UHGV virus genome: UHGV-1370579
Reading direction: 5' to 3' (one strand)
DNA from: a virus
DNA: 64,000 nt
Below, piece by piece: positions 1 to 64,000 of this stretch (positions are counted from its first letter, which is position 1; the number at the start of each line of letters is the position of its first letter). The translations under genes were made by a program, and so were the position numbers. The notes beneath the pieces are model-generated. The model saw nothing but the letters and a program-made list of their open reading frames with translations, was not told the DNA's origin and searched no databases.

Positions 1-87
1 ATCCTTGATCTGCTAAATCGTGCTAATCCTAAAATTGATAACAGTAAAGATACTGTTCTGCGTACCTTACTGGCAATGGGTCTGTAA
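1..87 (+). CDS. 3' end of upstream gene (partial CDS, C-terminus ...RTLLAMGL*)
   Basis: open frame from window edge to TAA at 85-87. Confidence 0.4.
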   Translation: MLDLLNRANPKIDNSKDTVLRTLLAMGL

Positions 88-139
88 TAGACCAACTTTA
101 AACAAATTCAAATCTTAAACTTCATATAAGGAAGAAACA

Positions 140-778
140 ATGACCACTCGTATTTCTAAAACTCGTGCTCTGGCAACCATCAAATCTCTGGAAGCTAAAA
201 TCCGTAAAGCTACTGAACAACAGCTTCTGATCGCTGTTGGTGAAGGTAAGGATAAAAACCAGGTTGTAGTTGGCGCTGCAATCGAAGTAGCTGATCTGTC
301 TACTCGTATTAAGACTGATTTCCAGTCTCTGCTGGATATGATGTCCCAGCGTGACCGAATCAAAGCAGCTTTGATTAAGAGCAATGCGGAAACAATCGTT
401 GAGATTGGTTCTCGTAAAATGACTGTTGCAGAAGCAATTGAAGCTAAGCGTTCTATGGAGCTTAAAGCTCAGTTGCTGGCTAATATGCGTAAGCAGTTCC
501 ATGCCGCTACGGTTAAGTTTAATACGCAGAAAGCACAGTTTGATGCTAAATATGAGCGTTTGCAGGATAGCATGGCTACCCGCGATAAGAAAACTTCCGA
601 AGATGAAGTTAAAATGCAGCTCAACCTGCTGGAACTCAAGAATACCCCATTCTTGATTGACCCGCTGGAGCTGGAAAAGCTGATCAAGCAGCACGACGAA
701 GAATATCAGGACTTTGCAACTAATGTTGACTTTGTTCTGTCTGAGTCTAATGCCTCTACTTTCATTGAAGTAGAGTAA
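140..778 (+). CDS. hypothetical protein (212 aa)
   Basis: long ORF with SD aaggaag 8 nt upstream; codon usage resembles the late genes. Confidence 0.6.
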   Translation: MTTRISKTRALATIKSLEAKIRKATEQQLLIAVGEGKDKNQVVVGAAIEVADLSTRIKTDFQSLLDMMSQRDRIKAALIKSNAETIVEIGSRKMTVAEAIEAKRSMELKAQLLANMRKQFHAATVKFNTQKAQFDAKYERLQDSMATRDKKTSEDEVKMQLNLLELKNTPFLIDPLELEKLIKQHDEEYQDFATNVDFVLSESNASTFIEVE

Positions 779-1160
779 TAATTTAAAAGCTAGTAAATCG
801 GTAGACGAAAGCCCAAGCATCTTACCTCGCAGCAGCGGTTGAAATACGAGGTTAAATAAGACCGCTGACCATACTATAAAGTATAATCTATTGGAGATTA
901 TGTTTATTACATCAGACATTTAATCTGACACGTAAAAACAAAGCGTCGTTGATATTACCGACACAACTTCAAAGATCAACATTTAAGTATGAAAGCTGAA
1001 AAGTTTAAAGAACTCAAACTTCTAAACTTCTAAAGCTAAAAGATGCAAAGTATTCGTTGATGATTCAAACCCTAGATCAAAGGTACATGGCTCATAAGAT
1101 ATGGCCTGTGGCGCCTCTAGGCTGTTTATCGGTTTACTAGTTTCACAATTTAAAAATGTA

Positions 1161-1215
1161 TTTGCTAATTTATTAAGTTATCTGTATAATATATTTTTAA
1201 ATTGATGAAACGAGG
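1161..1215 (+). promoter_or_regulatory. T5-type early promoter/leader module (TTTGCT-N18-TATAAT + aaattgatga leader)
   Basis: tttgct 1161-1166, tataat 1185-1190, A-rich upstream, conserved leader before ATG 1221. Confidence 0.55.
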
Positions 1216-1220
1216 CTATT

Positions 1221-1538
1221 ATGACTTTTCATATTTTGATTGATGATGTGCGTAATCTTCACGGAATGGACATTATCATTCGAACCCCAGAAGCCGCTGT
1301 AGAGTTTCTGAATAAAACTGATACCACAGGCCATTTCGTTTATATGGATAATGACTTGGCTGTAGATGGTATGGAAGGTTATCAAATTCTTCGTTTACTC
1401 TTAGAATTTGGGCAGAGACCAAAGAAAGTGGTACTAGTAACCTCGAACCCAGTAGCTAAGCAAAATATGCGTAATGATTTGCTTGACTTAGGGTATAAAG
1501 AAAATCCCAATCGTGTTGAATATGATTGGCAGGAGTAA
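1221..1538 (+). CDS. hypothetical protein, possible CheY-like receiver fold (105 aa)
   Basis: ORF after promoter; acidic pocket ILIDDV/YMDNDL/VLVTSNP resembles a receiver domain (weak). Confidence 0.45.
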   Translation: MTFHILIDDVRNLHGMDIIIRTPEAAVEFLNKTDTTGHFVYMDNDLAVDGMEGYQILRLLLEFGQRPKKVVLVTSNPVAKQNMRNDLLDLGYKENPNRVEYDWQE

Positions 1539-1543
1539 AAAGA

Positions 1544-1993
1544 ATGAAGGCAGCTTTGCTTTTAGTAGCTGCCCTTACCTTCAGCTTTAGTAGTCAGGCA
1601 TCGCACGATGCAAAAGAAATAGATTGCATTGCTAAAAATATCTATTTCGAAAGTCGTGGTGAGGGCATAAAGGGAATGACGGCGATTGCACATGTTACTA
1701 AAAACCGTGTAAACTCCGGTAAATTCCCAGATTCCTACTGTAAAGTAGTATATCAGTCTAACCAGTTCTCTTGGGTATCTAAGAGACCAAAAGTTGATAA
1801 AACTGATGAGGCTTGGCAAACCGCCAAGAATTTAGCTAGAGTGATATACTACGTTGATTTACCACAAGATCCTACACATGGAGCTTTATACTTCCATAGT
1901 GGTAAAGATAAACCATACTGGACAAAGAAGTTTAAGAAAACAACTAAGATTAAGGGACATACATTTTATAAGCCTGTTGTCACTAAAACTTAA
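1544..1993 (+). CDS. cell wall hydrolase, SleB/Hydrolase_2 family, with signal peptide
   Basis: MKAALLLVAALTFSFSSQA signal; IAKNIYFESRGE...AIAHVTKNR...YCKVVYQSNQFSW is typical of SleB-like cell-wall hydrolases; SD ggag before ATG 1544. Confidence 0.75.
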   Translation: MKAALLLVAALTFSFSSQASHDAKEIDCIAKNIYFESRGEGIKGMTAIAHVTKNRVNSGKFPDSYCKVVYQSNQFSWVSKRPKVDKTDEAWQTAKNLARVIYYVDLPQDPTHGALYFHSGKDKPYWTKKFKKTTKIKGHTFYKPVVTKT

Positions 1994-2000
1994 AAATTTA

Positions 2001-2055
2001 TTTGCTTAAATACTTAAACTTCTGTATAATACTTTCATAAATTAATGAGAGGAAG
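2001..2055 (+). promoter_or_regulatory. T5-type early promoter/leader module
   Basis: tttgct 2001-2006, tataat 2035-2040, leader cataaattaatgagagg. Confidence 0.55.
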
Positions 2056-2061
2056 CGAAAT

Positions 2062-2232
2062 ATGAAATCAGTTGTAATTATTGGTGTTAATACTCGCGGT
2101 ATTCGTACTACGAAAACTGTTAAAACTTCCAACGTTGCTGAGATCACTACGAACCCTAAAAAGTTTGATTTCGCCAAAGTCTCAGCAGTTATGACAGAAC
2201 AATCTTTTAACCAAGCGTTAGGAATGAAATAA
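2062..2232 (+). CDS. small hypothetical protein (56 aa)
   Basis: ATG after conserved leader; stop overlaps next start (taATGg). Confidence 0.4.
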   Translation: MKSVVIIGVNTRGIRTTKTVKTSNVAEITTNPKKFDFAKVSAVMTEQSFNQALGMK

Positions 2233-2675
2233 TGGAAGAGAATATTTTAGATGTTTTGCGTAGAGCTTTGCAGGATTCTAAGTTTAATGGTTCTGATAAA
2301 GAAGTCGCTAAAAGCTACCAGACCATAATCGGGGATCTTCAGCGTATTGATAAAGATTTCATCACTTCTGAACAATTTGTGTCTTATCTCAAAGCTCAAC
2401 TAAAAAGCATTAACCAGATGAAAGCTAAACTTCATGGTCAAGATCTTGATAGTTATAGCTTGCAGTCCGCTCAGTATGAATACATTCTAAATAAGTGGTT
2501 GCAGGAGTATCTGCCTCCCCAGTTATCTGATACTGAGATTCGTAAATACTTTGCAGAATTAGTTAAGCTAAACCCTGGAATTACAAAAGGTATGCTGATG
2601 AAAGCGATTAAGGAAGAATTTCCTGGGCGTTATGATGGTGGTACTGCTGCTCAGATTGCTGGCGAATTTAATTAA
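2232..2675 (+). CDS. GatB/YqeY-domain protein
   Basis: C-terminal DTEIRKYFAELVKLNPGITKGMLMKAIKEEFPGRYDGGTAAQIAGE matches the YqeY/GatB C-terminal domain. Confidence 0.65.
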   Translation: MEENILDVLRRALQDSKFNGSDKEVAKSYQTIIGDLQRIDKDFITSEQFVSYLKAQLKSINQMKAKLHGQDLDSYSLQSAQYEYILNKWLQEYLPPQLSDTEIRKYFAELVKLNPGITKGMLMKAIKEEFPGRYDGGTAAQIAGEFN

Positions 2676-2682
2676 AAATTTA

Positions 2683-2730
2683 TTTGCTAAATGCCTATAA
2701 ATTCTGTATAATATATTCATAAATTAGAGA
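2683..2730 (+). promoter_or_regulatory. T5-type early promoter module preceding tRNA/ncRNA region
   Basis: tttgct 2683-2688, tataat 2707-2712. Confidence 0.55.
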
Positions 2731-2739
2731 ACAGCGAGC

Positions 2740-3510
2740 CGATTACGCTGAGTGCAGAATCCCAACCGGAGCGCATTGAATAGAGTCGGTGGGTTAGTTG
2801 GAAAACTAGTACACAGGGGGCGGCAATCCCGGTTAGTGGCTAGAACGTGTAAAATGGGGCGTCTGAAACCTCTCCCCTAAACTCTTCTCTAATTTACTGA
2901 TAGTGGGGTGTGGAAATCACTTATGTAGTAACACTGCCGATCTAGTATAAAACGGTATTATCAAGCCGTAACTGGTGGAAGATGTAGGTTCGAATCCTAC
3001 GGTCGGTAAGAACTGGATAACTGGTGCTTTTAATGTAAAAGCTTCCGAGGTTAGTTGCGCACTGCCTAAACCACGCGGTAGTTGGTTCCAGACTAACCAA
3101 CCAGTCTGCTGAATAGTTTTATTACGATTTAACTATGTCCAGGCTAAAGAAGAACTTTAGAAGGTATTCTAGGATAGTGAAGTTCTTTCTCCATATCGGA
3201 GTAGTTTTTCAAACTATCCACAAAGTGGGAAATGCTGGCATGAGAGATGCCACTAATGGTGCACAATAGCACAGGTAATTCGCGATAACTCCTGTTGAGT
3301 AGCAGCAAAAAGGTGGGGAGTCATGACCCTAACCTAACCGAGTCCTCAGTATACCGCAGGACATAACCACTAAGTCACCTTGACTTAAACTGGAAAATAA
3401 TAGACGTTACTGTATTTTGTCTTGAAATACTTAATGAGTGAGACTTATGACTCTCCCGGTATCGTCTGTATTTTTAAGAGTTTTTACGAGAGTTCTTAAA
3501 AATACTTAAA
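2740..3510 (+). other. structured non-coding region (about 770 nt, several strong hairpins, no credible ORF)
   Basis: hairpins tgcttttaatgtaaaagc (about 3026), agaagaactt...aagttcttct (3145-3192), gtatttttaagag...ctcttaaaaatac (3457-3506); one embedded tRNA-like T-arm. Confidence 0.4.
2936..3008 (+). tRNA. tRNA-like element (canonical T-arm gtagg-ttcgaat-cctac, acceptor gccgatc/ggtcggt, no encoded CCA; anticodon arm not resolved)
   Basis: T-arm and acceptor pairing visible; D/anticodon arms do not fold canonically. Possible pseudo-tRNA. Confidence 0.35.
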
Positions 3511-3585
3511 CGGGGTGTAGTCTAAGGGAGAGGCAGGAGTCTTCTAAATTCCTTTATGCAGGTTCGAATCCTGTCACCTCGGCCA
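3511..3585 (+). tRNA. tRNA-Arg(TCT)
   Basis: acceptor cggggtg/cacctcg, anticodon stem ggagt/attcc with loop cttctaa, T-arm gcagg-ttcgaat-cctgt, CCA encoded. Confidence 0.8.
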
Positions 3586-3619
3586 ATTTTATTAACTGTA
3601 ACTAAAACAAAGGAAATAT

Positions 3620-4567
3620 ATGTCTAATACTAAAAATATGAAAGAACTGACTTCTGAGCAAAAAGTAATTCGCACTATTAAACGTTGGAGTATTGGTGCT
3701 GTAGTTGGTTTAGCAGGTTTAATCCTAGCTTTTAATTCATATACTATTGTTTCTGATGGTACGGTTAAAACCCAAACATTTCTAGGTAAAGTAGATCCTA
3801 ACCCAGTATTACCTGGTTTCCATCTTGTAAACCCATTTGCATCTTTCGATACTTTTAGTACAAAAGATATTGCTGTAAAATTAGATAAACTTCAGGTTCC
3901 TAGCCAGGATAAGTTTAAATCCACTGTTGACCTGACTGTTATGTTACAGTTTGATGGTTCTAAGGCACCGATTAACCGTATTAACGCAGGCACCCAGGAT
4001 CAAGCACTAGACAAATATGTAACTGAAAAATTACTGTCTACTATTCGTGAGTTTGGTAAGTCTGTACCTAAAGCACAAGATTTGTTTGACGCTAAAATTC
4101 AGGCTCAATTACAAACCGCAATTCAACAGGAAGTTGAAGAGTATGCACGCCCCTATGGTTACACAGTTAAGCAAGTGTTCCTTCAGGATATTACATTGCC
4201 ACCGGTAATCATGGAACAGGTACAGAATACCAAAGTTCGTGAAGAACAAGTTAATGCTGCGAAAGCTGAATTGGCTCGTGTTGAACAAGAAGCACAGCAG
4301 AAGGTTAAACAAGCAGAAGCAGATCGTGAAGCTCGTAACAACCAAGCTATTGCAAACGAACGTGATGCGGACGCTAAACTGTACGCAGCTAAGAAAGAAG
4401 CTGAAGCTAACGCCGCTCTGCAACGTACTATTACTCCTGAGATGATTCGCTGGAAGCAACTAGAGGTTGAAATGATTCGTGCCCAGAAGTATCAAGGTGG
4501 CGTACCGCAGACTGTGGTTGGCACTGGTTATGATGGCCAGATGATTATGGATATGCGTAATAAGTAA
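3620..4567 (+). CDS. SPFH/Band-7 (prohibitin/HflK-like) domain membrane protein
   Basis: N-terminal TM segment, then SPFH-like core and a long Ala/Glu/Gln-rich coiled coil (AKAELARVEQEAQQKVKQAEADREAR). Confidence 0.75.
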   Translation: MSNTKNMKELTSEQKVIRTIKRWSIGAVVGLAGLILAFNSYTIVSDGTVKTQTFLGKVDPNPVLPGFHLVNPFASFDTFSTKDIAVKLDKLQVPSQDKFKSTVDLTVMLQFDGSKAPINRINAGTQDQALDKYVTEKLLSTIREFGKSVPKAQDLFDAKIQAQLQTAIQQEVEEYARPYGYTVKQVFLQDITLPPVIMEQVQNTKVREEQVNAAKAELARVEQEAQQKVKQAEADREARNNQAIANERDADAKLYAAKKEAEANAALQRTITPEMIRWKQLEVEMIRAQKYQGGVPQTVVGTGYDGQMIMDMRNK

Positions 4568-4592
4568 TACCCACACGTAATATTCGAAGTAA

Positions 4593-4625
4593 GCCCTGCG
4601 TTCCCTGGAGAGCGCAGGGCTTTTC
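4593..4625 (+). terminator. rho-independent terminator
   Basis: gccctgcg...cgcagggc stem followed by tttt. Confidence 0.7.
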
Positions 4626-4644
4626 TGTACTTAAGATAAAAGAA

Positions 4645-4678
4645 AAGCCCCTAAGTCTTTCGACTAGGGGCTTTTTAT
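4645..4678. terminator. second hairpin terminator (candidate bidirectional, between convergent genes)
   Basis: aaaagcccctag...ctaggggcttttt. Confidence 0.65.
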
Positions 4679-4892
4679 TATTGGTTCTTTAGAACCATAT
4701 ACTCTTGTTACAGCAACCACCCATACGGGAGGCCAATCTTGACTGAAAATCTACTCTAGGGGGCAGGATAAGAGTAGGCTTAAAGGCAAAGGGATTGAAC
4801 GCCGGTATTTGTGTAAACATTGCTGGAGAGCAACAACGTGCTACAGGCATTGGGCAGCACGAAACAGATTTTCTGCAACACATAATTCCTCC

Positions 4893-5309
4893 TTAGGAGT
4901 TATTACCGCTATTTTGAGCTTTTGCAATTTGGCTTTGGCAGAAGCTATTAAACTTACCCATAAGTGATACAAGCTGCTTTCCATCCTCTGTCTTTGCGAA
5001 GTCTTCGAAAAGGGCTAGTACTGCCTGTCCTTCCGCAGAAACCTGCGGTTGTTGGGTTTGCTGCTGAACTTGCTGCTGAGCCACCTGTTGATGCATTTGT
5101 TGAGGCATTTGCGACTGCCCACTCATTTGCTGCATCATTTGCATAGGACTCACACTTCCAGGGTTTTGCTGGAGTTGTTGCTGCATCTGTTGCGCTTCTG
5201 CTAAACGCTGTTGCAACTGTTGTAGGTAAGGATTATCCAGACCCGGAACGGGCTGCTGGGAGCCCATTGGTTGATTAAATCCGTTGTTCACAAAACCATA
5301 TTTACTCAT
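4893..5309 (-). CDS. Gln-rich hypothetical protein (138 aa)
   Basis: minus-strand ORF, low-complexity QQ/MQ-rich protein; SD ggagga upstream on minus strand. Confidence 0.55.
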   Translation of the reverse strand: MSKYGFVNNGFNQPMGSQQPVPGLDNPYLQQLQQRLAEAQQMQQQLQQNPGSVSPMQMMQQMSGQSQMPQQMHQQVAQQQVQQQTQQPQVSAEGQAVLALFEDFAKTEDGKQLVSLMGKFNSFCQSQIAKAQNSGNNS

Positions 5310-5330
5310 AATGGGCTCCTCCCCTTAATT

Positions 5331-6311
5331 TTAAGCCGGCAGTTTAGCCTGCAGACCAGCCAGAGTCTGAGTGATAGCACCAAGACTTACAGCGATTTGG
5401 TTGATTACCTGACCATTTGCACCGCTACCTGCAGCGATTGCTTCGCGCAGACGGCATTCATTCAGTTCGTCCTGGATACGTGCAGTAGTTACACCAGCGA
5501 TCGCAGTCTGAAGCTCACAGCAACATTCAGCAAGCTGACGTTCGATAGCGTTCTGGTTAGCGCACATCTGAGCCTGAACAGCGGCAAACTGGTTGTTGGT
5601 CTGAATAGACTGCTGGAAAGCAATCTGAGCAGAGTCAAACTTATCTTGAGCACGTGCTATCTGGTTAGCAGCGAAAGATTGATCCATCTGACGAGAAAGA
5701 TCGAACTGACCCTGAATAACGTTACGAGTTTCAGCACAGATCTGGTTTGACAGATTAGCACCTGTACCGTAGATAGTAGTCAGAACTTGCTGAGTGCTAG
5801 CAGCTTGAGCAGCTCCCACACCGTTTACTGCACTTAGAACAGCCCCAGTGCCCTGGTTAGCTTCTGTACGAGTAGTATTGATTGCAGCTAGAATACTTGC
5901 AGTATCCTGGTTAGAAAGGATCGCGTCCACAGCGGTTCCTTCAGCGGCAACGCCAGCACCACGACCAAAACCACCAAAACCACCAAATCCGCCGGTTAAT
6001 AGAGCACCGATTAGGATAGCTCCGAATAGACCCATACCTTCTCCACCGAAAGCACTTGCGTTAGCTGGGAATGCACCCATGCCAGGGAAGCCGTTAGTAA
6101 ATACGTTTACTGGTTCTTGCATTTTATATTTTCCATATTTATGACAACGTACATCATCGTCATCTTCTTCATCTTTATCATCGTGTTCACGATGTTCTTC
6201 TTCGTAGGCTCTGACCTTCTCCCACTTTTTCTTATCTGATTCCTCGTGACGATGCAGTTCTGCTGCTACGCTAGCGACGGTTTCAGGACTCTTAGCTACT
6301 TCTTCTGTCAT
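5331..6311 (-). CDS. Gly-rich putative membrane protein (about 326 aa from MTEEV start)
   Basis: minus-strand ORF; acidic N-terminus, GFGGFGGFG glycine zipper and hydrophobic segment, Ala/Gln-rich C-terminus; internal ATG with SD aggagg chosen as start. Confidence 0.55.
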   Translation of the reverse strand: MTEEVAKSPETVASVAAELHRHEESDKKKWEKVRAYEEEHREHDDKDEEDDDDVRCHKYGKYKMQEPVNVFTNGFPGMGAFPANASAFGGEGMGLFGAILIGALLTGGFGGFGGFGRGAGVAAEGTAVDAILSNQDTASILAAINTTRTEANQGTGAVLSAVNGVGAAQAASTQQVLTTIYGTGANLSNQICAETRNVIQGQFDLSRQMDQSFAANQIARAQDKFDSAQIAFQQSIQTNNQFAAVQAQMCANQNAIERQLAECCCELQTAIAGVTTARIQDELNECRLREAIAAGSGANGQVINQIAVSLGAITQTLAGLQAKLPA

Positions 6312-6524
6312 TTTTTGACACCTCCTAGTATATAGAAAATGTGTGTCTCTTTGATCACTCATCCATAACATATACTTTACACTACCCCAGCAAAAATGTC
6401 AAGGGGTCTTTAAAAATTACCCACAGATTTTTAGTGGGGTCACAAATTTTGGTCCTCACCACTTATCTGCTACCCTTAAGTGCCCTATGATTTTCCTCTA
6501 AAAAGTTAAAAAATTTGATTGCTT

Positions 6525-6570
6525 GAATGCTAAATTCTCTGTATAATATATCTATAAATTTGAGAGAGGA
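6525..6570 (+). promoter_or_regulatory. T5-type early promoter module
   Basis: ttgattgct -35 region, tataat 6542-6547, leader ataaatttgagagagg. Confidence 0.5.
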
Positions 6571-6577
6571 ACCAAAT

Positions 6578-7096
6578 ATGAATGTTGATGAGCTAACACA
6601 GCACCTCTTATCTAGAGGATTTGATACAGAAAAATATCATTGCTGGTTAAGTCCGGAAGGATGGCTAACAGTCCCGTTATATGATTTCTCTGGGATGTTG
6701 AGGGGCTATCAAACTTATAATCCTTCTGCTCCAAAAGGTCATGGTAAGTGTCCCTTTGAAGCTAAATATTTTACTTATTCTACTACCCAGTGTGTATGGG
6801 GACTAGAAACTCTCAATGGAGATGAAAAAGTAGTATTGATCGCTGAATCTGTATTTAAGGCAGTTGCGTTACATAACGCTGGTTATCCAGCGCTAGCAAT
6901 GTTGGGCTCTTCTCCAGGAAAAGCGTTATTAAAGCAACTGAAATTATTACCTTTTAAATTGGTAGCTGTCGGGGATAATGATCCTGCGGGTGAAAAATTT
7001 GCTAGAAAATTAAACGGCTTTGTTTCTCCTGTAGATGTAGATGAGATGTCTACCGAAAACTTGAAAAATTTTCTTGCTATGAAGCTAAATTTCTAA
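6578..7096 (+). CDS. Toprim-domain protein (primase-like catalytic core)
   Basis: VVLIAESVFKAVALHNAG ... AVGDNDPAGEKFARKL matches the Toprim E...DxD motifs; start at ATG 6578 after the conserved leader. Confidence 0.6.
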   Translation: MNVDELTQHLLSRGFDTEKYHCWLSPEGWLTVPLYDFSGMLRGYQTYNPSAPKGHGKCPFEAKYFTYSTTQCVWGLETLNGDEKVVLIAESVFKAVALHNAGYPALAMLGSSPGKALLKQLKLLPFKLVAVGDNDPAGEKFARKLNGFVSPVDVDEMSTENLKNFLAMKLNF

Positions 7097-7117
7097 TATA
7101 ATATATCTTATAAATTC

Positions 7118-7206
7118 GGAAGAATAGCATAACGGTATTGCAGCAGATTGCTAATCTGTCGGTTTGAAATATAGCCTTGTGGGTTCGATTCCCACTTCTT
7201 CCGCCA
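7118..7206 (+). tRNA. tRNA-Ser(GCT), type II with long variable arm
   Basis: acceptor ggaagaa/ttcttcc, 3-bp D stem, anticodon stem gcaga/tctgt with loop ttgctaa, T-arm gtggg-ttcgatt-cccac, CCA. Confidence 0.75.
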
Positions 7207-7212
7207 AATTCT

Positions 7213-7290
7213 GGTTCTCAAGCTCATATGGTATGAGCACCCAGCTCATAACTGGAAGGTACGTAGGTTCGAATCCTCGGGGAGCCACCA
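7213..7290 (+). tRNA. tRNA-Met/Ile2-like (CAT) with bulged T-stem
   Basis: acceptor ggttctc/gggagcc, D arm gctc..gagc, anticodon loop ctcataa; T-stem cg(t)agg/cctcg needs a bulged T. Possibly a degenerate copy. Confidence 0.5.
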
Positions 7291-7309
7291 ACTTAATTAG
7301 GGGATTACA

Positions 7310-7499
7310 AGTGGAATTATACATAGTTTATGTTGTGTTTATTCAAGATAGAGAATACCCTGATGAATATAAAAAAGGATATAGGTTAGCCAGAGCCACC
7401 TCTGAAGCCCAAGCTATGGATAAAGTGGCAGATTATATGATTACGGTAGAAAACGTACACTATATCGACTACCTTGAGGCCTCAAAAGTAATTGACTAA
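7310..7499 (+). CDS. small hypothetical protein (GTG start, about 62 aa)
   Basis: 3' part of six-frame ORF 7164-7499; the 5' part overlaps two tRNAs so the true start must be downstream. Confidence 0.3.
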
Positions 7500-7506
7500 G
7501 TTACAC

Positions 7507-7583
7507 GGGGGTGTAATCGAATTGGCATAGGTACTGGACTTAAAATTCAGGTTTTGTGGGTTCGAATCCCACCACCCCTACCA
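7507..7583 (+). tRNA. tRNA, anticodon read as TAA (Leu-UUA) but with short variable arm; assignment uncertain
   Basis: acceptor gggggtg/cacccct, anticodon stem ctgga/ttcag with loop cttaaaa, T-arm gtggg-ttcgaat-cccac, CCA; D arm does not fold cleanly. Confidence 0.5.
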
Positions 7584-7599
7584 AATTAAGGAAATAAGA

Positions 7600-7758
7600 T
7601 GTATAGACATCCACCTCCGCCAACACGTCGTTCTAGGGAAATCATCCTCATGGAATTGACGAAAAACTTCAAGGCGACCCTTGAGGATAGAGACTTAGGC
7701 ACAGATGAAGACGTTGATTTCATCTGTAAACTATTAAAAATGAAACTGGAGAAATAAC
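7600..7758 (+). CDS. small hypothetical protein (52 aa)
   Basis: ATG with SD aaggaaataag upstream, abuts next ORF. Confidence 0.35.
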
Positions 7759-7965
7759 ATGGCTAATCCTGAAATTACCATGCAACGATTCATGGCTAAA
7801 GGCATGATAGCCGAGGCAGGCATTGAACAAGAAGTAAAAAGTTATTACGAACAGATTAAGGATATTATAGACTCTGCTAAAAACACCGGAGAAAAAGAAC
7901 ACGGTGCAGCAATTATGGCTATAACTCTTATTAGTCTAGACTTGGCCGAAAAATCTGGAGTTTAG
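7759..7965 (+). CDS. hypothetical protein (68 aa)
   Basis: ORF with ggagaaataacATG. Confidence 0.5.
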   Translation: MANPEITMQRFMAKGMIAEAGIEQEVKSYYEQIKDIIDSAKNTGEKEHGAAIMAITLISLDLAEKSGV

Positions 7966-7993
7966 CTCCTCCAAACAGAATTTTTAAAAATGT

Positions 7994-8045
7994 ACTTGCC
8001 TTTTACTTTAAATTTCTGGTATAATAGTTATATAGATTGATGAAG
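7994..8045 (+). promoter_or_regulatory. T5-type early promoter module
   Basis: acttgcc -35-like, tggtataat extended -10 at 8017-8025, leader tagattgatgaaggag. Confidence 0.5.
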
Positions 8046-8055
8046 GAGTTAATTA

Positions 8056-8331
8056 ATGCAAAATCGTGTTGTAGCAACTGGTATTGAAAGTGCAATCTGC
8101 AAATCCTGGGAAGACTGGGAAGGTGAGATTGAGTGGCTCTATCTCTATAACGTAGAGCTTTTACCGGAAGTTAAAGCTAAATGTATTGAAGCTGGCATGG
8201 CTCCAGATGCAAAAGCTGATATTGATATTTTAATGTCTGAACTTAAAGGTCGTGTAGTTACCGTTAGTAATGAGGGCGAAGAAGTTTTCGAACTTCCGTT
8301 CTCCTTAACTGTCACTCCTAAGTTCGACTAA
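8056..8331 (+). CDS. hypothetical protein (91 aa)
   Basis: ORF after promoter module. Confidence 0.55.
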   Translation: MQNRVVATGIESAICKSWEDWEGEIEWLYLYNVELLPEVKAKCIEAGMAPDAKADIDILMSELKGRVVTVSNEGEEVFELPFSLTVTPKFD

Positions 8332-8362
8332 CTAATACAGCACTGAGCAAGTTCTTTAAAAT

Positions 8363-8410
8363 TTGACTTGCTCAGTGCCTTAAAACTTGGTATAATAGTT
8401 ATCTAATTCG
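8363..8410 (+). promoter_or_regulatory. T5-type early promoter module (-35 embedded in hairpin 8338-8378)
   Basis: ttgact 8363-8368, tggtataat 8388-8396. Confidence 0.5.
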
Positions 8411-8459
8411 GAAACATATTTAAAAGTGTTTAAACTAGTATTTGAATACTTTTAAATAT

Positions 8460-8550
8460 GTTGGATTAGTATCGTAGAGGTAGCGAAGCAGACTGTAAAT
8501 CTGCCGACTCGGAAGGGTCTCGGGTGGTTCGACTCCATCATCCAACACCA
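8460..8550 (+). tRNA. tRNA-Tyr(GTA), type II
   Basis: acceptor gttggat/atccaac, anticodon stem gcaga/tctgc with loop ctgtaaa, long variable arm, T-arm ggtgg-ttcgact-ccatc, CCA. Confidence 0.8.
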
Positions 8551-8557
8551 AATTTAA

Positions 8558-8634
8558 GTCCTGTTAGACAAACTGGTAAAGTCACTACCCTTTCAAGGTA
8601 GGATTTGCGGGTTCGATCCCCGCACAGGACGCCA
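8558..8634 (+). tRNA. tRNA-Glu(TTC)
   Basis: acceptor gtcctgt/acaggac (perfect), anticodon stem ctacc/ggtag with loop ctttcaa, T-arm gcggg-ttcgatc-cccgc, CCA. Confidence 0.85.
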
Positions 8635-8642
8635 ATTTCTGC

Positions 8643-8719
8643 ATTCCTAGAGTGTTACTGGACAGCATGTCGGTCTCCAAAACCGTACGGTCTAGGTTCG
8701 AGTCCTAGTAGGTTTGCCA
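8643..8719 (+). tRNA. tRNA-Trp(CCA)-like (weak acceptor stem)
   Basis: anticodon stem tcggt/accgt with loop ctccaaa, T-arm ctagg-ttcgagt-cctag, CCA; acceptor attccta/taggttt has two U-U mismatches. Confidence 0.5.
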
Positions 8720-8725
8720 AAATTT

Positions 8726-8800
8726 GCACCTTTAGCTGAGATGGATTAGCGCTTGCCTGAAGAGCTTGAGAGGTTCGTTCGATACGAACAGGGTGCACCA
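8726..8800 (+). tRNA. tRNA-Phe(GAA)-like
   Basis: acceptor gcacctt/agggtgc, T-arm gttcg-ttcgata-cgaac, CCA; anticodon loop ctgaaga in a weak stem. Confidence 0.55.
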
Positions 8801-8802
8801 AA

Positions 8803-9090
8803 TTGAAGGAGATGCTGATGCATCCTGAAAACTTCTTTATTTACTGCGCGGATAAGTCGCTGAAACGTAGAATTAACAAAGTCTATCATTATCGTGCTAG
8901 TCAACAGCCTTATGTATATGCTTTTGATGGTGATCACATTCCATTAGAACAATTATCTTGTGACTACATGATATTGAAGAACTTTGACGAGACAAAGATC
9001 TCAAGCGTTCATAATCGACAGAATCCCTTAACGTGGAAATATAGGAAGAAAAAGAAAGGCATCAAATTCTTAAAAAATGTAGTTGCTTAG
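8803..9090 (+). CDS. hypothetical protein (95 aa, TTG start)
   Basis: ORF with ggag SD; basic C-terminus. Confidence 0.45.
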   Translation: MKEMLMHPENFFIYCADKSLKRRINKVYHYRASQQPYVYAFDGDHIPLEQLSCDYMILKNFDETKISSVHNRQNPLTWKYRKKKKGIKFLKNVVA

Positions 9091-9135
9091 TTTCCAAAAG
9101 TTCTGTATAATAATTACATAAATTGAACTGGAGAA
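9083..9135 (+). promoter_or_regulatory. T5-type early promoter module
   Basis: ttgctt 9083-9088, tctgtataat 9102-9111, leader cataaattgaactggagaagc. Confidence 0.5.
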
Positions 9136-9159
9136 GCAACATGACAGAACAAGATAAAC

Positions 9160-9235
9160 CGACCGTTGGCTGAATGGCTTAGGCGAAGGATTGCAAATCC
9201 TTTTTATGTGAGTTCAAATCTCATGCGGTCGTCCA
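9160..9235 (+). tRNA. tRNA-Cys(GCA)
   Basis: acceptor cgaccgt/gcggtcg, anticodon stem aagga/tcctt with loop ttgcaaa, T-arm gtgag-ttcaaat-ctcat, CCA. Confidence 0.8.
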
Positions 9236-9256
9236 ATTTGCTAAAGGAAAGAAGTA

Positions 9257-9775
9257 GTGCATACAAAAGTTTTTGATAGTTTGGTAAAGAAAGGCGTTGT
9301 TACTAATGAGCCCTTCTATATAACCGCAGAACTAATCCAAAGATTTATGGAAGAATATATAAATCTTTCAGGAACCAATGGTAATACCAAAAAGAATACG
9401 AATACTATGTATTCGAGAAAACTTGCTGCACTTTCCTTTATAAAGTTTAAGCAGGAAAATAAACTTCCTATTTCTGAAGGTTTTGTATACTGTATTAGTA
9501 ACCCTGCATGGAAAAATCAGTATAAAATAGGTATGAGTCAAAATCCAAAAGAGAGATTAGCTCAATATCAGACTTATTCCCCTTATAGGGATTATAAGTT
9601 AGAGCATTGGTCTTTTTGGTTTGACAAACGAAAAGGTGAAAAACTAATTCACCAGTATTTCAAAGATTTAAAAGAACATGAGTGGTTTAGTATAAATTCT
9701 AGGGATCTTAGTAAATATCTAGAACGTATTAACTCTAGTTCTGACTTATATGGTTCCTTAGCTCTAATTGGTTAG
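9257..9775 (+). CDS. T5orf172-domain (GIY-YIG superfamily) protein, putative homing-endonuclease-like
   Basis: GFVYCISNPAWKNQYKIGMSQNPKERLAQYQTYSP...EWF matches the T5orf172/MUG113 motif; GTG start; 3' end overlaps tRNA-Asn. Confidence 0.7.
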   Translation: MHTKVFDSLVKKGVVTNEPFYITAELIQRFMEEYINLSGTNGNTKKNTNTMYSRKLAALSFIKFKQENKLPISEGFVYCISNPAWKNQYKIGMSQNPKERLAQYQTYSPYRDYKLEHWSFWFDKRKGEKLIHQYFKDLKEHEWFSINSRDLSKYLERINSSSDLYGSLALIG

Positions 9776-9829
9776 AGCGGCATCTTGTTAAGTTGAGGGT
9801 TGCTGGTTCGAATCCAGCAGGAACCGCCA
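9752..9829 (+). tRNA. tRNA-Asn(GTT)
   Basis: acceptor ggttcct/aggaacc, D arm gctc..gagc, anticodon loop ttgttaa, T-arm gctgg-ttcgaat-ccagc, CCA; 5' half overlaps the end of CDS 9257-9775. Confidence 0.65.
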
Positions 9830-9931
9830 AATTCTGTGTAGAGTTAAGTAAACCGGTAGCCAACCAGCTATCATTGCTGACATCGAACTCAGCCACAGGT
9901 ACCATTTTCATTAATAACTGAGGAAACAAGC

Positions 9932-10117
9932 ATGTCCAAGAATGTGATTGCGCAACTAGAAGTTCATCGTGATAGCACTATCAACAATATTGAAGTTGAG
10001 AAGAAATACATCGAAGAACTTAAACATGATATACTAGTAAGTCTCAATCGTCTTAATGTACGAAAAGAGTTTCTTAAAGAACTTAATGCAGCTATTGAAA
10101 AACTCAAAGCTGAGTAA
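9932..10117 (+). CDS. small hypothetical coiled-coil protein (61 aa)
   Basis: ORF with gaggaaacaagcATG. Confidence 0.5.
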   Translation: MSKNVIAQLEVHRDSTINNIEVEKKYIEELKHDILVSLNRLNVRKEFLKELNAAIEKLKAE

Positions 10118-10127
10118 ATAAATTATG

Positions 10128-10203
10128 CGACCGGGGCTGGCTTGGTAATGGTACTCCCCTGTCACGGGAGGGAATGTGGGTTCAAATCCCATCGGTCGCG
10201 CCA
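10128..10203 (+). tRNA. tRNA-Asp(GTC)
   Basis: acceptor gcgaccg/cggtcgc, anticodon stem ctccc/gggag with loop ctgtcac, T-arm gtggg-ttcaaat-cccat, CCA. Confidence 0.85.
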
Positions 10204-10228
10204 ACTTAATTCAGTATGAGAATATACT

Positions 10229-10576
10229 ATGCGTAATGCTAAAGAAGAGCTGTTACTCGCCTTAAAAAATACCAATTCTAAAGTTAAGTGTATTAAAATA
10301 GAATTTGGGTATTATGGGGATAAAAAAGTCTGGGTATTACCTTTAGGCTATACAGAAGAAGATATTGAGAATTTTCTTAATAATCTAGACTTTGAGTATG
10401 ATTCTGGATACGGTGGACAATTACTTTATGGTAATGTATGGTTTGCCGATGGAACTTGGCTAGAACGTGGGGAATATGATGGTGCTGAGTGGTGGGAATA
10501 CAAGGCCACCCCAGCAATCCCAGAGGATTGCCGAACAATTAATGGTGAAGTAGATAATACTTTACGGTTAAACTAA
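10229..10576 (+). CDS. hypothetical protein (115 aa)
   Basis: ORF between tRNA-Asp and the non-coding island. Confidence 0.5.
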   Translation: MRNAKEELLLALKNTNSKVKCIKIEFGYYGDKKVWVLPLGYTEEDIENFLNNLDFEYDSGYGGQLLYGNVWFADGTWLERGEYDGAEWWEYKATPAIPEDCRTINGEVDNTLRLN

Positions 10577-10940
10577 CAGAATTTCAGTGCAGAACACGGA
10601 GCTAGCAATTCGGAAGTGCTGACTCATGATAAGCTGCCTATGTACTTGCGAAGCGGTCGTGTCCAAGACTCGGACTCTTGCACTGAAAACAATCAAACAT
10701 TCTAGCGTGGTTGATGGGGAAACCAGCTTGGCGAGGGCAGAAGCTCGTTCGATTCGAGTGAAAGAATGGTTCTCGTAAGTCCGCACAAGTGATAACAGGT
10801 TCGAGTCCTGTCTAGAATGACACTATAAAGTCTACTTATTATGTAGGTTCCGATAGATCGGCGGGTCTATTCTGGCATTTAAGAGAGGTCTCGCAAACTT
10901 CTTTGTCAGCCGTGGGGTTGGTAGCCTCCAGGTAGCCTAC
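10577..10940 (+). other. non-coding island with T-loop-like motifs (gctcg-ttcgatt-cgagt; acagg-ttcgagt-cctgt) but no complete cloverleaf; candidate pseudo-tRNAs or ncRNA
   Basis: two GTTCGA(T/G)TC T-arm remnants without acceptor pairing or CCA; hairpin gtccaagactcggac. Confidence 0.35.
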
Positions 10941-10967
10941 ACAATAAGTAAATTTATTAAAAATTCA

Positions 10968-11020
10968 TTTGCTATTCAGCTTAATTATCTTTATAATATA
11001 TTTTATAAAGTGAAGAGAAG
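10968..11020 (+). promoter_or_regulatory. T5-type early promoter module
   Basis: tttgct 10968-10973, tataat 10992-10997, leader ataaagtgaagagaagg. Confidence 0.5.
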
Positions 11021-11029
11021 GAAAGCAAA

Positions 11030-11188
11030 ATGAAACACAAGATAGCTCAAGTTTTTATGGCATTATGGTGTATGCCCATAGCTATAACAGCATTTAATCT
11101 AGATACTTTTACTATAGAAGAAAAATGTATCGGATTAGTTAGCGGCTTTAGTATGCTGGGCTTATCTTTGTTGTGGTTGAAGAAATAA
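11030..11188 (+). CDS. small membrane protein (52 aa)
   Basis: ATG after leader; two hydrophobic segments. Confidence 0.4.
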   Translation: MKHKIAQVFMALWCMPIAITAFNLDTFTIEEKCIGLVSGFSMLGLSLLWLKK

Positions 11189-11192
11189 TATT

Positions 11193-11270
11193 CTCCGTGT
11201 AGCTCAGTTTGGCCAGAGCGTTTCGTTTGGGGCGATAGGGTCGGGGGTTCAAATCCTCCCACGGAGACCA
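11193..11270 (+). tRNA. tRNA-Pro(TGG)
   Basis: acceptor ctccgtg/cacggag, anticodon loop tttgggg, T-arm ggggg-ttcaaat-cctcc, CCA. Confidence 0.7.
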
Positions 11271-11276
11271 AACAAT

Positions 11277-11354
11277 TGCGGGTTAGATCTCTGGTAGAGA
11301 TCGCTAGTCTCATAAGCTAGAAAGAGGTAGGTTCGATTCCTGCACCCGCTTCCA
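11277..11354 (+). tRNA. tRNA-Met/Ile2(CAT)
   Basis: acceptor tgcgggt/acccgct (1-72 mismatch), D arm gatc..gatc, anticodon stem ctagt/gctag with loop ctcataa, T-arm gtagg-ttcgatt-cctgc, CCA. Confidence 0.7.
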
Positions 11355-11374
11355 TTTTAATAGAGGATTTCGAA

Positions 11375-11539
11375 ATGAAAGTATTTCGATTAGTAGTAAG
11401 TGACAAACGTTTAGGTAATAATACCTCAAGATCCTTACTTGCACATTATGGAAAAGATGAAAAAGAAGTAATGGCGGAGTTTGGGATTAATCATTCTTAC
11501 TTAAAAGTCCATTCTATTAAGGAAGTTTATGCTTATTAA
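11375..11539 (+). CDS. small hypothetical protein (54 aa)
   Basis: ATG with ggatttcgaaATG; overlaps start of next gene by 11 nt. Confidence 0.35.
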   Translation: MKVFRLVVSDKRLGNNTSRSLLAHYGKDEKEVMAEFGINHSYLKVHSIKEVYAY

Positions 11540-12002
11540 CCGTGTACTTCAAGCCCTGGATCTTCCAAAGCACTTTACTATTACTGACTCCTTAATACGT
11601 AGGTATATGGAGAAGTATAACGAAATATCCGGTAAAGAAGGTAAACTAAAATCCTCAGAGTTTAAGTTCTGTTATAGAATGGCAGCGTTAAACTTACTGA
11701 AGTATAAAAGGGAGCATAAAATCCCTATAACAGAAGGGTTTGTATATGTAATAGGTAACCCAGCGTGGCCTGGACTCTATAAGATAGGTATGACAGTAGA
11801 CGTAAATGAAAGACTGTCTAGTTATCAAACATATTCGCCCTATCGTGATTACAAGTTATACCATTTTAGATTCTCCTCGGACAAGAGAAGAACTGAAAAA
11901 GCATTACATAATCTTCTGAAAGACTACAAAGTATCAGGAGAATGGTTTGAAGTACCTCTGTTAGACGCTTTTAAACTATTAGTAGAGAATTTGGATTGCT
12001 AG
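11529..12002 (+). CDS. T5orf172-domain (GIY-YIG superfamily) protein, putative homing-endonuclease-like
   Basis: GFVYVIGNPAWPGLYKIGMTVDVNERLSSYQTYSP...GEWFEV is a paralog of 9257-9775; stop overlaps tRNA-Lys 5' end. Confidence 0.7.
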   Translation: MLINRVLQALDLPKHFTITDSLIRRYMEKYNEISGKEGKLKSSEFKFCYRMAALNLLKYKREHKIPITEGFVYVIGNPAWPGLYKIGMTVDVNERLSSYQTYSPYRDYKLYHFRFSSDKRRTEKALHNLLKDYKVSGEWFEVPLLDAFKLLVENLDC

Positions 12003-12070
12003 CTCAACTGGATAAGAGTAGCGGACCTTTAATCCGTCAGTTCTGGGTTCGAATCCCAGGCAATCCACCA
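11993..12070 (+). tRNA. tRNA-Lys(TTT)
   Basis: acceptor ggattgc/gcaatcc, anticodon stem gcgga/tccgt with loop cctttaa, T-arm ctggg-ttcgaat-cccag, CCA. Confidence 0.7.
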
Positions 12071-12077
12071 AATTTTT

Positions 12078-12151
12078 GCTCGGTTAGTTTAATGAGAGAA
12101 CCCCGTCTTTACACGGCGGTAGCGATAGTTAGATTCTATCACCGAGTACCA
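12078..12151 (+). tRNA. tRNA-Val(TAC) with non-canonical T-loop (ttagatt)
   Basis: acceptor gctcggt/accgagt, anticodon stem ccgtc/gacgg-like with loop tttacac, T-arm gatag-ttagatt-ctatc, CCA. Confidence 0.65.
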
Positions 12152-12175
12152 AGTCCAAGAAATTTCAAAAACGCA

Positions 12176-12235
12176 TTTGCTTAATGCTTAATTTCTTGTT
12201 ATAATATTTATATAAATTGATGAGGAGAAATCCTC
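12176..12235 (+). promoter_or_regulatory. T5-type early promoter module followed by hairpin gatgaggagaaatcctcatc
   Basis: tttgct 12176-12181, tataat 12200-12205. Confidence 0.5.
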
Positions 12236-12239
12236 ATCT

Positions 12240-12440
12240 TAGTTCACTAAGGTATTAGCTCGACCTAGGACTGGCTGCCAAAAAGCACGATCCCTACGAT
12301 TTGGGAGAAGTTCTAGATTAGTCCACTAGATTCATGGCAACTGAATAGTGTATCGGGTTTGCGAGATGACGCGGTTCCTTCCGCTCGAAGCGAAGGTGCT
12401 GTAGTTACGCCGAGCTAATAGCCTTAGTAAACTAAAGAAT
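12240..12440 (+). other. candidate structured ncRNA (about 200 nt) between promoter and tRNA-Ala
   Basis: long-range complementarity attagctcg (about 12256) / cgagctaat (about 12410); no ORF; transcribed from the promoter at 12176. Confidence 0.3.
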
Positions 12441-12442
12441 TT

Positions 12443-12516
12443 GGGGATATAGTTTAATGGTAGAACATCTGCTTTGCACGCAGAAGACGAGGGTTCAACT
12501 CCCTCTTTCTCCACCA
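12443..12516 (+). tRNA. tRNA-Ala(TGC)
   Basis: acceptor ggggata/tttctcc (one mismatch), anticodon stem tctgc/gcaga with loop tttgcac, T-arm gaggg-ttcaact-ccctc, CCA. Confidence 0.7.
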
Positions 12517-12521
12517 AATTC

Positions 12522-12606
12522 GGGGCTATGCTGGAACTGGTAGACAATACGGCCTTAGATTCCGTAGCTTAAATGCGTGGGAGTTCGAGTCTCCCTAGCC
12601 CCACCA
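12522..12606 (+). tRNA. tRNA-Leu(TAG), type II
   Basis: acceptor ggggcta/tagcccc (perfect), anticodon loop cttagat, long variable arm, T-arm gggag-ttcgagt-ctccc, CCA. Confidence 0.75.
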
Positions 12607-12609
12607 AAT

Positions 12610-12690
12610 TTGATGGTCAGAGTAAATTAAACCTACTATCTCGGTTGAGCTGTTTTAATGGGTTCGAATCCCAGCGAGGCGTAACTGCCT
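12610..12690 (+). other. degenerate tRNA-like element (T-arm tggg-ttcgaat-ccca, no acceptor closure or CCA)
   Basis: canonical T-loop but no cloverleaf could be closed. Confidence 0.3.
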
Positions 12691-12718
12691 GGTGTGATAG
12701 AGGCATCATCTTATTATT

Positions 12719-12809
12719 GGAAGAGCAAATCGAATTGGCGACGAAAACCGCTTGGAAAGTGGCTGACTGGTAAAACGGCTTGAGAGTTCAAATCTCTCCT
12801 CTTCCGCCA
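12719..12809 (+). tRNA. tRNA-Ser(GGA), type II
   Basis: acceptor ggaagag/ctcttcc (perfect), anticodon loop ttggaaa, long variable arm, T-arm gagag-ttcaaat-ctctc, CCA. Confidence 0.65.
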
Positions 12810-12816
12810 AACAAAT

Positions 12817-12906
12817 GGAAGGTAGGGCGTAGTGGTACGCAACTAGTCTTGAAAACTAGCCCGCTGTAGTGATACGGTGATGGTTCGACTCCATTACCTT
12901 CCTCCA
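12817..12906 (+). tRNA. tRNA-Ser(TGA), type II
   Basis: acceptor ggaaggt/accttcc, anticodon stem ctagt/actag with loop cttgaaa, long variable arm, T-arm gatgg-ttcgact-ccatt, CCA. Confidence 0.75.
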
Positions 12907-12926
12907 ATTAACTATAAGGAATCCTT

Positions 12927-13100
12927 ATGAGCAAAACAGTTACTGTAACAATGAAGGACGGTAAAAAATTTAAAGCATGCCTTCATGAAACAGATAATGG
13001 ATGGGCAGCCTATTTGCCTCACCTAGACTCCACCGGGTATGGAATGACCCAGCGTGAAGCTATTGTTGATGCTTTAAATGAGGCTTCTGCTGGTTTATAA
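12927..13100 (+). CDS. small protein with HicB-like/UPF0150-like fold (58 aa)
   Basis: MSKTVTVTMKDGKKFKACLHETDNGWAAYLPHLDSTGYGMTQREAIVDALNEA resembles HicB-family antitoxin N-domain; SD aaggaatccttATG. Confidence 0.4.
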   Translation: MSKTVTVTMKDGKKFKACLHETDNGWAAYLPHLDSTGYGMTQREAIVDALNEASAGL

Positions 13101-13153
13101 AAATTCTTGGAATATGCCGGAATTGGTAGACGGGACTGCCGAATAGGTTTACT

Positions 13154-13239
13154 AGGAACATCCACTCCTAGAAATATACCTTAAAAGCGGTTGAGATAAA
13201 TGGTCTATCTCGTGAAGGTTCAACTCCTTCTGTTCCTTG
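13154..13239 (+). tRNA. tRNA-like (type II, CCA not encoded); isotype unresolved
   Basis: perfect acceptor aggaaca/tgttcct and T-arm gaagg-ttcaact-ccttc; anticodon arm not confidently folded. Confidence 0.35.
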
Positions 13240-13369
13240 ATATATCAATGGCTCAAAGTGTAACGGTGCTATTTGATGCGCTTGGAAAGACTTTCCCGAC
13301 ATGCGTTCGGGGGTAAGCTTCTGGGGCTAGAATAGAAGAGTTTCTGAGAGCCGCCACAATTGAAAATTC

Positions 13370-13470
13370 GTACTCGTCTTGAGCTGCGTGCAATAGGAGA
13401 TAACTTGATTAGTATTCTAGAACATGCTAATTGAGGATGGTTTCGCTAACCCTGCGAGTTTTCAATTGTG
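13370..13470 (+). other. long-range stem (gccacaattgaaaa / ttttcaattgtggc) enclosing about 70 nt and overlapping the 5' acceptor of tRNA-His
   Basis: 14-bp perfect inverted repeat at about 13372-13385 and 13456-13470. Confidence 0.35.
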
Positions 13471-13544
13471 GCTATATCATAATTGGTTAATGATCCTGAT
13501 TGTGAATCAGGCCTATGTGGATTCGAATTCCACTAGCCACCCCA
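13468..13544 (+). tRNA. tRNA-His(GTG)
   Basis: acceptor gtggcta/tagccac, anticodon stem cctga/tcagg with loop ttgtgaa, T-arm gtgga-ttcgaat-tccac, CCA. Confidence 0.8.
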
Positions 13545-13569
13545 AATTAACTTAAATAGGAAATAAAAT

Positions 13570-13764
13570 ATGGCTGATTTCTGCAAGCAATGCTCCCTTG
13601 ATATGTGGGGCAGAGATACTGGTGACTTATCTGGTCTGATTACAGAAGCCGAAGTCAAAGAAGGTTATGGTGCAGTTGTGGTTTGCGAAGGATGCGGAGT
13701 CATTCGAGTAGATCATGAAGGTAAGCGCCTTGAAGAACCTGAGCCAATTACTCTACTTCCGTAG
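13570..13764 (+). CDS. small zinc-ribbon protein (64 aa; CxxC...CxxC)
   Basis: ORF with aggaaataaaatATG; two Cys pairs. Confidence 0.5.
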   Translation: MADFCKQCSLDMWGRDTGDLSGLITEAEVKEGYGAVVVCEGCGVIRVDHEGKRLEEPEPITLLP

Positions 13765-13777
13765 AGTAAAGAATTAT

Positions 13778-13853
13778 TGGGATGTAGATCAATTGGCAGA
13801 TCGTCGGCCTCTGACTCCGAAGGTTCCACGTTCGATCCGTGGCATCCCAGCCA
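13778..13853 (+). tRNA. tRNA-Gln(CTG)
   Basis: acceptor tgggatg/catccca, anticodon stem tcgg(c)/(t)ccga with loop ctctgac, T-arm ccacg-ttcgatc-cgtgg, CCA. Confidence 0.75.
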
Positions 13854-13859
13854 AATTAT

Positions 13860-13935
13860 TGGAGAGTAGTGTAACGGTTAGCACAACGGCCTTTGACTCC
13901 GTTAATGGTAGGTTCGATTCCTCCTTCTCCAGCCA
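13860..13935 (+). tRNA. tRNA-Gln(TTG)
   Basis: acceptor tggagag/ttctcca, anticodon stem acgg/ccgt with loop ctttgac, T-arm gtagg-ttcgatt-cctcc, CCA. Confidence 0.7.
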
Positions 13936-13942
13936 AATTAAT

Positions 13943-14017
13943 GCGTGATTAGTTCAGTGGCTAGAATAACTGGCTTCCAACCAGTAGACACGAGTTCGAC
14001 TCTCGTATCCCGCACCA
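13943..14017 (+). tRNA. tRNA-Gly(TCC)
   Basis: acceptor gcgtgat/atcccgc (one mismatch), anticodon stem actgg/ccagt with loop cttccaa, T-arm acgag-ttcgact-ctcgt, CCA. Confidence 0.8.
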
Positions 14018-14031
14018 AATAAGGAATCTCT

Positions 14032-14253
14032 ATGCACGTTTTTGAGTTTCGTAATAAAAGTACCGATAAACGAGTTATCATTATTGGGGAAACATACCGA
14101 GCTTATGAACAAACTGACGGCTCTGTTATCTTGAATGATGAGAAAGGAGGTTTTAGCTTTTACCCAGAAGAAACGTATGAAGAGTTTCGTACTAAGTTTC
14201 TTTTACCAGACTGGCTAGCAGTAGCCAAGCAACGAGAATCCGAAGATGGCTGA
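14032..14253 (+). CDS. hypothetical protein (73 aa)
   Basis: ORF with aaggaatctctATG. Confidence 0.5.
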   Translation: MHVFEFRNKSTDKRVIIIGETYRAYEQTDGSVILNDEKGGFSFYPEETYEEFRTKFLLPDWLAVAKQRESEDG

Positions 14254-14410
14254 TAACCTAAAATTAAAGGTTGACAAACAAAAGAAATACGTTGAGATTG
14301 AATTAGGCGAAGAACGTTTAAAGCTAACTTTCGAGTTTCTTCAGCAGTTGGCAATGACAGTAATGTCAGATAAATCCCCTGTATTTGAAAAAGAAATCCC
14401 ATTGAAATAA
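14246..14410 (+). CDS. small hypothetical protein (54 aa)
   Basis: start overlaps previous stop (gATGgctga). Confidence 0.4.
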   Translation: MADNLKLKVDKQKKYVEIELGEERLKLTFEFLQQLAMTVMSDKSPVFEKEIPLK

Positions 14411-14420
14411 TGGGATTATC

Positions 14421-14495
14421 GCTCCTAAAGCATTGCTGGCGATGCAGTTGCCTTGTAAGCATCTGAACCGGGTTCGATTCCTGGTGGGAGCACCA
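14421..14495 (+). tRNA. tRNA-Thr(TGT)
   Basis: acceptor gctccta/tgggagc, D arm gcat..atgc, anticodon loop cttgtaa, T-arm ccggg-ttcgatt-cctgg, CCA. Confidence 0.75.
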
Positions 14496-14509
14496 AATTT
14501 AAAAATTCA

Positions 14510-14562
14510 TTTGCCTTCTCTCTTATTTCTTGTTATAATATTTATATAAATTAATGAGAGGG
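14510..14562 (+). promoter_or_regulatory. T5-type early promoter module
   Basis: tttgcc 14510-14515, tataat 14534-14539, leader ataaattaatgagaggg. Confidence 0.5.
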
Positions 14563-14569
14563 AAACCAA

Positions 14570-14863
14570 ATGAAGCGTTATCTTTCTGTAGTATTCCAAA
14601 CTGGTGGCCAAAGATATACCTATGAATTTCCATCTTCTTGGAAAATCAAAGAAGGTGATCAAGTAGTTGTGTTAACACCGCGTGAAGAGTATAAAGTAGT
14701 AACGGTTAAACAGGTATTTCCAAAAGATCATGAACCAGCTAAAGGCATTCGCTATAAGATGATTCATGGTGTAGTTCGTCAAGTACCACGAACTGAGGTA
14801 GAAATAGATAAGACTGGAGAAGCTAAATTCCATTATACTTCTTACCTAAACGAGATACGATAA
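14570..14863 (+). CDS. hypothetical protein (97 aa)
   Basis: ORF after promoter module. Confidence 0.55.
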   Translation: MKRYLSVVFQTGGQRYTYEFPSSWKIKEGDQVVVLTPREEYKVVTVKQVFPKDHEPAKGIRYKMIHGVVRQVPRTEVEIDKTGEAKFHYTSYLNEIR

Positions 14864-15069
14864 TGAGAATTTCTTTTACAGAAAAGATTATGTGTAGCGG
14901 CGTAATGATCATTACAGCATGGGAGGGTAAACTATGGTGTAATGTATCTGGCCTAAAACCAGAAGATCAAACACCTGAAAACATCCGCAAAATAAAAAGA
15001 AAAATGGTGGAATGTGCCCGACTTCCCGGTGCGCCTAGAAATGGTAAACGTTCTGCAACCAAATATTAA
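14863..15069 (+). CDS. hypothetical protein (68 aa)
   Basis: start overlaps previous stop (taATGa). Confidence 0.45.
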   Translation: MRISFTEKIMCSGVMIITAWEGKLWCNVSGLKPEDQTPENIRKIKRKMVECARLPGAPRNGKRSATKY

Positions 15070-15070
15070 T

Positions 15071-15147
15071 GCTTCGGTAGCTTAGCGATCTAAAGCACTC
15101 GGCTGATAACCGAGAGATCGGGGGTTTAAATCCCTCCCGGAGTACCA
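15071..15147 (+). tRNA. tRNA-Ile(GAT) with non-canonical T-loop (tttaaat)
   Basis: acceptor gcttcgg/ccggagt, anticodon stem ctcgg/ccgag (perfect) with loop ctgataa, T-arm ggggg-tttaaat-ccctc, CCA. Confidence 0.75.
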
Positions 15148-15243
15148 AATTTAGGAATTAAGACTATGCGTCCAGGAAAGTTTAAAAAAGCTAATTGGTC
15201 TAAAGAGTACAAAGAATACTTACTTAGTCTAGTAAAACATAAT

Positions 15244-15318
15244 AGTTAGTTGGCAGAGTGGTTATGCACCTCCTTCATACGGAGCGACTACAGTGGTTCA
15301 AATCCACTACTAACTACC
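15244..15318 (+). tRNA. tRNA-Met/Ile2(CAT)
   Basis: acceptor agttagt/actaact (perfect), anticodon loop ttcatac, T-arm agtgg-ttcaaat-ccact, CCA. Confidence 0.7.
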
Positions 15319-15356
15319 ATTAAAAGAGCTAGAGATAGCTAAATATAGGAGCAATT

Positions 15357-15551
15357 ATGTTAACAGTTAAAATAATGTCCACTGATGGTGGTGAGCAGAT
15401 TCATGTTGGTAAAAGCGTAGGGTTTAATCCCAGAAATAAAAGCATAGCTATTTCTGGAATAGATCAAGCAATCTTCTTAAAAGAAGATGAAGTAGCATAC
15501 GTTATGAACCAAACTGGTAAGACAGTTTCTGTATATCGTGGTAAACTATAG
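15357..15551 (+). CDS. hypothetical protein (64 aa)
   Basis: ORF with ataggagcaattATG. Confidence 0.5.
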   Translation: MLTVKIMSTDGGEQIHVGKSVGFNPRNKSIAISGIDQAIFLKEDEVAYVMNQTGKTVSVYRGKL

Positions 15552-15593
15552 AGAATAAAGAGCTGAGCCAATTTCTAACATCGGGGAGAGCTA

Positions 15594-15962
15594 ATGAAAG
15601 CATATCAAAATCTTAAGTCTGGCGTAATTAATCTTGTTCATGATAATCAGATTATTCAACTGTACTCTAAAGATGGTGAACTTAAACAAAAAGTTCTGGT
15701 TGAGGATCTAGAAGGTATCACACCACATTTTGACCCAGAATCCTTCCGTGAAGTCAAGGTGGAAGTAGTTCCTCAAATCGAGGGAGGTCAGCACCTAAAT
15801 GTCAATGTGTTAAGTCGTGATCAGCTTTTGGATGCACAGAAACATCCTGAAAAATACCCTCAATTAACTATCCGTGTTTCAGGGTATGCTGTACGTTTTA
15901 ACTCACTGACGCGTGAACAGCAGAACGACGTTATTAGTCGTACATTTACTCAGGCGATGTAA
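15594..15962 (+). CDS. grcA: autonomous glycyl-radical cofactor (GrcA/YfiD-like)
   Basis: C-terminal [29 protein letters not shown] is the glycyl-radical RVSGY motif; size (122 aa) matches GrcA. Confidence 0.85.
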
Positions 15963-16043
15963 TGGGGCTTGGATACGGTTTCTACGAACTACGTAAGGTA
16001 GTCGAGCAAACTCCATTTATCTCCCAAGTTTTAGGAGAAATGT

Positions 16044-16358
16044 GTGGATCGAGCATTAAGACGTCATCACCGGCAACGTGTAAAGAACAACCGCAAGAAG
16101 TATTGGACAGTCTTCCCACATGAAGAAAGCCCTAAACGGTTAGGTATTATCACTACTACTCCTTGTATCTGTTCTTGTTGGATGTGCGGGAATCCTCGCA
16201 AACACTTTAAGAATAGTAAAGCAGGGATGAAAACCTCGGAGATTAGGAAAATGGAAGCAATGATTACGGATATTTCAAATGATGAATTTGATGGCTTCGT
16301 AGGATTCGGAGAAGGAATTAGCTCAGGCTGTTTCGAAGATGAACGCCCCGATCTGTAA
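16044..16358 (+). CDS. hypothetical Cys-rich basic protein (104 aa)
   Basis: ORF with aggagaaatGTG start; CICSCWMC cluster. Confidence 0.45.
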   Translation: MDRALRRHHRQRVKNNRKKYWTVFPHEESPKRLGIITTTPCICSCWMCGNPRKHFKNSKAGMKTSEIRKMEAMITDISNDEFDGFVGFGEGISSGCFEDERPDL

Positions 16359-16369
16359 TTAATAACAAA

Positions 16370-16405
16370 CCCCAGCTATTGAATAAGTAGTCTGGGGTTT
16401 TTCTG
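16370..16405 (+). terminator. rho-independent terminator
   Basis: aaccccag...ctggggttttt. Confidence 0.75.
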
Positions 16406-16479
16406 TATACAGGTAGATAATTTATGTATAATAAAATTCATCCACATTAGGTTAATTCAAAAGACTTAATGGAGGTAAT

Positions 16480-16827
16480 ATGAGCCGTACTTATCGTAGA
16501 CAAACTGGTGATCAGTGGTGGAAGTCTAAAGCTAATTACACCCAGGGATATACTTTCCTCAAAGCAAGTGGCTACTACATTCGTGTTATTTATGCTAAAT
16601 CCTGGGATGAGGTAGAACAGGAAATGGAAGAAGCAACCATTCGTAATGAGAAAAAAGATGGTTATAGCTGGAATTCTGTTAGTAAGAATGTTAAGTGGCA
16701 TTCTAATAAAATGGTTCGTCAAGGAAATCGTCAAGAACTCCACCGCGTGATGAAAGATCCAGAAAATTACGACTATAATCGCGATCATGACATGCGTAAG
16801 CGTGGATTATGGTGGTGCTATGATTGA
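16480..16827 (+). CDS. hypothetical protein (115 aa)
   Basis: ORF with atggaggtaatATG. Confidence 0.55.
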   Translation: MSRTYRRQTGDQWWKSKANYTQGYTFLKASGYYIRVIYAKSWDEVEQEMEEATIRNEKKDGYSWNSVSKNVKWHSNKMVRQGNRQELHRVMKDPENYDYNRDHDMRKRGLWWCYD

Positions 16828-17341
16828 GAACAAAATGGAAGAATGGAAAATCATCGAGAATTTTCCATCTTATGAGGTTTCTAGCTTAGGTAGGGTTAGA
16901 AACTTAAAAACAGGAAAAATCCGAAAACCAGTAGTCCATCACAGTGGATACTTACAACTAAACCTAGTAAAGGAAGATGGGTCTAAAAAGACTGTGTATA
17001 TCCATAGGGTAGTGGCCTTTGCTTTCTGCAATCCTCCTAAAAACTGGAAAGAATTAACTGTCAATCATAAAGATGGAAATAAGGAAAATGTAGAGGCTAC
17101 TAACCTAGAGTGGATTAGTATGTCAGATAATTTAAAACACGCAAGACTTACGGGTTTAAATCCTATAGATGGTGAAATGAACGGTAGGGCTTTATTAACA
17201 GCAGAACAGGTTCTTTGGATACGGAATGTTTATATACCCAGGGACAAGGAATTTGGGCAGAAAGCCCTTGCAGAAAAATTCAATGTTAGCAAAGCCACTA
17301 TAAGCCATATAATAACACGTAGGACTTGGACAGAAATTTAA
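16820..17341 (+). CDS. NUMOD4/HNH_3 homing endonuclease
   Basis: EEWKII..FPSYEVSSLGRVRN (NUMOD4) and VNHKDGNKENVEATNLEW (HNH); C-terminal HTH-like; start ATG 16820 with SD ggtgg. Confidence 0.75.
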   Translation: MIENKMEEWKIIENFPSYEVSSLGRVRNLKTGKIRKPVVHHSGYLQLNLVKEDGSKKTVYIHRVVAFAFCNPPKNWKELTVNHKDGNKENVEATNLEWISMSDNLKHARLTGLNPIDGEMNGRALLTAEQVLWIRNVYIPRDKEFGQKALAEKFNVSKATISHIITRRTWTEI

Positions 17342-17349
17342 ATAATTCA

Positions 17350-17405
17350 TTTGCTAAACCTCTCTCATCAATTTATAATATATTTATAAATTGATGAGAG
17401 AGGTT
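17350..17405 (+). promoter_or_regulatory. T5-type early promoter module with perfect palindrome around -10
   Basis: tttgct 17350-17355, tataat 17374-17379; cctctctcatcaattt...aaattgatgagagagg inverted repeat. Confidence 0.55.
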
Positions 17406-17409
17406 TGAA

Positions 17410-17691
17410 ATGAAAAATCGCCTAGACTGTGCCATTCATGTTCTTGAACATGATGTTGTGGGAACCTGTATGTCTTACCACGAAGCAGGTCGTTTAATTA
17501 AAGAACGTGTGGCAGATGTGTGTGGATTGAAGATTACTGCTGAGGAAGCTGATGGTCTTTTAGGTCAAGCACTGGAAAAAACCGAGATGTTCCTCTGCGA
17601 TTCTTGTTCTTGGTGGTGTGAAGCTCACGAACGTTCTTTCAACGATTATGATGTATGTCGTGATTGTAGTGGGGAGGATGAAGATGAATAA
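17410..17691 (+). CDS. hypothetical zinc-binding protein (93 aa, CxxC...CxxC)
   Basis: ORF after promoter; Cys pairs CDSCSWWC, CRDC. Confidence 0.5.
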   Translation: MKNRLDCAIHVLEHDVVGTCMSYHEAGRLIKERVADVCGLKITAEEADGLLGQALEKTEMFLCDSCSWWCEAHERSFNDYDVCRDCSGEDEDE

Positions 17692-17983
17692 GTTTATTAT
17701 TGCACTGATGATCTCCGCAGTTAGTTTCGGTTCTCTGGCATCTACCAAAGTTTCTATGAAAAATGGGAATGTTAGGGTACAACAGAATGGCATTATTACC
17801 GAGTATGGTAAAGTTCGTGATGTTAAGGAACGTAATGGCAAAGTAGAGGTATACACTAACAAAAATTTCTCTACTCCGGCTGTTACTGTTAGCAAACGTG
17901 GTGAGATAACTACTCAACGTACTAATAGCTCTAGTTCTTTTACTTGTCGTTATGATTGCGACTTTGAAGGTGAAGATGAATAA
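17684..17983 (+). CDS. secreted/periplasmic hypothetical protein with signal peptide
   Basis: MNKFIIALMISAVSFGSLAS signal; overlaps previous stop. Confidence 0.5.
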   Translation: MNKFIIALMISAVSFGSLASTKVSMKNGNVRVQQNGIITEYGKVRDVKERNGKVEVYTNKNFSTPAVTVSKRGEITTQRTNSSSSFTCRYDCDFEGEDE

Positions 17984-18368
17984 TTTAGATCCTAGAATTA
18001 AATTTGCAATTACAGAAATCCAAGATCAAATTGATGAAGACTTCACTATTTGGTCAAGATCTGGTAATGGGGAATACTGCCAGCTTTACAGCATGAAAAT
18101 GGGTATCTCAATTGAGCTTAATATCAACTCTGAAGGTAGGGTAGAAGCCCAACCCATGTTCAGTGTTCCAGGCTTCTCTGGGTTTGTTGCGGGTATGAAA
18201 TTATGCCTACCAAATAACCATCTTCATCGAGTTATTTGTCAGCTAGAGACTATTAAGCATTTCTTGCCAGAAGATAATATTAATGACTACTACCATGAAG
18301 TTGTAGCAGCTCATATGATGAAAGAACGCAAACGTAGGAGAGAAGAACGTGAAAAGACTAAATATTAA
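17976..18368 (+). CDS. hypothetical protein (130 aa)
   Basis: ATG overlapping previous stop (gATGaataa). Confidence 0.5.
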   Translation: MNNLDPRIKFAITEIQDQIDEDFTIWSRSGNGEYCQLYSMKMGISIELNINSEGRVEAQPMFSVPGFSGFVAGMKLCLPNNHLHRVICQLETIKHFLPEDNINDYYHEVVAAHMMKERKRRREEREKTKY

Positions 18369-18645
18369 TAGCACAGTGCAGATCCCAGCAACTAAGGATA
18401 TTTTAACATTCCTACGTAGTGAGAATGCCCAGTTTTGGCATGACTATATCCAGAAAAATAAAAATAACCCAGATGTAGTTGCCTTTGCCAAAAAACGTAT
18501 CGAAGAATATAAAGATCCAGAGATTAAAGATGGGATGATCACTATGCAATTGTGGGTAGCCATGAATACGTTTGGACCTACTATGAGTCTAGGATTTACT
18601 CCACTGTTTACAAATATTCTAATTAATGAAAAGGATCTGAAATGA
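18349..18645 (+). CDS. hypothetical protein (98 aa)
   Basis: tiled ORF. Confidence 0.45.
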   Translation: MKRLNINSTVQIPATKDILTFLRSENAQFWHDYIQKNKNNPDVVAFAKKRIEEYKDPEIKDGMITMQLWVAMNTFGPTMSLGFTPLFTNILINEKDLK

Positions 18646-18926
18646 TTATCTCTCCCTTTGCTCTTTGGTTCGTCATTGGATCCATAGTAGCTATTTATAG
18701 CTTGGTTGATGATCTGTATATTTCTAAGAACAAAGATGTAATATTATATGTTATACATAAAACCCGACCGTTAGACCTACCACCTCTTGATGATAAAACA
18801 TTACTCAGATGTGCTAGATCTGCGATATTTATTATGGATATTCTTCTAGGCCCAACATCTGTGTTTTTCTTTTATAGAAAAACTCGTAATATGAGAAAGT
18901 TTAAAGCTGATATGCGGAATATTTAA
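18642..18926 (+). CDS. hypothetical membrane protein (94 aa)
   Basis: N-terminal TM segment; overlapping start ATGA. Confidence 0.45.
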   Translation: MIISPFALWFVIGSIVAIYSLVDDLYISKNKDVILYVIHKTRPLDLPPLDDKTLLRCARSAIFIMDILLGPTSVFFFYRKTRNMRKFKADMRNI

Positions 18927-19036
18927 AGAACTCGCGTAGGACCGAGTTGCGTCACCTGCAACTGTTACGGATAAGGGAGTCGTGCCCCTTAGTGCGGTAA
19001 GTGGTGAGGTGGCTGCTAGCCCTAACTGGAGATAAT

Positions 19037-19336
19037 ATGACTATATTACTAATTCTTGTTACAACTTGGTTTTTAATCGGTGCTGGATACGCGATAGCTA
19101 TTATTAGACATTTGGACGAACATTCTGCTGAATGGTTTGTTAAGTATCTACGTATTGATGGTCAAGAACATGAGTTTAAAGATGAAAGACAGAAAAAAGT
19201 AGTAAATAATATGACAGCCAAAGAATGCTTGTTCTACATGCGTATTGTAGGGTTCTTTGGACTATTAGTTGCTGACATCAAATTGTGGAGAAATGCAGGG
19301 GTACTGCGTAAAGCTAGAGAAACTAATATTACATAA
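19037..19336 (+). CDS. hypothetical membrane protein (about 99 aa)
   Basis: ATG with ctggagataatATG; two TM segments. Confidence 0.5.
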   Translation: MTILLILVTTWFLIGAGYAIAIIRHLDEHSAEWFVKYLRIDGQEHEFKDERQKKVVNNMTAKECLFYMRIVGFFGLLVADIKLWRNAGVLRKARETNIT

Positions 19337-19380
19337 GATTGATACTAAATCAACTTACTAGCAAAAGCAAATAATGACAA

Positions 19381-19416
19381 AGCCCAGCCTGCACTTTTGC
19401 GACTGGGCTATTTTTA
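19381..19416 (+). terminator. rho-independent terminator
   Basis: gcccag...ctgggctattttt. Confidence 0.7.
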
Positions 19417-19429
19417 TAATAAAATTTTA

Positions 19430-19490
19430 GTTGCTTAGATGCCCAAACTTTTGTATAATATGTTTATAGATTGAGGCAAGAGGATTAAAT
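19430..19490 (+). promoter_or_regulatory. T5-type early promoter module
   Basis: ttgctt 19431-19436, tataat 19454-19459, leader tagattgaggcaagagg. Confidence 0.5.
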
Positions 19491-20189
19491 ATGAGGATTA
19501 TTTCTAAGTTCGCCGATGTGTATGATTTGCAGAACAGTTTGTTCGACCCAGATCGTGTGTGGGAACGTAAAACTGAGGAGTTACTGGTTAAAGTAACCGA
19601 TGATGCAGAAAAGAACATTGTGCATACTCGCCAGGTATTTCGTGATGGTTCGCTATCTTTCCGTGGTGATTTCGAATACTTCGTAAACCCCCTATTTGTT
19701 GCAGGTGAAGTTTACTGGTTACACGAGCTGTACTGCTGGCATCCAGCATTTAGCTTCAAAACGTTTAATCTCGACACTATGTTCGATAAAATGGAAGAGA
19801 TGGGATTACATGCTCGCTCTTACTTAATGGATAAGAGTCGTGGAGATGTTCGTGAAACAATGCGTGATCTGCTAGCTGAAGCAAAACCTAAAGCAGAACG
19901 TATCTTATCCGAACTGCGTGTACCGATTGCATATGTGAAAGGTATTAAAAAGAACGATAACGATGATGTTCGTAACTTCGTAATTCAGACTAACATTCGT
20001 TTCCATCAGTCCGGTATTCCGTGGCAGGAAATTGAAAGTAACTTATACCGTTTACACCAAGTTCTCGAACAGTATATCTTCGGTGTACTAGGAACTGGTG
20101 AGCCTGATATGATTAAAGTATCAGATAAAGACAGGTTAGCAGCGCATGGATTTGATACAAAAACTTCTTTCAGGAATATGGCGCGGTAA
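19491..20189 (+). CDS. hypothetical protein (232 aa)
   Basis: ORF after promoter module. Confidence 0.6.
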   Translation: MRIISKFADVYDLQNSLFDPDRVWERKTEELLVKVTDDAEKNIVHTRQVFRDGSLSFRGDFEYFVNPLFVAGEVYWLHELYCWHPAFSFKTFNLDTMFDKMEEMGLHARSYLMDKSRGDVRETMRDLLAEAKPKAERILSELRVPIAYVKGIKKNDNDDVRNFVIQTNIRFHQSGIPWQEIESNLYRLHQVLEQYIFGVLGTGEPDMIKVSDKDRLAAHGFDTKTSFRNMAR

Positions 20190-20595
20190 GTGGTATATCC
20201 TGGGAGCAGGTCTAGCGATAGGCATCGGGTTCGGTGCTTATCACTTAATAAATAAAGTGGAGACTTTGGCGGGAGATCTTGCGGTAGCTACTAAAAAGAT
20301 CTCTTCTCTAGAGACTTCCCTTAACAAGGTGAAAGCTGAGAGTGAACTTCGTGAGACTCGTATGAATCAGTATTTCACAATGAATAATGTTTCCCAAGCA
20401 GATCTAGATAAGAAAATTAGTCAGCTTGATAAAGCACTTAGTCGTCAAGACATTATAGCTGCAAAGCCTGGATTGGTAACATTAATTGCTAAAAAGCAGA
20501 GTAAGGAGTTCGAGGAAAGATTAGCATGTTTAACTGGAAACTTGGAATACTGCTCGCAGCCGCAATCACAATCACAGGCTGTGCACAAGAAATAA
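20146..20595 (+). CDS. candidate i-spanin (Rz-like): N-terminal TM + coiled coil
   Basis: WYILGAGLAIGIGFGAY TM segment, then coiled-coil; 3' end overlaps a lipoprotein ORF by about 70 nt in another frame. Confidence 0.45.
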   Translation: MDLIQKLLSGIWRGKWYILGAGLAIGIGFGAYHLINKVETLAGDLAVATKKISSLETSLNKVKAESELRETRMNQYFTMNNVSQADLDKKISQLDKALSRQDIIAAKPGLVTLIAKKQSKEFEERLACLTGNLEYCSQPQSQSQAVHKK

Positions 20596-20879
20596 AGACA
20601 GAATCTACACATGAGCTACCAACAGCTCATGTAGACTGGCCCAAAGGACTTCAACCTTGTAGCTTTGACTTTAAGTTTGAAAAGAAATTAGCTACAAATG
20701 GAGAAGATGGTGTAGTAGTTGTTGTACCATATAAAGATTGGAATATGTTGGCAAAATGCCGTGAGGCAGAATATTCATATATTTCACGGCTGACAAGTAT
20801 GGTTTGCTTCTATCGCCAAGATTTACAAGAAAAACGTTGCTTAGTTTACTATCCACCCATTAACAATAGGAAAGATTAA
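20526..20879 (+). CDS. candidate o-spanin (Rz1-like) lipoprotein
   Basis: MFNWKLGILLAAAITITGC lipobox; overlaps the preceding TM/coiled-coil gene. Confidence 0.45.
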   Translation: MFNWKLGILLAAAITITGCAQEIKTESTHELPTAHVDWPKGLQPCSFDFKFEKKLATNGEDGVVVVVPYKDWNMLAKCREAEYSYISRLTSMVCFYRQDLQEKRCLVYYPPINNRKD

Positions 20880-21631
20880 TGTCAGTATTAGTAGGTCTGC
20901 ATGGTGAGGCTGGTTCTGGAAAAGACACTGTTGCAAAATTAATTATCGATTGGTGTAATGACACGTATCCAACGTGTTTACCCCGTCGTTACAGTTTTGC
21001 TAAGCCCGTTTATGAACTTGCATCCGTAATCCTCGGTGTAACTCCAGAGTTTCTAGGAGAGCGCAGGGGGAAAGAGATTGACCAATGGTTTACGGTCACA
21101 CAATCTCAATTGGAGCGAGCTAGAGATGTATGGTTTAAATACGGTATCGATAAGTTTGAAGACTTCTCGTACGTTTGGCCAATTTTTGAGGAAAAATATC
21201 TTAATCCTCAACAACTTATCTCAGAGAATAAAGAAGACGGACTTTATAGTTTGTTTATTTCTCCGAGAAAAATGTTACAGCTCGTAGGAACAGAGCTAGG
21301 AAGGCAGCTGGTGCATGAACGCATTTGGCTCATAATTCTGGAGCAATCCATCGCTAAAGACGACCCAGATGTCGCCGTAATAACAGATGTTAGATTCCCC
21401 AATGAAGGAGAGTTACTCAGAGAAACAAACCATTTAGATATGGATTCTTTGATAGTAAATGTAGTACCCGCTGAGCAGAAGTTCACTATTAAATCAGATC
21501 ATCCATCTGAAAGTGGTATTCCTGCAAAATATATCACTCACGAATTAGTTAATAAATTCGATGGTATCAATAACCTTAAACTAGAAGTGTATAACTTCTG
21601 TGACTTAGAGCTAGAACCACTAGTTGGATAA
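20879..21631 (+). CDS. P-loop kinase, putative deoxynucleoside monophosphate kinase
   Basis: N-terminal GLHGEAGSGKDT Walker A similar to phage dNMP kinases; about 250 aa. Confidence 0.5.
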   Translation: MSVLVGLHGEAGSGKDTVAKLIIDWCNDTYPTCLPRRYSFAKPVYELASVILGVTPEFLGERRGKEIDQWFTVTQSQLERARDVWFKYGIDKFEDFSYVWPIFEEKYLNPQQLISENKEDGLYSLFISPRKMLQLVGTELGRQLVHERIWLIILEQSIAKDDPDVAVITDVRFPNEGELLRETNHLDMDSLIVNVVPAEQKFTIKSDHPSESGIPAKYITHELVNKFDGINNLKLEVYNFCDLELEPLVG

Positions 21632-21643
21632 TCAAGGATCGCT

Positions 21644-22243
21644 ATGACTAATAAAAAAGAAGAAAAGACTAACCTGTTTCACTCCATTCGCCAATCTAAC
21701 GAGTATACCTTTTTCTTTGATGAAGAACTTGGTCCGCCGGATGAATACCGTGATTTATCAATGGTACTTATGCAGGCAAATGAGGATGACGAAATTAATC
21801 TGATGATTAATGGCCCGGGTGGTTATGTTGATACTGCCGCACAGTTATCTAACTTAATTGCTAATTGCCGTGGAACAGTTATAGGACATCTGATTGGTCC
21901 TAGTGCTTCTGCTTACTGCACAATTTTCCTATCCTGTCATGGATGGGTAGTACATCCACATGCTACGTTAATGGGACACACGTTCTCTGGCGGATTCTGT
22001 GAGAAGGGCCAAGAAATCAAGAAAGCCTATGAATCTTACAACAAGTTCGTAGAAGATATGATGCTAGATGTCTACTATCCGTTCTTCTCTATAGACGAAA
22101 TCGACGAGATGGTAAAAGACAACAAAAATATCTATCTAGATAGCAAAGAAATCCATAAGCGTATTGAAATCTTGGCAAAATATCGATCTGAGCAATATAA
22201 TAAAGCCCAGTTACCTCAATCCGAGGAGCATAACGAAGAGTAA
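21644..22243 (+). CDS. ClpP-like serine protease family protein
   Basis: LMINGPGGYVD...GPSASAYCTIFLSC...MGHTFSGG resembles ClpP S14 active-site regions. Confidence 0.5.
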   Translation: MTNKKEEKTNLFHSIRQSNEYTFFFDEELGPPDEYRDLSMVLMQANEDDEINLMINGPGGYVDTAAQLSNLIANCRGTVIGHLIGPSASAYCTIFLSCHGWVVHPHATLMGHTFSGGFCEKGQEIKKAYESYNKFVEDMMLDVYYPFFSIDEIDEMVKDNKNIYLDSKEIHKRIEILAKYRSEQYNKAQLPQSEEHNEE

Positions 22244-22252
22244 GTAATTTTA

Positions 22253-22282
22253 AGCCAGGGTTTAACGACCCTGGCTTTTCTT
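22253..22282 (+). terminator. rho-independent terminator
   Basis: gccaggg...ccctggctttt. Confidence 0.7.
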
Positions 22283-22346
22283 TTATCTAAAATTCTTCTT
22301 GACAACGACAAAATTTTATGCTCCAGAAGTGATCTTTAAAAACACA

Positions 22347-22376
22347 TTGTAATTTTCCTCCAAAATTAGTATAATG
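22347..22376 (+). promoter_or_regulatory. sigma70-like promoter upstream of lysis cassette
   Basis: ttgtaa-N17-tagtataat; additional ttgaca at 22299. Confidence 0.45.
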
Positions 22377-22399
22377 GTACTGGTTAGAGGAGGTTACAA

Positions 22400-23056
22400 T
22401 TGGAAAAGTTCTTACAATTATTAACGGTACTGCTCCAAGAAGCGAAAGATCCAGCATCGCTTCTTAAACGTCTGCTAACTATCTTAGTTGCTGTCATTAT
22501 TTTCTTATTTGTTAGTAATACTAGTGAGGTGATGTCATTCTTAAAGACTTTCTCCACGTCTGCAGTTTTACAAGATTTACAAACCCAGAGGATAGATAAC
22601 TTCCCTAATGTGGCGAGGGAAAAGAGCATGGTTCTCTTCTCTCAGACGGGTGCAGATGCTGTTTTTGTAGTCAAGTATAAACCAGATGCTATCAATGATT
22701 ATTCCAATATTATTGCATGGGAAAGTAATGCGCAATTAGATAGGGCTGACTTGGCCGATAAAGCGGTAAATAAAACGTCTGAATTATACAGACGTCATTT
22801 AGAGGGCTTTAACTACGTATCGGATTTAAGTGTAAGAGTAAATAAATATATGGGGTTAAATATACCTGCGTTTAAAAACGTTACTTTTAATTACATATAC
22901 ACTTGTCCATATTTCAATCTAAAAAATATCTATGCTGGGTACATTGGTATTGCTTGGAAAGATAATCCAGTAGATACAGCTGATTCTGAACAGTTCAAGG
23001 AATATTTAGCAAAGCTCTGTTCCCCACAACAGAGATCTTTAGGTAGGTCAATATGA
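22400..23056 (+). CDS. putative holin (218 aa, TTG start)
   Basis: immediately upstream of and overlapping the endolysin; N-terminal TM segment; SD gaggagg. Confidence 0.45.
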   Translation: MEKFLQLLTVLLQEAKDPASLLKRLLTILVAVIIFLFVSNTSEVMSFLKTFSTSAVLQDLQTQRIDNFPNVAREKSMVLFSQTGADAVFVVKYKPDAINDYSNIIAWESNAQLDRADLADKAVNKTSELYRRHLEGFNYVSDLSVRVNKYMGLNIPAFKNVTFNYIYTCPYFNLKNIYAGYIGIAWKDNPVDTADSEQFKEYLAKLCSPQQRSLGRSI

Positions 23057-23466
23057 GTTTTAAATTTGGTAAAAATAGCGAAAAACAATTAGCTACCGTT
23101 AAGCCCGAGCTACAAAAAGTAGCTCGTAGGGCTTTAGAATTATCTCCGTATGATTTCACAATCGTGCAGGGTATTCGTACAGTAGCACAAAGTGCCCAGA
23201 ATATTGCTAATGGTACTTCATTTTTAAAAGATCCTAGTAAAAGCAAACATATTACTGGGGATGCTATTGATTTTGCTCCATATATTAATGGCAAAATTGA
23301 TTGGAATGACTTAGAAGCATTTTGGGCAGTTAAAAAGGCTTTTGAACAAGCTGGTAAAGAGCTAGGCATTAAACTTCGTTTTGGTGCTGATTGGAATGCT
23401 TCGGGAGACTATCACGATGAAATAAAACGTGGTACCTATGATGGCGGTCATGTCGAACTAGTTTAA
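23053..23466 (+). CDS. endolysin, L-alanyl-D-glutamate peptidase (M15 family)
   Basis: 137 aa; HITGDAIDF and DGGHVEL metal-binding motifs typical of T5-type Lys. Confidence 0.7.
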   Translation: MSFKFGKNSEKQLATVKPELQKVARRALELSPYDFTIVQGIRTVAQSAQNIANGTSFLKDPSKSKHITGDAIDFAPYINGKIDWNDLEAFWAVKKAFEQAGKELGIKLRFGADWNASGDYHDEIKRGTYDGGHVELV

Positions 23467-23476
23467 TTAATAACTT

Positions 23477-23500
23477 AGGCGGGAATATTCCCGCCTTTTT
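23477..23500 (+). terminator. rho-independent terminator
   Basis: ggcggga...tcccgccttttt. Confidence 0.75.
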
Positions 23501-23543
23501 AGGCAAAGGGGGCTTTAATAATTTTTGAAGATAGGAGAAAGCC

Positions 23544-23960
23544 ATGTTTGCAGAACTATTCACTATGATGCTGCTAGGTATCTGGAAAATAAGTCTAGTA
23601 GTATTCGTTTTAATGATAGTCTTTACTATCATTGCATTAACTACCCGAAATAGCTTATTAATAAAGGTTATTCACGGACTAGAGTATATAATTATGGGTT
23701 CATTCGGCGTTTGTAAATGCAATTGCCATAGAGATACGAAATATTGTTGGTTATGGATGGAACTAGAGAATCCTATATCCATAGCTTTGGCTGTTTCATT
23801 CGGTATGATTCTTATGGCCCTTACTCTAGCATTAATACCTTTGATGTTAGCTGGGGGAGTTACAGCGTATTTCACCCTTTTCTCCCCGATACTTATGTAC
23901 TCAATTTACCCAATAACTATGTATCTAGTTAGGAAAAGATTTATACATGCAGTAGATTAA
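23544..23960 (+). CDS. hypothetical multi-pass membrane protein (138 aa)
   Basis: three to four hydrophobic helices; follows lysis genes. Confidence 0.5.
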   Translation: MFAELFTMMLLGIWKISLVVFVLMIVFTIIALTTRNSLLIKVIHGLEYIIMGSFGVCKCNCHRDTKYCWLWMELENPISIALAVSFGMILMALTLALIPLMLAGGVTAYFTLFSPILMYSIYPITMYLVRKRFIHAVD

Positions 23961-23973
23961 GATAAAAAAGTAG

Positions 23974-24035
23974 TTGACTTTCCGCTGAAATTTTTATATA
24001 ATATTTGTATAAATTGAATCAGAGGAGTTTCACAA
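23974..24035 (+). promoter_or_regulatory. T5-type early promoter module
   Basis: ttgact 23974-23979, tataat 23997-24002, leader ataaattgaatcagaggag. Confidence 0.5.
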
Positions 24036-24446
24036 ATGTCAGATCGTTACTATACTCAGATGGCTAACCATTACAATATGGCTCCGTATGAATTGAACAT
24101 CGCATTACGTGACCTCGATTCACCAGAGCGTGCAAAACTTGAGAAAAAGGCGGGAATTCGTATGTCTAGCAAGGGCAAGAAACTTACTCGTATTGACTTA
24201 AATACCATGCTAATGGAAGAGCTTGGCGTGAATATTGAAGGTCAGAAGTTGCCTCTCAATGTTCTTGAAACGATGCTGGATAAAGTCAAAAAGAAAACCT
24301 ATAAGAAAGTACAAGTACCGGAAGGCAGGCTAAAAGCCCCTTATCAGGCTGCTGTATCTGAGTGCTTAGGTGCTACCTTAGATCTTAGCACTGCAACTGT
24401 TAAAGTGATGAAGGCATTTTTGGAGGCCATTAATAAACATGAGTAA
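24036..24446 (+). CDS. hypothetical protein (136 aa)
   Basis: ORF after promoter module. Confidence 0.55.
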   Translation: MSDRYYTQMANHYNMAPYELNIALRDLDSPERAKLEKKAGIRMSSKGKKLTRIDLNTMLMEELGVNIEGQKLPLNVLETMLDKVKKKTYKKVQVPEGRLKAPYQAAVSECLGATLDLSTATVKVMKAFLEAINKHE

Positions 24447-24729
24447 ATTAGTATATCTATTAAAGGGATCTACCTGCAATCCGTGCAAAATGTTCGAGCC
24501 TGTATTCGATAAAGTAGTACAGGACTACAGTCTAGAAGTTCATAAAGAGACTGATAACACAGAACTTATGCAGAAATTTGGCGTTCGTCAGGTTCCTGTA
24601 GTAGTTCTAGCAGATCGTCTCCCTAATGGTCGTGTGGAAGCCAACCACATTCTGATTGGTCGTCAGCTTCGTAAAGAAACTATGCACGATGCAATCAAAA
24701 ACTTCCTGGAAGATAATCCAGAAGATTAA
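24439..24729 (+). CDS. thioredoxin/glutaredoxin-like protein (CNPC)
   Basis: 96 aa, CxxC active-site-like STCNPCKMF near N-terminus. Confidence 0.5.
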   Translation: MSKLVYLLKGSTCNPCKMFEPVFDKVVQDYSLEVHKETDNTELMQKFGVRQVPVVVLADRLPNGRVEANHILIGRQLRKETMHDAIKNFLEDNPED

Positions 24730-24736
24730 TAAATCC

Positions 24737-24767
24737 AACCCAGATCTTAGCTGATCTGGGTTTTTTA
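24737..24767 (+). terminator. rho-independent terminator
   Basis: acccagatc...gatctgggtttttt. Confidence 0.75.
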
Positions 24768-24771
24768 TTAC

Positions 24772-24830
24772 TTGCTTTCTGCTAAAAATTTTGATATAAT
24801 ATATGTATAAATTGATGAGAGGAGTATCAC
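24772..24830 (+). promoter_or_regulatory. T5-type early promoter module
   Basis: ttgctt 24772-24777, tataat 24795-24800, leader ataaattgatgagaggag. Confidence 0.5.
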
Positions 24831-24831
24831 A

Positions 24832-25212
24832 TTGAATTACGCATATCTTATAATACATAACAACGTAGTTTGTGGTACTCGCGCTGTTGAGATGGGTATT
24901 ACAGAAGAAAAGTATAACTCTTTGTCTAAATCGGAGCAAGAATACTATGTTGAGCAAGCTGCTTGGGAATATGCTGATGTATATCCCAAAGAACGTGAAG
25001 GTCGCATTACTATTGTTGTATCTTTGGGCTTGGTTGGCGCTGATACCGAAGTTGATACAGATTTAGAAACGCTTGAAGAGTGGGAAGAATTAGATATTGG
25101 TGAACAAAACGCTATTATCAAAACATCTTTCTGGGAAGCAGTAGCCTGCCATGTAGTCTTTGAGCCTAACGATAACGAAGCTGAAAAGCACACTAATTGG
25201 ATGACTCGATAA
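24832..25212 (+). CDS. hypothetical protein (126 aa, TTG start)
   Basis: ORF after promoter module. Confidence 0.5.
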   Translation: MNYAYLIIHNNVVCGTRAVEMGITEEKYNSLSKSEQEYYVEQAAWEYADVYPKEREGRITIVVSLGLVGADTEVDTDLETLEEWEELDIGEQNAIIKTSFWEAVACHVVFEPNDNEAEKHTNWMTR

Positions 25213-26075
25213 TGAAAAAAGAATTTAACCTGCACGAAATGTTAGTAGTACCAGACGATGTTAACCTGTTCTTCGTAGGTGATATTCATGGTTGCCATGA
25301 TATGCTGGAAGATGCTCTCAAACTGGCTGATTATAAAGATCGTCGTGATTATGTTATCTGTGTTGGCGATCTAATTGACCGTGGTAAGCAGAACTTACAG
25401 GTTCTAGCGAAGTTTCTTTATAATCCACGCTTCCGCAGCGTTCGTGGTAATCATGATCAGTTCATGATTGGTGGTGATTATGCCAACTGGATGTATAATG
25501 GTGGTAGCTGGGCCATGAATGATATGGATACCGATACTATTAAAGGTATCGCAGCAGATATGGATGAAAAACTTCCAGTATTCCTGACTGTCCTGCACCG
25601 TGGTAAGAAATATGGTGTTGTTCATGGTGGTATCCCTTTCCAGTATAAGGATAATGGGAATGCTGTATGTACACCTAACTGGAATACTATTATTCAAACT
25701 ATCGAAGCAAGCAAATTTGATAAGAATGATCATCCAGCGTACTACATTGAGCCTTATCTGTGGGATCGTGACGTAATTCAGGAAATTGGGTTCAATCTGG
25801 CACGTCAAGGTGCTACAGATGAATATTTCCAGCGTTTTGCTAGCTTTAAGGCAGAATTAGTGATGGAAGTGCCTCCGGTTAATGGCGTGGATTTTGTATT
25901 CCACGGCCATACGGGTGTTCCTTATCCAATTCTGTATCAGAACCGTGTTTACCTCGATACTGGCGGTGTTTTCAACGGCAAGTTGACGGTTGCGCAAGTT
26001 AGTGATGATGCTAACAAAATTATAACATTCACTACAGACCGTGATGATAGCTGTGGTGTACAGAGGATTCTATAA
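25197..26075 (+). CDS. Ser/Thr protein phosphatase (PPP/lambda-phosphatase family)
   Basis: GDIHGC, GDLIDRG, RGNHD metallophosphatase motifs; start may be ATG 25212. Confidence 0.85.
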   Translation: MDDSIMKKEFNLHEMLVVPDDVNLFFVGDIHGCHDMLEDALKLADYKDRRDYVICVGDLIDRGKQNLQVLAKFLYNPRFRSVRGNHDQFMIGGDYANWMYNGGSWAMNDMDTDTIKGIAADMDEKLPVFLTVLHRGKKYGVVHGGIPFQYKDNGNAVCTPNWNTIIQTIEASKFDKNDHPAYYIEPYLWDRDVIQEIGFNLARQGATDEYFQRFASFKAELVMEVPPVNGVDFVFHGHTGVPYPILYQNRVYLDTGGVFNGKLTVAQVSDDANKIITFTTDRDDSCGVQRIL

Positions 26076-26431
26076 TGAAACGTGATTTTGATAGATATGT
26101 ATGTGTAAAGAACTCCCACGCTAAAGAAGCTCTCACCAAAGAAGAGCACAAAGAGCTTTACATACTAGCTATGAAGGTTGCTGCTTGGCGTAAACAAGTA
26201 GGAAAAACCCCATTTGAGTGTGTAGTAGTAGAGCATGATTGGCCTGAGTATGAAGAAGTATGGAAGATGATTGAGAATCGTGTTGAATTTGAACAAGCAC
26301 GACATGAAGAACTTGACAAAGGATACCAAGAGGCGAAAGAGCATCATGAGGTTTATGATGAAATATTCAAACTTCGTGGTATCAGTAGCTACTGTCAAGG
26401 GTGGAACAAATATGCAGAGGAAGTTCTATAA
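26075..26431 (+). CDS. hypothetical protein (118 aa)
   Basis: overlapping start ATGA. Confidence 0.5.
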   Translation: MKRDFDRYVCVKNSHAKEALTKEEHKELYILAMKVAAWRKQVGKTPFECVVVEHDWPEYEEVWKMIENRVEFEQARHEELDKGYQEAKEHHEVYDEIFKLRGISSYCQGWNKYAEEVL

Positions 26432-26602
26432 CGAAAGTTATATTCTGGTTGTATCTAAAATTGATGCTGGAGATTTAGCGATGGGAGTTCATAATGTTTG
26501 ATTTTGATGGAATGGCTCGTGAAGTATTTATTGCGATAGCAATAGTAGTTATTATCTCTTTCTTTATAGGCCTAGGCTTAGGCCTTTTATTTTAAAACTT
26601 CA

Positions 26603-26662
26603 TTTGCTAAAACGCTTAGTTTTCTGTATAATTACTTTATAAATTGATGAGAAGGAAACAAA
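26603..26662 (+). promoter_or_regulatory. T5-type early promoter module
   Basis: tttgct 26603-26608, tataat 26627-26632, leader ataaattgatgagaagg. Confidence 0.5.
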
Positions 26663-27094
26663 ATGAACAAAGTTGATAAAGCTCTAGTTTTCGCAGCAGC
26701 AGATAAGTTTGAACAAGTTAAGGCAACTTTCCGAACCTTGTTCCAGTCTTACGTTCAAGATAAGTCTAATCCTATCTCTGAACGTTTGATGGTCTGGGAA
26801 TGTCATGCTTGCAATGCCCTATTAATTGCGGACTATCGTAGCGATATAGATAAAGATCTGTGCGAAATTCTTATCGCTGAGGAGGCAGAACGTTATCAGT
26901 TAATCTCTTTCCAAGATTTGGCGGAGCATATCATTCCTGATGATCTTTGGGATAAATACTATGGTGATCCTGAAGATGAAGGAATGACTCCAGAAGCCTG
27001 TATTGAGCTGATCTGCAAAAATCATCCTGAAATTGCAGAGAAATTTGAAAAAGTTTTTGCTTCTGAGTTCTCCGGCGTTGTTAACGATTGGTAA
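26663..27094 (+). CDS. hypothetical acidic protein (143 aa)
   Basis: ORF after promoter module. Confidence 0.55.
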   Translation: MNKVDKALVFAAADKFEQVKATFRTLFQSYVQDKSNPISERLMVWECHACNALLIADYRSDIDKDLCEILIAEEAERYQLISFQDLAEHIIPDDLWDKYYGDPEDEGMTPEACIELICKNHPEIAEKFEKVFASEFSGVVNDW

Positions 27095-27111
27095 ATAATT
27101 AAAAAATTCAG

Positions 27112-27172
27112 TTGCTTTAAACCTTAAAATTCTGTATAATAAGTTCATAAATTAATGAGAGAGGAAATTCTA
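27112..27172 (+). promoter_or_regulatory. T5-type early promoter module
   Basis: ttgctt 27112-27117, tataat 27135-27140, leader ataaattaatgagagagg. Confidence 0.5.
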
Positions 27173-27424
27173 ATGGAAAACATGACTAAAACTGAAATGG
27201 CTAACGTTCTGGCAATTCTCCTCGACATGCAGGGTTTTGAGGGTCAGCTCATGAAGATGTCTATTCCGGCAATGAAAAAGATGTATGATTCTCTGAATAA
27301 GAATGCTATGGCATTCAACCTCGCTAAACAGGAAGCACGTTTTGCGAAAGAACATCAGGCAACTGCCGAACGTCGTGCAGCATCTTTTGAGCGTGAAGTT
27401 AAGCAACTGAAAGGTAAGAAATAA
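27173..27424 (+). CDS. hypothetical protein (about 83 aa)
   Basis: ATG 27173 after leader (the 27155 ATG lies inside the conserved leader motif). Confidence 0.5.
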   Translation: MENMTKTEMANVLAILLDMQGFEGQLMKMSIPAMKKMYDSLNKNAMAFNLAKQEARFAKEHQATAERRAASFEREVKQLKGKK

Positions 27425-27587
27425 TGGAAAGGGTATCAATTTCAATACTGTCATTCCTTATAGGAATACTAATATATAATATAGTTGCTCTTAACGTACA
27501 CTTAACTGAGGTAGACAAATCTCTCCATGAGTTAAATGTAGAAATGTGTAAATTAGTCCCGGATAACGAAAAATGTAGGGGTATTTA

Positions 27588-27869
27588 ATGTTAATTGAAA
27601 TTCTCATTGGACTACTAGTTCTTATGACACTAGCAGCGATTGGTGGGATTATTGGTATTGTAAGCATGCGAAAAAATATAGAGAGTATGCTTACCACTAA
27701 TAGTGGACTTCACTGCCGCTTAATAGAACAAGAACAAGATATTGAACTAGCACAAAGACGCTCAGATATTCTAAAAGAAAAACTAAACAATATTGAAGCA
27801 ATAGCTGGGAATACAAAATTACCTAATAAAGTAATGCGTGCACAGATAATTACGGAGATTAAAAAATGA
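27588..27869 (+). CDS. hypothetical membrane protein (93 aa)
   Basis: N-terminal TM segment. Confidence 0.45.
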   Translation: MLIEILIGLLVLMTLAAIGGIIGIVSMRKNIESMLTTNSGLHCRLIEQEQDIELAQRRSDILKEKLNNIEAIAGNTKLPNKVMRAQIITEIKK

Positions 27870-28111
27870 TGATGTTTATTCTCGCATTTTATTTGATTGT
27901 GGTTGGTGTACTAGTCACTAAGTACCACACATGGATGCCAAAGAATGTTGTTAAGGTAGCTTTATTTGTTATTCCAGTTCCACTTATTATCTTTTCTATG
28001 TTACTGGTGATGTTAGTTGGTAAAGTAACAAAAACCGATATTAAACGAATTGCGGATGAATTGCAACAGTCTTGTGATATGGTAGAGGACATTCTTAAAG
28101 ATGAAGCTTAA
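27866..28111 (+). CDS. hypothetical membrane protein (81 aa)
   Basis: two TM segments; overlapping start. Confidence 0.45.
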   Translation: MMMFILAFYLIVVGVLVTKYHTWMPKNVVKVALFVIPVPLIIFSMLLVMLVGKVTKTDIKRIADELQQSCDMVEDILKDEA

Positions 28112-28427
28112 TTTTAATGAATTAAATACCTTACATGAGATATTACAGTTTGTGAATAATAATATTAGTATTCCAGATGATACACTAGAAGTTCTCATGT
28201 TAATCGAGAAAAAGGTAGGGGTTGAAATTGAGGATTCTTGGAAACCACTTTCTGTATTAACACCTCTTAATATGAAAGTGATTGTTAAAAATATTGAAAC
28301 TGGTGAAGAGTGTGAAATGACTCGTAAAGAATTAGCTAACAGCTATTCACCAGAGTCTGTAGTAATGCACCACAGTGATACCTCTACGGTTCTACAGACA
28401 GCTAATTATGTATGGCGTCTCCCATGA
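28101..28427 (+). CDS. hypothetical protein (108 aa)
   Basis: tiled ORF. Confidence 0.45.
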   Translation: MKLNFNELNTLHEILQFVNNNISIPDDTLEVLMLIEKKVGVEIEDSWKPLSVLTPLNMKVIVKNIETGEECEMTRKELANSYSPESVVMHHSDTSTVLQTANYVWRLP

Positions 28428-28526
28428 TTGATTTAGTACCGATTACTGCGGGGCTAATAGCACTATTAGTGCTCGCAGTTTTCATTATTGTGGAGCAGGC
28501 CAAAGTAATAAGGAGACTTAAAAACA

Positions 28527-28727
28527 ATGATAAAACGTCTTGTTTATCAGGCACCAAAGATTGTAACTGAGTATTTTGTATTACTTCCTCAGATTGTATT
28601 TCTAACAGCATTATTTAATATACTTTTTCGACATCTAGGAATAACGGAAAATATATTCTACACTTCTGGGTTACTTCCTTTTATGTACGAAGGCATCATT
28701 ATGGCAATTAACGGGGTTCGTAAATGA
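28527..28727 (+). CDS. hypothetical membrane protein (66 aa)
   Basis: tiled ORF. Confidence 0.4.
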   Translation: MIKRLVYQAPKIVTEYFVLLPQIVFLTALFNILFRHLGITENIFYTSGLLPFMYEGIIMAINGVRK

Positions 28728-29185
28728 CAGCACTACAACAACTACAGAATTATTGGTTTGATAACCAATTTAACGATCTCTTCATCCAGTTATTTGTCGA
28801 AACGAATGGACGCTTCAATTACCGATTCTTTAATAAGTTTCATGAAACAAAGTTCTCACATACAGAAATTAATGCAGCGATTCAAGACTTAACAGGTTCT
28901 AAAGTAATTCAATATCGCGAAGTAGACTTTACACCAGATTGTTTTGGATTTGAATTGTTTAAGAAAGCGTATAAATTTGGTAAGTTTGAAGATGCTCGTC
29001 AATGGGTTCACGATTTTTGGTATAACACCGATATTGTTCCTAGTCGCGTGCTGATTCTTAACTGGATTGCTAAGCAACATCCACCTAAAACGCAATCATC
29101 CTTCTTACCCACAGATACAGGAAACCTCTACCATGACAGAAAAGAAAAATCCATTATTGGAGCAGATGAAGGAGTGGGAGAGTAA
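28724..29185 (+). CDS. hypothetical protein (153 aa)
   Basis: overlapping start ATGA. Confidence 0.5.
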   Translation: MTALQQLQNYWFDNQFNDLFIQLFVETNGRFNYRFFNKFHETKFSHTEINAAIQDLTGSKVIQYREVDFTPDCFGFELFKKAYKFGKFEDARQWVHDFWYNTDIVPSRVLILNWIAKQHPPKTQSSFLPTDTGNLYHDRKEKSIIGADEGVGE

Positions 29186-29504
29186 TATTGAAACTGGTCT
29201 AATAGACGGTGAAGATATTGTTAACTCCATGCTAGAAGTAACAGTAGATAATATTAATCCTATTTTGGCTGGAGAAACCTCAGATCTTATAGGACTCTCT
29301 AGCACATTTGATTCTTTGGCTAAATTAGCTTTAGACGATGAAGAGATAACCAAAGAAGATCTCGCTACAGCTATGAATATGGCTATTAATGCTTACATCA
29401 GTAAACGTACTGATGAACTTGGTAAACAGATCAATAAGCGTGATACTACGCTAGGTCTTATGGAAATGGCCACTATGTTAAGAAGTGGTAAACAACTTCA
29501 TTAA
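29133..29504 (+). CDS. hypothetical acidic protein (about 123 aa)
   Basis: ATG with aggaaacctctaccATG; overlaps previous gene end. Confidence 0.45.
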   Translation: MTEKKNPLLEQMKEWESNIETGLIDGEDIVNSMLEVTVDNINPILAGETSDLIGLSSTFDSLAKLALDDEEITKEDLATAMNMAINAYISKRTDELGKQINKRDTTLGLMEMATMLRSGKQLH

Positions 29505-29510
29505 TTTTAG

Positions 29511-29542
29511 GAGGCCAGGACTTAATTGTTCTGGCCTTTTAT
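29511..29542 (+). terminator. rho-independent terminator
   Basis: ggccag...ctggcctttt. Confidence 0.7.
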
Positions 29543-29560
29543 GTTTTCAAGGAACTTCAA

Positions 29561-29764
29561 ATGCAAGTATATGTCCTTACTAGAGATATAAATGAATATA
29601 ATCAGGATGGTGAGTATTTTGTAAAAGTATTCGCTGAAAAGCCAAGTAAACAACAATTATTAGATGCTGGAGTACCGGAAGACCAGGCTAAGTGTTTACT
29701 ACAAGATAAAGAGTTTACTGGGGATGCTTACGAATGTTTCCACCTTAGTTGTGAGAGTATCTAA
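29561..29764 (+). CDS. hypothetical protein (67 aa)
   Basis: ORF after terminator. Confidence 0.45.
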   Translation: MQVYVLTRDINEYNQDGEYFVKVFAEKPSKQQLLDAGVPEDQAKCLLQDKEFTGDAYECFHLSCESI

Positions 29765-29765
29765 T

Positions 29766-30212
29766 ATGAGAGAGAAAGTAAATGAACTATTAATCGAGGA
29801 AGCTAACAACTTTCCAATAAATAGGTTCATCAAATCGGATGGATCTATTAATAGAACTAAGATTAAGCAACTACACCCCGACTTTCAACAAGAAGCCTTA
29901 AACCTTATATTTATCAAGAAAGCTATTGCAGCTCATGGAGCTTTCTTCGGGTATGAGCGTGTAAATTATAAAACAATGCAGCAGCAAGTCGAGATCTATT
30001 GTCCAGACCACGATGGTTATTACTGGCAAACTGCTAGATCTCATTTAGAAGGGCATGGTTGTCGACTGTGTGCACACAAGGTTGTGCAGCGTGTCACGGA
30101 TTATGGAACTTATACCGTACCAGCATGTTACCATAAATTTGTAATTGACGATAATCATATAGTTTGGTATAATAAGTTTTCAAAGCTAAGAATGGAGATA
30201 AGTAGTGAGTAG
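29766..30212 (+). CDS. hypothetical protein with C-terminal zinc-ribbon-like motif (CxxH...HxxGxGCxxC)
   Basis: VEIYCPDHDGYYWQTARSHLEGHGCRLC resembles N-terminal Zn modules of freestanding phage nucleases; cf. fragment at 49937. Confidence 0.4.
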   Translation: MREKVNELLIEEANNFPINRFIKSDGSINRTKIKQLHPDFQQEALNLIFIKKAIAAHGAFFGYERVNYKTMQQQVEIYCPDHDGYYWQTARSHLEGHGCRLCAHKVVQRVTDYGTYTVPACYHKFVIDDNHIVWYNKFSKLRMEISSE

Positions 30213-30495
30213 CTATATTGTATGGTCAAACCCACTAGCAGCACTTAGCAACAGACTGTTTAAAACAGAGTGGGGTAAAAACGAAATAGACTTAGGTAGT
30301 CGTCCAATACCAAACAAACATCCCTTAGTTCCAGAGCTGTATATGGTAGTGATAAATGGCGCGGAGTATTTGGTTGATAAATTTGACAGAAAACGTTTAC
30401 TAGAGGGTATCTACGATAATTCTACATCAATAAATGAATTAGTAGAACATGCCCAAATATATGATAAAAGCTGGATGTTAATATGGAGATCATAG
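30205..30495 (+). CDS. hypothetical protein (96 aa)
   Basis: tiled ORF. Confidence 0.45.
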   Translation: MSSYIVWSNPLAALSNRLFKTEWGKNEIDLGSRPIPNKHPLVPELYMVVINGAEYLVDKFDRKRLLEGIYDNSTSINELVEHAQIYDKSWMLIWRS

Positions 30496-30716
30496 TAATT
30501 ATTTTAGCAGTTATGTTATTTATTGCAACATTTGTATCATTTGCTATTATACGCAGAGCTAGAGAACTAGCGGAAGATATAACAAAATTACGTGGTGAGT
30601 TAGCTGCTCTTAAATTACAGCGTGAGGCTTTAAAGTTGTTTGTAGCTCAAGGTAGCCTAGAACATACAACAGAAGACTTCATCACGTATCTCAAACGTTA
30701 CATGGGAATTAAATAA
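30483..30716 (+). CDS. hypothetical membrane/coiled-coil protein (77 aa)
   Basis: N-terminal TM segment. Confidence 0.4.
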   Translation: MEIIVIILAVMLFIATFVSFAIIRRARELAEDITKLRGELAALKLQREALKLFVAQGSLEHTTEDFITYLKRYMGIK

Positions 30717-30901
30717 TGGAAACTCTTTTTCTTTTAATGCTTGTAGGTTCCCTGCTAGTTATACTAGCACTTCTACTAATCTGTAATATTCTTAATAATA
30801 AGAATTTAGAGTTAAAGTGTGAAAACCAAATTCTTAATCGTGAACTTAAACAATATAATCTAGCAGCGAATAAGCTGTTAGACAAACTGGAGAATAAATA
30901 A
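30716..30901 (+). CDS. hypothetical membrane protein (61 aa)
   Basis: N-terminal TM segment. Confidence 0.4.
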   Translation: METLFLLMLVGSLLVILALLLICNILNNKNLELKCENQILNRELKQYNLAANKLLDKLENK

Positions 30902-31455
30902 TGACTTTATATGCACAACAATCTATTCAAGTAGTACCAGATCATGAACTGAATACGTGGGATTATAGCTTTAAAGATTTAACTGCCACTGTACAATTCA
31001 AATCTATGAAGCTAACCTTTGCACACACTAGTATTAAAGCATGTAAAGATTTTGAAGGTAGGCTCAACAACGCTCGTAAGATTTTTGGCAAGGCTCGCAT
31101 TCCAGCTGACAACCTTATTAATGCATTAATAGATGCTGGTTATAAACTCGTGAAGACTGAGGTTAACCGTCCTAGTACTCCTGTGACTATTCGAGATCCG
31201 TGGCAGTCAGGGCCAATTACAATGTGGAACAGTCCTAAAATAACGTCGGATTTGCACAATGTTCCATGTGGTGGCGTTATAGAAAATAATTCCTCATATC
31301 GAGTTGGTGAAGATTATGGGCCTTCTGTACAGTTGAAACATACTCAAGAAGCTTTTGAATCTGATATGAAAAGCGTAGCACCGGGGGACTCTGGAGTTTT
31401 TAATAAGTCTGTTTATACTATTCCTATGAACAATCCTGTAAGAGTGGAAGTCTAG
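30901..31455 (+). CDS. hypothetical protein (184 aa)
   Basis: tiled ORF. Confidence 0.5.
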   Translation: MTLYAQQSIQVVPDHELNTWDYSFKDLTATVQFKSMKLTFAHTSIKACKDFEGRLNNARKIFGKARIPADNLINALIDAGYKLVKTEVNRPSTPVTIRDPWQSGPITMWNSPKITSDLHNVPCGGVIENNSSYRVGEDYGPSVQLKHTQEAFESDMKSVAPGDSGVFNKSVYTIPMNNPVRVEV

Positions 31456-31590
31456 AAGATGCAATTATGGAAGCATTGGGAGATGCTCTTAATGAGAGTA
31501 AAAAGGATTAATAATTCCTAATACACGAGCCTCTACGGAGGCTCTAAAATAAAAAGAGGGTCATCCAGACCTTAAAAATGGGAGATAATA

Positions 31591-32484
31591 ATGTATAACT
31601 TTAAAGATAAACTAAGACAAAATGCTGGCAAAGGAAAGGCAAAGGAGAATAATAGTGTTCCTAATGCTAAAGTACTTCCGTTTCCTGAACTATCTCAAGA
31701 AGAAAAAGATAAGTTAGCATTTATGTTTGATGCCCTTCTAGGGCTAAATGGACGTTTATATTCCTCACTCAATATTAATGAGAAACGTCTAGTAGAGATG
31801 TTCTGTAAGCGTTATCAAGTTACTTCAAAGGGCAATTCCTACAAAGAAGGTGAAAAAGCATTCACAGTCTTAAAAATCAGTGCATATGCACATCGTTTCT
31901 TAGTTTATGGATTACAGATGGAATACTTCACCATTCCACCCTTTAAGTCATTTCACATTTTTGAAGATGAACGAATGAATATTGATGATCTCTATGGAGA
32001 TACGTACAAATATTCAGGAAGCCCATTCCACGATGCATTAAGGAGCTATCCAACTAACTATTTACCAGTTAGAGCATCTCAAGGTAAAGCTAGCATCTTT
32101 GCTGTATACTCAGGATCTAAAGCATCTGATCTAGAAACTTATATATTTAAAGAGCGTAAATCTGTACTTCCAGATGAAGCATTATATAATAATCCATTGC
32201 TTCCAGAAAAAGAACCAGAGAAAATTGATGTAACCCCACCAACCCCACCAATCCCATCTGATTCTCCGTACCTGAAGTTTGAAAACCATGTTGGATGGGT
32301 TCTAGAAATGGGTGTAGCTTCACCGCTTGCTGCAGCATTCATCAATAGGTATCTAGAAATTCCTGACGAGTTCCACACACGTTATAATACGAATATTCAG
32401 ATTACAGATGAATTAATAGCCATTGCAAAAGGTACACCTACTGACACTGAGGCGTACCAAAAAGCATACCAAGAGTTACTGTAA
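31591..32484 (+). CDS. hypothetical protein (297 aa), last gene of the AT-rich early block
   Basis: ORF with gggagataataATG; followed by hairpin 32495-32523. Confidence 0.55.
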   Translation: MYNFKDKLRQNAGKGKAKENNSVPNAKVLPFPELSQEEKDKLAFMFDALLGLNGRLYSSLNINEKRLVEMFCKRYQVTSKGNSYKEGEKAFTVLKISAYAHRFLVYGLQMEYFTIPPFKSFHIFEDERMNIDDLYGDTYKYSGSPFHDALRSYPTNYLPVRASQGKASIFAVYSGSKASDLETYIFKERKSVLPDEALYNNPLLPEKEPEKIDVTPPTPPIPSDSPYLKFENHVGWVLEMGVASPLAAAFINRYLEIPDEFHTRYNTNIQITDELIAIAKGTPTDTEAYQKAYQELL

Positions 32485-32916
32485 GATCCTGCATGTCTCG
32501 GTGCACAATACCTGTACCGAGACTCAAATACAAACTCTCGTTGACAGATAGCTAAATGTATGTTATCATAACTCTATGAGTTAATAGAATTAACCATTTA
32601 GAGTTGCCACACAGAAGGTGTGGTGGTTCAGTAATTTAAAATTACTAACTTGTAGCGGAGGATACGGAGCGACAGGACAAGTTAATAAGTAATTTAATAT
32701 AAATTGCTAGAAACATCACGAGACCTTCTGGCGGGGGCAAAGCTCTATATGAGAACCCTGGGGGATCTTATATTTAAAATAAAAGTAAAACTTTTGACCA
32801 CATAATTTACATTCAAGATGATACACCTGTTGCCGCTCATCTGCTAGGATGGCACAACACTTTCTTCTAGACTCCTAAGTTTCTATGAAAACTCTAGTCA
32901 ACTCAGGCGGTTTTCA

Positions 32917-32977
32917 TATTCCTAGAAACTCTAGCAATAGGCGGTTAATATAGGGCGGTTATAGGGAGGGCGGTTAT
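32917..32977 (+). repeat. 4 direct copies of GGCGGTT(A/T)
   Basis: copies at about 32917, 32940, 32955 and 32969. Confidence 0.7.
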
Positions 32978-33019
32978 TTCTAGGAGACATTTTTTGAAAA
33001 CACATTTCCAGAAATTACT

Positions 33020-33620
33020 GTCGGATTTGCACACTGACAGGAGTTTAAAAACTGGTCGGATTTGCACAAACGCCTAAGTTTTTAGGAACTCTTCCTCTCC
33101 TGAAAATAGCAGCATTATTTCGGGCCGAAGGCCCGTGATTGCCTGAGTTTTTAGAGCCACAAGAATTTTCACTTGTCAAGCTATTTTGCCCCATTTTGCT
33201 AATAAAATTTTACTTTTTCTGCACCTATCTCAAATTTCCCCAAATTATCTCAACTCTTCCCCAAAATCCCCGCAAATCAGGTGCTCCGCACCAATCCTGC
33301 GCCCACATCCTTCTAACCCCAAAATTTCTCTCGCTCTCTCATCTTCTCCTCAAACCTATACAATCACACACCCTCCAATCGAAGTCACAAAAATCTTGTC
33401 GGATTCGCACAAATAAACCCATGTCGGATTTGCACATATTCTAGCTAATTCCACAGGATTGATGCGCAGCATCGGATTGCTGGAGTTTTTAGGAAAATTC
33501 GTTGTCGGATTTGCACACTATAAAAATTTTTCGGGTCGGATTTGCACACTACCAAAAATTGTCGGATTCGCACATACATGCCCACGCGTAACCCATGGGG
33601 GCAAATGTCGGATTTGCACA
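33020..33620 (+). repeat. 8 direct copies of 14-mer GTCGGATT(T/C)GCACA (candidate iterons/protein-binding array)
   Basis: copies at about 33020, 33055, 33398, 33423, 33504, 33535, 33561 and 33607, all same orientation, irregular spacing. Confidence 0.8.
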
Positions 33621-33639
33621 AAAGCGCAGGGCAATTGCC

Positions 33640-33845
33640 CTGCTCGCCTGAATGCGAATGATAATGAGAATCAATCTCATTTAAAAAGTGAAATGCGAAT
33701 GATAATGATTTGCATTTAAGAAAGGGAATGAGAACTATTCAAGAAGTGAAATGAAAATTATTCAGGAAGTGAAACGATTCTCATTTAGAAAGTGGAACGC
33801 AAATGATAATGATTCGCATTTAAGAAGGGAAGTGAGAAACACTGT
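33640..33845 (+). repeat. AT-rich iteron block (AAGTGAAA x5; aatgcgaatgataatga x2 and variants)
   Basis: repeated gaagtgaaatg / gaatgcgaatgataatga units. Confidence 0.65.
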
Positions 33846-33846
33846 T

Positions 33847-33962
33847 ATTTAAGTTATCCACAGACTTATTAACAGCACGATTTGACTTGACAGAATCCTA
33901 GCCATTTTGAAGCGTTATCCACAGACTTATCCCCAGGTTATTCTACTGTATAAATATACAGT
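33847..33962 (+). repeat. left terminal inverted repeat of 4-kb cassette: 23-bp tip with DnaA box (TTATCCACA), second DnaA-box 17-mer, and near-palindrome actgtataaatatacagt
   Basis: the perfect 23-mer at 33847-33869 is the reverse complement of the 23-mer at 37851-37873; a 17-bp direct repeat of the DnaA-box motif recurs at 33914-33930; palindrome at 33945-33962. Confidence 0.8.
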
Positions 33963-34104
33963 ATTCCTATGTAGTGAATAATTCTAATATACGCCTAAAA
34001 CGTCCTGAATCGCATTCTAACGCGTTTAATTTTGGCGGGGATACTAAAACAAATGGGTATTTATCTGGGGGCGTGAAAAACGGGGATCTGCTCCCCGCTT
34101 GTTG

Positions 34105-34299
34105 TCAGTCCGGTAATTGATGCGTGATCTTCTCCTCCTCCCCGTAGGAATCGACCAAATGCTGATAATAACCATCGTGATCATAAATAACGCTATCATA
34201 TTCGCCCCGCTCGACCGCTTGCCGGTTTTCCGGCGTATCGGGCACGTAAAAAACATCAACCATCGTAGTAGTTTTGGTCACAACAATTTTATTGCTCAT
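34105..34299 (-). CDS. hypothetical acidic protein (64 aa)
   Basis: minus-strand ORF; internal ATG with aggag SD chosen as start. Confidence 0.45.
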   Translation of the reverse strand: MSNKIVVTKTTTMVDVFYVPDTPENRQAVERGEYDSVIYDHDGYYQHLVDSYGEEEKITHQLPD

Positions 34300-34529
34300 A
34301 ATAACTCCTAGTAAATATATTTTTGCCAATAGCGGCGAACGTTATCGCCACCAGCGGAATCATTTGTAGCCTCAACATTACCAACGAAAATATATAGTTT
34401 CATAGTGCCATCGCTCCTAGAATGAGAATGATTATTATTACCATTACAAGCCCGTTACTAAATCGTAAACGCTGGGAAACATTCCCAGCGGTATTATTAG
34501 ATTTATGGGATTGCGTTTTACGCCACCAG

Positions 34530-34730
34530 CTATTCACGGTAGACACGCCAGCCGTCTAGCTTCCATTCTTCCCCCTTGCGAATATTGAAAAACCAATCAT
34601 TAAAATTGTAACCATCTTCTGACATGATCACGCCGTTTTCTTTCATGTACAAAAATTCATCGCTAGTAAAATATTGATTACTAACTTTAAAACCTTGTTT
34701 CATTTTTTCTAGTGCTTCATCTTTAGTCAT
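34530..34730 (-). CDS. hypothetical protein (66 aa)
   Basis: minus-strand ORF, overlaps start of downstream gene by 4 nt. Confidence 0.45.
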   Translation of the reverse strand: MTKDEALEKMKQGFKVSNQYFTSDEFLYMKENGVIMSEDGYNFNDWFFNIRKGEEWKLDGWRVYRE

Positions 34731-35071
34731 TGCGCCACCTTTCGAAACGCTGTTTCAATACTTTCAGCGGTTGATTGAATATACGCGCCTTTCATGATCA
34801 GGCGCTCAGTGCATACCTTGCGGAAAATATTAATAAAATCATCTTCATTTTCTGCAATTAATGCCTCACCCATGACCTGAATATCACACGATGCAAAGGT
34901 CAAAAATTGAAACGCTAGTTCACGGGCAACGACCGCATTAATTTTATAATGCGCCTTGCCTTCATAGATATTAATTACGCCTATATAAACTGGTGAAAGC
35001 TGGTTTAAATAGTTTGCTAATAATGCCGGTCGGCAAATAGCAACAAAACGATTGCCCTCATAAATTACCAT
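34727..35071 (-). CDS. hypothetical protein (114 aa)
   Basis: minus-strand ORF in GC-richer cassette. Confidence 0.5.
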   Translation of the reverse strand: MVIYEGNRFVAICRPALLANYLNQLSPVYIGVINIYEGKAHYKINAVVARELAFQFLTFASCDIQVMGEALIAENEDDFINIFRKVCTERLIMKGAYIQSTAESIETAFRKVAQ

Positions 35072-35194
35072 TTGACAGCCTCCCGATCAGGTATCCAGAT
35101 AAAAGCATAAAAATCCCCAGTAAAAGGGGATCATTTTTAAATAAGGTGGCGGTAAAACCGCCAACCATTGCAAGGCTAATAATGATAACGCTTT

Positions 35195-35407
35195 TCATAG
35201 TACCCCACGAAACGCAGCGTAAAAGGTGGCAAAATGTTTAACCGTTTCAGCTATCACATTGCCGCGCTTATCAAATTTCTTTTCTGTAACACGAAAGGCA
35301 TTTTTGTTACGTGCTACATATTCAATTTTACAATCTTCACGCTCAAACGTGTTTACATCCACCAGCTTAAAGCCTTTCGAACGTGCAAGGGAAACGTTGC
35401 GGATCAT
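35195..35407 (-). CDS. hypothetical protein (70 aa)
   Basis: minus-strand ORF; start overlaps stop of upstream small membrane ORF (taaaATGa). Confidence 0.45.
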   Translation of the reverse strand: MIRNVSLARSKGFKLVDVNTFEREDCKIEYVARNKNAFRVTEKKFDKRGNVIAETVKHFATFYAAFRGVL

Positions 35408-35410
35408 TTT

Positions 35411-35560
35411 TATTCTCCTTTACCAGTCATGCAGCCCAGCAGATAAGAAAATGCGGCGATACCCGCGCCGATAATAACGGCGTGAACACCGAAAGCTATT
35501 GCAAACAACGATAAAATGGCGCCCAAGATACCAGCTAAAATAGCCCGAAAAATAACCATT
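35411..35560 (-). CDS. small hydrophobic membrane peptide (49 aa)
   Basis: MVIFRAILAGILGAILSLFAIAFGVHAVIIGAGIAAF; SD aggggagtagtacaaATG on minus strand. Confidence 0.35.
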
Positions 35561-35608
35561 TGTACTACTCCCCTAGTTAGTGGGGCGAAAGTAACGCCCC
35601 GTTATTAA

Positions 35609-35839
35609 TTACATTAAAACAATTTTAGCGGCTTGTTTTTTGGTGCAATGTTCCGCCTTCAGGGTATCCAGCAAAAAGCCAGCCGTTTGCTGATCAATCT
35701 TATCAGCGTTATACAATTCTTGGATGGTGTTATAAGTTTTAGCAATGCCATATTCTTGCACCATTTCGTGAATAATAACGCGGTTAGATACCCAGCCTTG
35801 AGCGGTGAACAGATGACTAGCAGAAGAATAAGCAACCAT
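35609..35839 (-). CDS. hypothetical protein (76 aa)
   Basis: minus-strand ORF. Confidence 0.45.
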   Translation of the reverse strand: MVAYSSASHLFTAQGWVSNRVIIHEMVQEYGIAKTYNTIQELYNADKIDQQTAGFLLDTLKAEHCTKKQAAKIVLM

Positions 35840-35943
35840 TTTAAGCCTCCAATTTTTTGGGAAATTTTCAATCCACCGTTTTGGTGTAAAAGCATTATAA
35901 CAAAAAAGGCCACCATAAAAGGCGACCTTTACAAAACTTTACA

Positions 35944-36438
35944 TTAGACTACTTGTAAGGATTCAATATTGAAACATCGTTTCAATTCGTCATGCAAAAC
36001 AGCGTATTCCTCCCATCGGGTACTATCAGGAATATAAACAAGCTGTTTTAATCGGTTTGCGTATATTACCGCTTTGTTACCAACTATCTCGACGCCACCA
36101 TATTTAATAATTAATTTCATGACGGAATTAATAGGATCGCCGCCGTTTACATATGTGCCGGATTTACTTAATTGATAATGATAAAGGCTTGCATATACAT
36201 TATCATTCTCATACCATTCGCCAGTATCTTCGTCTTCATAGCCATCGCTACCAAAACGAGAAGCATTATCAATAGCCCTTTCGTGAGCTAAAGCGTCCAG
36301 ATCCGTACCAGCAGGAACAAAATATTCCTCGGTATTCCCTTCCCCGCAGTAACCCGTATGACAATCAACCAAAATGATCATATCATGTTTAGCCGTGCTC
36401 ACTTCTCCCAGTGAGAAGCCATATTTTTCTTCTGACAT
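35944..36438 (-). CDS. hypothetical acidic protein (about 164 aa)
   Basis: minus-strand ORF, start MSEEKYGF with SD aggagg. Confidence 0.5.
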   Translation of the reverse strand: MSEEKYGFSLGEVSTAKHDMIILVDCHTGYCGEGNTEEYFVPAGTDLDALAHERAIDNASRFGSDGYEDEDTGEWYENDNVYASLYHYQLSKSGTYVNGGDPINSVMKLIIKYGGVEIVGNKAVIYANRLKQLVYIPDSTRWEEYAVLHDELKRCFNIESLQVV

Positions 36439-36504
36439 AATTAGCCTCCTATTAATTAACAAGGGAATAATAAAGCGGGGAAACAATCCCCGCTAAATTA
36501 GTTA

Positions 36505-37509
36505 TTACTCGCTTTCGGTGCTAGTGGTAAAAGTAGAAATATCAATACCTTTCACCATTTCATCAATCATTTCAGCGATATTAAAACTTTGTACCATTTC
36601 TAACATAGCCGCTTCCATAGCTGCACCTGCCACCGCTTTCGCCTTTTGGTTACTTGGGGCGTACTGGTCAACCGCTACGCTCAGCAGGTTGGCAATCACT
36701 ACTCGACCGATGGGTGTATCAATATAACCTTTAATCATAAACGGTGCTTTTTTAGCCGCTACTTTCGTAATTTGAGTCAGTGCAATTTTACCCGCTTCCA
36801 GTTTTGCAGCGTTTACAACAGCGGATTTATTAGCGGCAACAATATTAGCGATCTTGGTCATGGTGTTTTTTCCTTTATTTTCAGTAGTTTGCGCATTTGC
36901 GCTTGAAGTTTGAGATGGTACAGCCTGTTTTGCTACGTTGTCAACTGGTTTTAGTGTAAATCCAGCATTTGCAACATTTGTTTCACCCCCATACTCTAAA
37001 TAATCGTTAGGGATCAACATGTTACCCGTTGACTTTTCAAAACACAATACGCCAGTTGTTTCGATTGCGTTACTATCAGCACCTTTATAACTGGATGATA
37101 ATTCACGCCAGATACTATTTAATAACGATCCGACACTATCCAATCTGATATTATTTACTTTTGTTGCTGTTACCTGCTCTTTTTCTTGCACGTTATATAA
37201 TCGCGCAATGTAACCACTATGAGACTCACTATAACCAACAATGATAAAATCAATATCAGTCCCCCGACTATTACGGAAAATGTGATAATCACGGTTGAAA
37301 ATTACTAGCGCCCCTGTCTGGTCTAGTAATAGCGTGAAATCATCAACTGAATAATGAGTATCATTATTGTCTAAAATTTCATCGTGAATCTTTTCAATAA
37401 TAGTAGCAGTATGTTGTACACTTGCCGCACTACTACCATCTAGCAGGTTACGCAAACTACCTTTAACAATAGTGGCGTTTGCTGGTACTGCAATTCTTAC
37501 AGTAGACAT
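36505..37509 (-). CDS. hypothetical protein (334 aa), first gene of minus-strand cassette operon
   Basis: minus-strand ORF with SD gagggagacaaagaaATG; Ala/Lys-rich low-complexity C-terminal half. Confidence 0.55.
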   Translation of the reverse strand: MSTVRIAVPANATIVKGSLRNLLDGSSAASVQHTATIIEKIHDEILDNNDTHYSVDDFTLLLDQTGALVIFNRDYHIFRNSRGTDIDFIIVGYSESHSGYIARLYNVQEKEQVTATKVNNIRLDSVGSLLNSIWRELSSSYKGADSNAIETTGVLCFEKSTGNMLIPNDYLEYGGETNVANAGFTLKPVDNVAKQAVPSQTSSANAQTTENKGKNTMTKIANIVAANKSAVVNAAKLEAGKIALTQITKVAAKKAPFMIKGYIDTPIGRVVIANLLSVAVDQYAPSNQKAKAVAGAAMEAAMLEMVQSFNIAEMIDEMVKGIDISTFTTSTESE

Positions 37510-37706
37510 TTCTTTGTCTCCCTCGTTAATCGGTGAGTGAATGATATAGATAATTGTTCGCTAAGGGCAAGAAAAAAGAAAAGGTTTTTTATTCCTTGCC
37601 TTATGCTTGTTTTTATGATAACCGCGCGTTTCCTATTTCTAGCTCTCTGTAATCGTACACAAGGCTTTATTATAACAAGGGCAGCAGTGAGAAAACGCCG
37701 TGTAGC

Positions 37707-37723
37707 GCGTTTTAGGCCGCTTA
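37707..37723. repeat. 17-bp inverted repeat arm (GCGTTTTAGGCCGCTTA); partner at 38679-38695
   Basis: perfect reverse complement pair about 970 bp apart flanking the divergent promoter region and HNH gene. Confidence 0.7.
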
Positions 37724-37761
37724 AATTTGATTGCGGTTGTTACTGCTACCCTTCTACCCTG

Positions 37762-37873
37762 TATATTTATACAGTAGGATAACCTGTATATAAGTCTGTG
37801 TAAAAGTCGCCAAAACGTCGCCTATTGCGTCAAGTTATTTTACAAAATGTATAAGTCTGTGGATAACTTAAAT
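37762..37873 (+). repeat. right terminal inverted repeat of 4-kb cassette (palindrome ctgtatatttatacag; degenerate and perfect DnaA-box 23-mer)
   Basis: the 23-mer at 37851-37873 is the reverse complement of 33847-33869; the palindrome at 37763-37778 is the reverse complement of the left copy. Confidence 0.8.
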
Positions 37874-38056
37874 GATAGTGGTTCTCACTAACTAATTTAT
37901 ACAGTTATTATATAACAAAATATAGTTAGTTGGCTAATAGGATTTTAAAGTGATTATGAGTCTGCTAATTAAACCTGAAAAACTCATTAGCTAGCCTGCT
38001 ATTAATTTTGTTATAATATAATAGAGATTAAACTAATAACATAAGGAAACAATTAA

Positions 38057-38575
38057 ATGCCTAAGTATAAAGATATAGATTATGACCTTTTTAATAGTTA
38101 CTTTTATTATGATGAAACGTCGTTATCGTTTTTACGTTGGCGAGAAGATCACGCCATCGCAGGTGGTTTAAATGGTAATTATTGGCAAGTTGAACTATTA
38201 GACATGGGACAATTCAAAGTACATAGAATTATCTTTTGTATAATGAATGGCGGTATAGATAGCGAGCTAATGATTGACCATATTGATCGTAACACTCGTA
38301 ATAATAACATCTGGAATCTTCGCGCGGTTGATAGTTCGCAGAATAATTATAATCGCACTCCTAGTGAGTATGAAAATTGTAAGCGTGCTAATGGTATCCC
38401 TAAAAACATTTACGTTAATAAAGTTCGCCCCCGTGATAGTTACGGGCGTGACTATTTGACTGCTCAAATTAAGAATCCTATTACTAACAAGCGTGTTAGT
38501 AAGTCTGGTTATGATTTACAAGAGTTATTATTATGGCTTGAAATTAAAAAAGCTGAATTTGGAATTGTCAATTAA
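38057..38575 (+). CDS. HNH_3 + AP2-domain homing endonuclease
   Basis: YYDETSLSFLRWRED...IDHIDRNTRNNNIWNLRAV (HNH_3) and YENCKRANGIPKNIYVNKVRPRDSYGRDYLTAQI (AP2-like); AT-rich relative to surroundings. Confidence 0.75.
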   Translation: MPKYKDIDYDLFNSYFYYDETSLSFLRWREDHAIAGGLNGNYWQVELLDMGQFKVHRIIFCIMNGGIDSELMIDHIDRNTRNNNIWNLRAVDSSQNNYNRTPSEYENCKRANGIPKNIYVNKVRPRDSYGRDYLTAQIKNPITNKRVSKSGYDLQELLLWLEIKKAEFGIVN

Positions 38576-38678
38576 TTTATTTACTAAATTAACTCATTTA
38601 GTCTTGATTTTAAAAAGTCAATGCCTTTTACAACTATTTTTCAATTTTGCTTTTGTTAAACATTTGTTAAATCGAAAA

Positions 38679-38695
38679 TAAGCGGCCTAAAACGC
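38679..38695. repeat. 17-bp inverted repeat arm (TAAGCGGCCTAAAACGC); partner at 37707-37723
   Basis: see partner. Confidence 0.7.
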
Positions 38696-39021
38696 CCTAG
38701 AACGCAATAAAGTTTTTAGCCATCCCATCATAAGGGGATAAGCCGTTTATCGCTGCCACGAGCTTTTTAGATTTTGTCAAGTAGGGGAAAGCAAATATAA
38801 ATGAAAAAATTACTTGCCTATTTGCTTTGTTTTGTGGTATTCGCGCGCCCGTTTCTTTTAATTTTAGGCCGTCACCGCACGCCGTCCGGTGAATTTTGTC
38901 TTTACGTTTCTTTACAAAAATAAGGTTGCGCCATTTTCGGGAATCCCCTATTATTTATCACGTAGGGCGGCAATGACGAACTACACGGCGGGAAGTTTAC
39001 CGCCACGCTCTTTAAAAATTG

Positions 39022-39045
39022 GGTACATCTTAAAGCCTATCGGCG
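39022..39045. repeat. 24-bp perfect inverted repeat arm (GGGTACATCTTAAAGCCTATCGGC); partner at 39288-39311
   Basis: perfect reverse-complement pair bracketing the 67-aa gene at 39077-39280. Confidence 0.8.
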
Positions 39046-39076
39046 GTAAACTTATCTATTATAAGGAATCGACGAT

Positions 39077-39280
39077 ATGAAACAAACTTTATTGATCACT
39101 GGCAAGCCTAGCAAGGCACTGGATAGCGAAACTAAAAAATTGTTGACAATAGCTCAACAATCCGTAAAATACCGATTTGCGCAGTACAAGAAAGGCCGCC
39201 AGCAAGGTTTAGAAATGATCTGGCGCAATATTATGATTGACCTGAAAGAAAATCATAAAAAACTGCAAAAAACTGTTTGA
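39077..39280 (+). CDS. small basic hypothetical protein (67 aa) bracketed by 24-bp inverted repeats
   Basis: ORF with aaggaatcgacgatATG; IR arms 31 bp upstream of the start and 8 bp downstream of the stop. Confidence 0.5.
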   Translation: MKQTLLITGKPSKALDSETKKLLTIAQQSVKYRFAQYKKGRQQGLEMIWRNIMIDLKENHKKLQKTV

Positions 39281-39287
39281 CACCCTA

Positions 39288-39311
39288 GCCGATAGGCTTT
39301 AAGATGTACCC
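39288..39311. repeat. 24-bp perfect inverted repeat arm; partner at 39022-39045
   Basis: see partner. Confidence 0.8.
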
Positions 39312-39512
39312 AGTTCGATGAGAGCGATAACTTGATAAAATTTGACGGTCGGCACTTACCATAATGTGCCCCGCCCCCTAACTGGGATATAGCGGCCTGC
39401 AAGGAGTTCTTTAAATTGATTATAATGGCGAGCGGATTGTTACTTATTACCTGCTATTACTTTTCTAGCAGGTAATGCGGAACAATCCCCTAAATAACTT
39501 GGAGTTTATACT

Positions 39513-39764
39513 ATGAAAAACGTTATTACCGCGCCTAAAATTGGTCAATCCGTTTTCATCCCTTTCGTTACTAAAACGGACGAATTAACCGGAAAAGCCG
39601 AACGTATTAAAGGTGCGGCGCTTATGCCGTTCGATACAATCGACGCGGTATACGCTGAAAATGAACGCAGTAACAACGGCAAGCCCGTTTTTAGCGTTCG
39701 CGTTAAATCCGGCGATGTTGTAAAGGTTGTTCAACGCAACGAAAAATGGGAAGCTGTTTTATAA
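39513..39764 (+). CDS. hypothetical protein (83 aa)
   Basis: ORF with cttggagtttatactATG; followed by hairpin tatatccctc...gggggatata. Confidence 0.5.
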   Translation: MKNVITAPKIGQSVFIPFVTKTDELTGKAERIKGAALMPFDTIDAVYAENERSNNGKPVFSVRVKSGDVVKVVQRNEKWEAVL

Positions 39765-39862
39765 TTTAGTGCTAACTTTATATCCCTCTTATTTCAGGGG
39801 GATATAACGATTAACATTAAGTTAATCTAATCCCTTAAATTAAACTAATAGGAGTTTTTACC

Positions 39863-40270
39863 ATGACTAACGCAAAAACCGCAAAATTCGCATGGAATGA
39901 AGAAAACACTCAGAAAGCTGTTACCATGTACCAGCAGTTAATCAACGAAAACGGTTTAGATTTTGCAAATAGCGACGGCCTGAAAGAGATTGCAAAAGCA
40001 GTAGGCGCGGCCTCCCCCGTATCCGTTCGCTCAAAATTGACCAGTGCAAAAGCCTATCAGAAAAGCGATAAGCCGCGTAAAGTTGGCGGCGGCAGTTCCA
40101 TTCGTAAAGCGCATTATGTGCGTGTTATTGCAAAACATGCGATCGATTCCGGCATTATCAAAGACGCCGATGATCTGGCAAGTCTGGAAAGTGCAAAATT
40201 GGAAACGCTGGACGCCGTGGCGCAACTGTTAGGCGTTGCCGATGAAGTAAAACAAGCCGCAGGTGAATAA
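39863..40270 (+). CDS. A2: A2-like pre-early protein (135 aa)
   Basis: 135 aa equals the recalled size of T5 A2; lies immediately upstream of the A1-like 556-aa gene; conserved pre-early upstream motif aatcccttaaat..ggagtttt. Confidence 0.5.
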   Translation: MTNAKTAKFAWNEENTQKAVTMYQQLINENGLDFANSDGLKEIAKAVGAASPVSVRSKLTSAKAYQKSDKPRKVGGGSSIRKAHYVRVIAKHAIDSGIIKDADDLASLESAKLETLDAVAQLLGVADEVKQAAGE

Positions 40271-40359
40271 TAGTTATATCTTGCCCCTTCTAGCGAGGGG
40301 GCAATAATATAACTGTTTAGCGATAGCTATTTTCTTCCCTTAAATCAGGAGTTTTATAA

Positions 40360-40557
40360 ATGATTTTCTTTCCTACTGAATCTTTAATTCTAGGCTTATT
40401 TATTATGGCGGCCTCATTATTGTTTGCTTATTTTCAAAATGATTTAGATTCATATTATTTTAAACGTAAATCTAAATTAGCAAAGCGTTTGGGCTTACTT
40501 TGTTTTATTGCCGCCGTTGCTTGTGGTGTTAGTTCTAGCCTAGTGCCTTTAAATTAA
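40360..40557 (+). CDS. small membrane protein (65 aa)
   Basis: two TM helices; conserved pre-early upstream motif. Confidence 0.45.
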   Translation: MIFFPTESLILGLFIMAASLLFAYFQNDLDSYYFKRKSKLAKRLGLLCFIAAVACGVSSSLVPLN

Positions 40558-40647
40558 TGTTGCAAATTATAACGCCTATTATTTGAGGCGTTATATTTGG
40601 CAATATTGCCGTTATTAACCTAATCCCTTTAATGGAGTTTTATTACT

Positions 40648-42318
40648 ATGATTATTTCCGCAGAAAAACAAACCGTTATCCTGAAAATGGCCGCTGACTT
40701 TAACTTCTACGGTAAACGCCTGCGCGCCACTAAATTGGAAGTTTGTGACGATATTTCGAAAGCGGTATACGATACTACTAAACACTCCACCGCCATTTGT
40801 GATTGGTTGGAAGCAAATAAACCAGCGAAACCAAAAGCGGCAAAAGTAGCAAAAGCCATTAAAAATGATGAGCGCCCAGAAGCGGCTGGGATTGTTTCTA
40901 GTACGGTGGAGCAATGGGAAGTAAAACAAGGTAAACGCTTTATTATTACATCGATTCAGAATAATACTTTCCCGCATAAAAACTTTTTAGCCTCACTGGA
41001 GCAATTTGCTAAATATATCGGTGCTGATTTGCTTGTTTCTAAGTATATTTATAATAAAAACGGTTTTCAAAATGGGGAAGGTGCGGATGGAATCAAATAT
41101 GATTCCGCGTTCGATAAATATATTTGCAGCAAAAACGTGTTTTTAAATAACCGCCGCTTTGCTTTCATGGCTGAAATTAATGTTTTGCCAACCGCAGATT
41201 ATCCGCTTTCTGGATTCGCCGAGACTGCAACGGCTTTAAATATTGAGGGGCTGGCAATTGGTCACGCTAAAATTACCGCTGAAAGCGTGCCAGCTTTAAA
41301 AGGTGAAGTAGTGCGCCGTATGTATTCAACCGGAACGGCAACGTTAAAAAACTACATTCAGCAGAAAGCAGGACAAAAGGCCGAGGCGCTGCATAACTTC
41401 GGTGCGCTGATTGTCGAGTTCGACGAGGACGGGGAATTTTTTGTTCGCCAGCTTGAAACAATGGACGAAAGCGGGGTGTTTTATGATCTGAACGTTTGCG
41501 CTACTCCTGCCGGATGCTATGAGACATCGGGGCATGTTTTAGGCTTGCAGTATGGCGATATTCACGCCGAAAAATTAGATGAGGAGTGCGCCGCCGCATC
41601 TTGGGGGCATGGTGATACTTATGGGCTAGTAGATATTCTTAAACCAAAATATCAGTTTGTGCATGACGTTCACGATTTTACATCCCGCAATCATCATAAC
41701 CGCGCATCCGGTGTATTCCTAGCTAAACAATACGCCGCCGGACGTGATAAAGTTCTGGATGATCTTATCGATACGGGGCGCGTGCTAGAATCAATGGAAC
41801 GTGATTTTAGTCAAACAATCATTGTTGAATCTAATCACGATTTGGCGCTATCCCGTTGGCTTGATGATCGTAATGCTAACATCAAAGACGATCCAGCAAA
41901 CGCCGAGTTATATCACCGCCTGAATGCCGCTATTTACGGAGCTATTGCAGAAAAAGACGATACTTTCAACGTGCTAGATTATGCGCTGCGCAAGGTTGCA
42001 GGCTGTGAATTTAACGCCATTTTCCTGACCACTGACCAATCTTTCAAGATTGCAGGCATCGAGTGCGGCGTACACGGTCACAACGGCATTAACGGGAGCC
42101 GTGGCAATCCGAAACAGTTTAAGAAATTGGGCAAATTAAACACCGGACACACCCACACCGCCAGCATTTACGGCGGCGTTTATACCGCTGGCGTATCGGG
42201 GAGCCTCGATATGGGTTACAATGTTGGCGCGTCAAGCTGGACGCAAACGCATGTTATTACCTATGCAAACGGTCAGCGTACTTTGATCGACTTTAAGAAC
42301 GGTAAATTCTTTGCGTAA
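40648..42318 (+). CDS. A1: A1-like pre-early protein with metallophosphatase motifs (556 aa)
   Basis: 556 aa equals the recalled size of T5 A1; GDIHAE, GHGDTYG, GVHGHNGINGSRGN and GHTHT phosphoesterase-like motifs in the C-terminal half. Confidence 0.6.
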   Translation: MIISAEKQTVILKMAADFNFYGKRLRATKLEVCDDISKAVYDTTKHSTAICDWLEANKPAKPKAAKVAKAIKNDERPEAAGIVSSTVEQWEVKQGKRFIITSIQNNTFPHKNFLASLEQFAKYIGADLLVSKYIYNKNGFQNGEGADGIKYDSAFDKYICSKNVFLNNRRFAFMAEINVLPTADYPLSGFAETATALNIEGLAIGHAKITAESVPALKGEVVRRMYSTGTATLKNYIQQKAGQKAEALHNFGALIVEFDEDGEFFVRQLETMDESGVFYDLNVCATPAGCYETSGHVLGLQYGDIHAEKLDEECAAASWGHGDTYGLVDILKPKYQFVHDVHDFTSRNHHNRASGVFLAKQYAAGRDKVLDDLIDTGRVLESMERDFSQTIIVESNHDLALSRWLDDRNANIKDDPANAELYHRLNAAIYGAIAEKDDTFNVLDYALRKVAGCEFNAIFLTTDQSFKIAGIECGVHGHNGINGSRGNPKQFKKLGKLNTGHTHTASIYGGVYTAGVSGSLDMGYNVGASSWTQTHVITYANGQRTLIDFKNGKFFA

Positions 42319-42371
42319 TTAATTAATACCCTAGCGGCTTGAAATATAGCCGCTATTACAGGAGTCAAAAA

Positions 42372-42629
42372 ATGAAAGTTACATTACCCAAAACATTGGA
42401 CGAAAAAGTATTCATTTCACCGGATGAAATGGAATCTGATAAAGTTTACAGCTTCGGGCCTATCCTAGCCGCCAAAACTAATACGGATGGTATTATTTCC
42501 GTCGATTCCCGTGATAACGATATTGTCCCTTTTGATGATGATGGCGCTTTTTATGAGTGGCTAAGCGATAATAATTTACCCGTAAATGGTGAATTAACGC
42601 CGTATCAAATGCAAATTATTATCAAGTAA
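42372..42629 (+). CDS. hypothetical protein (about 85 aa)
   Basis: ATG with caggagtcaaaaaATG after hairpin. Confidence 0.45.
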   Translation: MKVTLPKTLDEKVFISPDEMESDKVYSFGPILAAKTNTDGIISVDSRDNDIVPFDDDGAFYEWLSDNNLPVNGELTPYQMQIIIK

Positions 42630-42667
42630 ATTAAACCCCTTATTAAACTAATTGGAGTTTTATAAAT

Positions 42668-43066
42668 ATGAAAAAGCAAAATATTCCATTCGATCGCGCT
42701 CAATCCTCAATTGTTTTAGTTTATTCTAATGGTGAGCGTTATCACGTCGAGGCCGGTCACGTTGTCGATGATTTAATCGAGTTTAACGAGGCGCTACAGA
42801 TCACTACTTTCGCCTATACCACGGGCAAGCTATCAAGCCGCATCAAGGCGAAAGGCGTTTACATTGACACGGTGAAACAAGAAACGATTATCATCGACGC
42901 CGTAAAATCCGGCCTAGCCTTTGCGGTAGTCGCGCCTTGCCCCGCTTGCCTTGATGATCAGCTAATGAGCGCAAAGGTGTATACCTGCGCTGGTATTCGT
43001 TCCAGTGTATCGGGTGAAGATATTACCGTCATCGCTGATGCGCTTGCGTTTGGTCTGGCATTTTAA
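42668..43066 (+). CDS. hypothetical protein (132 aa)
   Basis: conserved pre-early upstream motif ttggagttttataaatATG. Confidence 0.5.
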   Translation: MKKQNIPFDRAQSSIVLVYSNGERYHVEAGHVVDDLIEFNEALQITTFAYTTGKLSSRIKAKGVYIDTVKQETIIIDAVKSGLAFAVVAPCPACLDDQLMSAKVYTCAGIRSSVSGEDITVIADALAFGLAF

Positions 43067-43146
43067 TAGTTAATTTATTATTACCCGCTATTAAATAGCG
43101 GGTAATGCTGAACTAACTTAATCCCTCAAATGGAGAATGCAACAAA

Positions 43147-43881
43147 ATGAATAAATCTATTACTAATTCTTTCCGTACTTTCCCGCATATTTCCCGCGTC
43201 ATGATTTGGGATCTGGACGGCACTATCATTAATTCTTTCCATCGTGTAGCGCCTTGCTTTGATAGTGAGGGCAATTTAGATTTAAATAAGTATAAGAATG
43301 AAGCGTGTAAACATCATTTAATAATGCAGGATTCATTATTACCATTAGTTGAATATATGCGCCAGTGCATGAATGATGTTAATACGTTAAACATTATCTG
43401 CACCGCTCGACTGATGAGCAAGTCGGATTATTATTACCTACGCAAGCAAGGACTGCGAGGGCGTGGGGATAGCAATATCCGCGTATTTTCCCGCGATACA
43501 CTACACAAATATTTTGAAGCTGATAAAGTTAGCGAAATATACCACAGTAAGGACGCAGTTTATAAATCTTATTATTTTGAATTATTTAAACAGTTATATC
43601 CGAACGCTGATTTTACAATGATTGACGATCATAAAGGCGTGCTATCAGCGGCTGCGTCATACGGATTTAAAACGCTGGACGCGCAAGCTATTAACGATAT
43701 TCTATCAATCGGTGTCACATTGATAGGTGAAACCTTTATTGATGAGTCGCTCGATGATGATAATGATTATCAATTCCTAGCCGACCGCCTGCAATTATGT
43801 TGGGAAAGTATGACCGAAGAAGAACGCGCAGAATATAGTTGCAGCCCGCAACAATATATTGAGAAATTAAAAGTTGCCTAA
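43147..43881 (+). CDS. dmp: HAD-family 5'-deoxyribonucleotidase (Dmp-like, 244 aa)
   Basis: MIWDLDGTIINSF HAD motif I; 244 aa equals the recalled size of T5 Dmp; position at the outer end of the pre-early block. Confidence 0.65.
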   Translation: MNKSITNSFRTFPHISRVMIWDLDGTIINSFHRVAPCFDSEGNLDLNKYKNEACKHHLIMQDSLLPLVEYMRQCMNDVNTLNIICTARLMSKSDYYYLRKQGLRGRGDSNIRVFSRDTLHKYFEADKVSEIYHSKDAVYKSYYFELFKQLYPNADFTMIDDHKGVLSAAASYGFKTLDAQAINDILSIGVTLIGETFIDESLDDDNDYQFLADRLQLCWESMTEEERAEYSCSPQQYIEKLKVA

Positions 43882-44052
43882 CAATTAAGATTGAGATTGT
43901 TTCACCTTGCAATTAAAATGGTTGCAGGGTGAAACAGTTAGCATGGTAATAGTAACACAGGGGGATTATTAGACTACTAACTATCCCCAGTCCCACTGAG
44001 CACATCCGCATGTGTAATCTTATGAAATTTCAAGATTTTCAAATTAGCGCTA

Positions 44053-44526
44053 TTAACCGTGGTTTGTGAACTCACCACATACTTTCTCACGTGCTTCCCT
44101 TATCGCACTTTCAGCTTCCTCAAGACTCTCGAAATAGGCCGAGATAAAATACTTACCTTGGTGTCTACCGCGTGCTCTCCACTTCTTACGAGTGTTATCC
44201 CAGTATACTCCCTTAACTCCCGAGATATTGTTCTTAGATAGACGCTGATTCGCTAAGTTCTGCTCATGTGATGCTTTACGAAGATTATTCTTTCTATTAT
44301 CTAGTCCCTCACAGTTTTTATGGTCTATGAGAGATTCTCCGGGATCTTCTCCGTAGATGCACCACCAAGCTAGGCGATGCACTCTAAACTCTCCGAACTG
44401 TGGGTGACGATATATGAGATAACCTTCACTTTCCTTAGTATACCCTATAATAGGCAGGAATCGCCCCGTATCTGGATCATATGAAAAACTACCAGCTATT
44501 TCATCAGGGATTTTCTTAAATATCAT
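44053..44526 (-). CDS. HNH_3 + AP2-domain homing endonuclease
   Basis: SFSYDPDTGRF...HRLAWW...IDHKN..DNRKNNLR (HNH_3); GVYWDNTRKKWRARGRHQGKYFISAYFESLEEAESAIREA (AP2). Confidence 0.75.
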   Translation of the reverse strand: MIFKKIPDEIAGSFSYDPDTGRFLPIIGYTKESEGYLIYRHPQFGEFRVHRLAWWCIYGEDPGESLIDHKNCEGLDNRKNNLRKASHEQNLANQRLSKNNISGVKGVYWDNTRKKWRARGRHQGKYFISAYFESLEEAESAIREAREKVCGEFTNHG

Positions 44527-44768
44527 GAACTTCTCCTATCTACTGGCTTATCTCCCGATTCTGACATACGAAATCTCTTCCGCGACGCCCGAGATCCATC
44601 AGACCATTCTCGCTCAAACTCCGCACGTTTCTCCGCAAACCTCCGCTCTCTTTCCGAAAGCTCTCGCGATACCCCCGCAATATATTCACGATGTTTGTTA
44701 ATAGCCCCGAGTGTTCCGAAGATTCCCGCAAGTACCCCGATAATGAAGATAGCTACAAAACTAAACAT
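44523..44768 (-). CDS. small hypothetical protein with N-terminal TM segment (81 aa)
   Basis: minus-strand ORF overlapping neighbours by 4 nt. Confidence 0.4.
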   Translation of the reverse strand: MFSFVAIFIIGVLAGIFGTLGAINKHREYIAGVSRELSERERRFAEKRAEFEREWSDGSRASRKRFRMSESGDKPVDRRSS

Positions 44769-44956
44769 TACTTGTCTCCCCGCAGCTTACGTTCTATACG
44801 AGCTAAGTGGTTATCTAAGATGCACTGCCCTATAATTACCACAACTAGTAAAGCAATAATTACTACTTCCATTATAACCACCCCGCCATAGCTGCTAACC
44901 AAAAGAGTACAAAGATAAAGAATAACACAGTCCCGAATCCGAAAGAATTTATCCAA
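44768..44956 (-). CDS. small hypothetical membrane protein (62 aa)
   Basis: minus-strand ORF. Confidence 0.35.
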   Translation of the reverse strand: MDKFFRIRDCVILYLCTLLVSSYGGVVIMEVVIIALLVVVIIGQCILDNHLARIERKLRGDK

Positions 44957-44987
44957 CTTTCATATACTTCCCCTCTTTTATTTTTAC

Positions 44988-45569
44988 TCATTTATTTAAC
45001 TCCTCCACACTAAAAACTTTGTATCCCTTAAATAACTCCTGAACTGCACGTGGTCCATGAAACTGTACACGCATCGTATTAGCCTTCTCCACCGCTAACT
45101 TTAGATCTTGGTAGGGAAAGAATCCTCCAGATATTTGATTACCTTTACTATCTTGTACTCTAACTTGCCATTTTTGTTTTAATTTATTCCAGGATACTCC
45201 TAGGTAACCAGATATACCCCAAGAAGGTCTATTACGCATATTTTCCTGCCTAGATGCATCAAATAGATTATCCCACCTATTATCATCTCTAACTCTATTA
45301 TCATGGTCCACTTCTACGGGCATATATCCTTCCATGTATAAGAAGGCCAGTCTATGCGCTCTATAAGGTAGTCTGTCAATACGAATTACTATATAGCCAT
45401 CTTTATCTCGTGTACCTGCTATACTACCTGCTTTTTTGTTTCCTCTACTTTGTAAATTTACAAATATACCGGTATTCGGGTCGTACCTTAGCACTTCTTT
45501 TAATCTTTCTTGCGTTAGCACGCTGCTTCTCCTGTAAGCCTGGTATTTGGAAGATTCTAGATATTGCAC
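44988..45569 (-). CDS. HNH_3 + AP2-domain homing endonuclease (possible GTG start at 45521)
   Basis: LTQERLKEVLRYDPNTGIF...HRLAFL...VDHDNRVRDDNRWDNL (HNH_3); GYLGVSWNKLKQKWQVRV (AP2). Confidence 0.75.
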   Translation of the reverse strand: MQYLESSKYQAYRRSSVLTQERLKEVLRYDPNTGIFVNLQSRGNKKAGSIAGTRDKDGYIVIRIDRLPYRAHRLAFLYMEGYMPVEVDHDNRVRDDNRWDNLFDASRQENMRNRPSWGISGYLGVSWNKLKQKWQVRVQDSKGNQISGGFFPYQDLKLAVEKANTMRVQFHGPRAVQELFKGYKVFSVEELNK

Positions 45570-45847
45570 GAACCATTATGACTGTCCCGATAAGATCCAT
45601 TACTTCATCGAAGCCGGATTCTTCTATTAAGAAGGATGTTCCCATCACTTCTTCTATTGTATCTTCTATGACGTCTTGAATGATTTCATCAATTGCATCA
45701 TGTATTGCTTTTTAGTCCTGGGATCTATTTCAAAGTTAACAGGTTCCTGAAAGGACTTTTCTTCATCTTACCTAGTGGTTTCTGCCAATATACCATCCAA
45801 GAAATAAAAAATTTAGTTTACTTGGATGTCTTTTTGTTTTATACTAA

Positions 45848-46114
45848 TTACAGGTAATTAGATTGCTCTAGTTTAAATTTACAATCACCATATTTAAGGT
45901 CAAACTGACTGAGATCCCACCACCCAAATTTAGTACGGAGCTGTACTACTGGAAAGCGATCTCCCTTAATACGAACTTTTTGAACCTTGAGACCGTAATG
46001 TTCTTCCCCCGCACCACCAAAAGATTTTACAAATCCCGTACAAAATGGTTTGGGAGCAGGTGCACAACCAGATAACATAACTGTGGCAACTAGTGCAATT
46101 ACAAACTTTTTCAT
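45848..46114 (-). CDS. llp: Llp-like lipoprotein (receptor-blocking superinfection-exclusion lipoprotein)
   Basis: MKKFVIALVATVMLSGC lipobox; small; divergently adjacent to the receptor-binding protein gene as in T5 (llp/oad). Confidence 0.7.
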   Translation of the reverse strand: MKKFVIALVATVMLSGCAPAPKPFCTGFVKSFGGAGEEHYGLKVQKVRIKGDRFPVVQLRTKFGWWDLSQFDLKYGDCKFKLEQSNYL

Positions 46115-46199
46115 ATTTATCTCTCCATTTCTATTTTATGAATATATTATAGCAAAATAGAGGGATGAAAGCAAATACATTTTTATAATAGGAGATTAT

Positions 46200-47957
46200 A
46201 TGGGTTTTTTCGCTGGAAAGTATAGCGATGGTAAGACCGTACTATCTTTAAATACTGAATCTGGGGGTGACATTAATCGTCACTATAGTCCAAATAATAA
46301 TAGTATTTTTCATAGTGATATGCCATTTGTTCTAGTTGATGGTACTTATGAGGCAGGATTAGGTGATGCCGGGAATGGGTTTTTCGTATGTCAGATGCCT
46401 CCTGATATAATAAATATTAAATCTAATGATCCTGGTAGAGTTATACTAACTGCTATTGAAATTAATGGTACTCACAGAGCTTTTCTTAACGGTACTCAGA
46501 GTAAAGTTGGTCAAACTATAGTTGCCACTCAGGCAGATCCCTTTAGATCTTTTGCTAGTGTTTCTCAAACCAGTGGGTTTGCATTTGGTAATAGTCTAGC
46601 ATCTGGCACTTATAATTATAATCCCTCTCTAGGGCACGAAGAATCTATTTCTAGGAGTGGTACAGGGGGTACTACGTTACATAGTACCTACCATGGTATA
46701 GTTAGGCCTGGTGCGGGAGCTCCTGTAGGGGTTACTGTTGCACAAGCTTTTGAGCAATTGGGTTTCCCTACTAATAGTAGTACAGTACCTGTAGATGGCA
46801 ATAACCCATACTATTGGGATCCTGGATGGATGTCGCCTCTAGGAGCAGCACATAGAGGGCATGATTGGTTTTATGTCTGCAATTCTAATATACGTGGATA
46901 TGGTGGGGTTAGACAAGGGCTCCCAGGTAATGTAAATACTATGTACCACGACGGCGGGAACAGATTTGTTTGTAGGGGATCTACTACTAATCTGGCCAAT
47001 CAGTCTGGCAACCCTACAGTAATACAGGATTGGTATAATATAACTCCTACTAAGGTTATTTGGTATGTTCTTAATTTAAGGTACTCTAATGGTGGAATGA
47101 GTATTTCAGGCAACCCCTTTACTGGTTCCGATATTCTTATATCTCCTTCTAACTTCATAATTAAAGGGGTGAGTCTTCCTAATACTGGATATAAATTTAT
47201 TAATCAGAATGCTTTTGGTAACCTAGGTTACCGTCCTGATATGGAGTATATAGGGAATAACGCAGCGTATACTGGGATTTTTGGTGATACCACGGCAAGA
47301 TGTGAACTTGTAGGGTCTAGTAATGGAGGATTGTGGTCTCCTGTAGATTATGGGGGAGCTAAATCACAGATTAGCATTTATAAATTTGGGGCCGGTAAAC
47401 AATGGTATGTAAACTCAAATAATAATACTATTGGTAATGAACATGGGGTTGTTTGGGGACCATCAGCAGTTCCACTTCGACTTTTTAGTGGAAATGTAGG
47501 TAGTTCTTATATGGGAGATGATATTACTCCCAGCTACCCAGGAACAGGTGATAGATACGTTGGTTTATCAACTATTGGGCTAGGTATACCAGGCGGAAAT
47601 GCTACAGTAATTCTTACTACTGAAGTTATATCAGGTAATCTTAATTGTGCGGGTGTTCCAGCTAATACATGGAATAATGGTGTGTTTCAAGTGCAAGGAA
47701 GAAGAGCATATAGCTATAGCGGCGGGGATGCAATATTCCACCAGATTTTAACGCTACCTGTGGGCTATCTAGTACCTTTTCATACTACATCTGCTTTTAG
47801 ATACACGCCTAACAATGCTCTTAGTAGAAACAGTTTTATATATACCGTTAAAAATCTAGGAAATGGAAATGTAGAGTTAGGAGTAGTTATGCACGTGAGT
47901 TTGGGCAGCGCAGTTTTCATACCGAGATTAAGAGTAACAGTTCAACGCCTTACCTAA
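46200..47957 (+). CDS. receptor-binding tail protein (pb5/Oad-like, 585 aa)
   Basis: large Gly/Asn/Ser-rich beta-type protein immediately upstream of terminase and divergent from llp (T5 synteny). Confidence 0.6.
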
Positions 47958-47967
47958 AGGAGGAAAT

Positions 47968-48450
47968 ATGGCAAATGATGTATTAGTACCAGATCTTATG
48001 TCCCCTGAAGGGATGGATGTAATTGAAGCTTATTTACAGTGTGGCAGCGATGTGCCTGCCGCAGCACGTAGTCTTGGAATGTCTGAAATTGCTTTCCGAG
48101 ATATTATGAATCGTAGTGAAGTTAAGAACTACTTAAATGATATTTTTATGGAGAGTGGATTCCGTAACAGAGATCGTTTATTTGGTGTTCTAGATGAAGT
48201 TATTAAACGTAAACTAGAGGAGCTAGAAGAAACTGGCATGGGTTCTGACCAGGATATTATGGATATTCTATGGAAAGCTCACAAAATGAAGATGGAAGAA
48301 ATGAAGATGATGGTAGAGTTAGAGAAAGCTAAAGCCGCCGCTCGAGCTCCTGCTAATCAGACCAATATTCAGAATAACATTATTGCTGGAGCTGGGGACC
48401 AAAACTACATGGACTTAATTACTTCCCTAGCTACTGGAGGTAAGAAGTAA
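47968..48450 (+). CDS. terminase small subunit (HTH-containing)
   Basis: 160 aa, [18 protein letters not shown]; directly upstream of and overlapping terminase large subunit. Confidence 0.6.
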
Positions 48451-49766
48451 TGGAAGTGTCAAGACCCTATGTTAACACAGTAGATGTTATTGATTTCGGA
48501 ATAGACAAACGTTTCTTTCGTCTACCTGTTTCCGGAATACTAGCACAAGAGGGTATCACGCCTAATGGCCCTCAAATAGCAATTATCAATGCCATAGAAG
48601 ACCCTAGACATCGTTTTGTAACGGCGTGTGTATCCCGCCGTGTAGGTAAATCTTTTATAGCGTATACACTTGGGTTCCTAAAATTGCTGGAACCTAATGT
48701 GAAGGTACTGGTAGTTGCTCCTAATTACTCACTGGCCAACATCGGTTGGTCTCAGATTCGTGGTCTTATTAAGAAGTACGGCCTACAAACCGAACGTGAA
48801 AACGCTAAAGATAAAGAGATTGAGTTAGCTAATGGTTCTCTATTTAAACTAGCTTCCGCGGCTCAGGCTGACTCCGCGGTTGGACGTTCATATGACTTTA
48901 TCATCTTTGACGAAGCGGCAATTTCCGATGTGGGTGGTGATGCCTTTAGAGTTCAGCTGCGTCCTACTCTAGATAAGCCTAATTCTAAAGCTCTATTTAT
49001 CTCTACTCCTCGTGGTGGTAACTGGTTTAAAGAGTTTTATGCCTATGGGTTTGATGATACGTTGCCTAACTGGGTATCTATTCATGGTACATATCGTGAT
49101 AACCCACGTGCTGACCTGAATGATATTGAGGAAGCACGCCGTACTGTTAGTAAAAACTACTTCCGCCAAGAATACGAGGCTGACTTCTCTGTATTCGAAG
49201 GTCAGATCTTTGATACCTTTAATGCTATCGATCATGTTAAAGACCTCAAAGGTATGCGTCACTTCTTTAAAGATGATGAAGCCTTCGAAACGTTGCTTGG
49301 TATTGACGTTGGTTATCGTGATCCTACAGCAGTTCTTACTATTAAATATCATTACGATACGGATACTTACTATGTATTAGAAGAGTACCAGCAGGCGGAG
49401 AAAACTACAGCTCAGCATGCTGCTTATATTCAGCATTGTATAGATCGTTATAAAGTTGATCGTATTTTTGTTGACTCCGCGGCAGCTCAGTTCCGCCAAG
49501 ACTTAGCTTATGAGCATGAAATTGCCTCAGCTCCAGCTAAAAAATCTGTCCTAGATGGTCTAGCATGCTTGCAAGCGCTATTCCAGCAGGGCAAGATTAT
49601 TGTAGATGCTTCATGTTCCTCATTAATCCATGCATTGCAGAACTATAAGTGGGACTTCCAAGAAGGCGAAGAGAAATTATCACGTGAAAAACCACGTCAT
49701 GATGCTAACTCTCACCTTTGTGATGCGCTGCGCTATGGAATTTACTCTATTTCCCGTGGTAAATAA
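48450..49766 (+). CDS. terminase large subunit (438 aa)
   Basis: Walker A VSRRVGKSF, Walker B FIIFDEAA, C-terminal RNaseH-like nuclease acidic residues; size as T5 TerL. Confidence 0.85.
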   Translation: MEVSRPYVNTVDVIDFGIDKRFFRLPVSGILAQEGITPNGPQIAIINAIEDPRHRFVTACVSRRVGKSFIAYTLGFLKLLEPNVKVLVVAPNYSLANIGWSQIRGLIKKYGLQTERENAKDKEIELANGSLFKLASAAQADSAVGRSYDFIIFDEAAISDVGGDAFRVQLRPTLDKPNSKALFISTPRGGNWFKEFYAYGFDDTLPNWVSIHGTYRDNPRADLNDIEEARRTVSKNYFRQEYEADFSVFEGQIFDTFNAIDHVKDLKGMRHFFKDDEAFETLLGIDVGYRDPTAVLTIKYHYDTDTYYVLEEYQQAEKTTAQHAAYIQHCIDRYKVDRIFVDSAAAQFRQDLAYEHEIASAPAKKSVLDGLACLQALFQQGKIIVDASCSSLIHALQNYKWDFQEGEEKLSREKPRHDANSHLCDALRYGIYSISRGK

Positions 49767-49936
49767 ATAAGTATAGGATGGGATACTACTCAGTTGGTAT
49801 CCCATTCCTGTATTTTAAAATCCCCTTTACAAATTCGATACGATTATGTATACTATATTCATTGATCGGGAGAAGTTCTCCCATAATAGAACGTAAACAA
49901 GAAAAATTAATGCTCTACATGAGGTGTAGGAGATTC

Positions 49937-50105
49937 TATGGGTCGACAAAAGCTAACAATAAAAGATATAAATACTAGATTAGCTGATCGTGGAATCCAA
50001 ATTGTCGGTGAATATGTAAACCAACGTACAAAAACAGTATTTAAATGCCAGAGAGCACACGTTTGGGAAGCTACACCACATTGCACCTTTACACTATATC
50101 ACTAG
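49937..50105 (+). pseudogene. N-terminal fragment of a freestanding nuclease-type gene (55 codons, then stop) in a 500-bp non-coding gap
   Basis: MGRQKLTIKDINTRLADRGIQIVGEYVNQRTKTVFKCQRAHVWEATPHC resembles N-terminal Zn module of homing endonucleases (cf. 29766-30212); no catalytic domain follows. Confidence 0.4.
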
Positions 50106-50283
50106 ATGTAGCTATTAAAGCCAAAATACTCAGAATAGGGTATGTGCCATTAAATAACTATACTAATAAAAACTACATCTATAACACAATAAGGGTCATA
50201 TATGCTATACCACATTAGATGGAATCTCAATGTTGCCCTAGAGGATATAGTAATCTTTCTAAGTAGCTTTGGATTGGAGGAGT

Positions 50284-50721
50284 ATGGCCACTAATACTAA
50301 GTACAAACGTGATGCCATTTCCATAATGAGGGATGGTATAAAATCTAGGTATAGTAAGGATGGTTGCTGTGCTATATGTGGTAGTAGTGAAGACCTAGAA
50401 CTTCATCACTATCATACTATATCTCAGCTAATAAAAAAATTTGCTAAAGAACTCCAGCTGGATTTCACTGATGAGAATATCGTCCTTTCAAATAGGGAAG
50501 CATTCTACAAGAAATATGAGCATGAGTTAGTTAGGGACGTGGTAACATTGTGCCAGCACCATCACCAACTATTACATAAGGTTTACACAAAAGAACCTCC
50601 TTTATTTTCTGCTAATAAACAGAAAGCATGGGTTCAAAAGCAGAGAGACAAATTACAGAATCCTCAAGAAAAGACACAAGTCAAGACTGAAATAAAATCA
50701 GGATTCGCAAGGTTCTTATAA
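50284..50721 (+). CDS. HNH endonuclease (zinc-finger type)
   Basis: CAICGS...LELHHY...CQHHHQLLH HNH motif; between terminase and portal; ATG 50284 with SD ggaggag. Confidence 0.7.
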   Translation: MATNTKYKRDAISIMRDGIKSRYSKDGCCAICGSSEDLELHHYHTISQLIKKFAKELQLDFTDENIVLSNREAFYKKYEHELVRDVVTLCQHHHQLLHKVYTKEPPLFSANKQKAWVQKQRDKLQNPQEKTQVKTEIKSGFARFL

Positions 50722-51938
50722 TGGGTTTAAAAAGCTGGATTACTGAAAAGTTAAATCCGGGTCAACGTATTATAAGAGACATGGAACCAGTTAGTCATCG
50801 CACTAACCGTAAGCCTTTTACCACTGGACAAGCCTACAGTAAAATTGAGATTCTCAATCGAACTGCCAATATGGTTATAGATAGTGCGGCGGAGTGTTCT
50901 TATACTGTCGGAGATAAATATAATATTGTCACGTATGCCAATGGCGTTAAGACAAAGACTCTAGACACTCTCTTAAATGTACGACCTAATCCATTCATGG
51001 ATATAAGCACATTCCGTAGACTTGTAGTCACTGACCTACTTTTTGAAGGTTGTGCGTACATCTACTGGGATGGCACATCGCTTTACCATGTCCCGGCTGC
51101 TCTTATGCAGGTCGAGGCAGATGCCAATAAGTTTATCAAAAAATTTATATTTAATAATCAGATAGACTATCGCGTAGATGAGATTATCTTTATAAAGGAT
51201 AACAGTTACGTGTGTGGCACAAATTCTCAAATTTCTGGACAATCTCGTGTTGCTACTGTTATTGATTCTCTTGAGAAGCGTTCTAAGATGCTTAACTTTA
51301 AAGAGAAATTCCTCGATAACGGAACCGTGATTGGTCTTATTCTTGAAACGGATGAAATCCTGAACAAGAAATTGCGTGAGCGTAAACAAGAAGAATTACA
51401 ACTCGATTATAATCCTAGTACGGGTCAGTCTTCTGTCCTGATTCTAGATGGTGGTATGAAAGCTAAACCGTACTCCCAAATATCCTCTTTTAAAGATCTA
51501 GACTTTAAGGAAGACATCGAAGGATTTAATAAATCTATTTGTCTAGCCTTTGGAGTTCCGCAAGTACTGCTTGATGGTGGTAATAATGCGAATATTCGAC
51601 CAAACATCGAATTGTTCTATTATATGACTATCATTCCTATGCTGAACAAACTGACTAGTTCTCTTACTTTCTTTTTTGGTTATAAGATTACCCCTAATAC
51701 TAAGGAGGTAGCTGCATTAACACCAGATAAAGAAGCTGAGGCTAAACATTTAACCTCATTGGTTAATAATGGTATTATGACTGGTAACGAAGCTCGTTTA
51801 GAGCTGAACCTTGAACCTTTAGATGACGAGCAGATGGATAGGATTCGTATTCCTGCTAACGTTGCTGGTTCTGCAACAGGTGTATCTGGTCAAGAAGGTG
51901 GTAGACCTCAAGGTTCCACCGAGGGAGATAAAGAATGA
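50721..51938 (+). CDS. portal protein (405 aa)
   Basis: size/position between terminase and protease; start overlaps HNH stop (taATGg). Confidence 0.75.
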   Translation: MGLKSWITEKLNPGQRIIRDMEPVSHRTNRKPFTTGQAYSKIEILNRTANMVIDSAAECSYTVGDKYNIVTYANGVKTKTLDTLLNVRPNPFMDISTFRRLVVTDLLFEGCAYIYWDGTSLYHVPAALMQVEADANKFIKKFIFNNQIDYRVDEIIFIKDNSYVCGTNSQISGQSRVATVIDSLEKRSKMLNFKEKFLDNGTVIGLILETDEILNKKLRERKQEELQLDYNPSTGQSSVLILDGGMKAKPYSQISSFKDLDFKEDIEGFNKSICLAFGVPQVLLDGGNNANIRPNIELFYYMTIIPMLNKLTSSLTFFFGYKITPNTKEVAALTPDKEAEAKHLTSLVNNGIMTGNEARLELNLEPLDDEQMDRIRIPANVAGSATGVSGQEGGRPQGSTEGDKE

Positions 51939-52423
51939 TTGATTATAATGGTCTAAAGACCATTTTTGGTGAAAAACTGCCAGAATCTCATATCTTCTTT
52001 GCTACGGTTGCTGCGCATAAATATGTTCCTAGCTATGCTTTTCTGCGTAGAGAACTAGGGCTTTCATCTGCGCATACTAACCGTAAAGTATGGAAGAAAT
52101 TTGTAGAGGCTTACGGTAAAGCAGGTCCAGTAGATGTTGTTCCTGGAGCCCCTACGTTGAAGGTAACTCCTGGTGAAAATTCAGTAACTTATACAATTAC
52201 TGATGGTACAAATACCGGCTCACCAATCACTCAGTATAAAGTATACTATACTGATGGGGTTACTGCGAAAACCTATAATTCTGGGTCCTCTAAAACAGGT
52301 ACTATTTCTACCTTAGAGGCAAAAGAGTATACTTTTCAGGCAGTAGCTGTTAATGGGGCGGGAGAATCTCCTAAGTCTACAGCAGTAAAAGCTACCCCAA
52401 CTGCACCTGGTGTTGGAGGCTAA
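51935..52423 (+). CDS. head decoration protein with C-terminal FN3/Ig-like domain (pb10-like)
   Basis: 162 aa; C-terminal PGAPTLKVTPGENSVTYTITDG...YKVYYTDG...YTFQAVAVNGAGES fibronectin-III-like. Confidence 0.6.
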   Translation: MIDYNGLKTIFGEKLPESHIFFATVAAHKYVPSYAFLRRELGLSSAHTNRKVWKKFVEAYGKAGPVDVVPGAPTLKVTPGENSVTYTITDGTNTGSPITQYKVYYTDGVTAKTYNSGSSKTGTISTLEAKEYTFQAVAVNGAGESPKSTAVKATPTAPGVGG

Positions 52424-52426
52424 TAA

Positions 52427-53059
52427 ATGACACAAGCTGCTATTGACTATAACAAGTTAAAATCAGCACCGGTTCATTTAGATGCTTATATTAAATCTAT
52501 TGATAGCGAATCCAAAGAGGGTGTTGTAAAAATCCGTGGATTCGCTAATACAATTAGTAAAGATCGCGCTGGTGATATAATTCCTGCTTCTGCGTGGAAA
52601 ACATATAATGCACTTACTAACTACATGAAAAACCCGATTATTCTTTTCGGACACGATCATCGTCGTCCAATCGGTAAGTGTATTGATCTTAACCCTACTG
52701 AAATGGGTCTCGAAATCGAATGTGAGATCTATGAAAGTTCCGATCCGGCTATCTTTTCACTAATTAAAAACGGTGTACTGAAAACTTTTAGTATCGGATT
52801 CCGCTGCCTAGATGCAGAGTGGGATGAAGCTACTGATATATTTATTATTAAAGATTTAGAACTATACGAAGTCTCGGTAGTTTCTGTACCTTGTAATCAG
52901 GACTCAACATTCAATCTCGCTAAGAGCATGAATGGTCATGATTATACTGAATGGCGTAAATCTTTTACTGCAATAAGTTCTAAAGCTGTCCCAGCTCAAG
53001 AACGTAATCTTTCTGAACTAGAAAAACTTGCGATAGCTTTAGGCTACGTTAAAGAATAA
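52427..53059 (+). CDS. prohead maturation protease (210 aa)
   Basis: position immediately upstream of major capsid gene; 210 aa as T5 pb11. Confidence 0.65.
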   Translation: MTQAAIDYNKLKSAPVHLDAYIKSIDSESKEGVVKIRGFANTISKDRAGDIIPASAWKTYNALTNYMKNPIILFGHDHRRPIGKCIDLNPTEMGLEIECEIYESSDPAIFSLIKNGVLKTFSIGFRCLDAEWDEATDIFIIKDLELYEVSVVSVPCNQDSTFNLAKSMNGHDYTEWRKSFTAISSKAVPAQERNLSELEKLAIALGYVKE

Positions 53060-53076
53060 CGGAGAATTATTTAAAA

Positions 53077-54453
53077 ATGACTATTGATATTAATAAGCTG
53101 AAAGAAGAACTTGGTCTGGGTGATCTGGCTAAATCTCTGGAAGGTCTGACCGCTGCTCAGAAAGCTCAGGAAGCTGAACGTATGCGTAAAGAGCAGGAAG
53201 AAAAAGAACTGGCTCGTATGAATGACCTGGTTTCTAAAGCTGTTGGTGAAGACCGTAAGCGTCTGGAAGAGGCTCTGGATCTAGTTAAGTCTCTGGATGA
53301 AAAATCTAAGAAGAGTGCAGAACTGTTTGCGCAAACTGTAGAAAAACAACAGGAAACTATTGTTGGTCTTCAGGACGAAATTAAATCTCTGCTAACAGCT
53401 CGTGAAGGTCGTTCCTTCGTTGGTGATAGTGTTGCTAAAGCACTGTATGGTACTCAGGAAAACTTTGAAGACGAAGTAGAAAAACTGGTTCTGTTGTCTT
53501 ACGTAATGGAAAAAGGTGTATTCGAAACCGAACACGGTCAAAAACACCTGAAAGCAGTGAATCAGTCTTCTTCTGTAGAAGTTTCTAGTGAAAGCTATGA
53601 AACTATTTTCTCTCAGCGTATTATCCGTGACCTGCAGAAAGAGCTGGTAGTTGGCGCATTATTTGAAGAACTGCCGATGTCCAGTAAGATTCTTACTATG
53701 CTGGTTGAACCGGATGCTGGTAAAGCTACTTGGGTAGATGCTAGCGCATATGGTACTGACAATACTACTGGTAATGAAGTTAAAGGTGCTCTGACTGAAA
53801 TTCAGTTCAAAACCTATAAACTGGCTGCTAAGTCCTTCATTACTGATGAAACTGAAGAAGATGCAATCTTCTCCCTGTTACCACTGCTGCGTAAGCGTCT
53901 GATTGAAGCACACGCTGTTTCTATCGAAGAAGCGTTTATGACTGGTGACGGTACTGGTAAACCTAAGGGTCTGCTGAAACTGGCTGAAGGCGATAGTGCT
54001 AAAGTTATTACTGAAGCTAAAGCTGATGGTTCTGTTCTAGTAACTGCTAAAACTATCTCTAAACTGCGTCGTAAACTGGGCCGTCATGGTCTGAAACTGA
54101 GCAAACTGGTACTGATCGTATCTATGGATGCTTATTACGATCTGCTGGAAGATGAAGAATGGCAGGATGTTGCCCAAGTTGGTAATGATGCTGTTAAACT
54201 GCAAGGTCAGGTTGGTCGTATTTACGGTCTGCCGGTTGTAGTTTCTGAGTTCTTCCCGGCTAAAGCTAACTCCGCAGAGTTCGCAGTTATTGTTTACAAA
54301 GATAACTTCGTAATGCCACGTCAGCGTGCTGTTACTGTTGAACGTGAGCGCCAAGCTGGTAAACAGCGTGATGCGTACTACGTTACTCAGCGTGTTAACC
54401 TGCAACGTTACTTTAATAATGGCGTTGTATCTGGTGCTTACGCTTCCGTTTAA
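53077..54453 (+). CDS. major capsid protein precursor (HK97-fold, 458 aa with N-terminal scaffolding delta-domain)
   Basis: coiled-coil Glu/Lys-rich N-terminal about 150 aa, then capsid core; size identical to T5 pb8 precursor; high-expression codon usage. Confidence 0.85.
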   Translation: MTIDINKLKEELGLGDLAKSLEGLTAAQKAQEAERMRKEQEEKELARMNDLVSKAVGEDRKRLEEALDLVKSLDEKSKKSAELFAQTVEKQQETIVGLQDEIKSLLTAREGRSFVGDSVAKALYGTQENFEDEVEKLVLLSYVMEKGVFETEHGQKHLKAVNQSSSVEVSSESYETIFSQRIIRDLQKELVVGALFEELPMSSKILTMLVEPDAGKATWVDASAYGTDNTTGNEVKGALTEIQFKTYKLAAKSFITDETEEDAIFSLLPLLRKRLIEAHAVSIEEAFMTGDGTGKPKGLLKLAEGDSAKVITEAKADGSVLVTAKTISKLRRKLGRHGLKLSKLVLIVSMDAYYDLLEDEEWQDVAQVGNDAVKLQGQVGRIYGLPVVVSEFFPAKANSAEFAVIVYKDNFVMPRQRAVTVERERQAGKQRDAYYVTQRVNLQRYFNNGVVSGAYASV

Positions 54454-54480
54454 TAATAAAATACACCTCTTATAAGAGGT

Positions 54481-54518
54481 GTATACAATAGCTATTATAT
54501 TTAGTAGCTATTGTATAC
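54481..54518. repeat. 14-bp perfect inverted repeat (GTATACAATAGCTA / TAGCTATTGTATAC) with 10-bp spacer, immediately upstream of inserted T5orf172-like gene
   Basis: arms 54481-54494 and 54505-54518. Confidence 0.75.
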
Positions 54519-54540
54519 TAATATTAAGGGTATAACACTA

Positions 54541-55110
54541 ATGTCTAGAAAAGCAATTCCGTACGAGGTTAGAGAATCCCAGATTTTAGATATATGCACT
54601 AAAGAGAACTATACTTACGAAGGACTAGTATCTACTTTTAAAAATGCAGAGTCTAAAATACAGCTTAAATGTAATATTGATGGAAATGTATGGACTCCTA
54701 GTATTCGTAATTTTATTACTAATGGATCTAGATGCCCAAAATGCTTTCAAAATAGATGCTTACTAAATACTAATTGTAAGAATATAAATACTAAATCTAC
54801 CCACACTTACTTTTATTTACAAAAATTAAGTTGTACTTCACATTCAGCCTTAAAATACGGGATTACCACTAGAAGTGTAGAAAAGAGACTTTCAGAACAG
54901 TCTAGGAATTCAAAGTATACTCATAGTATAATTTTTGCTATAGAATTATATAGTAAAGAGTATGCTATAGATATAGAAAATATAGTAAAGGAAACAATTC
55001 CTTCATCCTTTCTTACACCTGCTTTACTACCAGATGGGTATTCTGAAACTTGTTTAGAAAAATATTTACTAGATATAAAGGAAATAGTTTATAACTATAT
55101 GTTTAGTTAG
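54541..55110 (+). CDS. T5orf172-like (GIY-YIG superfamily) protein with N-terminal Cys4 zinc ribbon; AT-rich insertion in head gene cluster
   Basis: CPKC zinc ribbon; LKYGITTRSVEKRLSEQ parallels YKIGMSQNPKERLAQYQ/YKIGMTVDVNERLSSYQ of 9257 and 11529; codon usage unlike flanking late genes. Confidence 0.5.
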   Translation: MSRKAIPYEVRESQILDICTKENYTYEGLVSTFKNAESKIQLKCNIDGNVWTPSIRNFITNGSRCPKCFQNRCLLNTNCKNINTKSTHTYFYLQKLSCTSHSALKYGITTRSVEKRLSEQSRNSKYTHSIIFAIELYSKEYAIDIENIVKETIPSSFLTPALLPDGYSETCLEKYLLDIKEIVYNYMFS

Positions 55111-55125
55111 GCTTTTCAGCCGATA

Positions 55126-55151
55126 AGGAGAGCTTCGGCTCTCCTTTTTTA
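55126..55151 (+). terminator. rho-independent terminator followed by GGAAAAATAAA late-gene motif
   Basis: ggagagc ttcg gctctccttttttat. Confidence 0.7.
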
Positions 55152-55167
55152 TTATTAGGAAAAATAA

Positions 55168-55680
55168 ATGCAAATAATCACAGCCGAAGACTATAGACTA
55201 TACGGCGGGTTAAAACGACCGGAACTAGAATCTGGAGTAGAGATGATGATTAAAGCTGCCAATACGCTGATTACAAGCCTTCTAGGTATGGATGATGCAG
55301 ATGCGGTAGATCAATTAATCACTACAAAACCTAGCCGTAGGAAATATTTCCTGAGTTCTCCCTCAGCCACATCTATTACAAAGATGACTATTAATGAGAA
55401 TGAAATAGGCCCGGAACAGTTTAAATTGTACCCTGATGGTGTTATTCTTCTTAAATTTAATCCTCCTGAGGGATATATGGATGTAGAATATACCCAAGGT
55501 GGTTTCAATCCAATGCCTGAAGATCTTAAGCTGGCAGCATGCCTGTTAGTAGATCACTGGCATAAGCAAGATTATCGTCAAGCCAAGACTATTGGTGGGG
55601 AGACAATTACGTTTAATAGTACTAAGTCTGGTATTCCAGAGCATATTCGTACAATCGTCGAAGTATATAGGAGAGTATAA
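55168..55680 (+). CDS. head-tail adaptor/connector protein (gp6-like), putative
   Basis: 170 aa, first gene after capsid/insertion; composition typical of head-tail connector proteins. Confidence 0.45.
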   Translation: MQIITAEDYRLYGGLKRPELESGVEMMIKAANTLITSLLGMDDADAVDQLITTKPSRRKYFLSSPSATSITKMTINENEIGPEQFKLYPDGVILLKFNPPEGYMDVEYTQGGFNPMPEDLKLAACLLVDHWHKQDYRQAKTIGGETITFNSTKSGIPEHIRTIVEVYRRV

Positions 55681-56447
55681 TGGCTCTTTCTGATCTAGCC
55701 ACACAAATTATTAAAGAGCAGCTAGATACTGCAAGCCGATCTGAAAACAATAAGAATACTGTTGTATATACAGTTGAGACTGGTTTGAAAGATCCTACAA
55801 GAGACGGTACAGTTGCACAGGTATCTTTTAAGTTCTCTAAACCAGTATCTCAAGATTTACTTAATGTTAGGACTGCTTCTATCCTAAAAGCTGTATCTTC
55901 TAGCTTAGATCTAACAGGAGACTTAGGTGCTTTAGAAAGCCTTATTCAATCAACCGCAGGCAAGAAATCTTCTGTAGGTAAAAAACGCTCTACTGGTAGA
56001 GTAGAGGTAAACTTTGGGGATCCTAGAGACGTAGAAGATGGATATTCTGGTGCAGTAACAGGTGCTTCTGGTCGTTTTGTATCAAATAGTAATATGAAGG
56101 TTATTCTGGAATTGGTTGCTAAAGAATACTTAATAAAGGATATGAAAAAAGCAGGAGCTCCACTTAAATTTAGAACAGGTCGTTTTGCAAATTCTCTAAA
56201 AGTTAAAGATGTTATGCTTAGAGATGCTGGAACTAGCAAAGGTGCTCCTGAATTAAATGTTACATATAATTATATGGTACGCCCATATTCAGTATTTAAT
56301 CCTGCAGTATCTACATATAGAAGATTGTCATTACGACCCTACCCAGGTGCTAGAAACCCTCAAAGACTAATTGGAGAGGCGATAGCTAAAGCCGCAAGAG
56401 ACTTAATTCACTCCAGATACAAAATTAAGGTTAATCAAGGAACCTAA
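55680..56447 (+). CDS. neck/head-completion protein, putative (255 aa)
   Basis: position between adaptor and tail terminator; overlapping start. Confidence 0.4.
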   Translation: MALSDLATQIIKEQLDTASRSENNKNTVVYTVETGLKDPTRDGTVAQVSFKFSKPVSQDLLNVRTASILKAVSSSLDLTGDLGALESLIQSTAGKKSSVGKKRSTGRVEVNFGDPRDVEDGYSGAVTGASGRFVSNSNMKVILELVAKEYLIKDMKKAGAPLKFRTGRFANSLKVKDVMLRDAGTSKGAPELNVTYNYMVRPYSVFNPAVSTYRRLSLRPYPGARNPQRLIGEAIAKAARDLIHSRYKIKVNQGT

Positions 56448-56450
56448 TAA

Positions 56451-56939
56451 ATGGATCACAGAACAAGTATAGCACAAGCTCTGGTTGATCGAATAGCCAA
56501 ACAAATGGATGGCTCCCAACCAGATGAATATTTTAATAACTTGTATGGAAACGTCTCACGTCAAACTTATAAGTTTGAAGAGATACGAGAGTTTCCTTAT
56601 GTTGCAGTTCATATCGGAACTGAAACTGGGCAGTATCTTCCCTCAGGTCAACAGTGGATGTTTTTAGAACTTCCTATCCTGGTGTATGATAAAGAGAAAG
56701 ATGGTGACATTCAAACTTCCCTAGAAAAACTCGTAGCGGATATAAAAACCGTTATTGACACAGGTGGAAATTTAGAATATACTGTTAGTAAACCTAATGG
56801 ATCGACCTTCCCATGTGAGGCGACTGATATGAGCATTACATCAGTTAGTACAGATGAGGGTCTACTGGCCCCATATGGTTTAGCAGAAATAAATGTAACA
56901 GTGAGGTATCAGCCTCCACGCAGGTCACTTCGCAGATAA
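56451..56939 (+). CDS. tail completion/terminator protein, putative (162 aa, p142-like)
   Basis: immediately upstream of tail tube gene. Confidence 0.45.
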   Translation: MDHRTSIAQALVDRIAKQMDGSQPDEYFNNLYGNVSRQTYKFEEIREFPYVAVHIGTETGQYLPSGQQWMFLELPILVYDKEKDGDIQTSLEKLVADIKTVIDTGGNLEYTVSKPNGSTFPCEATDMSITSVSTDEGLLAPYGLAEINVTVRYQPPRRSLRR

Positions 56940-56965
56940 GTTACAGATTAGGAGAAAATAATTAA

Positions 56966-58357
56966 ATGTCTTTACAACTATTACGTAATACTCGAATCTT
57001 CGTGTCTACGGTTAAGACTGGTCACAATAAGACCAACACGCAAGAGATTCTAGTTCAGGATGATATTTCTTGGGGTCAGGACAGTAACTCAACAGATATT
57101 ACTGTTAACGAAGCTGGTCCGCGTCCTACTCGTGGTTCTAAACGTTTTAATGATTCCTTGAATGCAGCTGAGTGGAGCTTCTCCACATATATCCTGCCAT
57201 ACAAGGATAAAACCTCTAATAAACAGATTGTTCCCGATTATATGTTGTGGCACGCTCTTTCTAGTGGTAAAGCATTAAATCTTGATGGAGACACAGGTGC
57301 GCATAATAATGAAGCTAACTTCATGGTTAACTTTAAAGATAACTCTTATCATGAGTTGGCTATGCTGCACATCTACATTCTTACTGACAAAGCATGGAGC
57401 TATATTGACTCTTGCCAGATCAACCAGGCAGAAGTTAACGTTGATATTGAGGATATTGGTCGTGTAACTTGGTCTGGTAATGGTAATCAGCTCATCCCGT
57501 TAGATAGCCAACCATTTGATCCAGATGCACTAGGTATTGATGATGAAACCTATATGACTATTCAGGGTTCTTATATTAAGAACAAACTGACTATCTTGAA
57601 AATTAAGGATATGGATTCTGGTAAAGCATATGATATTCCTATTACTGGTGGTACTTTCACTATTAATAACAACATCACGTACCTAACCCCGAATATTATG
57701 TCACGTGTAAATATTCCAATCGGCTCATTTACAGGTGCATTTGAATTAACTGGTTCTCTAACAGCATACCTTAACGATAAAGCTCTTGGTTCTATGGAAC
57801 TGTATAAAGATCTTGTCAAAACCCTTAAGGTAGTTAACCGCTTCGAAATTGCTCTAGTACTTGGTGGTGAATACGATGAAGAACGTCCTGTGGCTATTCT
57901 GGTAGCTAAACAAGCACACGTTAATATTCCTACTATTGAAACTGATGATGTACTTGGTACTTCAGTAGAGTTTAAAGCTATTCCATCTGATCTGGATGCG
58001 GGTGATGAAGGCTACTTAGGCTTCTCTAGTAAATATACCAAAACAACTATTAATAACTTGATTGTTAATGGTGATGGTGCTACTAATGCTGTAACCGCAA
58101 TTACTGTTAAATCTGCTGGTAATGCTACTTCTGTTCGGACTGGACAAACTCTTCAGCTGAGTGTTGAAGTTACCCCTTCTTCTGCAAAGAATAAGGATGT
58201 TACTTGGGCTATCACCAGCGGTGATGCAGCTACTATCAATGCAGCAGGACTATTAACAGCCCATGCTAGTAAAACAGGTGCGGTAACTGTTGAAGCTACA
58301 GCTAAGGATGGTTCTGGAGTTAAAGGCACTAAAGTTATTACTGTAACAGGTGGTTAA
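56966..58357 (+). CDS. major tail tube protein with C-terminal Big_2 Ig-like domain (pb6-like, 463 aa)
   Basis: size as T5 pb6 (464 aa); C-terminal TAITVKSAGNATSVRTGQTLQLSVEVTPSSAKNKDVTWAITSG...VTVEATAKDGSG is a Big_2 domain. Confidence 0.8.
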   Translation: MSLQLLRNTRIFVSTVKTGHNKTNTQEILVQDDISWGQDSNSTDITVNEAGPRPTRGSKRFNDSLNAAEWSFSTYILPYKDKTSNKQIVPDYMLWHALSSGKALNLDGDTGAHNNEANFMVNFKDNSYHELAMLHIYILTDKAWSYIDSCQINQAEVNVDIEDIGRVTWSGNGNQLIPLDSQPFDPDALGIDDETYMTIQGSYIKNKLTILKIKDMDSGKAYDIPITGGTFTINNNITYLTPNIMSRVNIPIGSFTGAFELTGSLTAYLNDKALGSMELYKDLVKTLKVVNRFEIALVLGGEYDEERPVAILVAKQAHVNIPTIETDDVLGTSVEFKAIPSDLDAGDEGYLGFSSKYTKTTINNLIVNGDGATNAVTAITVKSAGNATSVRTGQTLQLSVEVTPSSAKNKDVTWAITSGDAATINAAGLLTAHASKTGAVTVEATAKDGSGVKGTKVITVTGG

Positions 58358-58361
58358 ATAA

Positions 58362-59264
58362 ATGTACTACTCTCTAATGCGAGAGTCAAAAGTTATAGTT
58401 GAGTATGATGGTAGGGCATTTCATTTTGATGCCCTATCAAACTATGATATACAGACTTCCTACGAGGAATTCAAGACTCTTCGTAGGACTGTTCATCGTA
58501 GAACTAACTATGCAGACTCTATTATAAATGCTCAAACCCCCTCTTCTATCTCTCTAGCCGTAAATTTCAGTAATACTCTTACAGAGGCTAACTTCTTTGA
58601 ATGGTTAGGTTTTGATAGAAAAGGTAATACTTTCTTACTCCCACTATATAGTAATAATATTGAACCTACTATGTTCAATATCTATATAGTAAATAAAGAT
58701 AATAACTGTGTATATTTTGAAAACTGCTATGTATCTACAGTAGATTTTTCTTTAGATAAGAATATACCAATTCTTAATATTGGTATTGAATCAGGGAAAT
58801 TTTCCGAGGTATCTACCTATAGAGAAGCAGCTTCTATTATACAGGGTGAAGTAATGTCTTATAGCCCAGTAATAGTTTCTACTAACGGTAGCATTTTACC
58901 TGGTCTTATTTCCGCTTCTTTATCTTTTCAACAGCAATGCTCTTGGAGAGAAGATAAGAATGTTTTTGATATAAATAAAATTTATAATAATAAAAGAGCT
59001 TATGTAAATGAAATGAATGCTTCGGCAACCATTTCCCTGTATTACTTAAAACGTTTTGCAGGAGATATGGTTTACAATATCGAGCCTGAGACAGATGTAC
59101 CTTTAAATATAAGAAATAATAATATTTCTATAGATTTTCCTTTAGCACGTATTACAAAACGCCTAGATTTCTCAGATGTGTATAGAGTTGAGTGGGATAT
59201 TATACCTACTGCTTCTTCAGACCCAGTGAGAATAGATTTCTTTGGAGAAATTAAAAATGATTAA
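58362..59264 (+). CDS. tail protein p140-like (300 aa)
   Basis: position directly after tail tube gene as T5 p140 (about 298 aa); AT-rich. Confidence 0.45.
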   Translation: MYYSLMRESKVIVEYDGRAFHFDALSNYDIQTSYEEFKTLRRTVHRRTNYADSIINAQTPSSISLAVNFSNTLTEANFFEWLGFDRKGNTFLLPLYSNNIEPTMFNIYIVNKDNNCVYFENCYVSTVDFSLDKNIPILNIGIESGKFSEVSTYREAASIIQGEVMSYSPVIVSTNGSILPGLISASLSFQQQCSWREDKNVFDINKIYNNKRAYVNEMNASATISLYYLKRFAGDMVYNIEPETDVPLNIRNNNISIDFPLARITKRLDFSDVYRVEWDIIPTASSDPVRIDFFGEIKND

Positions 59265-59661
59265 CTTAAAAGATATTACTCTTGATACCCGTACTATTAC
59301 TCTTTCATACCCAGGTATGCCAAACTTTAAGCTAGAGCTTAACTATATGTCTCGTGCTACTTCTAAGCGTGTTATCTCTTCTGCCAAACGCGATGAATGG
59401 GTCAATGGTACTCTAATTCAAGTACAGGATGACGATAAGTTTATCGAAGCTTTCGTTGATGCTGCAATTAAAGGTTGGACTGGTTTGACTGTAGGTGACG
59501 TTGAAAAACTGATGCTGATTGAAACAGATGCTGATCCTGCTACTGAAGTTCCATTTAGTCGTGACAATGCTGTAATGCTTATGCAGAACTCTGCTGCGTT
59601 TGATTCTTGGATCAACCAGACAGTGTTCCATTTAGATACTTTTCGTAGCTCAAAAGCGTAA
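59257..59661 (+). CDS. tail assembly chaperone (gpG-like), putative
   Basis: acidic 134-aa protein upstream of tape measure; start ATG 59257 with SD ggagaaattaaaaATG. Confidence 0.5.
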   Translation: MINLKDITLDTRTITLSYPGMPNFKLELNYMSRATSKRVISSAKRDEWVNGTLIQVQDDDKFIEAFVDAAIKGWTGLTVGDVEKLMLIETDADPATEVPFSRDNAVMLMQNSAAFDSWINQTVFHLDTFRSSKA

Positions 59662-59722
59662 AGAACTACTAGATGCTGTTGCCGACTTTGCTGATAAATG
59701 TATTAAAAGCTCAGCATCTAAA

Positions 59723-60091
59723 ATGACTAAACAACAATATCTAATACTTTGCGAGTCAATGGGCATAGAACCTGATCCTAAGGCTATGCCTGTTGAACTT
59801 GAAGATTTTCCACCTATTGTAGCTATTAGTATGAATATTTATAATAGTCTAATTGACTGTTTCATACCGGGTGACTTTCCTATATTTATAGGCAAAGACA
59901 AGGCTGCCCTAGGTGTTTTATTTGATATTTATGGGATTACTGATCCTATAGAAAAAGAATTTGTTCTACACATCATCAATATATTTGATGCTAAAGCTGT
60001 AGATGCTGCACGTAAACGTGCTGAGAAGCATAAGCCGCAAAACGGAAGGATTCCTAACGTTAAGCCACATGCTAAATCTCGTGCACGATAA
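59723..60091 (+). CDS. second tail-assembly-chaperone-like ORF (possible frameshift extension product, gpGT-like)
   Basis: its frame is open upstream across the stop of 59257-59661 (+1 relative frame), consistent with programmed frameshifting. Confidence 0.4.
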   Translation: MTKQQYLILCESMGIEPDPKAMPVELEDFPPIVAISMNIYNSLIDCFIPGDFPIFIGKDKAALGVLFDIYGITDPIEKEFVLHIINIFDAKAVDAARKRAEKHKPQNGRIPNVKPHAKSRAR

Positions 60092-60126
60092 AAGTTTCCT
60101 CCAATGGGGCGTTCCACGATGAGGCT

Positions 60127-60159
60127 TGGCTCTGGGTGATATGCCCAGAGCCTTTTTTA
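60127..60159 (+). terminator. rho-independent terminator followed by GGAAAAATAAAA motif
   Basis: ggctctggg...cccagagccttttttat. Confidence 0.7.
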
Positions 60160-60175
60160 TTGGGAAAAATAAAAC

Positions 60176-63100
60176 ATGACTGATAAGCTAATACGAGAAT
60201 TACTAATAGACATTAAACAGAAGGGGGCAACTCGTACTGCAAAGTCTATTGAAAACGTATCTGATGCGTTGGAAAACGCTGCTGCTGCTTCCGAACTGAC
60301 AAATGAGCAGTTAGGTAAAATACCCAAAACCCTTTACTCCATTGAGAGGGCAGCAGATAGAGCAGCAAAAAGTCTTACTAAAATGCAAGCAAGCCGAGGT
60401 ATGCTTAGTGTTACTAAATCTATAAATGATATAGGAGCTAAGTTAGATGATCTTGCTATTACAATGATCGAAGTAGCGGATAAACTAGAGGTTGGGTTTA
60501 ATGGAGTATCTAGGTCTATTAAAGCAATGGGTAATGATGTTGCGGCTGCAACAGAGAAAGTTCAAGATAGGTTATACGACACTAATAGGGCTTTAGGAGG
60601 TACGGCTAAAGGCTTTAATGATACTGCGGGTGCTGCTAGTAGAGCTTCTAGAGCTATTGGTAATACTTCTGGTTCGGCACGTGGTGCTACTCGTGACTTC
60701 GCAGCAATGGCTAAAGTAGGTGGTGGTTTACCTATTATGTATGCAGCTATTGCTTCCAACATCTACGTTTTGCAATCTGCATTCGAACAACTTAAACTAG
60801 GTGATCAGCTAAATCGTCTAGAACAATTTGGGGTTATAGTAGGTACTCAGACAGGCACTCCTGTTCAGTCTCTTGCTAGATCATTACAAGAAGCTACAGG
60901 ATATGCTATTTCTTTTGAAGAAGCTATGCGTCAAGCATCCACTGCTTCAGCCTACGGATTTGATGCCGAACAACTTAGTAAATTTGGTTTAGTAGCTCGT
61001 CGTGCTGCGGCTGTTCTTGGTGTTGATATGACTGATGCACTTAACCGTGTAATTAAGGGTGTATCAAAACAGGAGATCGAACTTCTAGATGAGCTTGGTA
61101 TCACCATTCGTCTTAATGACGCATATGCTGACTATGTTAAACAATTAAATGCTGCTAACACAGGCGTAACTTATAACATTAATAGTCTTACCACTTTCCA
61201 GAAACAACAAGCATACGCTAACGCGATAATTGCTGAATCTACTAAGCAGCTTGGCTACCTAGATAAGGTTCTTAGGTTAACTCCTTGGGAGCTATTTGCT
61301 GCTAACGCTAACTCTGCCCTAAGAAAAATACAACAAGCTGCTGCTAAGTATTTAGGACCAACGATTGATGCTATTAATACTGTATTCTATACATCTCAGG
61401 CTTCTATATCTGCTGAAGCAGCTAGGGCACAAGAACAAACTAATAAACAGATAGACCCTAGTAATGTAGGTGCTGTTGCTTTAAGTTTGGCTGCTTCTGA
61501 GGAAGGTTATAATAAAGCTCTAGATATGTATAAGGAGTCTCTGGATAAGCGAAATAAACTAAAATCTGAATTCGATAAACGAATGGAACAAGCGGATTTC
61601 TATACAAAACTAGCTATACGTCAAGTTGGTGAAGGTATTCCTATTGGTCTTGCGGCCTCAGGTGCTTCTGAAGACAATAAAAAGTTTGTAGCAGAAACCG
61701 CAGCTATGGGATTACAAGTAGCTAGGTTAAGTAAGGAAGTTGATGACTCTACGGAAAACCTTAATGCTTGGAAATCCGCATATCAAGCTGCAGGTGCAGC
61801 TGCTGCTAAAGCTAGCCCAGAATTTCAGAAACAGATTAATCTCCAAAAAGATGCTACTGATCCTGGTGCTGTATACGATTTTAACTCTACTATATTAAAA
61901 GGATTAACTGAACAACAAAAAGCATATAATCAAACTAAGAAAACTTCTGGTGATTTAGCTAATGACTTTCAAAATATAGCTAGGAGCACAGATACTGCTG
62001 CTAAAACCAGTGCAACTTTTGAAGATGTAATTAGAAATGTAGAATCTCTCTCCGCAGGAACTGGTAAGAGTGCGGATGAGTATGTTAAAAATCTCAACTT
62101 AGGGTTTAACACCTTATCTGAGATGAAAACTGCTTCCCAAGCCTTATCTGAGTACGTTAAACTAACTGGTAATGAGACTAAGAACCAGTTAGCAGTTCAA
62201 CAGAAGATAGCTGATGTATATAACCAAACTAAGGATAAAGAAAAAGCACAGGAAGCCGGTAGACGTTTAGAGTTGCAACAGTTAGAAGAGCAAGAAGCTG
62301 CTTTACGCCGTGTTCTTCAAACAAACCAGGGGAATAAAGCTGTTGAGAAAGAAATTGAAAAAATTCAGCTGGAGAAACTTAAACTTACCAATCAGGGTAT
62401 GGAAGCTCAGAAGAAGGTCAAGGATTACACAGATAAAATTCTTGGTGTAGATCGTGAGATAGCTCTTCTGAATGACCGTACTATGACTACTACTCAATAT
62501 AGATTAGCTCAGCTAAAACTAGAACTAACTGTAGAGAAAGAGAAGTACGAATGGTATACAAAACAAGCGGACAAACAGAAAGAGGCGGAACAGTCTAGAC
62601 GTGCGCAAGCACAAATAAGCCGGGAGTTATGGGAGGCTGAGAATCAGGCAACTGCATCACATGTATCAGCTCTTATGGATGCACTAGAAGTCAGCCAAAC
62701 ACAAAGAAATGTTACTGGCCAAGCCCAGATTCTTACAGAAAGATTATCTGTTTTGCAAGAACAGCTAGAACTATCTAAGGGCAATACCGAAGAAGAGATC
62801 AAATATCGTAATGAGATCTATAAAACTGCTGCTGCTCTAGAGCAACTTAGAAAGCAGAGAGAAGGCCAAATGCAGCAACAGGTAGGATCTTCTGTGGGTG
62901 CTGTATACACTCCTACAACTGGACTATCTGGGGAAGACAAAGATTTTGCAGATATGCAAAATAGAATGGCTTCTTATGATCAGGCAATCTCTAAGCTATC
63001 TGAATTAAATTCTGAAGCAACCGCTGTGGCTCAAAGTATGGGTAACTTAACTAATGCTATGATTCAGTTCTCTCAGGGATCCCTAGATACTACCTCCTTG

Positions 63101-63856
63101 ATTGCTTCTGGCATGCAAACTGTATCTTCTATGATTCAGTATAGTACTAGTCAACAGGTTAGTGCTATTGATGCAGCTATCGCAGCGGAGCAGAAACGTG
63201 ATGGTAAATCAGAAGCATCTAAAGCTAAGTTGAAGAAGTTGGAAGCTGAAAAGCTGAAGATTCAACAAGACGCAGCTAAGAAGCAGATTATCATCCAAAC
63301 TGCAGTAGCTGTAATGCAGGCAGCCACCGCTGTTCCATATCCGTTCTCTATTCCATTAATGGTTGCGGCAGGTTTAGCGGGTGCTCTGGCATTAGCGCAG
63401 GCATCCTCTGCCTCTAGTATGTCAAGTATTGCAGATTCTGGAGCGGATACTACTAGTTACCTAACCTTAGGAGAGCGTCAGAAGAACATTGATGTATCTA
63501 TGTCTGCTAATGCTGGGGAATTATCCTATGTACGTGGTGATCAAGGTATTGGTAATGCTAATTCATTTGTGCCGCGTGCCGAAGGTGGTAATATGTACCC
63601 AGGGGTTAGCTATCAGATGGGAGAACATGGTACAGAAGTAGTTACACCTATGATTCCTATGAAAGCTACACCTAATGATGAGTTAAAAAATTCCTCTAAT
63701 TCAACCTCAGGAAGACCTATCATCCTGAATATTAGTGCTATGGATGCTGCTAGTTTTAGAGAGTTCGCCTCTAGTAATAGCGGTGCTCTGAGGGATGCAG
63801 TAGAATTAGCTCTGAATGAAAATGGTGCTAGCCTAAAAACACTAGGAAATTCTTAA
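60176..63856 (+). CDS. tape measure protein (pb2-like, 1226 aa)
   Basis: long Ala/Gln/Lys-rich coiled-coil protein with hydrophobic segments near the C-terminus; size matches T5 pb2 (about 1219 aa). Confidence 0.85.
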   Translation: MTDKLIRELLIDIKQKGATRTAKSIENVSDALENAAAASELTNEQLGKIPKTLYSIERAADRAAKSLTKMQASRGMLSVTKSINDIGAKLDDLAITMIEVADKLEVGFNGVSRSIKAMGNDVAAATEKVQDRLYDTNRALGGTAKGFNDTAGAASRASRAIGNTSGSARGATRDFAAMAKVGGGLPIMYAAIASNIYVLQSAFEQLKLGDQLNRLEQFGVIVGTQTGTPVQSLARSLQEATGYAISFEEAMRQASTASAYGFDAEQLSKFGLVARRAAAVLGVDMTDALNRVIKGVSKQEIELLDELGITIRLNDAYADYVKQLNAANTGVTYNINSLTTFQKQQAYANAIIAESTKQLGYLDKVLRLTPWELFAANANSALRKIQQAAAKYLGPTIDAINTVFYTSQASISAEAARAQEQTNKQIDPSNVGAVALSLAASEEGYNKALDMYKESLDKRNKLKSEFDKRMEQADFYTKLAIRQVGEGIPIGLAASGASEDNKKFVAETAAMGLQVARLSKEVDDSTENLNAWKSAYQAAGAAAAKASPEFQKQINLQKDATDPGAVYDFNSTILKGLTEQQKAYNQTKKTSGDLANDFQNIARSTDTAAKTSATFEDVIRNVESLSAGTGKSADEYVKNLNLGFNTLSEMKTASQALSEYVKLTGNETKNQLAVQQKIADVYNQTKDKEKAQEAGRRLELQQLEEQEAALRRVLQTNQGNKAVEKEIEKIQLEKLKLTNQGMEAQKKVKDYTDKILGVDREIALLNDRTMTTTQYRLAQLKLELTVEKEKYEWYTKQADKQKEAEQSRRAQAQISRELWEAENQATASHVSALMDALEVSQTQRNVTGQAQILTERLSVLQEQLELSKGNTEEEIKYRNEIYKTAAALEQLRKQREGQMQQQVGSSVGAVYTPTTGLSGEDKDFADMQNRMASYDQAISKLSELNSEATAVAQSMGNLTNAMIQFSQGSLDTTSLIASGMQTVSSMIQYSTSQQVSAIDAAIAAEQKRDGKSEASKAKLKKLEAEKLKIQQDAAKKQIIIQTAVAVMQAATAVPYPFSIPLMVAAGLAGALALAQASSASSMSSIADSGADTTSYLTLGERQKNIDVSMSANAGELSYVRGDQGIGNANSFVPRAEGGNMYPGVSYQMGEHGTEVVTPMIPMKATPNDELKNSSNSTSGRPIILNISAMDAASFREFASSNSGALRDAVELALNENGASLKTLGNS

Positions 63857-63862
63857 AACTGG

Positions 63863-63888
63863 AGGAGGACTTTGAGTCCTCCTTTTCT
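63863..63888 (+). terminator. rho-independent terminator followed by GGAAAAATAAAAA motif
   Basis: ggaggac tttga gtcctccttttc. Confidence 0.7.
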
Positions 63889-63965
63889 TTATGGAAAAAT
63901 AAAAATTTCTTGATAAAATTTTCTAATACTATTATAATAATTGTATCTAAGAGGAGAAATTAACT

Positions 63966-64000
63966 ATGAGATTACCAGACCCATACACGAATCCAGAACT
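63966..64000 (+). CDS. start of next tail gene (partial, MRLPDPYTNPE...)
   Basis: ATG with agaggagaaattaactATG; runs off window end. Confidence 0.45.
   Translation, partial: MRLPDPYTNPE

What the first reader, a model, noticed from the sequence alone, without database searches (positions are those of the whole stretch)
32485..45850. T5 terminal-repeat-type pre-early module (A2-A1-dmp) sits between the early tRNA region and the late structural genes on the same strand; the window probably spans a collapsed direct terminal repeat
Gene sizes and order (135 aa, then 556 aa with phosphoesterase motifs, then 244 aa HAD dNMPase) match the T5 pre-early genes A2, A1 and dmp, which in T5 lie in the about 10-kb direct terminal repeat. 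The block is followed by llp (-), pb5-like and terminase, as at the right end of T5. The block has clearly higher GC, and different codon choices (gcg/gcc/ccg/ttg), compared with both flanks. In a linear T5-type genome, early and late modules are not contiguous. The simplest explanation is an assembly in which the two terminal repeats are collapsed into one internal copy. In that case the physical genome ends would lie near 32.5 kb and near 45.7 kb.
Basis: partly seen in the sequence, partly recalled or inferred. Interest (0 to 1): 0.65.

Follow-up and report, generated by a model that had tools for sequence, protein, structure and literature searches.

The report
Collapsed T5-type terminal repeat in assembly
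The window comes from a T5-like phage whose roughly 10.8-kb terminal repeat, which carries the pre-early genes dmp, A1 and A2, appears once in the middle of the sequence because the two end copies were merged during assembly; this is a common and well-known representation, not new biology.

Summary
A2 (39863-40270), A1 (40648-42318) and dmp (43147-43881) are 99%, 97% and 94% identical in protein to T5 A2, A1 and Dmp. Every other gene of the T5 left terminal repeat except T5.003 follows in T5 order.

One copy of the repeat is flanked on the left by sequence that in T5 and BF23 adjoins the left repeat. On the right it is flanked by sequence that adjoins the right repeat. That is the topology of a collapsed direct terminal repeat, or equally of a concatemer or replicative-circle junction.

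Homology to T5, BF23 (ends determined with PhageTerm) and vB_EcoD-Elw puts the repeat at about 33154-44002 (10,849 bp), not 32.5 and 45.7 kb. The stretch 44003-45847 is unique right-end DNA with T5.159/160/162 homologs and two HNH homing endonucleases.

"Clearly higher GC" is weak: 39.9% against 39.0% for the window. The codon difference is real for the + strand pre-early genes, and T5 shows it too.

At most 79 of 459 database records show a second match to A1, as a record holding both repeat copies would, so this layout is routine. Read coverage could not be tested. The finding is already known and of low interest.

The parts
31591..32484 (+). Homolog of T5.018, the last gene of the unique early region next to the left terminal repeat
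   Evidence: 90.9% aa identity to T5.018 over 294 aa
32485..33153 (.). Non-coding unique DNA just outside the inner end of the repeat. It holds two GTCGGATTTGCACA repeats (33020, 33055) and a GGGCCGAAGGCCC hairpin (33121-33133).
   Evidence: Aligns with T5 10220-10935 and BF23 9744-10085, both beyond the annotated left repeats. Repeats.
33154..44002 (.). Predicted direct terminal repeat, single collapsed copy, 10,849 bp. It is the first-step-transfer DNA. The physical ends are predicted at 33153|33154 and at 44001/44002|44003.
   Evidence: The T5 right end (121750, equivalent to 10219), the BF23 TR end (9743) and the Elw TR end (9935) all align to window 33154. T5 position 1 and right-repeat start 111532, and BF23 position 1 and 104801, align to window 44002 or 44001. 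Kenya-K37 and Kenya-K20 annotations differ by about 30 bp.
33398..33625 (.). Six more copies of the GTCGGATTTGCACA direct repeat (the T5 'direct repeat D' type) in the injection-stop-signal region
   Evidence: the repeat finder family D1. T5 annotation of DRD copies and the iss.
33624..33631 (.). Conserved motif of the T5 major single-strand nick (GCGCAGGG, which is CCCTGCGC on the other strand) next to the palindrome 33626-33643
   Evidence: Alignment with AY587007 9661-9668, 'major single-stranded nick 1, 7.9%'
33831..33961 (.). Inverted-repeat arm (T5 IRD'-spacer-IRC' type) with two consensus DnaA boxes (33854, 33915)
   Evidence: Davison bioRxiv 10.1101/866236.
34108..37509 (-). Divergently transcribed pre-early genes:
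- T5.017 homolog: 34108-34299
- T5.015 homolog: 34727-35071
- T5.014 homolog: 35195-35407
- T5.013 homolog: 35413-35559
- T5.012 homolog: 35609-35839
- 180-aa ORF: 35944-36486, no match among the T5 repeat proteins
- T5.011 homolog (DUF7566): 36505-37509
   Evidence: tblastn identities of 58-100%. Pfam DUF7566, E 9e-137. PHROGs 4227, 4379, 6741 and 4263. DNA spanning the 180-aa ORF aligns with the K37, Elw and BF23 repeats, which annotate a 164-aa CDS after their T5.011 homolog.
37759..37889 (.). Partner inverted-repeat arm (IRC-spacer-IRD type) with DnaA boxes at 37797 and 37858
   Evidence: Four of the window's five TTWTNCACA matches lie in the two arms.
38057..38575 (+). HegG-like HNH homing endonuclease inside the repeat
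   Evidence: Pfam HNH_3, E 3e-12. 56% aa identity to T5 HegG. This stretch does not align to the K37, Elw or BF23 repeats.
38973..39764 (+). Small pre-early ORFs: homologs of T5.009 (38973-39077), T5.008 (39077-39280) and T5.007 (39513-39764)
   Evidence: 88-97% aa identity. Near-consensus sigma-70-like sites at 39143 and 39277.
39863..40270 (+). A2, a DNA-binding protein required for second-step transfer
   Evidence: 99.3% aa identity to T5 A2. phrog_1725, E 1e-51.
40360..40557 (+). Homolog of the T5.005 membrane protein
   Evidence: 95.4% aa identity. phrog_4820.
40648..42318 (+). A1, the DNA transfer and host-DNA-degradation protein, a putative metallophosphatase
   Evidence: 97.3% aa identity to T5 A1. 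phrog_1745, E 1e-244. Motifs. Function from bioRxiv 10.64898/2026.04.02.716235.
42339..43066 (+). A 96-aa ORF in the position of T5.003 (no T5 protein match; the K37/Elw-type allele) and the T5.002 homolog (42668-43066)
43147..43881 (+). dmp, a deoxynucleoside-5'-monophosphatase (HAD-type DLDGT motif). It ends 121 bp before the predicted terminus, as in T5 (123 bp).
   Evidence: 94.3% aa identity to T5 Dmp..
44003..45847 (-). Unique right-end region, not part of the repeat:
- HNH+AP2 endonuclease: 44053-44526
- T5.162 homolog: 44523-44768
- T5.160 and T5.159 homologs: 44783-44985
- Second HNH endonuclease: 44988-45569
   Evidence: Window 44003-44050 aligns with T5 111484-111531, which is before the right repeat. 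T5.162, T5.160 and T5.159 matches. Pfam HNH_3 and AP2. In Kenya-K20 the same HNH lies outside the annotated DTR.
45848..46114 (-). llp, a receptor-blocking lipoprotein of the BF23 type
   Evidence: 98.9% aa identity to the BF23 receptor-blocking protein. No match to T5 Llp. phrog_1119, Cor-like.
46200..49766 (+). Start of the late module: receptor-binding protein (46200-47957), TerS (47968-48450) and TerL (48450-49766)
   Evidence: The receptor-binding protein is 67% identical to BF23 Oad and 30% to T5 pb5. TerS is 98% and TerL 99.8% identical to T5.

Best explanation

Positions about 33154-44002 are the phage's long direct terminal repeat, the first-step-transfer DNA. In the virion this roughly 10.8-kb segment should sit at both ends of a linear genome. 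Here it appears once. It joins the tRNA-side end of the early region to the llp / receptor-binding / terminase end of the late region. The likely reason is that the assembler merged the two identical copies and produced a circularly permuted contig.

The same junction also exists in replicative circles and concatemers.

How the module works is inferred from T5 literature, not shown here.
- The end at about 44002 enters the cell first.
- Injection pauses at the repeat- and DnaA-box-rich stop signal (about 33.2-34.1 kb).
- Host sigma-70 RNA polymerase transcribes the pre-early genes.
- A1, a putative metallophosphatase nuclease, destroys host DNA, and Dmp dephosphorylates the released dNMPs.
For: - A2, A1 and Dmp are 99%, 97% and 94% identical to T5. 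All T5 repeat genes from T5.001 to T5.017 except T5.003 (T5.016 only as a 19-residue fragment) have colinear counterparts. PHROG hits agree.
- DNA left of 33154 aligns only with T5 10220-13000 and BF23 9744-10085, inside the left repeat junction. DNA right of 44002 aligns only with T5 111484-111531, the T5.162/160/159 region and the BF23 equivalent, before the right repeat.
- Three boundary annotations map to the same window positions within 1 nt: the annotated T5 repeats, BF23 (PhageTerm; PMC10644984) and Elw.
- The injection-stop-signal anatomy is conserved. There are 8 GTCGGATTTGCACA repeats, a 131-bp inverted-repeat pair holding 4 of the window's 5 consensus DnaA boxes, and the major nick motif.
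- 459 phage records contain A1 but give only 538 matching places. Many records carry the block internally, for example fp01, phiAPCEc03 and mar004NP2.
- Davison (bioRxiv 10.1101/866236, section 2.3) attributes misplacement of dmp, A1 and A2 in deposited T5-like genomes to assembler trouble with the large repeats. He also cites electron-microscopy evidence for replicative circles of genome length minus one repeat.
Against: - No reads are available, so the 2x coverage and read-start pile-ups that would prove a collapse were not seen.
- The roughly 45 bp just inside the outer terminus differ from T5 and BF23, so the exact cut could be a few bases off.
- Kenya-K37 and Kenya-K20 annotations place both boundaries about 30 bp away.
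- Only 64 kb of the record is visible, so a second copy elsewhere in the record cannot be formally excluded.
Confidence: 0.9

Rival explanations
1. The arrangement is the true packaged order. This phage would be a T5 relative whose pre-early module is internal and whose physical ends or repeats lie elsewhere.
For: It cannot be excluded without reads. The 45 bp inside the outer boundary diverge from T5 and BF23, and an HNH endonuclease sits 50 bp outside that boundary.
Against: - Both junction sequences are conserved with phages whose ends were determined.
- Two-step injection needs the pre-early genes and the stop signal at the leading end.
- The same internal layout is seen in many deposited records of ordinary T5-like phages.
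- Kenya-K20 carries the same HNH and still has its DTR starting beside dmp.
Confidence: 0.03
2. The sequence reflects real intracellular DNA, either a replicative circle or a concatemer junction, or a deliberate one-copy deposit by the authors. In that case it is not an unnoticed assembler error.
For: Replicative circles of genome length minus one repeat have been seen by electron microscopy (Davison). [quoted passage not shown]
Against: At the sequence level this cannot be told apart from a collapse. Phage genomes are normally sequenced from virion DNA. A deliberate one-copy deposit would usually start at the terminus, whereas here the repeat is internal.
Confidence: 0.06
3. The block is a horizontally acquired island, as the higher GC and unusual codon choice might suggest.
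For: A2, A1 and the T5.002 homolog have GC of 45-47% and GC3 of 0.43-0.48, against 0.24-0.33 in flanking genes.
Against: - T5 itself shows the same bias in the same genes: GC3 0.40 against 0.31, CGC 49% against 8%, and AGA+AGG 4% against 42%.
- The block as a whole is only 1 GC point above the window mean.
- The genes are the conserved core of the family.
Confidence: 0.01

Closest known systems
Bacteriophage T5 left/right terminal repeat (first-step-transfer region; NC_005859 1-10219, AY587007 1-10139)
   Same: - Same gene set, order and relative orientation: dmp, T5.002, A1, T5.005, A2, T5.007-009, hegG, then the divergent T5.011-017.
- Same injection-stop-signal repeats, DnaA-box inverted repeats and nick motif.
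- Same junction sequences at both boundaries.
   Different: - The repeat is present once and internally, instead of twice at the ends.
- It is 10,849 bp against 10,219 bp in T5.
- It has an extra 180-aa ORF (35944-36486) and a different allele at the T5.003 position.
- T5.016 is truncated by a deletion of about 197 bp.
- HegG is only 56% identical.
Phage BF23 (OR083247; 9,743-bp repeats determined with PhageTerm)
   Same: - Its repeat boundaries map to the same window positions.
- Its repeat DNA aligns across the 180-aa ORF, at its annotated 164-aa CDS BF23_00011.
- The Llp-type receptor-blocking protein is 98.9% identical.
   Different: - The hegG stretch of the window does not align to the BF23 repeat, and BF23 annotates no HNH endonuclease next to the right repeat junction.
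- The receptor-binding protein is only 67% identical.
Deposited T5-like genomes with a single, internal repeat copy (for example fp01 MH745368, phiAPCEc03 KR422353, vB_Eco_mar004NP2 LR027384)
   Same: Records of about 104-110 kb (103.7-109.5 kb) carry the A2-A1-dmp block in the middle, flanked by early genes on one side and llp, the receptor-binding protein and terminase on the other.
   Different: None in kind. The nearest records are 84-92% identical over 71-83% of the block, so this is a different mosaic isolate.

Membership tests
T5-type long direct terminal repeat / first-step-transfer region (Markadamsvirinae) | Pre-early genes dmp, A1 and A2 in conserved order and orientation | tested here: met
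   94%, 97% and 99% aa identity to T5, colinear. PHROGs 415, 1745 and 1725.
T5-type long direct terminal repeat / first-step-transfer region (Markadamsvirinae) | Large untranslated injection-stop-signal region with direct repeats, a 131-bp inverted-repeat pair carrying DnaA boxes, and the major nick site | tested here: met
   Compared with the T5 annotation and with Davison.
T5-type long direct terminal repeat / first-step-transfer region (Markadamsvirinae) | Boundaries coincide with the annotated genome termini of relatives | tested here: met
   T5, BF23 and Elw boundaries map to 33153|33154 and 44001-44002|44003. The Kenya phage annotations are within about 30 bp.
T5-type long direct terminal repeat / first-step-transfer region (Markadamsvirinae) | The segment is present as two identical copies at both ends of the virion DNA | not testable with these tools
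   Only one copy is in the window. There are no reads and no virion DNA data.
Collapsed terminal repeat in a circularly permuted assembly | A single repeat copy is flanked by the unique sequences that adjoin the left repeat on one side and the right repeat on the other | tested here: met
   Left flank matches T5 10220 onward and BF23 9744 onward. Right flank matches T5 up to 111531 and BF23 up to 104800.
Collapsed terminal repeat in a circularly permuted assembly | About 2x read depth over the repeat with sharp edges and read-start pile-ups | not testable with these tools
   No read data.
Calcineurin-like metallophosphoesterase (A1) | Ordered DxH ... D ... NH(D/E) ... H ... GHxH motifs, or a profile match | tested here: inconclusive
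   The motifs GDIH, HDVHD, SNHD and GHTH are present in order, but there is no Pfam hit at E<=0.01. The literature calls A1 a 'putative metallo-phosphatase'.
HAD-superfamily phosphatase (Dmp) | N-terminal DxDxT motif or a profile match | tested here: inconclusive
   DLDGT at residue 22. No Pfam hit. phrog_415, E 4e-55. 94% identical to T5 Dmp, annotated as deoxynucleoside-5'-monophosphatase in NC_005859.

The most novel reading that the evidence does not exclude
The internal position of the pre-early module could be the true packaged order in this phage. It would then be a T5 relative whose termini have moved, possibly linked to the homing endonuclease 50 bp from the ancestral cut site, and it would have to start infection differently from T5.

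A more modest reading is more likely. The host-like codon usage of the first-step-transfer genes may be an adaptation to being translated before the phage's own tRNA genes enter the cell.
Probability: 0.03. Interest if true: 0.6.

Novelty: already known. Interest (0 to 1): 0.1.

Why it matters
The practical value is for annotation.
- The record should be re-oriented to start at about 44002 (reverse strand), and the 10.8-kb repeat should be duplicated. The true genome would then be about 10.8 kb longer than the deposited sequence.
- The HNH endonucleases and small membrane-protein genes at 44.0-45.85 kb should not be counted as pre-early genes.

It adds nothing new about T5 biology.

The one mildly interesting by-product is the sharp, family-wide codon contrast between the first-step-transfer genes and the rest of the genome. 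That contrast fits the fact that the phage tRNA genes arrive only with the second-step DNA.

Tried and rejected
- **Pfam scans.** A2, A1, Dmp and the T5.002 homolog gave no hits at E<=0.01. Identification therefore rests on direct comparison with T5 and on PHROGs.
- **Search for the source record.** The best match over 32000-46500 was only 89.7% identical at 79% coverage, so no annotation of this exact genome was available.
- **GC as evidence of foreign origin or as a boundary marker.** Rejected. The repeat is 39.9% GC against 39.0% for the window, and 18% of equal-sized windows are as high. T5 shows the same pattern.
- **DnaA boxes.** TTWTNCACA is not enriched window-wide (5 found, 8.1 expected). 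Only the clustering of 4 of the 5 in the two inverted-repeat arms is meaningful.
- **Promoter scan.** The sigma-70-like scan of the block was not above shuffled expectation (49 against 42.5 +/- 6.6), so no promoter claims rest on it.
- **Kenya-K37 and Kenya-K20 DTR annotations.** They disagree with T5, BF23 and Elw by about 30 bp at both ends. I treated this as imprecision in those annotations.
- **Literature on pre-early codon usage.** One failed call and one search, with one of its hits read, found no statement about pre-early-specific codon usage. That does not show it is unpublished.
Full report
**What is there**

The window has 25 tRNA genes on the + strand at 2.9-15.3 kb. ORFs of exactly 135, 556 and 244 aa lie at 39863-40270, 40648-42318 and 43147-43881.

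A megablast of 32000-46500 hits 503 phage records. Nearly all are T5-like Salmonella, Escherichia and Klebsiella phages annotated with A1, A2, dmp and a receptor-binding protein.

Direct comparison with the T5 reference NC_005859 gives these protein identities:

| Protein | Identity to T5 |
|---|---|
| A2 | 99.3% |
| A1 | 97.3% |
| Dmp | 94.3% |
| TerS | 98% |
| TerL | 99.8% |

Every T5 left-repeat gene except T5.003 has a colinear counterpart between 34108 and 43881, although T5.016 survives only as a 19-residue fragment. PHROG profiles agree.

A1 carries an ordered metallophosphatase-like motif set, and Dmp has a HAD DxDxT motif. This matches the current description of A1 as a putative metallo-phosphatase that is necessary and sufficient for host DNA degradation (bioRxiv 10.64898/2026.04.02.716235). 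[quoted passage not shown]

**Topology**

In T5 the repeat is 1-10219 and 111532-121750. Blastn of window 30-48 kb against both T5 ends gave three results.
- Window 30411-34108 aligns continuously with T5 13000-9264, running through the inner end of the left repeat.
- The alignment to the T5 right end stops at window 33154, because the T5 record ends there.
- Window 42620-44050 aligns with T5 112911-111484, running through the start of the right repeat into the unique DNA before it.

A single repeat copy is therefore flanked by the left-repeat-side unique sequence on one side and the right-repeat-side unique sequence on the other. BF23 gives the same picture. This is what a collapsed terminal repeat in a circularised assembly looks like. 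It is equally what a concatemer or replicative-circle junction looks like.

**Where the ends are**

Multiple alignments of the two junctions agree across three phages.

| Phage | Inner boundary maps to | Outer terminus maps to |
|---|---|---|
| T5 (annotated repeats, NC_005859) | 33153\|33154 | 44002\|44003 |
| BF23 (9,743-bp repeats by PhageTerm; PMC10644984) | 33153\|33154 | 44001\|44002 |
| vB_EcoD-Elw (annotated repeats) | 33153\|33154 | within a base of T5 |

- The Kenya-K37 and Kenya-K20 annotations sit about 30 bp away at each end.
- The predicted repeat is 33154-44002, or 10,849 bp.
- dmp ends 121 bp from the terminus, compared with 123 bp in T5, 122 in BF23 and 109 in Elw.
- 32485-33153 is unique non-coding DNA.
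- 44003-45847 is unique right-end DNA. It holds homologs of T5.162, T5.160 and T5.159 plus two HNH homing endonucleases that are inserted relative to T5.
- In Kenya-K20 the same first HNH gene lies outside the annotated DTR.

**Anatomy of the non-coding part**

The region 33.2-34.1 kb matches the T5 injection stop signal.
- There are eight GTCGGATTTGCACA repeats. Six lie inside the boundary and two outside, as with T5 direct repeat D copies 7-9.
- There are AATGCGAATGATAATGA-type repeats.
- A 131-bp inverted-repeat pair lies at 33831-33961 and 37759-37889. It carries 4 of the window's 5 consensus DnaA boxes.
- The T5 major-nick motif is conserved at 33624-33631.

Davison describes this conserved structure in 25 T5-like phages (bioRxiv 10.1101/866236).

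**GC and codons**

The repeat is 39.9% GC against 39.0% for the window, and 18% of equal-sized windows reach that value. "Clearly higher GC" is therefore not supported.

The codon observation is supported for the + strand pre-early genes.

| Measure | Pre-early + strand genes | Flanking genes |
|---|---|---|
| GC3 | 0.41 | 0.33 / 0.275 (chi-square 73) |
| CGC share of Arg codons | 56% | 8-10% |
| AGA+AGG share of Arg codons | 2% | 32-39% |
| GGC share of Gly codons | 37% | 11-14% |
| GCC+GCG share of Ala codons | 51% | about 20% |

T5 shows the same contrast, so it is a family trait. It is not evidence of foreign origin or of misassembly.

My inference is that first-step-transfer genes are translated before the phage tRNA genes, which lie in second-step DNA, enter the cell. 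They would therefore use host-preferred codons. From my own knowledge, E. coli favours CGC/CGT, GGC and GCG and avoids AGA/AGG. One literature search, with one of its hits read, did not turn up this point.

**How ordinary it is**

Of the 459 phage records that contain A1, at most 79 show a second match, as a record holding both repeat copies would (459 records, 538 places). Many place the block internally.

Davison states that some deposited T5-like sequences have dmp, A1 and A2 "in the late region" because assembly software has difficulty with the large terminal repeats. He also notes electron-microscopy evidence for replicative circles of genome length minus one repeat.

**Mechanism (from the literature, not shown here)**
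- The end at about 44002 enters the cell first.
- Injection halts at the stop signal.
- Host RNA polymerase expresses the pre-early genes.
- A1 degrades host DNA and Dmp dephosphorylates the released dNMPs.
- A1 and A2 permit second-step transfer.

**Verdict**

The boundaries and the GC argument are wrong. The phenomenon is already known and routine. The collapse itself remains an inference from topology and homology, because no reads were available.

Noticed in passing
window 39077-43881 compared with 16000-32500 and 46000-64000; T5 loci L002 and L003: The + strand pre-early genes use host-like codons (CGC, GGC and GCG/GCC, with almost no AGA or AGG). Early and late genes use AGA, GGA, GCT and CCT. 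T5 shows the same pattern. A plausible reason is that the phage tRNA genes, including tRNA-Arg(TCT) at 3511, arrive only with second-step DNA.
   Followed up: partly
window 44053-44526 (-): An HNH+AP2 homing endonuclease gene sits only 50 bp outside the predicted repeat boundary and terminase cut site. It is absent from T5 and BF23 and present in 24 records at 80% coverage or more. In Kenya-K20 it lies outside the annotated DTR.
   Followed up: partly
window 45848-47957: The receptor module is of the BF23 type, not the T5 type. Llp is 98.9% identical to the BF23 receptor-blocking protein. The receptor-binding protein is 67% identical to BF23 Oad and 30% to T5 pb5, and 97-98.5% identical to those of phiLLS, T5_ev219 and IrisVonRoten. 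This suggests a BtuB-type receptor rather than FhuA, but that was not tested.
   Followed up: partly
window 37703-37732 and 38670-38699: A 30-nt inverted repeat (87% complementary) brackets one DnaA-box repeat arm and the hegG-like HNH gene. The right arm coincides with the point (38685) where the alignment to hegG-less relatives (K37, Elw, BF23) resumes. It may mark the edge of the endonuclease cassette.
   Followed up: no
window 34296-34410 and 34109-34308: Compared with T5, about 197 bp (T5 8748-8944) are missing. This removes most of the T5.016 homolog, of which only its first 19 codons match.
   Followed up: no
window 35944-36486 (-) and 42339-42629 (+): Two repeat genes differ from T5. 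The first is a 180-aa ORF (phrog_6741) that matches no T5 repeat protein, although the K37, Elw and BF23 repeat DNA aligns across it. The second is a 96-aa ORF at the T5.003 position with no T5 protein similarity, where only the K37 and Elw DNA aligns. Together with hegG these make this repeat about 0.6-1.1 kb longer than those of its relatives.
   Followed up: partly
window 33137-33154 and 43990-44002: Both predicted cut sites lie next to a CTGAG motif (GCCTGAGTTTTTA|GAGCC and CCACTGAGCA|C, with the BF23-type cut one base earlier). BF23 shares it at both ends, but T5 has GTGGAC at the outer end. This may well be coincidence.
   Followed up: no

What the first reader, a model, noticed from the sequence alone, without database searches (positions are those of the whole stretch)
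32860..33845. About 1-kb non-coding repeat landscape with at least three iteron families next to DnaA boxes: candidate injection-stop signal or replication origin
Four GGCGGTT(A/T) units are followed by eight same-orientation copies of the 14-mer GTCGGATT(T/C)GCACA at irregular spacing. An AT-rich block of AAGTGAAA / aatgcgaatgataatga iterons follows, and a GC hairpin gggccgaaggccc sits at about 33121. The array ends in two TTATCCACA DnaA boxes. No credible ORF exists; the six-frame ORFs here are repeat artefacts. The array lies at the inner end of the pre-early block, where T5 has its first-step-transfer stop region. It could equally be an origin with initiator-binding iterons.
Basis: seen in the sequence. 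Interest (0 to 1): 0.7.

Follow-up and report, generated by a model that had tools for sequence, protein, structure and literature searches.

The report
Phage T5 injection-stop region, already known
This non-coding repeat field is the counterpart, in a close relative of phage T5, of T5's long-known "injection stop signal" region at the inner end of the terminal repeat, so it is an ordinary known feature whose mechanism is still unsolved.

Summary
All motif families are present, on one strand, and far above chance. The window is a T5-like phage (Tequintavirus) read in reverse orientation with its two terminal repeats collapsed into one.

Region 32860-33845 is 93.7% identical to the stretch that T5 GenBank records annotate as "injection stop signal (iss)". 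Davison calls the same stretch Repeat Region 3. The replication-origin alternative is not supported.

The element extends beyond the given coordinates. It runs from about 32906 to a terminator at 34081-34097. It contains:
- the inner end of the terminal repeat, which is the physical right end of the genome (33153|33154), at the foot of a conserved hairpin;
- the T5 7.9% nick site (33623|33624);
- the two DnaA-box pairs.

It is more conserved than the flanking genes. Its order of parts persists as far as Vibrio phages. No ORF in it behaves as coding.

One thing I did not find in the searchable literature is a 19/20 match to the LexA operator consensus beside the DnaA boxes. It occurs in both inverted copies of the module and is conserved family-wide.

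Novelty: already known. How the stop works remains untested.

The parts
31245..31258 (+). Outlying ninth exact copy of the 14-mer (T5 'direct repeat D copy 10'), inside the early ORF 30901..31455
   Evidence: A copy sits in the corresponding upstream gene in T5, phiR2-01 and Slocum.
32495..32523 (+). Hairpin just after the stop codon of the last early gene (31591..32484, homolog of T5.018). It is a likely terminator of the converging early transcription.
   Evidence: Inverted repeat I20; ORF map; T5 annotation.
32541..32569 (+). Strong sigma-70-like promoter, TTGACA-17-TATCAT with TG, 11 of 12 matches. It points into the repeat field. The roughly 300 nt downstream fold well.
   Evidence: Fold of 32576-32900 gives z = -3.8. 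About 98-99% identical to T5 and mar004NP2 but largely absent from Epseptimavirus.
32906..32976 (+). Four GGCGGTT(A/T) units, the last three 14-15 nt apart. They lie on the unique-DNA side, outside the terminal repeat.
   Evidence: One to four copies at the same place in all enterobacterial lineages examined.
33020..33068 (+). Outer pair of 14-mers GTCGGATTTGCACA (T5 DRD copies 8 and 7), outside the terminal repeat. The window lacks 46 bp that hold T5 copy 9.
33100..33154 (.). Imperfect hairpin of about 55 nt: A-tract, GC stem GGGCC/GGCCC at 33122-33134, then T-tract. Its 3' foot coincides with the terminal-repeat boundary.
   Evidence: The equivalent hairpin exists with different stem sequences in Klebsiella phages (CACGGTG/CACCGTG) and in Slocum (CGGC/GCCG). 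This is the most conserved 100 nt of the region, 0.95.
33153..33154 (.). Inner end of the long terminal repeat, which is the physical right end of the virion DNA. The repeat lies to the right, 33154 to about 44002.
   Evidence: Mapped by alignment to T5 10139. The position is the same within 2 nt in phiR2-01 and Slocum, just 5' of (GA)GCCACA...CTTGTCAAG, and 21 nt earlier in IME260. The left end of the repeat was mapped. This is an inference from homology and was not measured for this phage.
33200..33395 (+). C-rich, G-poor tract (72 C against 11 G) with the T5 'direct repeat A' units TATCTCAAATTTCCCCAAA
   Evidence: C-runs are present at the same place in IME260, Slocum and Vibrio phage Chester.
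33398..33620 (+). Inner array of six co-oriented 14-mers GTCGGATTYGCACA (T5 DRD copies 6 to 1), with start-to-start spacing of 25, 81, 31, 26 and 46 nt
   Evidence: The core TCGG(A/T)TTYGCACA is invariant in five enterobacterial lineages. Vibrio phage Chester has a variant, TMGRATTTGCACC, in eight copies.
33622..33643 (+). Site of the T5 major single-strand nick at 7.9% (AAA|GCGCAGG, nick at 33623|33624) together with palindrome J, GCAGGGCAATTGCCCTGC
   Evidence: T5 annotations. The motif RRGCGCAGG occurs on the + strand only at 4610, 21059 and 33622, close to where the T5 32.6%, 18.5% and 7.9% nicks are predicted. GCGCAGG follows the last 14-mer in most lineages examined, including Chester.
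33651..33842 (.). AT-rich block (31% GC) of T5 direct repeats C/E and palindromes E-I. The nominal T5 shear point of first-step-transfer DNA (9618) maps to about 33676.
   Evidence: The shear point is taken from 10.1101/866236 and was mapped through alignment A1.
33831..33963 (+). Protein-box module, the equivalent of T5 IRC'-spacer-IRD' plus palindrome D. It holds DnaA pair 1 (TTATCCACA-GAC-TTATTAACA, 33854-33874), a spacer with CTTGAC, DnaA pair 2 (TTATCCACA-GAC-TTATCCCCA, 33915-33935), and a LexA-operator-like palindrome TACTGTATAAATATACAGTA (33944-33963).
   Evidence: A 55-nt piece (33912-33966: DnaA pair 2 plus the LexA-like palindrome) matches 549 phage records, usually twice per genome copy.
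34081..34097 (-). Rho-independent terminator hairpin CGGGGATCTGCTCCCCG, flanked by an A-run and a T-run. It marks the end of the rightward pre-early operon.
   Evidence: T5 annotates a terminator here.
37757..37889 (-). Inverted second copy of the DnaA/LexA-like module (T5 Repeat Region 2, IRC-spacer-IRD), about 250 nt upstream of the DUF7566 pre-early gene (36505..37509, homolog of T5.011)

Best explanation
The region is the orthologue of the bacteriophage T5 injection-stop-signal region (Davison's Repeat Region 3). It is a non-coding, cis-acting field of about 1.2 kb that straddles the junction between the long terminal repeat and the unique DNA. The pre-early and early transcription units converge on it.

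How it most likely works. These steps are inferred, not shown.
1. Virion DNA enters the cell left end first.
2. The last part of the first-step DNA to enter is the module of two DnaA-box pairs plus a LexA-like operator.
3. That module, and its inverted twin 3.8 kb upstream, are captured by sequence-specific host proteins. In Davison's model the protein is membrane-associated DnaA.
4. Transfer halts at about 8% of the genome. The AT-rich block and the nick then sit at the envelope, and the co-oriented 14-mer array is still outside the cell.
5. The pre-early proteins A1 and A2 restart transfer. The 14-mer array is probably the site on which a conserved phage protein acts, with the DNA-binding protein A2 as the obvious candidate.

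The same field also holds the physical right end of the genome, at the foot of a conserved hairpin.
For: Identity of the region
- It is 93.7% identical over 99% of 1.6 kb to the T5 stretch annotated as iss, left terminal repeat and major nick.
- It matches repeat for repeat with the AY587007 annotation.
- dmp, A1 (99% identical to a Tequintavirus A1) and A2 lie in the same repeat.

Selective constraint
- The non-coding stretch 32800-34050 is 0.75-0.95 identical to six relatives. The flanking genes score 0.45-0.65.
- No coding signature is present.

Conserved order of parts
- The order is 14-mer array, C-rich tract, GCGCAGG nick motif, repeat block, DnaA pairs plus LexA-like palindrome, then the pre-early genes.
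- This order holds in Tequintavirus, Epseptimavirus, Sugarlandvirus, Slocum and Hongcheonvirus. Not every part was located in every one of these lineages.
- It also holds in Vibrio phage Chester, where A1 is only 33% identical.

Host-type boxes
- Four of the five consensus DnaA boxes in 64 kb lie in the two inverted modules.
- The only two LexA-consensus matches in the window lie there as well, where 0.01 are expected.

A2
- A2 is comparatively well conserved: 42% identity between this phage and Chester.

Literature
- Transfer stops at about 7.9% of the genome, and A1 and A2 are needed for the second step. The iss is assigned to this repeat field (10.1101/866236; 10.64898/2026.04.02.716235).
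Against: - The T5 iss is defined by map position only. No deletion, binding or host-mutant experiment has tied any of these repeats to the stop (PMC10644984; PMC13250531).
- T5 ejects its whole genome into FhuA proteoliposomes in vitro (cited in 10.1101/866236). The DNA sequence alone therefore does not stop transfer.
- The assignment of A2 to the 14-mers is a guess.
- The 14-mer resembles a DnaA box (ATTTGCACA, 8 of 9), which blurs the division between host-bound and phage-bound sites. The Vibrio variant, ATTTGCACC, moves away from the DnaA consensus.
- From memory and not verified here: classical work reported that T5 grows in dnaA(ts) hosts. If that is right, it weakens an essential role for DnaA.
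Confidence: 0.8

Rival explanations
1. Genome-end processing or packaging signal. The 14-mer arrays, the hairpin and the conserved sequence at 33100-33200 would mainly serve terminase, or the machinery that duplicates the terminal repeat. They would mark where the right end of the genome is cut and where packaging starts. This need not exclude the stop-signal role.
For: - The physical right end of T5, phiR2-01 and Slocum maps to the same spot within 2 nt. It lies at the foot of a hairpin whose stem sequence differs by lineage while the structure persists.
- This is the most conserved 100 nt of the field.
- In enterobacterial lineages the 14-mers flank the cut on both sides.
- From established knowledge, not tested here: T5 injects left end first, so the right end should be packaged first.
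Against: - In Vibrio phage Chester the record's 8006-bp repeat starts after the whole 14-mer array. The array keeps its place relative to the pre-early genes but not relative to the genome end.
- No 14-mer lies near the left end of the repeat.
- The left ends of four phages share no clear motif with the right ends.
- I found no paper on a T5 packaging site.
Confidence: 0.3
2. Transcriptional boundary and operator region only. On this reading the field holds convergent terminators, a C-rich Rho-loading tract, and a duplicated promoter/operator module regulated by DnaA and LexA. It would insulate pre-early from early transcription and would play no direct part in halting DNA transfer.
For: - Hairpin terminators lie on both sides, at 32495-32523 and 34081-34097. 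Palindrome J with a T-run looks like a terminator on the - strand.
- The tract 33200-33395 has 72 C against 11 G.
- The inverted copy of the module sits about 250 nt upstream of the rightward pre-early operon. A promoter-like site there (TTTACA-17-TATCCT) ends at the LexA-like box.
- Weak promoter-like sites also occur in the copy at 33869-33896.
Against: - Promoter matches in the modules are weak, 9 of 12. Counts for the whole region are not far above the shuffles: 9 against 6.0 and 8 against 3.9.
- This reading does not explain eight co-oriented 14-mers.
- It does not explain why the measured end of first-step DNA falls here (10.1101/866236).
Confidence: 0.15
3. Replication origin. DnaA boxes beside an AT-rich block and iterons would form an oriC-like or plasmid-like origin, as the first reader proposed as an alternative.
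For: - Consensus DnaA boxes occur in pairs next to a block with 31% GC and repeated 14-mers.
- Cumulative GC skew changes direction near 32000-33000.
Against: - The skew change coincides with the switch of gene strand at a convergent junction.
- No replication-initiator gene is adjacent.
- Iteron spacing is irregular and differs between lineages.
- Davison cites electron-microscopy studies that place T5 origins near the genome centre. He also notes that replication genes are not expressed during the first step (10.1101/866236).
Confidence: 0.05

Closest known systems
Bacteriophage T5 injection stop signal region. Sequenced by Heusterspreute et al. (1987, Gene 52:155). Annotated in GenBank AY543070 (misc_feature 9140..10149) and AY587007 (repeats A-D, palindromes C-J). 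Davison's 'Repeat Region 3'.
   Same: - Orthologous sequence: 93.7% identity.
- Same position at the inner end of the terminal repeat.
- Same repeat families in the same order.
- Same nick site and the same DnaA-box pairs with 61-nt spacing.
- Same inverted partner upstream.
   Different: - A 46-bp deletion removes T5 repeat D copy 9, so the window has eight copies in the field instead of nine.
- There is a fourth exact GGCGGTT unit where T5 has GGCAGTT.
- Both main DnaA boxes are consensus TTATCCACA, where T5 has one TTATCAACA.
Chromosomal DnaA-box clusters of E. coli (oriC and the DnaA-titrating locus datA)
   Same: Clustered consensus 9-mers TTATCCACA, in pairs, close to AT-rich DNA.
   Different: - No unwinding element of 13-mers was identified.
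- No homologous sequence was found in 5,426 complete E. coli genomes.
- The cluster occurs twice, as inverted copies 3.8 kb apart, inside phage pre-early DNA.
LexA operators (SOS boxes, consensus TACTG(TA)5CAGTA) of gamma-proteobacteria
   Same: 19 of 20 positions match at 33944-33963 and 17 of 20 at 37757-37776. CTG...CAG is kept in every lineage examined.
   Different: - It sits in a virulent phage next to DnaA boxes, not demonstrably over a promoter.
- LexA binding is untested.
- The palindrome could equally be the site of a phage protein.
Terminase recognition fields at phage genome ends (lambda cos with its repeated R sites; the T7 concatemer junction)
   Same: Repeated short sites at irregular spacing flank a fixed genome-end cut, and a hairpin lies at the cut.
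   Different: - No terminase binding is known.
- The array is not tied to the genome end in the Vibrio lineage.
- Nothing comparable was found at the left end.
Iteron-type plasmid or phage origins
   Same: Several same-orientation copies of a 14-mer close to DnaA boxes.
   Different: - The spacing is irregular: 25 to 343 nt.
- There is no adjacent initiator gene.
- Published origin mapping places T5 origins elsewhere.

Membership tests
T5-type injection stop signal region (Repeat Region 3) | Lies at the inner end of the long terminal repeat, downstream of the rightward pre-early operon. dmp, A1 and A2 are in the same repeat. | tested here: met
   The boundary maps to 33153|33154 and the repeat runs from 33154 to about 44002. 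A1 is 40648..42318, A2 is 39863..40270 and dmp is 43147..43881.
T5-type injection stop signal region (Repeat Region 3) | About 1-1.2 kb without genes, holding direct repeats D, C/E, B and A, inverted repeats C' and D', and palindromes, in the T5 order | tested here: met
   Alignment to the annotated T5 sequence; repeat families; no coding signature.
T5-type injection stop signal region (Repeat Region 3) | DnaA boxes in pairs 3 bp apart in IRC' and IRD', with an inverted partner (IRC-spacer-IRD) several kb upstream | tested here: met
   Pairs at 33854-33874 and 33915-33935. The partner is at 37757-37889, with arms 92% and 77% complementary.
T5-type injection stop signal region (Repeat Region 3) | Major single-strand nick (7.9%) at GCGC next to repeat D copy 1 | tested here: met
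   The motif AAGCGCAGG is at 33622-33630. The same motif lies near the positions predicted for the other two nicks. The presence of the sequence was tested. The nick itself was not.
T5-type injection stop signal region (Repeat Region 3) | DNA transfer actually pauses here until A1 and A2 are made | not testable with these tools
   Needs infection experiments. Even in T5 this rests on shear mapping, not on mutation of the site.
Replication origin (oriC-like or iteron type) | DnaA-box cluster beside an AT-rich unwinding region | tested here: inconclusive
   Boxes and a 31% GC block are present. No 13-mer unwinding repeats were recognised.
Replication origin (oriC-like or iteron type) | Regularly spaced iterons with an adjacent initiator gene | tested here: not met
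   Spacing is 35, 343, 25, 81, 31, 26 and 46 nt and differs by lineage. Of the two flanking genes scanned against Pfam, one matched only DUF7566 and the other matched nothing.
Replication origin (oriC-like or iteron type) | Initiation mapped at the locus | not testable with these tools
   The literature cited by Davison places T5 origins near the genome centre.
LexA operator (SOS box) | Palindrome CTGT-N8-ACAG close to TACTG(TA)5CAGTA | tested here: met
   19 of 20 at 33944-33963 and 17 of 20 at 37757-37776. These are the only two matches in 64 kb, where 0.01 are expected. Conserved in all 11 relatives examined.
LexA operator (SOS box) | Overlaps a promoter and is bound by LexA | tested here: inconclusive
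   Only weak promoter-like matches adjoin it. Binding cannot be tested here.
Genome-end (terminase) recognition site | The physical genome end lies in the region at a conserved sequence | tested here: met
   Annotated ends of T5, phiR2-01 and Slocum coincide within 2 nt, and IME260 is 21 nt away. For this phage the end is inferred from homology only.
Genome-end (terminase) recognition site | The repeats are bound by the small terminase subunit and are needed for cutting | not testable with these tools
   No data. In Chester the array is not linked to the end.

The most novel reading that the evidence does not exclude
The stop module may not be a DnaA site alone. It may be a composite host-protein trap. 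In both inverted copies, each set of DnaA-box pairs is joined to a near-consensus LexA operator. This pairing is kept from Escherichia to Vibrio phages, although the phage proteins have diverged to about 33-42% identity.

On this reading LexA, together with DnaA, clamps or loops the last-entering first-step DNA, or gates the rightward pre-early operon. That would couple T5-type two-step entry to the host SOS state.

The separate co-oriented 14-mer array has a conserved core, ATTTGCAC. It would be the polar track on which A2/A1 restart transfer.

I found no mention of a LexA site in the papers I could search. The 1987, 2005 and 2015 papers are not held, so earlier notice cannot be excluded.
Probability: 0.15. 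Interest if true: 0.6.

Novelty: already known. Interest (0 to 1): 0.25.

Why it matters
Two-step DNA entry of T5 has been a textbook puzzle since the 1960s. The DNA stops after 8%, and nobody knows why it stops or how A1 and A2 restart it.

This window adds no new kind of element. The comparison does sharpen what to test:
- which parts are invariant across the phage family (the DnaA pairs, the LexA-like palindrome, the 14-mer core, the nick motif);
- which parts vary by lineage (the AT-rich block, and the position of the repeat end);
- the fact that the same field holds the physical end of the genome.

For genome annotation, it shows that the small 'hypothetical proteins' some records call in this stretch are not genes.

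Tried and rejected
- Rfam search of 31500-35000 at a permissive threshold: only one chance-level hit.
- Consensus folding of the boundary hairpin across lineages: MAFFT could not align the divergent stems, so no usable covariation count was obtained. The support comes from single-sequence folds instead.
- Fur-box reading of the AT-rich block. A 16/19 match lies at 33660-33678, and there are six matches in the window where 0.05 are expected. However, one cluster lies in the dmp coding sequence (a run of GAT codons), relatives match only at 4 mismatches, and Slocum and Chester have none. I kept this as a weak lead only.
- The 14-mers as plain DnaA boxes. They match 8 of 9 positions, and some copies are consensus TTTTGCACA. 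But five more conserved bases flank the 9-mer, and the Vibrio variant departs from the consensus.
- A shared cut-site motif at the left and right genome ends: none is convincing.
- Coding potential of the ORFs in the region: rejected.
- Test of whether the LexA-box type follows the host, using an alpha-proteobacterial phage with an A1 gene. The Rhizobium phage I fetched is T7-like, with A1 among replication genes and no comparable region, so the test was not applicable.
- Search for the module in E. coli genomes: no match.
- Davison's 2015 review could not be read.
Full report
**What the window is.** The window carries 25 tRNA genes at 2935-15319. It also carries dmp, A1 and A2. It matches T5-like phages throughout. 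[quoted passage not shown] The two long terminal repeats are collapsed into one copy, which I place at 33154 to about 44002.

Four GGCGGTT(A/T) units lie at 32906-32976. Eight exact, same-strand copies of GTCGGATTYGCACA lie at 33020-33620, and a ninth is at 31245. Only 0.39 are expected even when two mismatches are allowed. The block 33651-33842 has 31% GC and is built of nested repeats and palindromes. The GC hairpin is at 33122-33134. The two TTATCCACA boxes are at 33854 and 33915, just past the stated end. Consensus DnaA boxes are rarer in the window than chance predicts: 5 against 8.1 expected. Four of the five sit in two 131-nt inverted modules, at 33831-33963 and 37757-37889.

ORFs in the field carry stops in relatives. 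The one that stays open, 33045..33194(-), changes evenly at all three codon positions, so it is conserved as DNA and not as protein.

**What it is.** A megablast of 32500-34100 hits T5 at 93.7% identity over 99% of the query. The features annotated under the match are 'left terminal repeat', 'injection stop signal (iss)', 'terminator' and 'major DNA single-chain interruption'. The Hangzhou T5 record annotates the same stretch with direct repeats A-D, inverted repeats C' and D', and palindromes C-J, and the window matches it repeat for repeat.

The differences from T5 are small:
- a 46-bp deletion that removes repeat D copy 9;
- a fourth exact GGCGGTT unit;
- a second consensus DnaA box where T5 has TTATCAACA.

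Davison's preprint describes this field as Repeat Region 3. He compares it across 25 phages and proposes that membrane-bound DnaA captures the DnaA boxes to stop entry (10.1101/866236). Papers from 2023 and 2026 state that the role of these sites has not been tested and that the second step remains poorly understood.

**Anatomy, from the early-gene side to the pre-early side.**
- Terminator hairpin of the last early gene, 32495-32523.
- A strong promoter-like site at 32541-32569 that points into the field.
- The GGCGGTT units.
- Two outer 14-mers.
- An imperfect hairpin at 33100-33154 whose foot is the repeat boundary, 33153|33154.
- A tract with 72 C against 11 G, 33200-33395.
- Six inner 14-mers.
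- The nick motif AAA|GCGCAGG with palindrome J.
- The AT-rich block, into which the nominal T5 shear point (9618) maps at about 33676.
- The module of two DnaA pairs plus a palindrome.
- The pre-early terminator at 34081-34097.

The motif RRGCGCAGG occurs on the + strand only at 4610, 21059 and 33622. Those positions are close to where the T5 32.6%, 18.5% and 7.9% nicks are predicted to fall. This supports the nick assignment and shows that the 14-mers are not the nick determinant.

**Conservation.** Against six Markadamsvirinae, the field scores 0.75-0.95 identity per 50 nt. The flanking genes score 0.45-0.65. The peaks are at the hairpin and boundary (0.95) and at the DnaA module (0.88-0.94).

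The 14-mer core TCGG(A/T)TTYGCACA is unchanged, and always on the same strand as the DnaA boxes, in Tequintavirus, Epseptimavirus, Klebsiella Sugarlandvirus, Serratia phage Slocum and Pectobacterium Hongcheonvirus.

Vibrio phage Chester has an A1 only 33% identical and an A2 42% identical. It still keeps the order:
- eight TMGRATTTGCACC units;
- a C-rich tract;
- GGCGCAGG after the last unit;
- a lineage-specific 8-nt tandem array;
- TTATCCACA boxes and CTGTATATTTATACAG;
- an inverted second module with four DnaA boxes.

A 55-nt piece of the module (DnaA pair 2 plus the LexA-like palindrome, 33912-33966) is found in 549 phage records, typically twice per genome copy.

**The genome end.** Annotated repeat ends of T5, phiR2-01 and Slocum fall within 2 nt of one another. 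They lie just before (GA)GCCACA...CTTGTCAAG, at the base of a hairpin. The GC stem of that hairpin differs by lineage: GGGCC/GGCCC, CACGGTG/CACCGTG and CGGC/GCCG. The field therefore also contains the physical right end of the virion DNA, which suggests a role in end formation. In Chester, however, the repeat starts after the whole 14-mer array. The array thus keeps its place relative to the pre-early genes, not relative to the end. I read this as favouring a role in DNA entry for the array and a separate end-processing role for the hairpin and boundary sequence.

**A point I did not find in the literature.** T5 'palindrome D' is TACTGTATAAATATACAGTA here. That matches 19 of 20 positions of the LexA operator consensus. 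A 17/20 copy lies in the inverted module. These are the only two matches in 64 kb, where 0.01 are expected. The palindrome follows the second DnaA pair in every lineage examined, including the Vibrio phage.

Davison's preprint does not mention LexA, and two full-text searches found no paper linking LexA with T5-like phages. The 1987, 2005 and 2015 papers are not held, so prior notice cannot be ruled out. Whether LexA binds is untested.

**Mechanism.** Several things are shown here: the orthology, the conserved anatomy, the host-type consensus boxes in two inverted copies, and the lack of coding potential. From the literature come the pause at about 8% and the need for A1 and A2.

The following is inferred:
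- Host sequence-specific proteins hold the last-entering module, and perhaps loop it to its twin.
- The AT-rich block and the nick lie at the envelope during the pause.
- The co-oriented 14-mers are acted on by a conserved phage protein, with A2 as the candidate, to resume entry.

My estimates are about 0.5 that a host protein bound at the module is the clamp, about 0.35 that the protein is DnaA, and about 0.15 that LexA takes part.

**Rivals.** There are three: an end-processing or packaging signal, a purely transcriptional boundary, and a replication origin. The origin reading is the weakest. The spacing is irregular and lineage-specific, no initiator gene is adjacent, the skew change is explained by convergent genes, and published mapping places origins elsewhere.

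**Verdict.** The feature is already known, so interest is low to moderate. It is ordinary for a T5-like genome, and it sits on an old open question for which the comparison gives concrete fragments to test.

Noticed in passing
window 33944-33963 and 37757-37776: A near-consensus LexA operator (19/20 and 17/20 to TACTG(TA)5CAGTA) sits next to the DnaA-box pairs in both inverted modules. It is conserved from Escherichia to Vibrio phages. It was not mentioned in any paper I could search.
   Followed up: yes
window 32541-32900: A strong promoter-like site (TTGACA-17-TATCAT with TG, 11/12) lies right after the early-gene terminator and points into the repeat field. The next 325 nt fold unusually well (z = -3.8). 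They are about 98-99% identical to T5 and mar004NP2 but mostly missing from Epseptimavirus. No Rfam family matches. This could be a lineage-specific non-coding RNA.
   Followed up: partly
window 4610-4618, 21059-21067, 33622-33630: The motif RRGCGCAGG occurs on the + strand at only these three places, close to the positions predicted for the T5 major nicks at 32.6%, 18.5% and 7.9%. Each is preceded by CGTAAY 36-37 nt upstream, which suggests a two-part nick-site signal.
   Followed up: partly
window 33100-33154; L004 about 2450-2510; L007 about 2121-2186 (- strand): A hairpin of about 55 nt ends exactly at the terminal-repeat boundary. Its GC stem has a different sequence in T5-like, Klebsiella and Serratia phages, while the A-tract/T-tract frame is kept.
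   Followed up: partly
window 33663-33717; L018 640-780: A 55-nt piece of the AT-rich block (AGAATCAATCTCATT...AATGCGAATGATAATGATTTGCATT) recurs at 85-87% identity in a non-coding, repeat-rich region of unrelated 150-kb coliphages (Phapecoctavirus Mt1B1_P17 and three other ~150-kb phage records). This hints at a shared host-factor site.
   Followed up: partly
window 33660-33678, 34424-34442; L008 3190-3208: Fur-box-like sequences: 16/19 in the AT-rich block, and a second site among the pre-early genes that reaches 17/19 in Epseptimavirus relatives. The shuffle statistics overstate the significance, because one cluster (43753-43777) is a GAT codon run inside dmp.
   Followed up: partly
window 33200-33395: An extreme strand asymmetry, 72 C against 11 G, with CCCCAAA-type units just inside the repeat end. 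C-runs recur at this place in Klebsiella, Serratia and Vibrio phages. It could be a Rho-loading tract on + strand RNA, or G-runs on the other strand near the genome end.
   Followed up: no
window 31245-31258: A ninth exact 14-mer lies inside the early ORF 30901..31455, about 1.8 kb from the array. T5, phiR2-01 and Slocum each have a copy in the corresponding upstream gene.
   Followed up: partly
window 33045-33194 (- strand): A 49-codon ORF spans the repeat boundary and stays open in six relatives. Several records annotate it as a hypothetical protein. Substitutions are spread evenly over the three codon positions, so it is probably not a gene.
   Followed up: yes
L020 3014-3173 (Vibrio phage Chester): Where T5-like phages have the AT-rich palindrome block, this Vibrio phage has about 13-14 tandem 8-nt units (TCTAGACT / TCTATCCA). 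The start of its 8006-bp terminal repeat falls inside that array.
   Followed up: no
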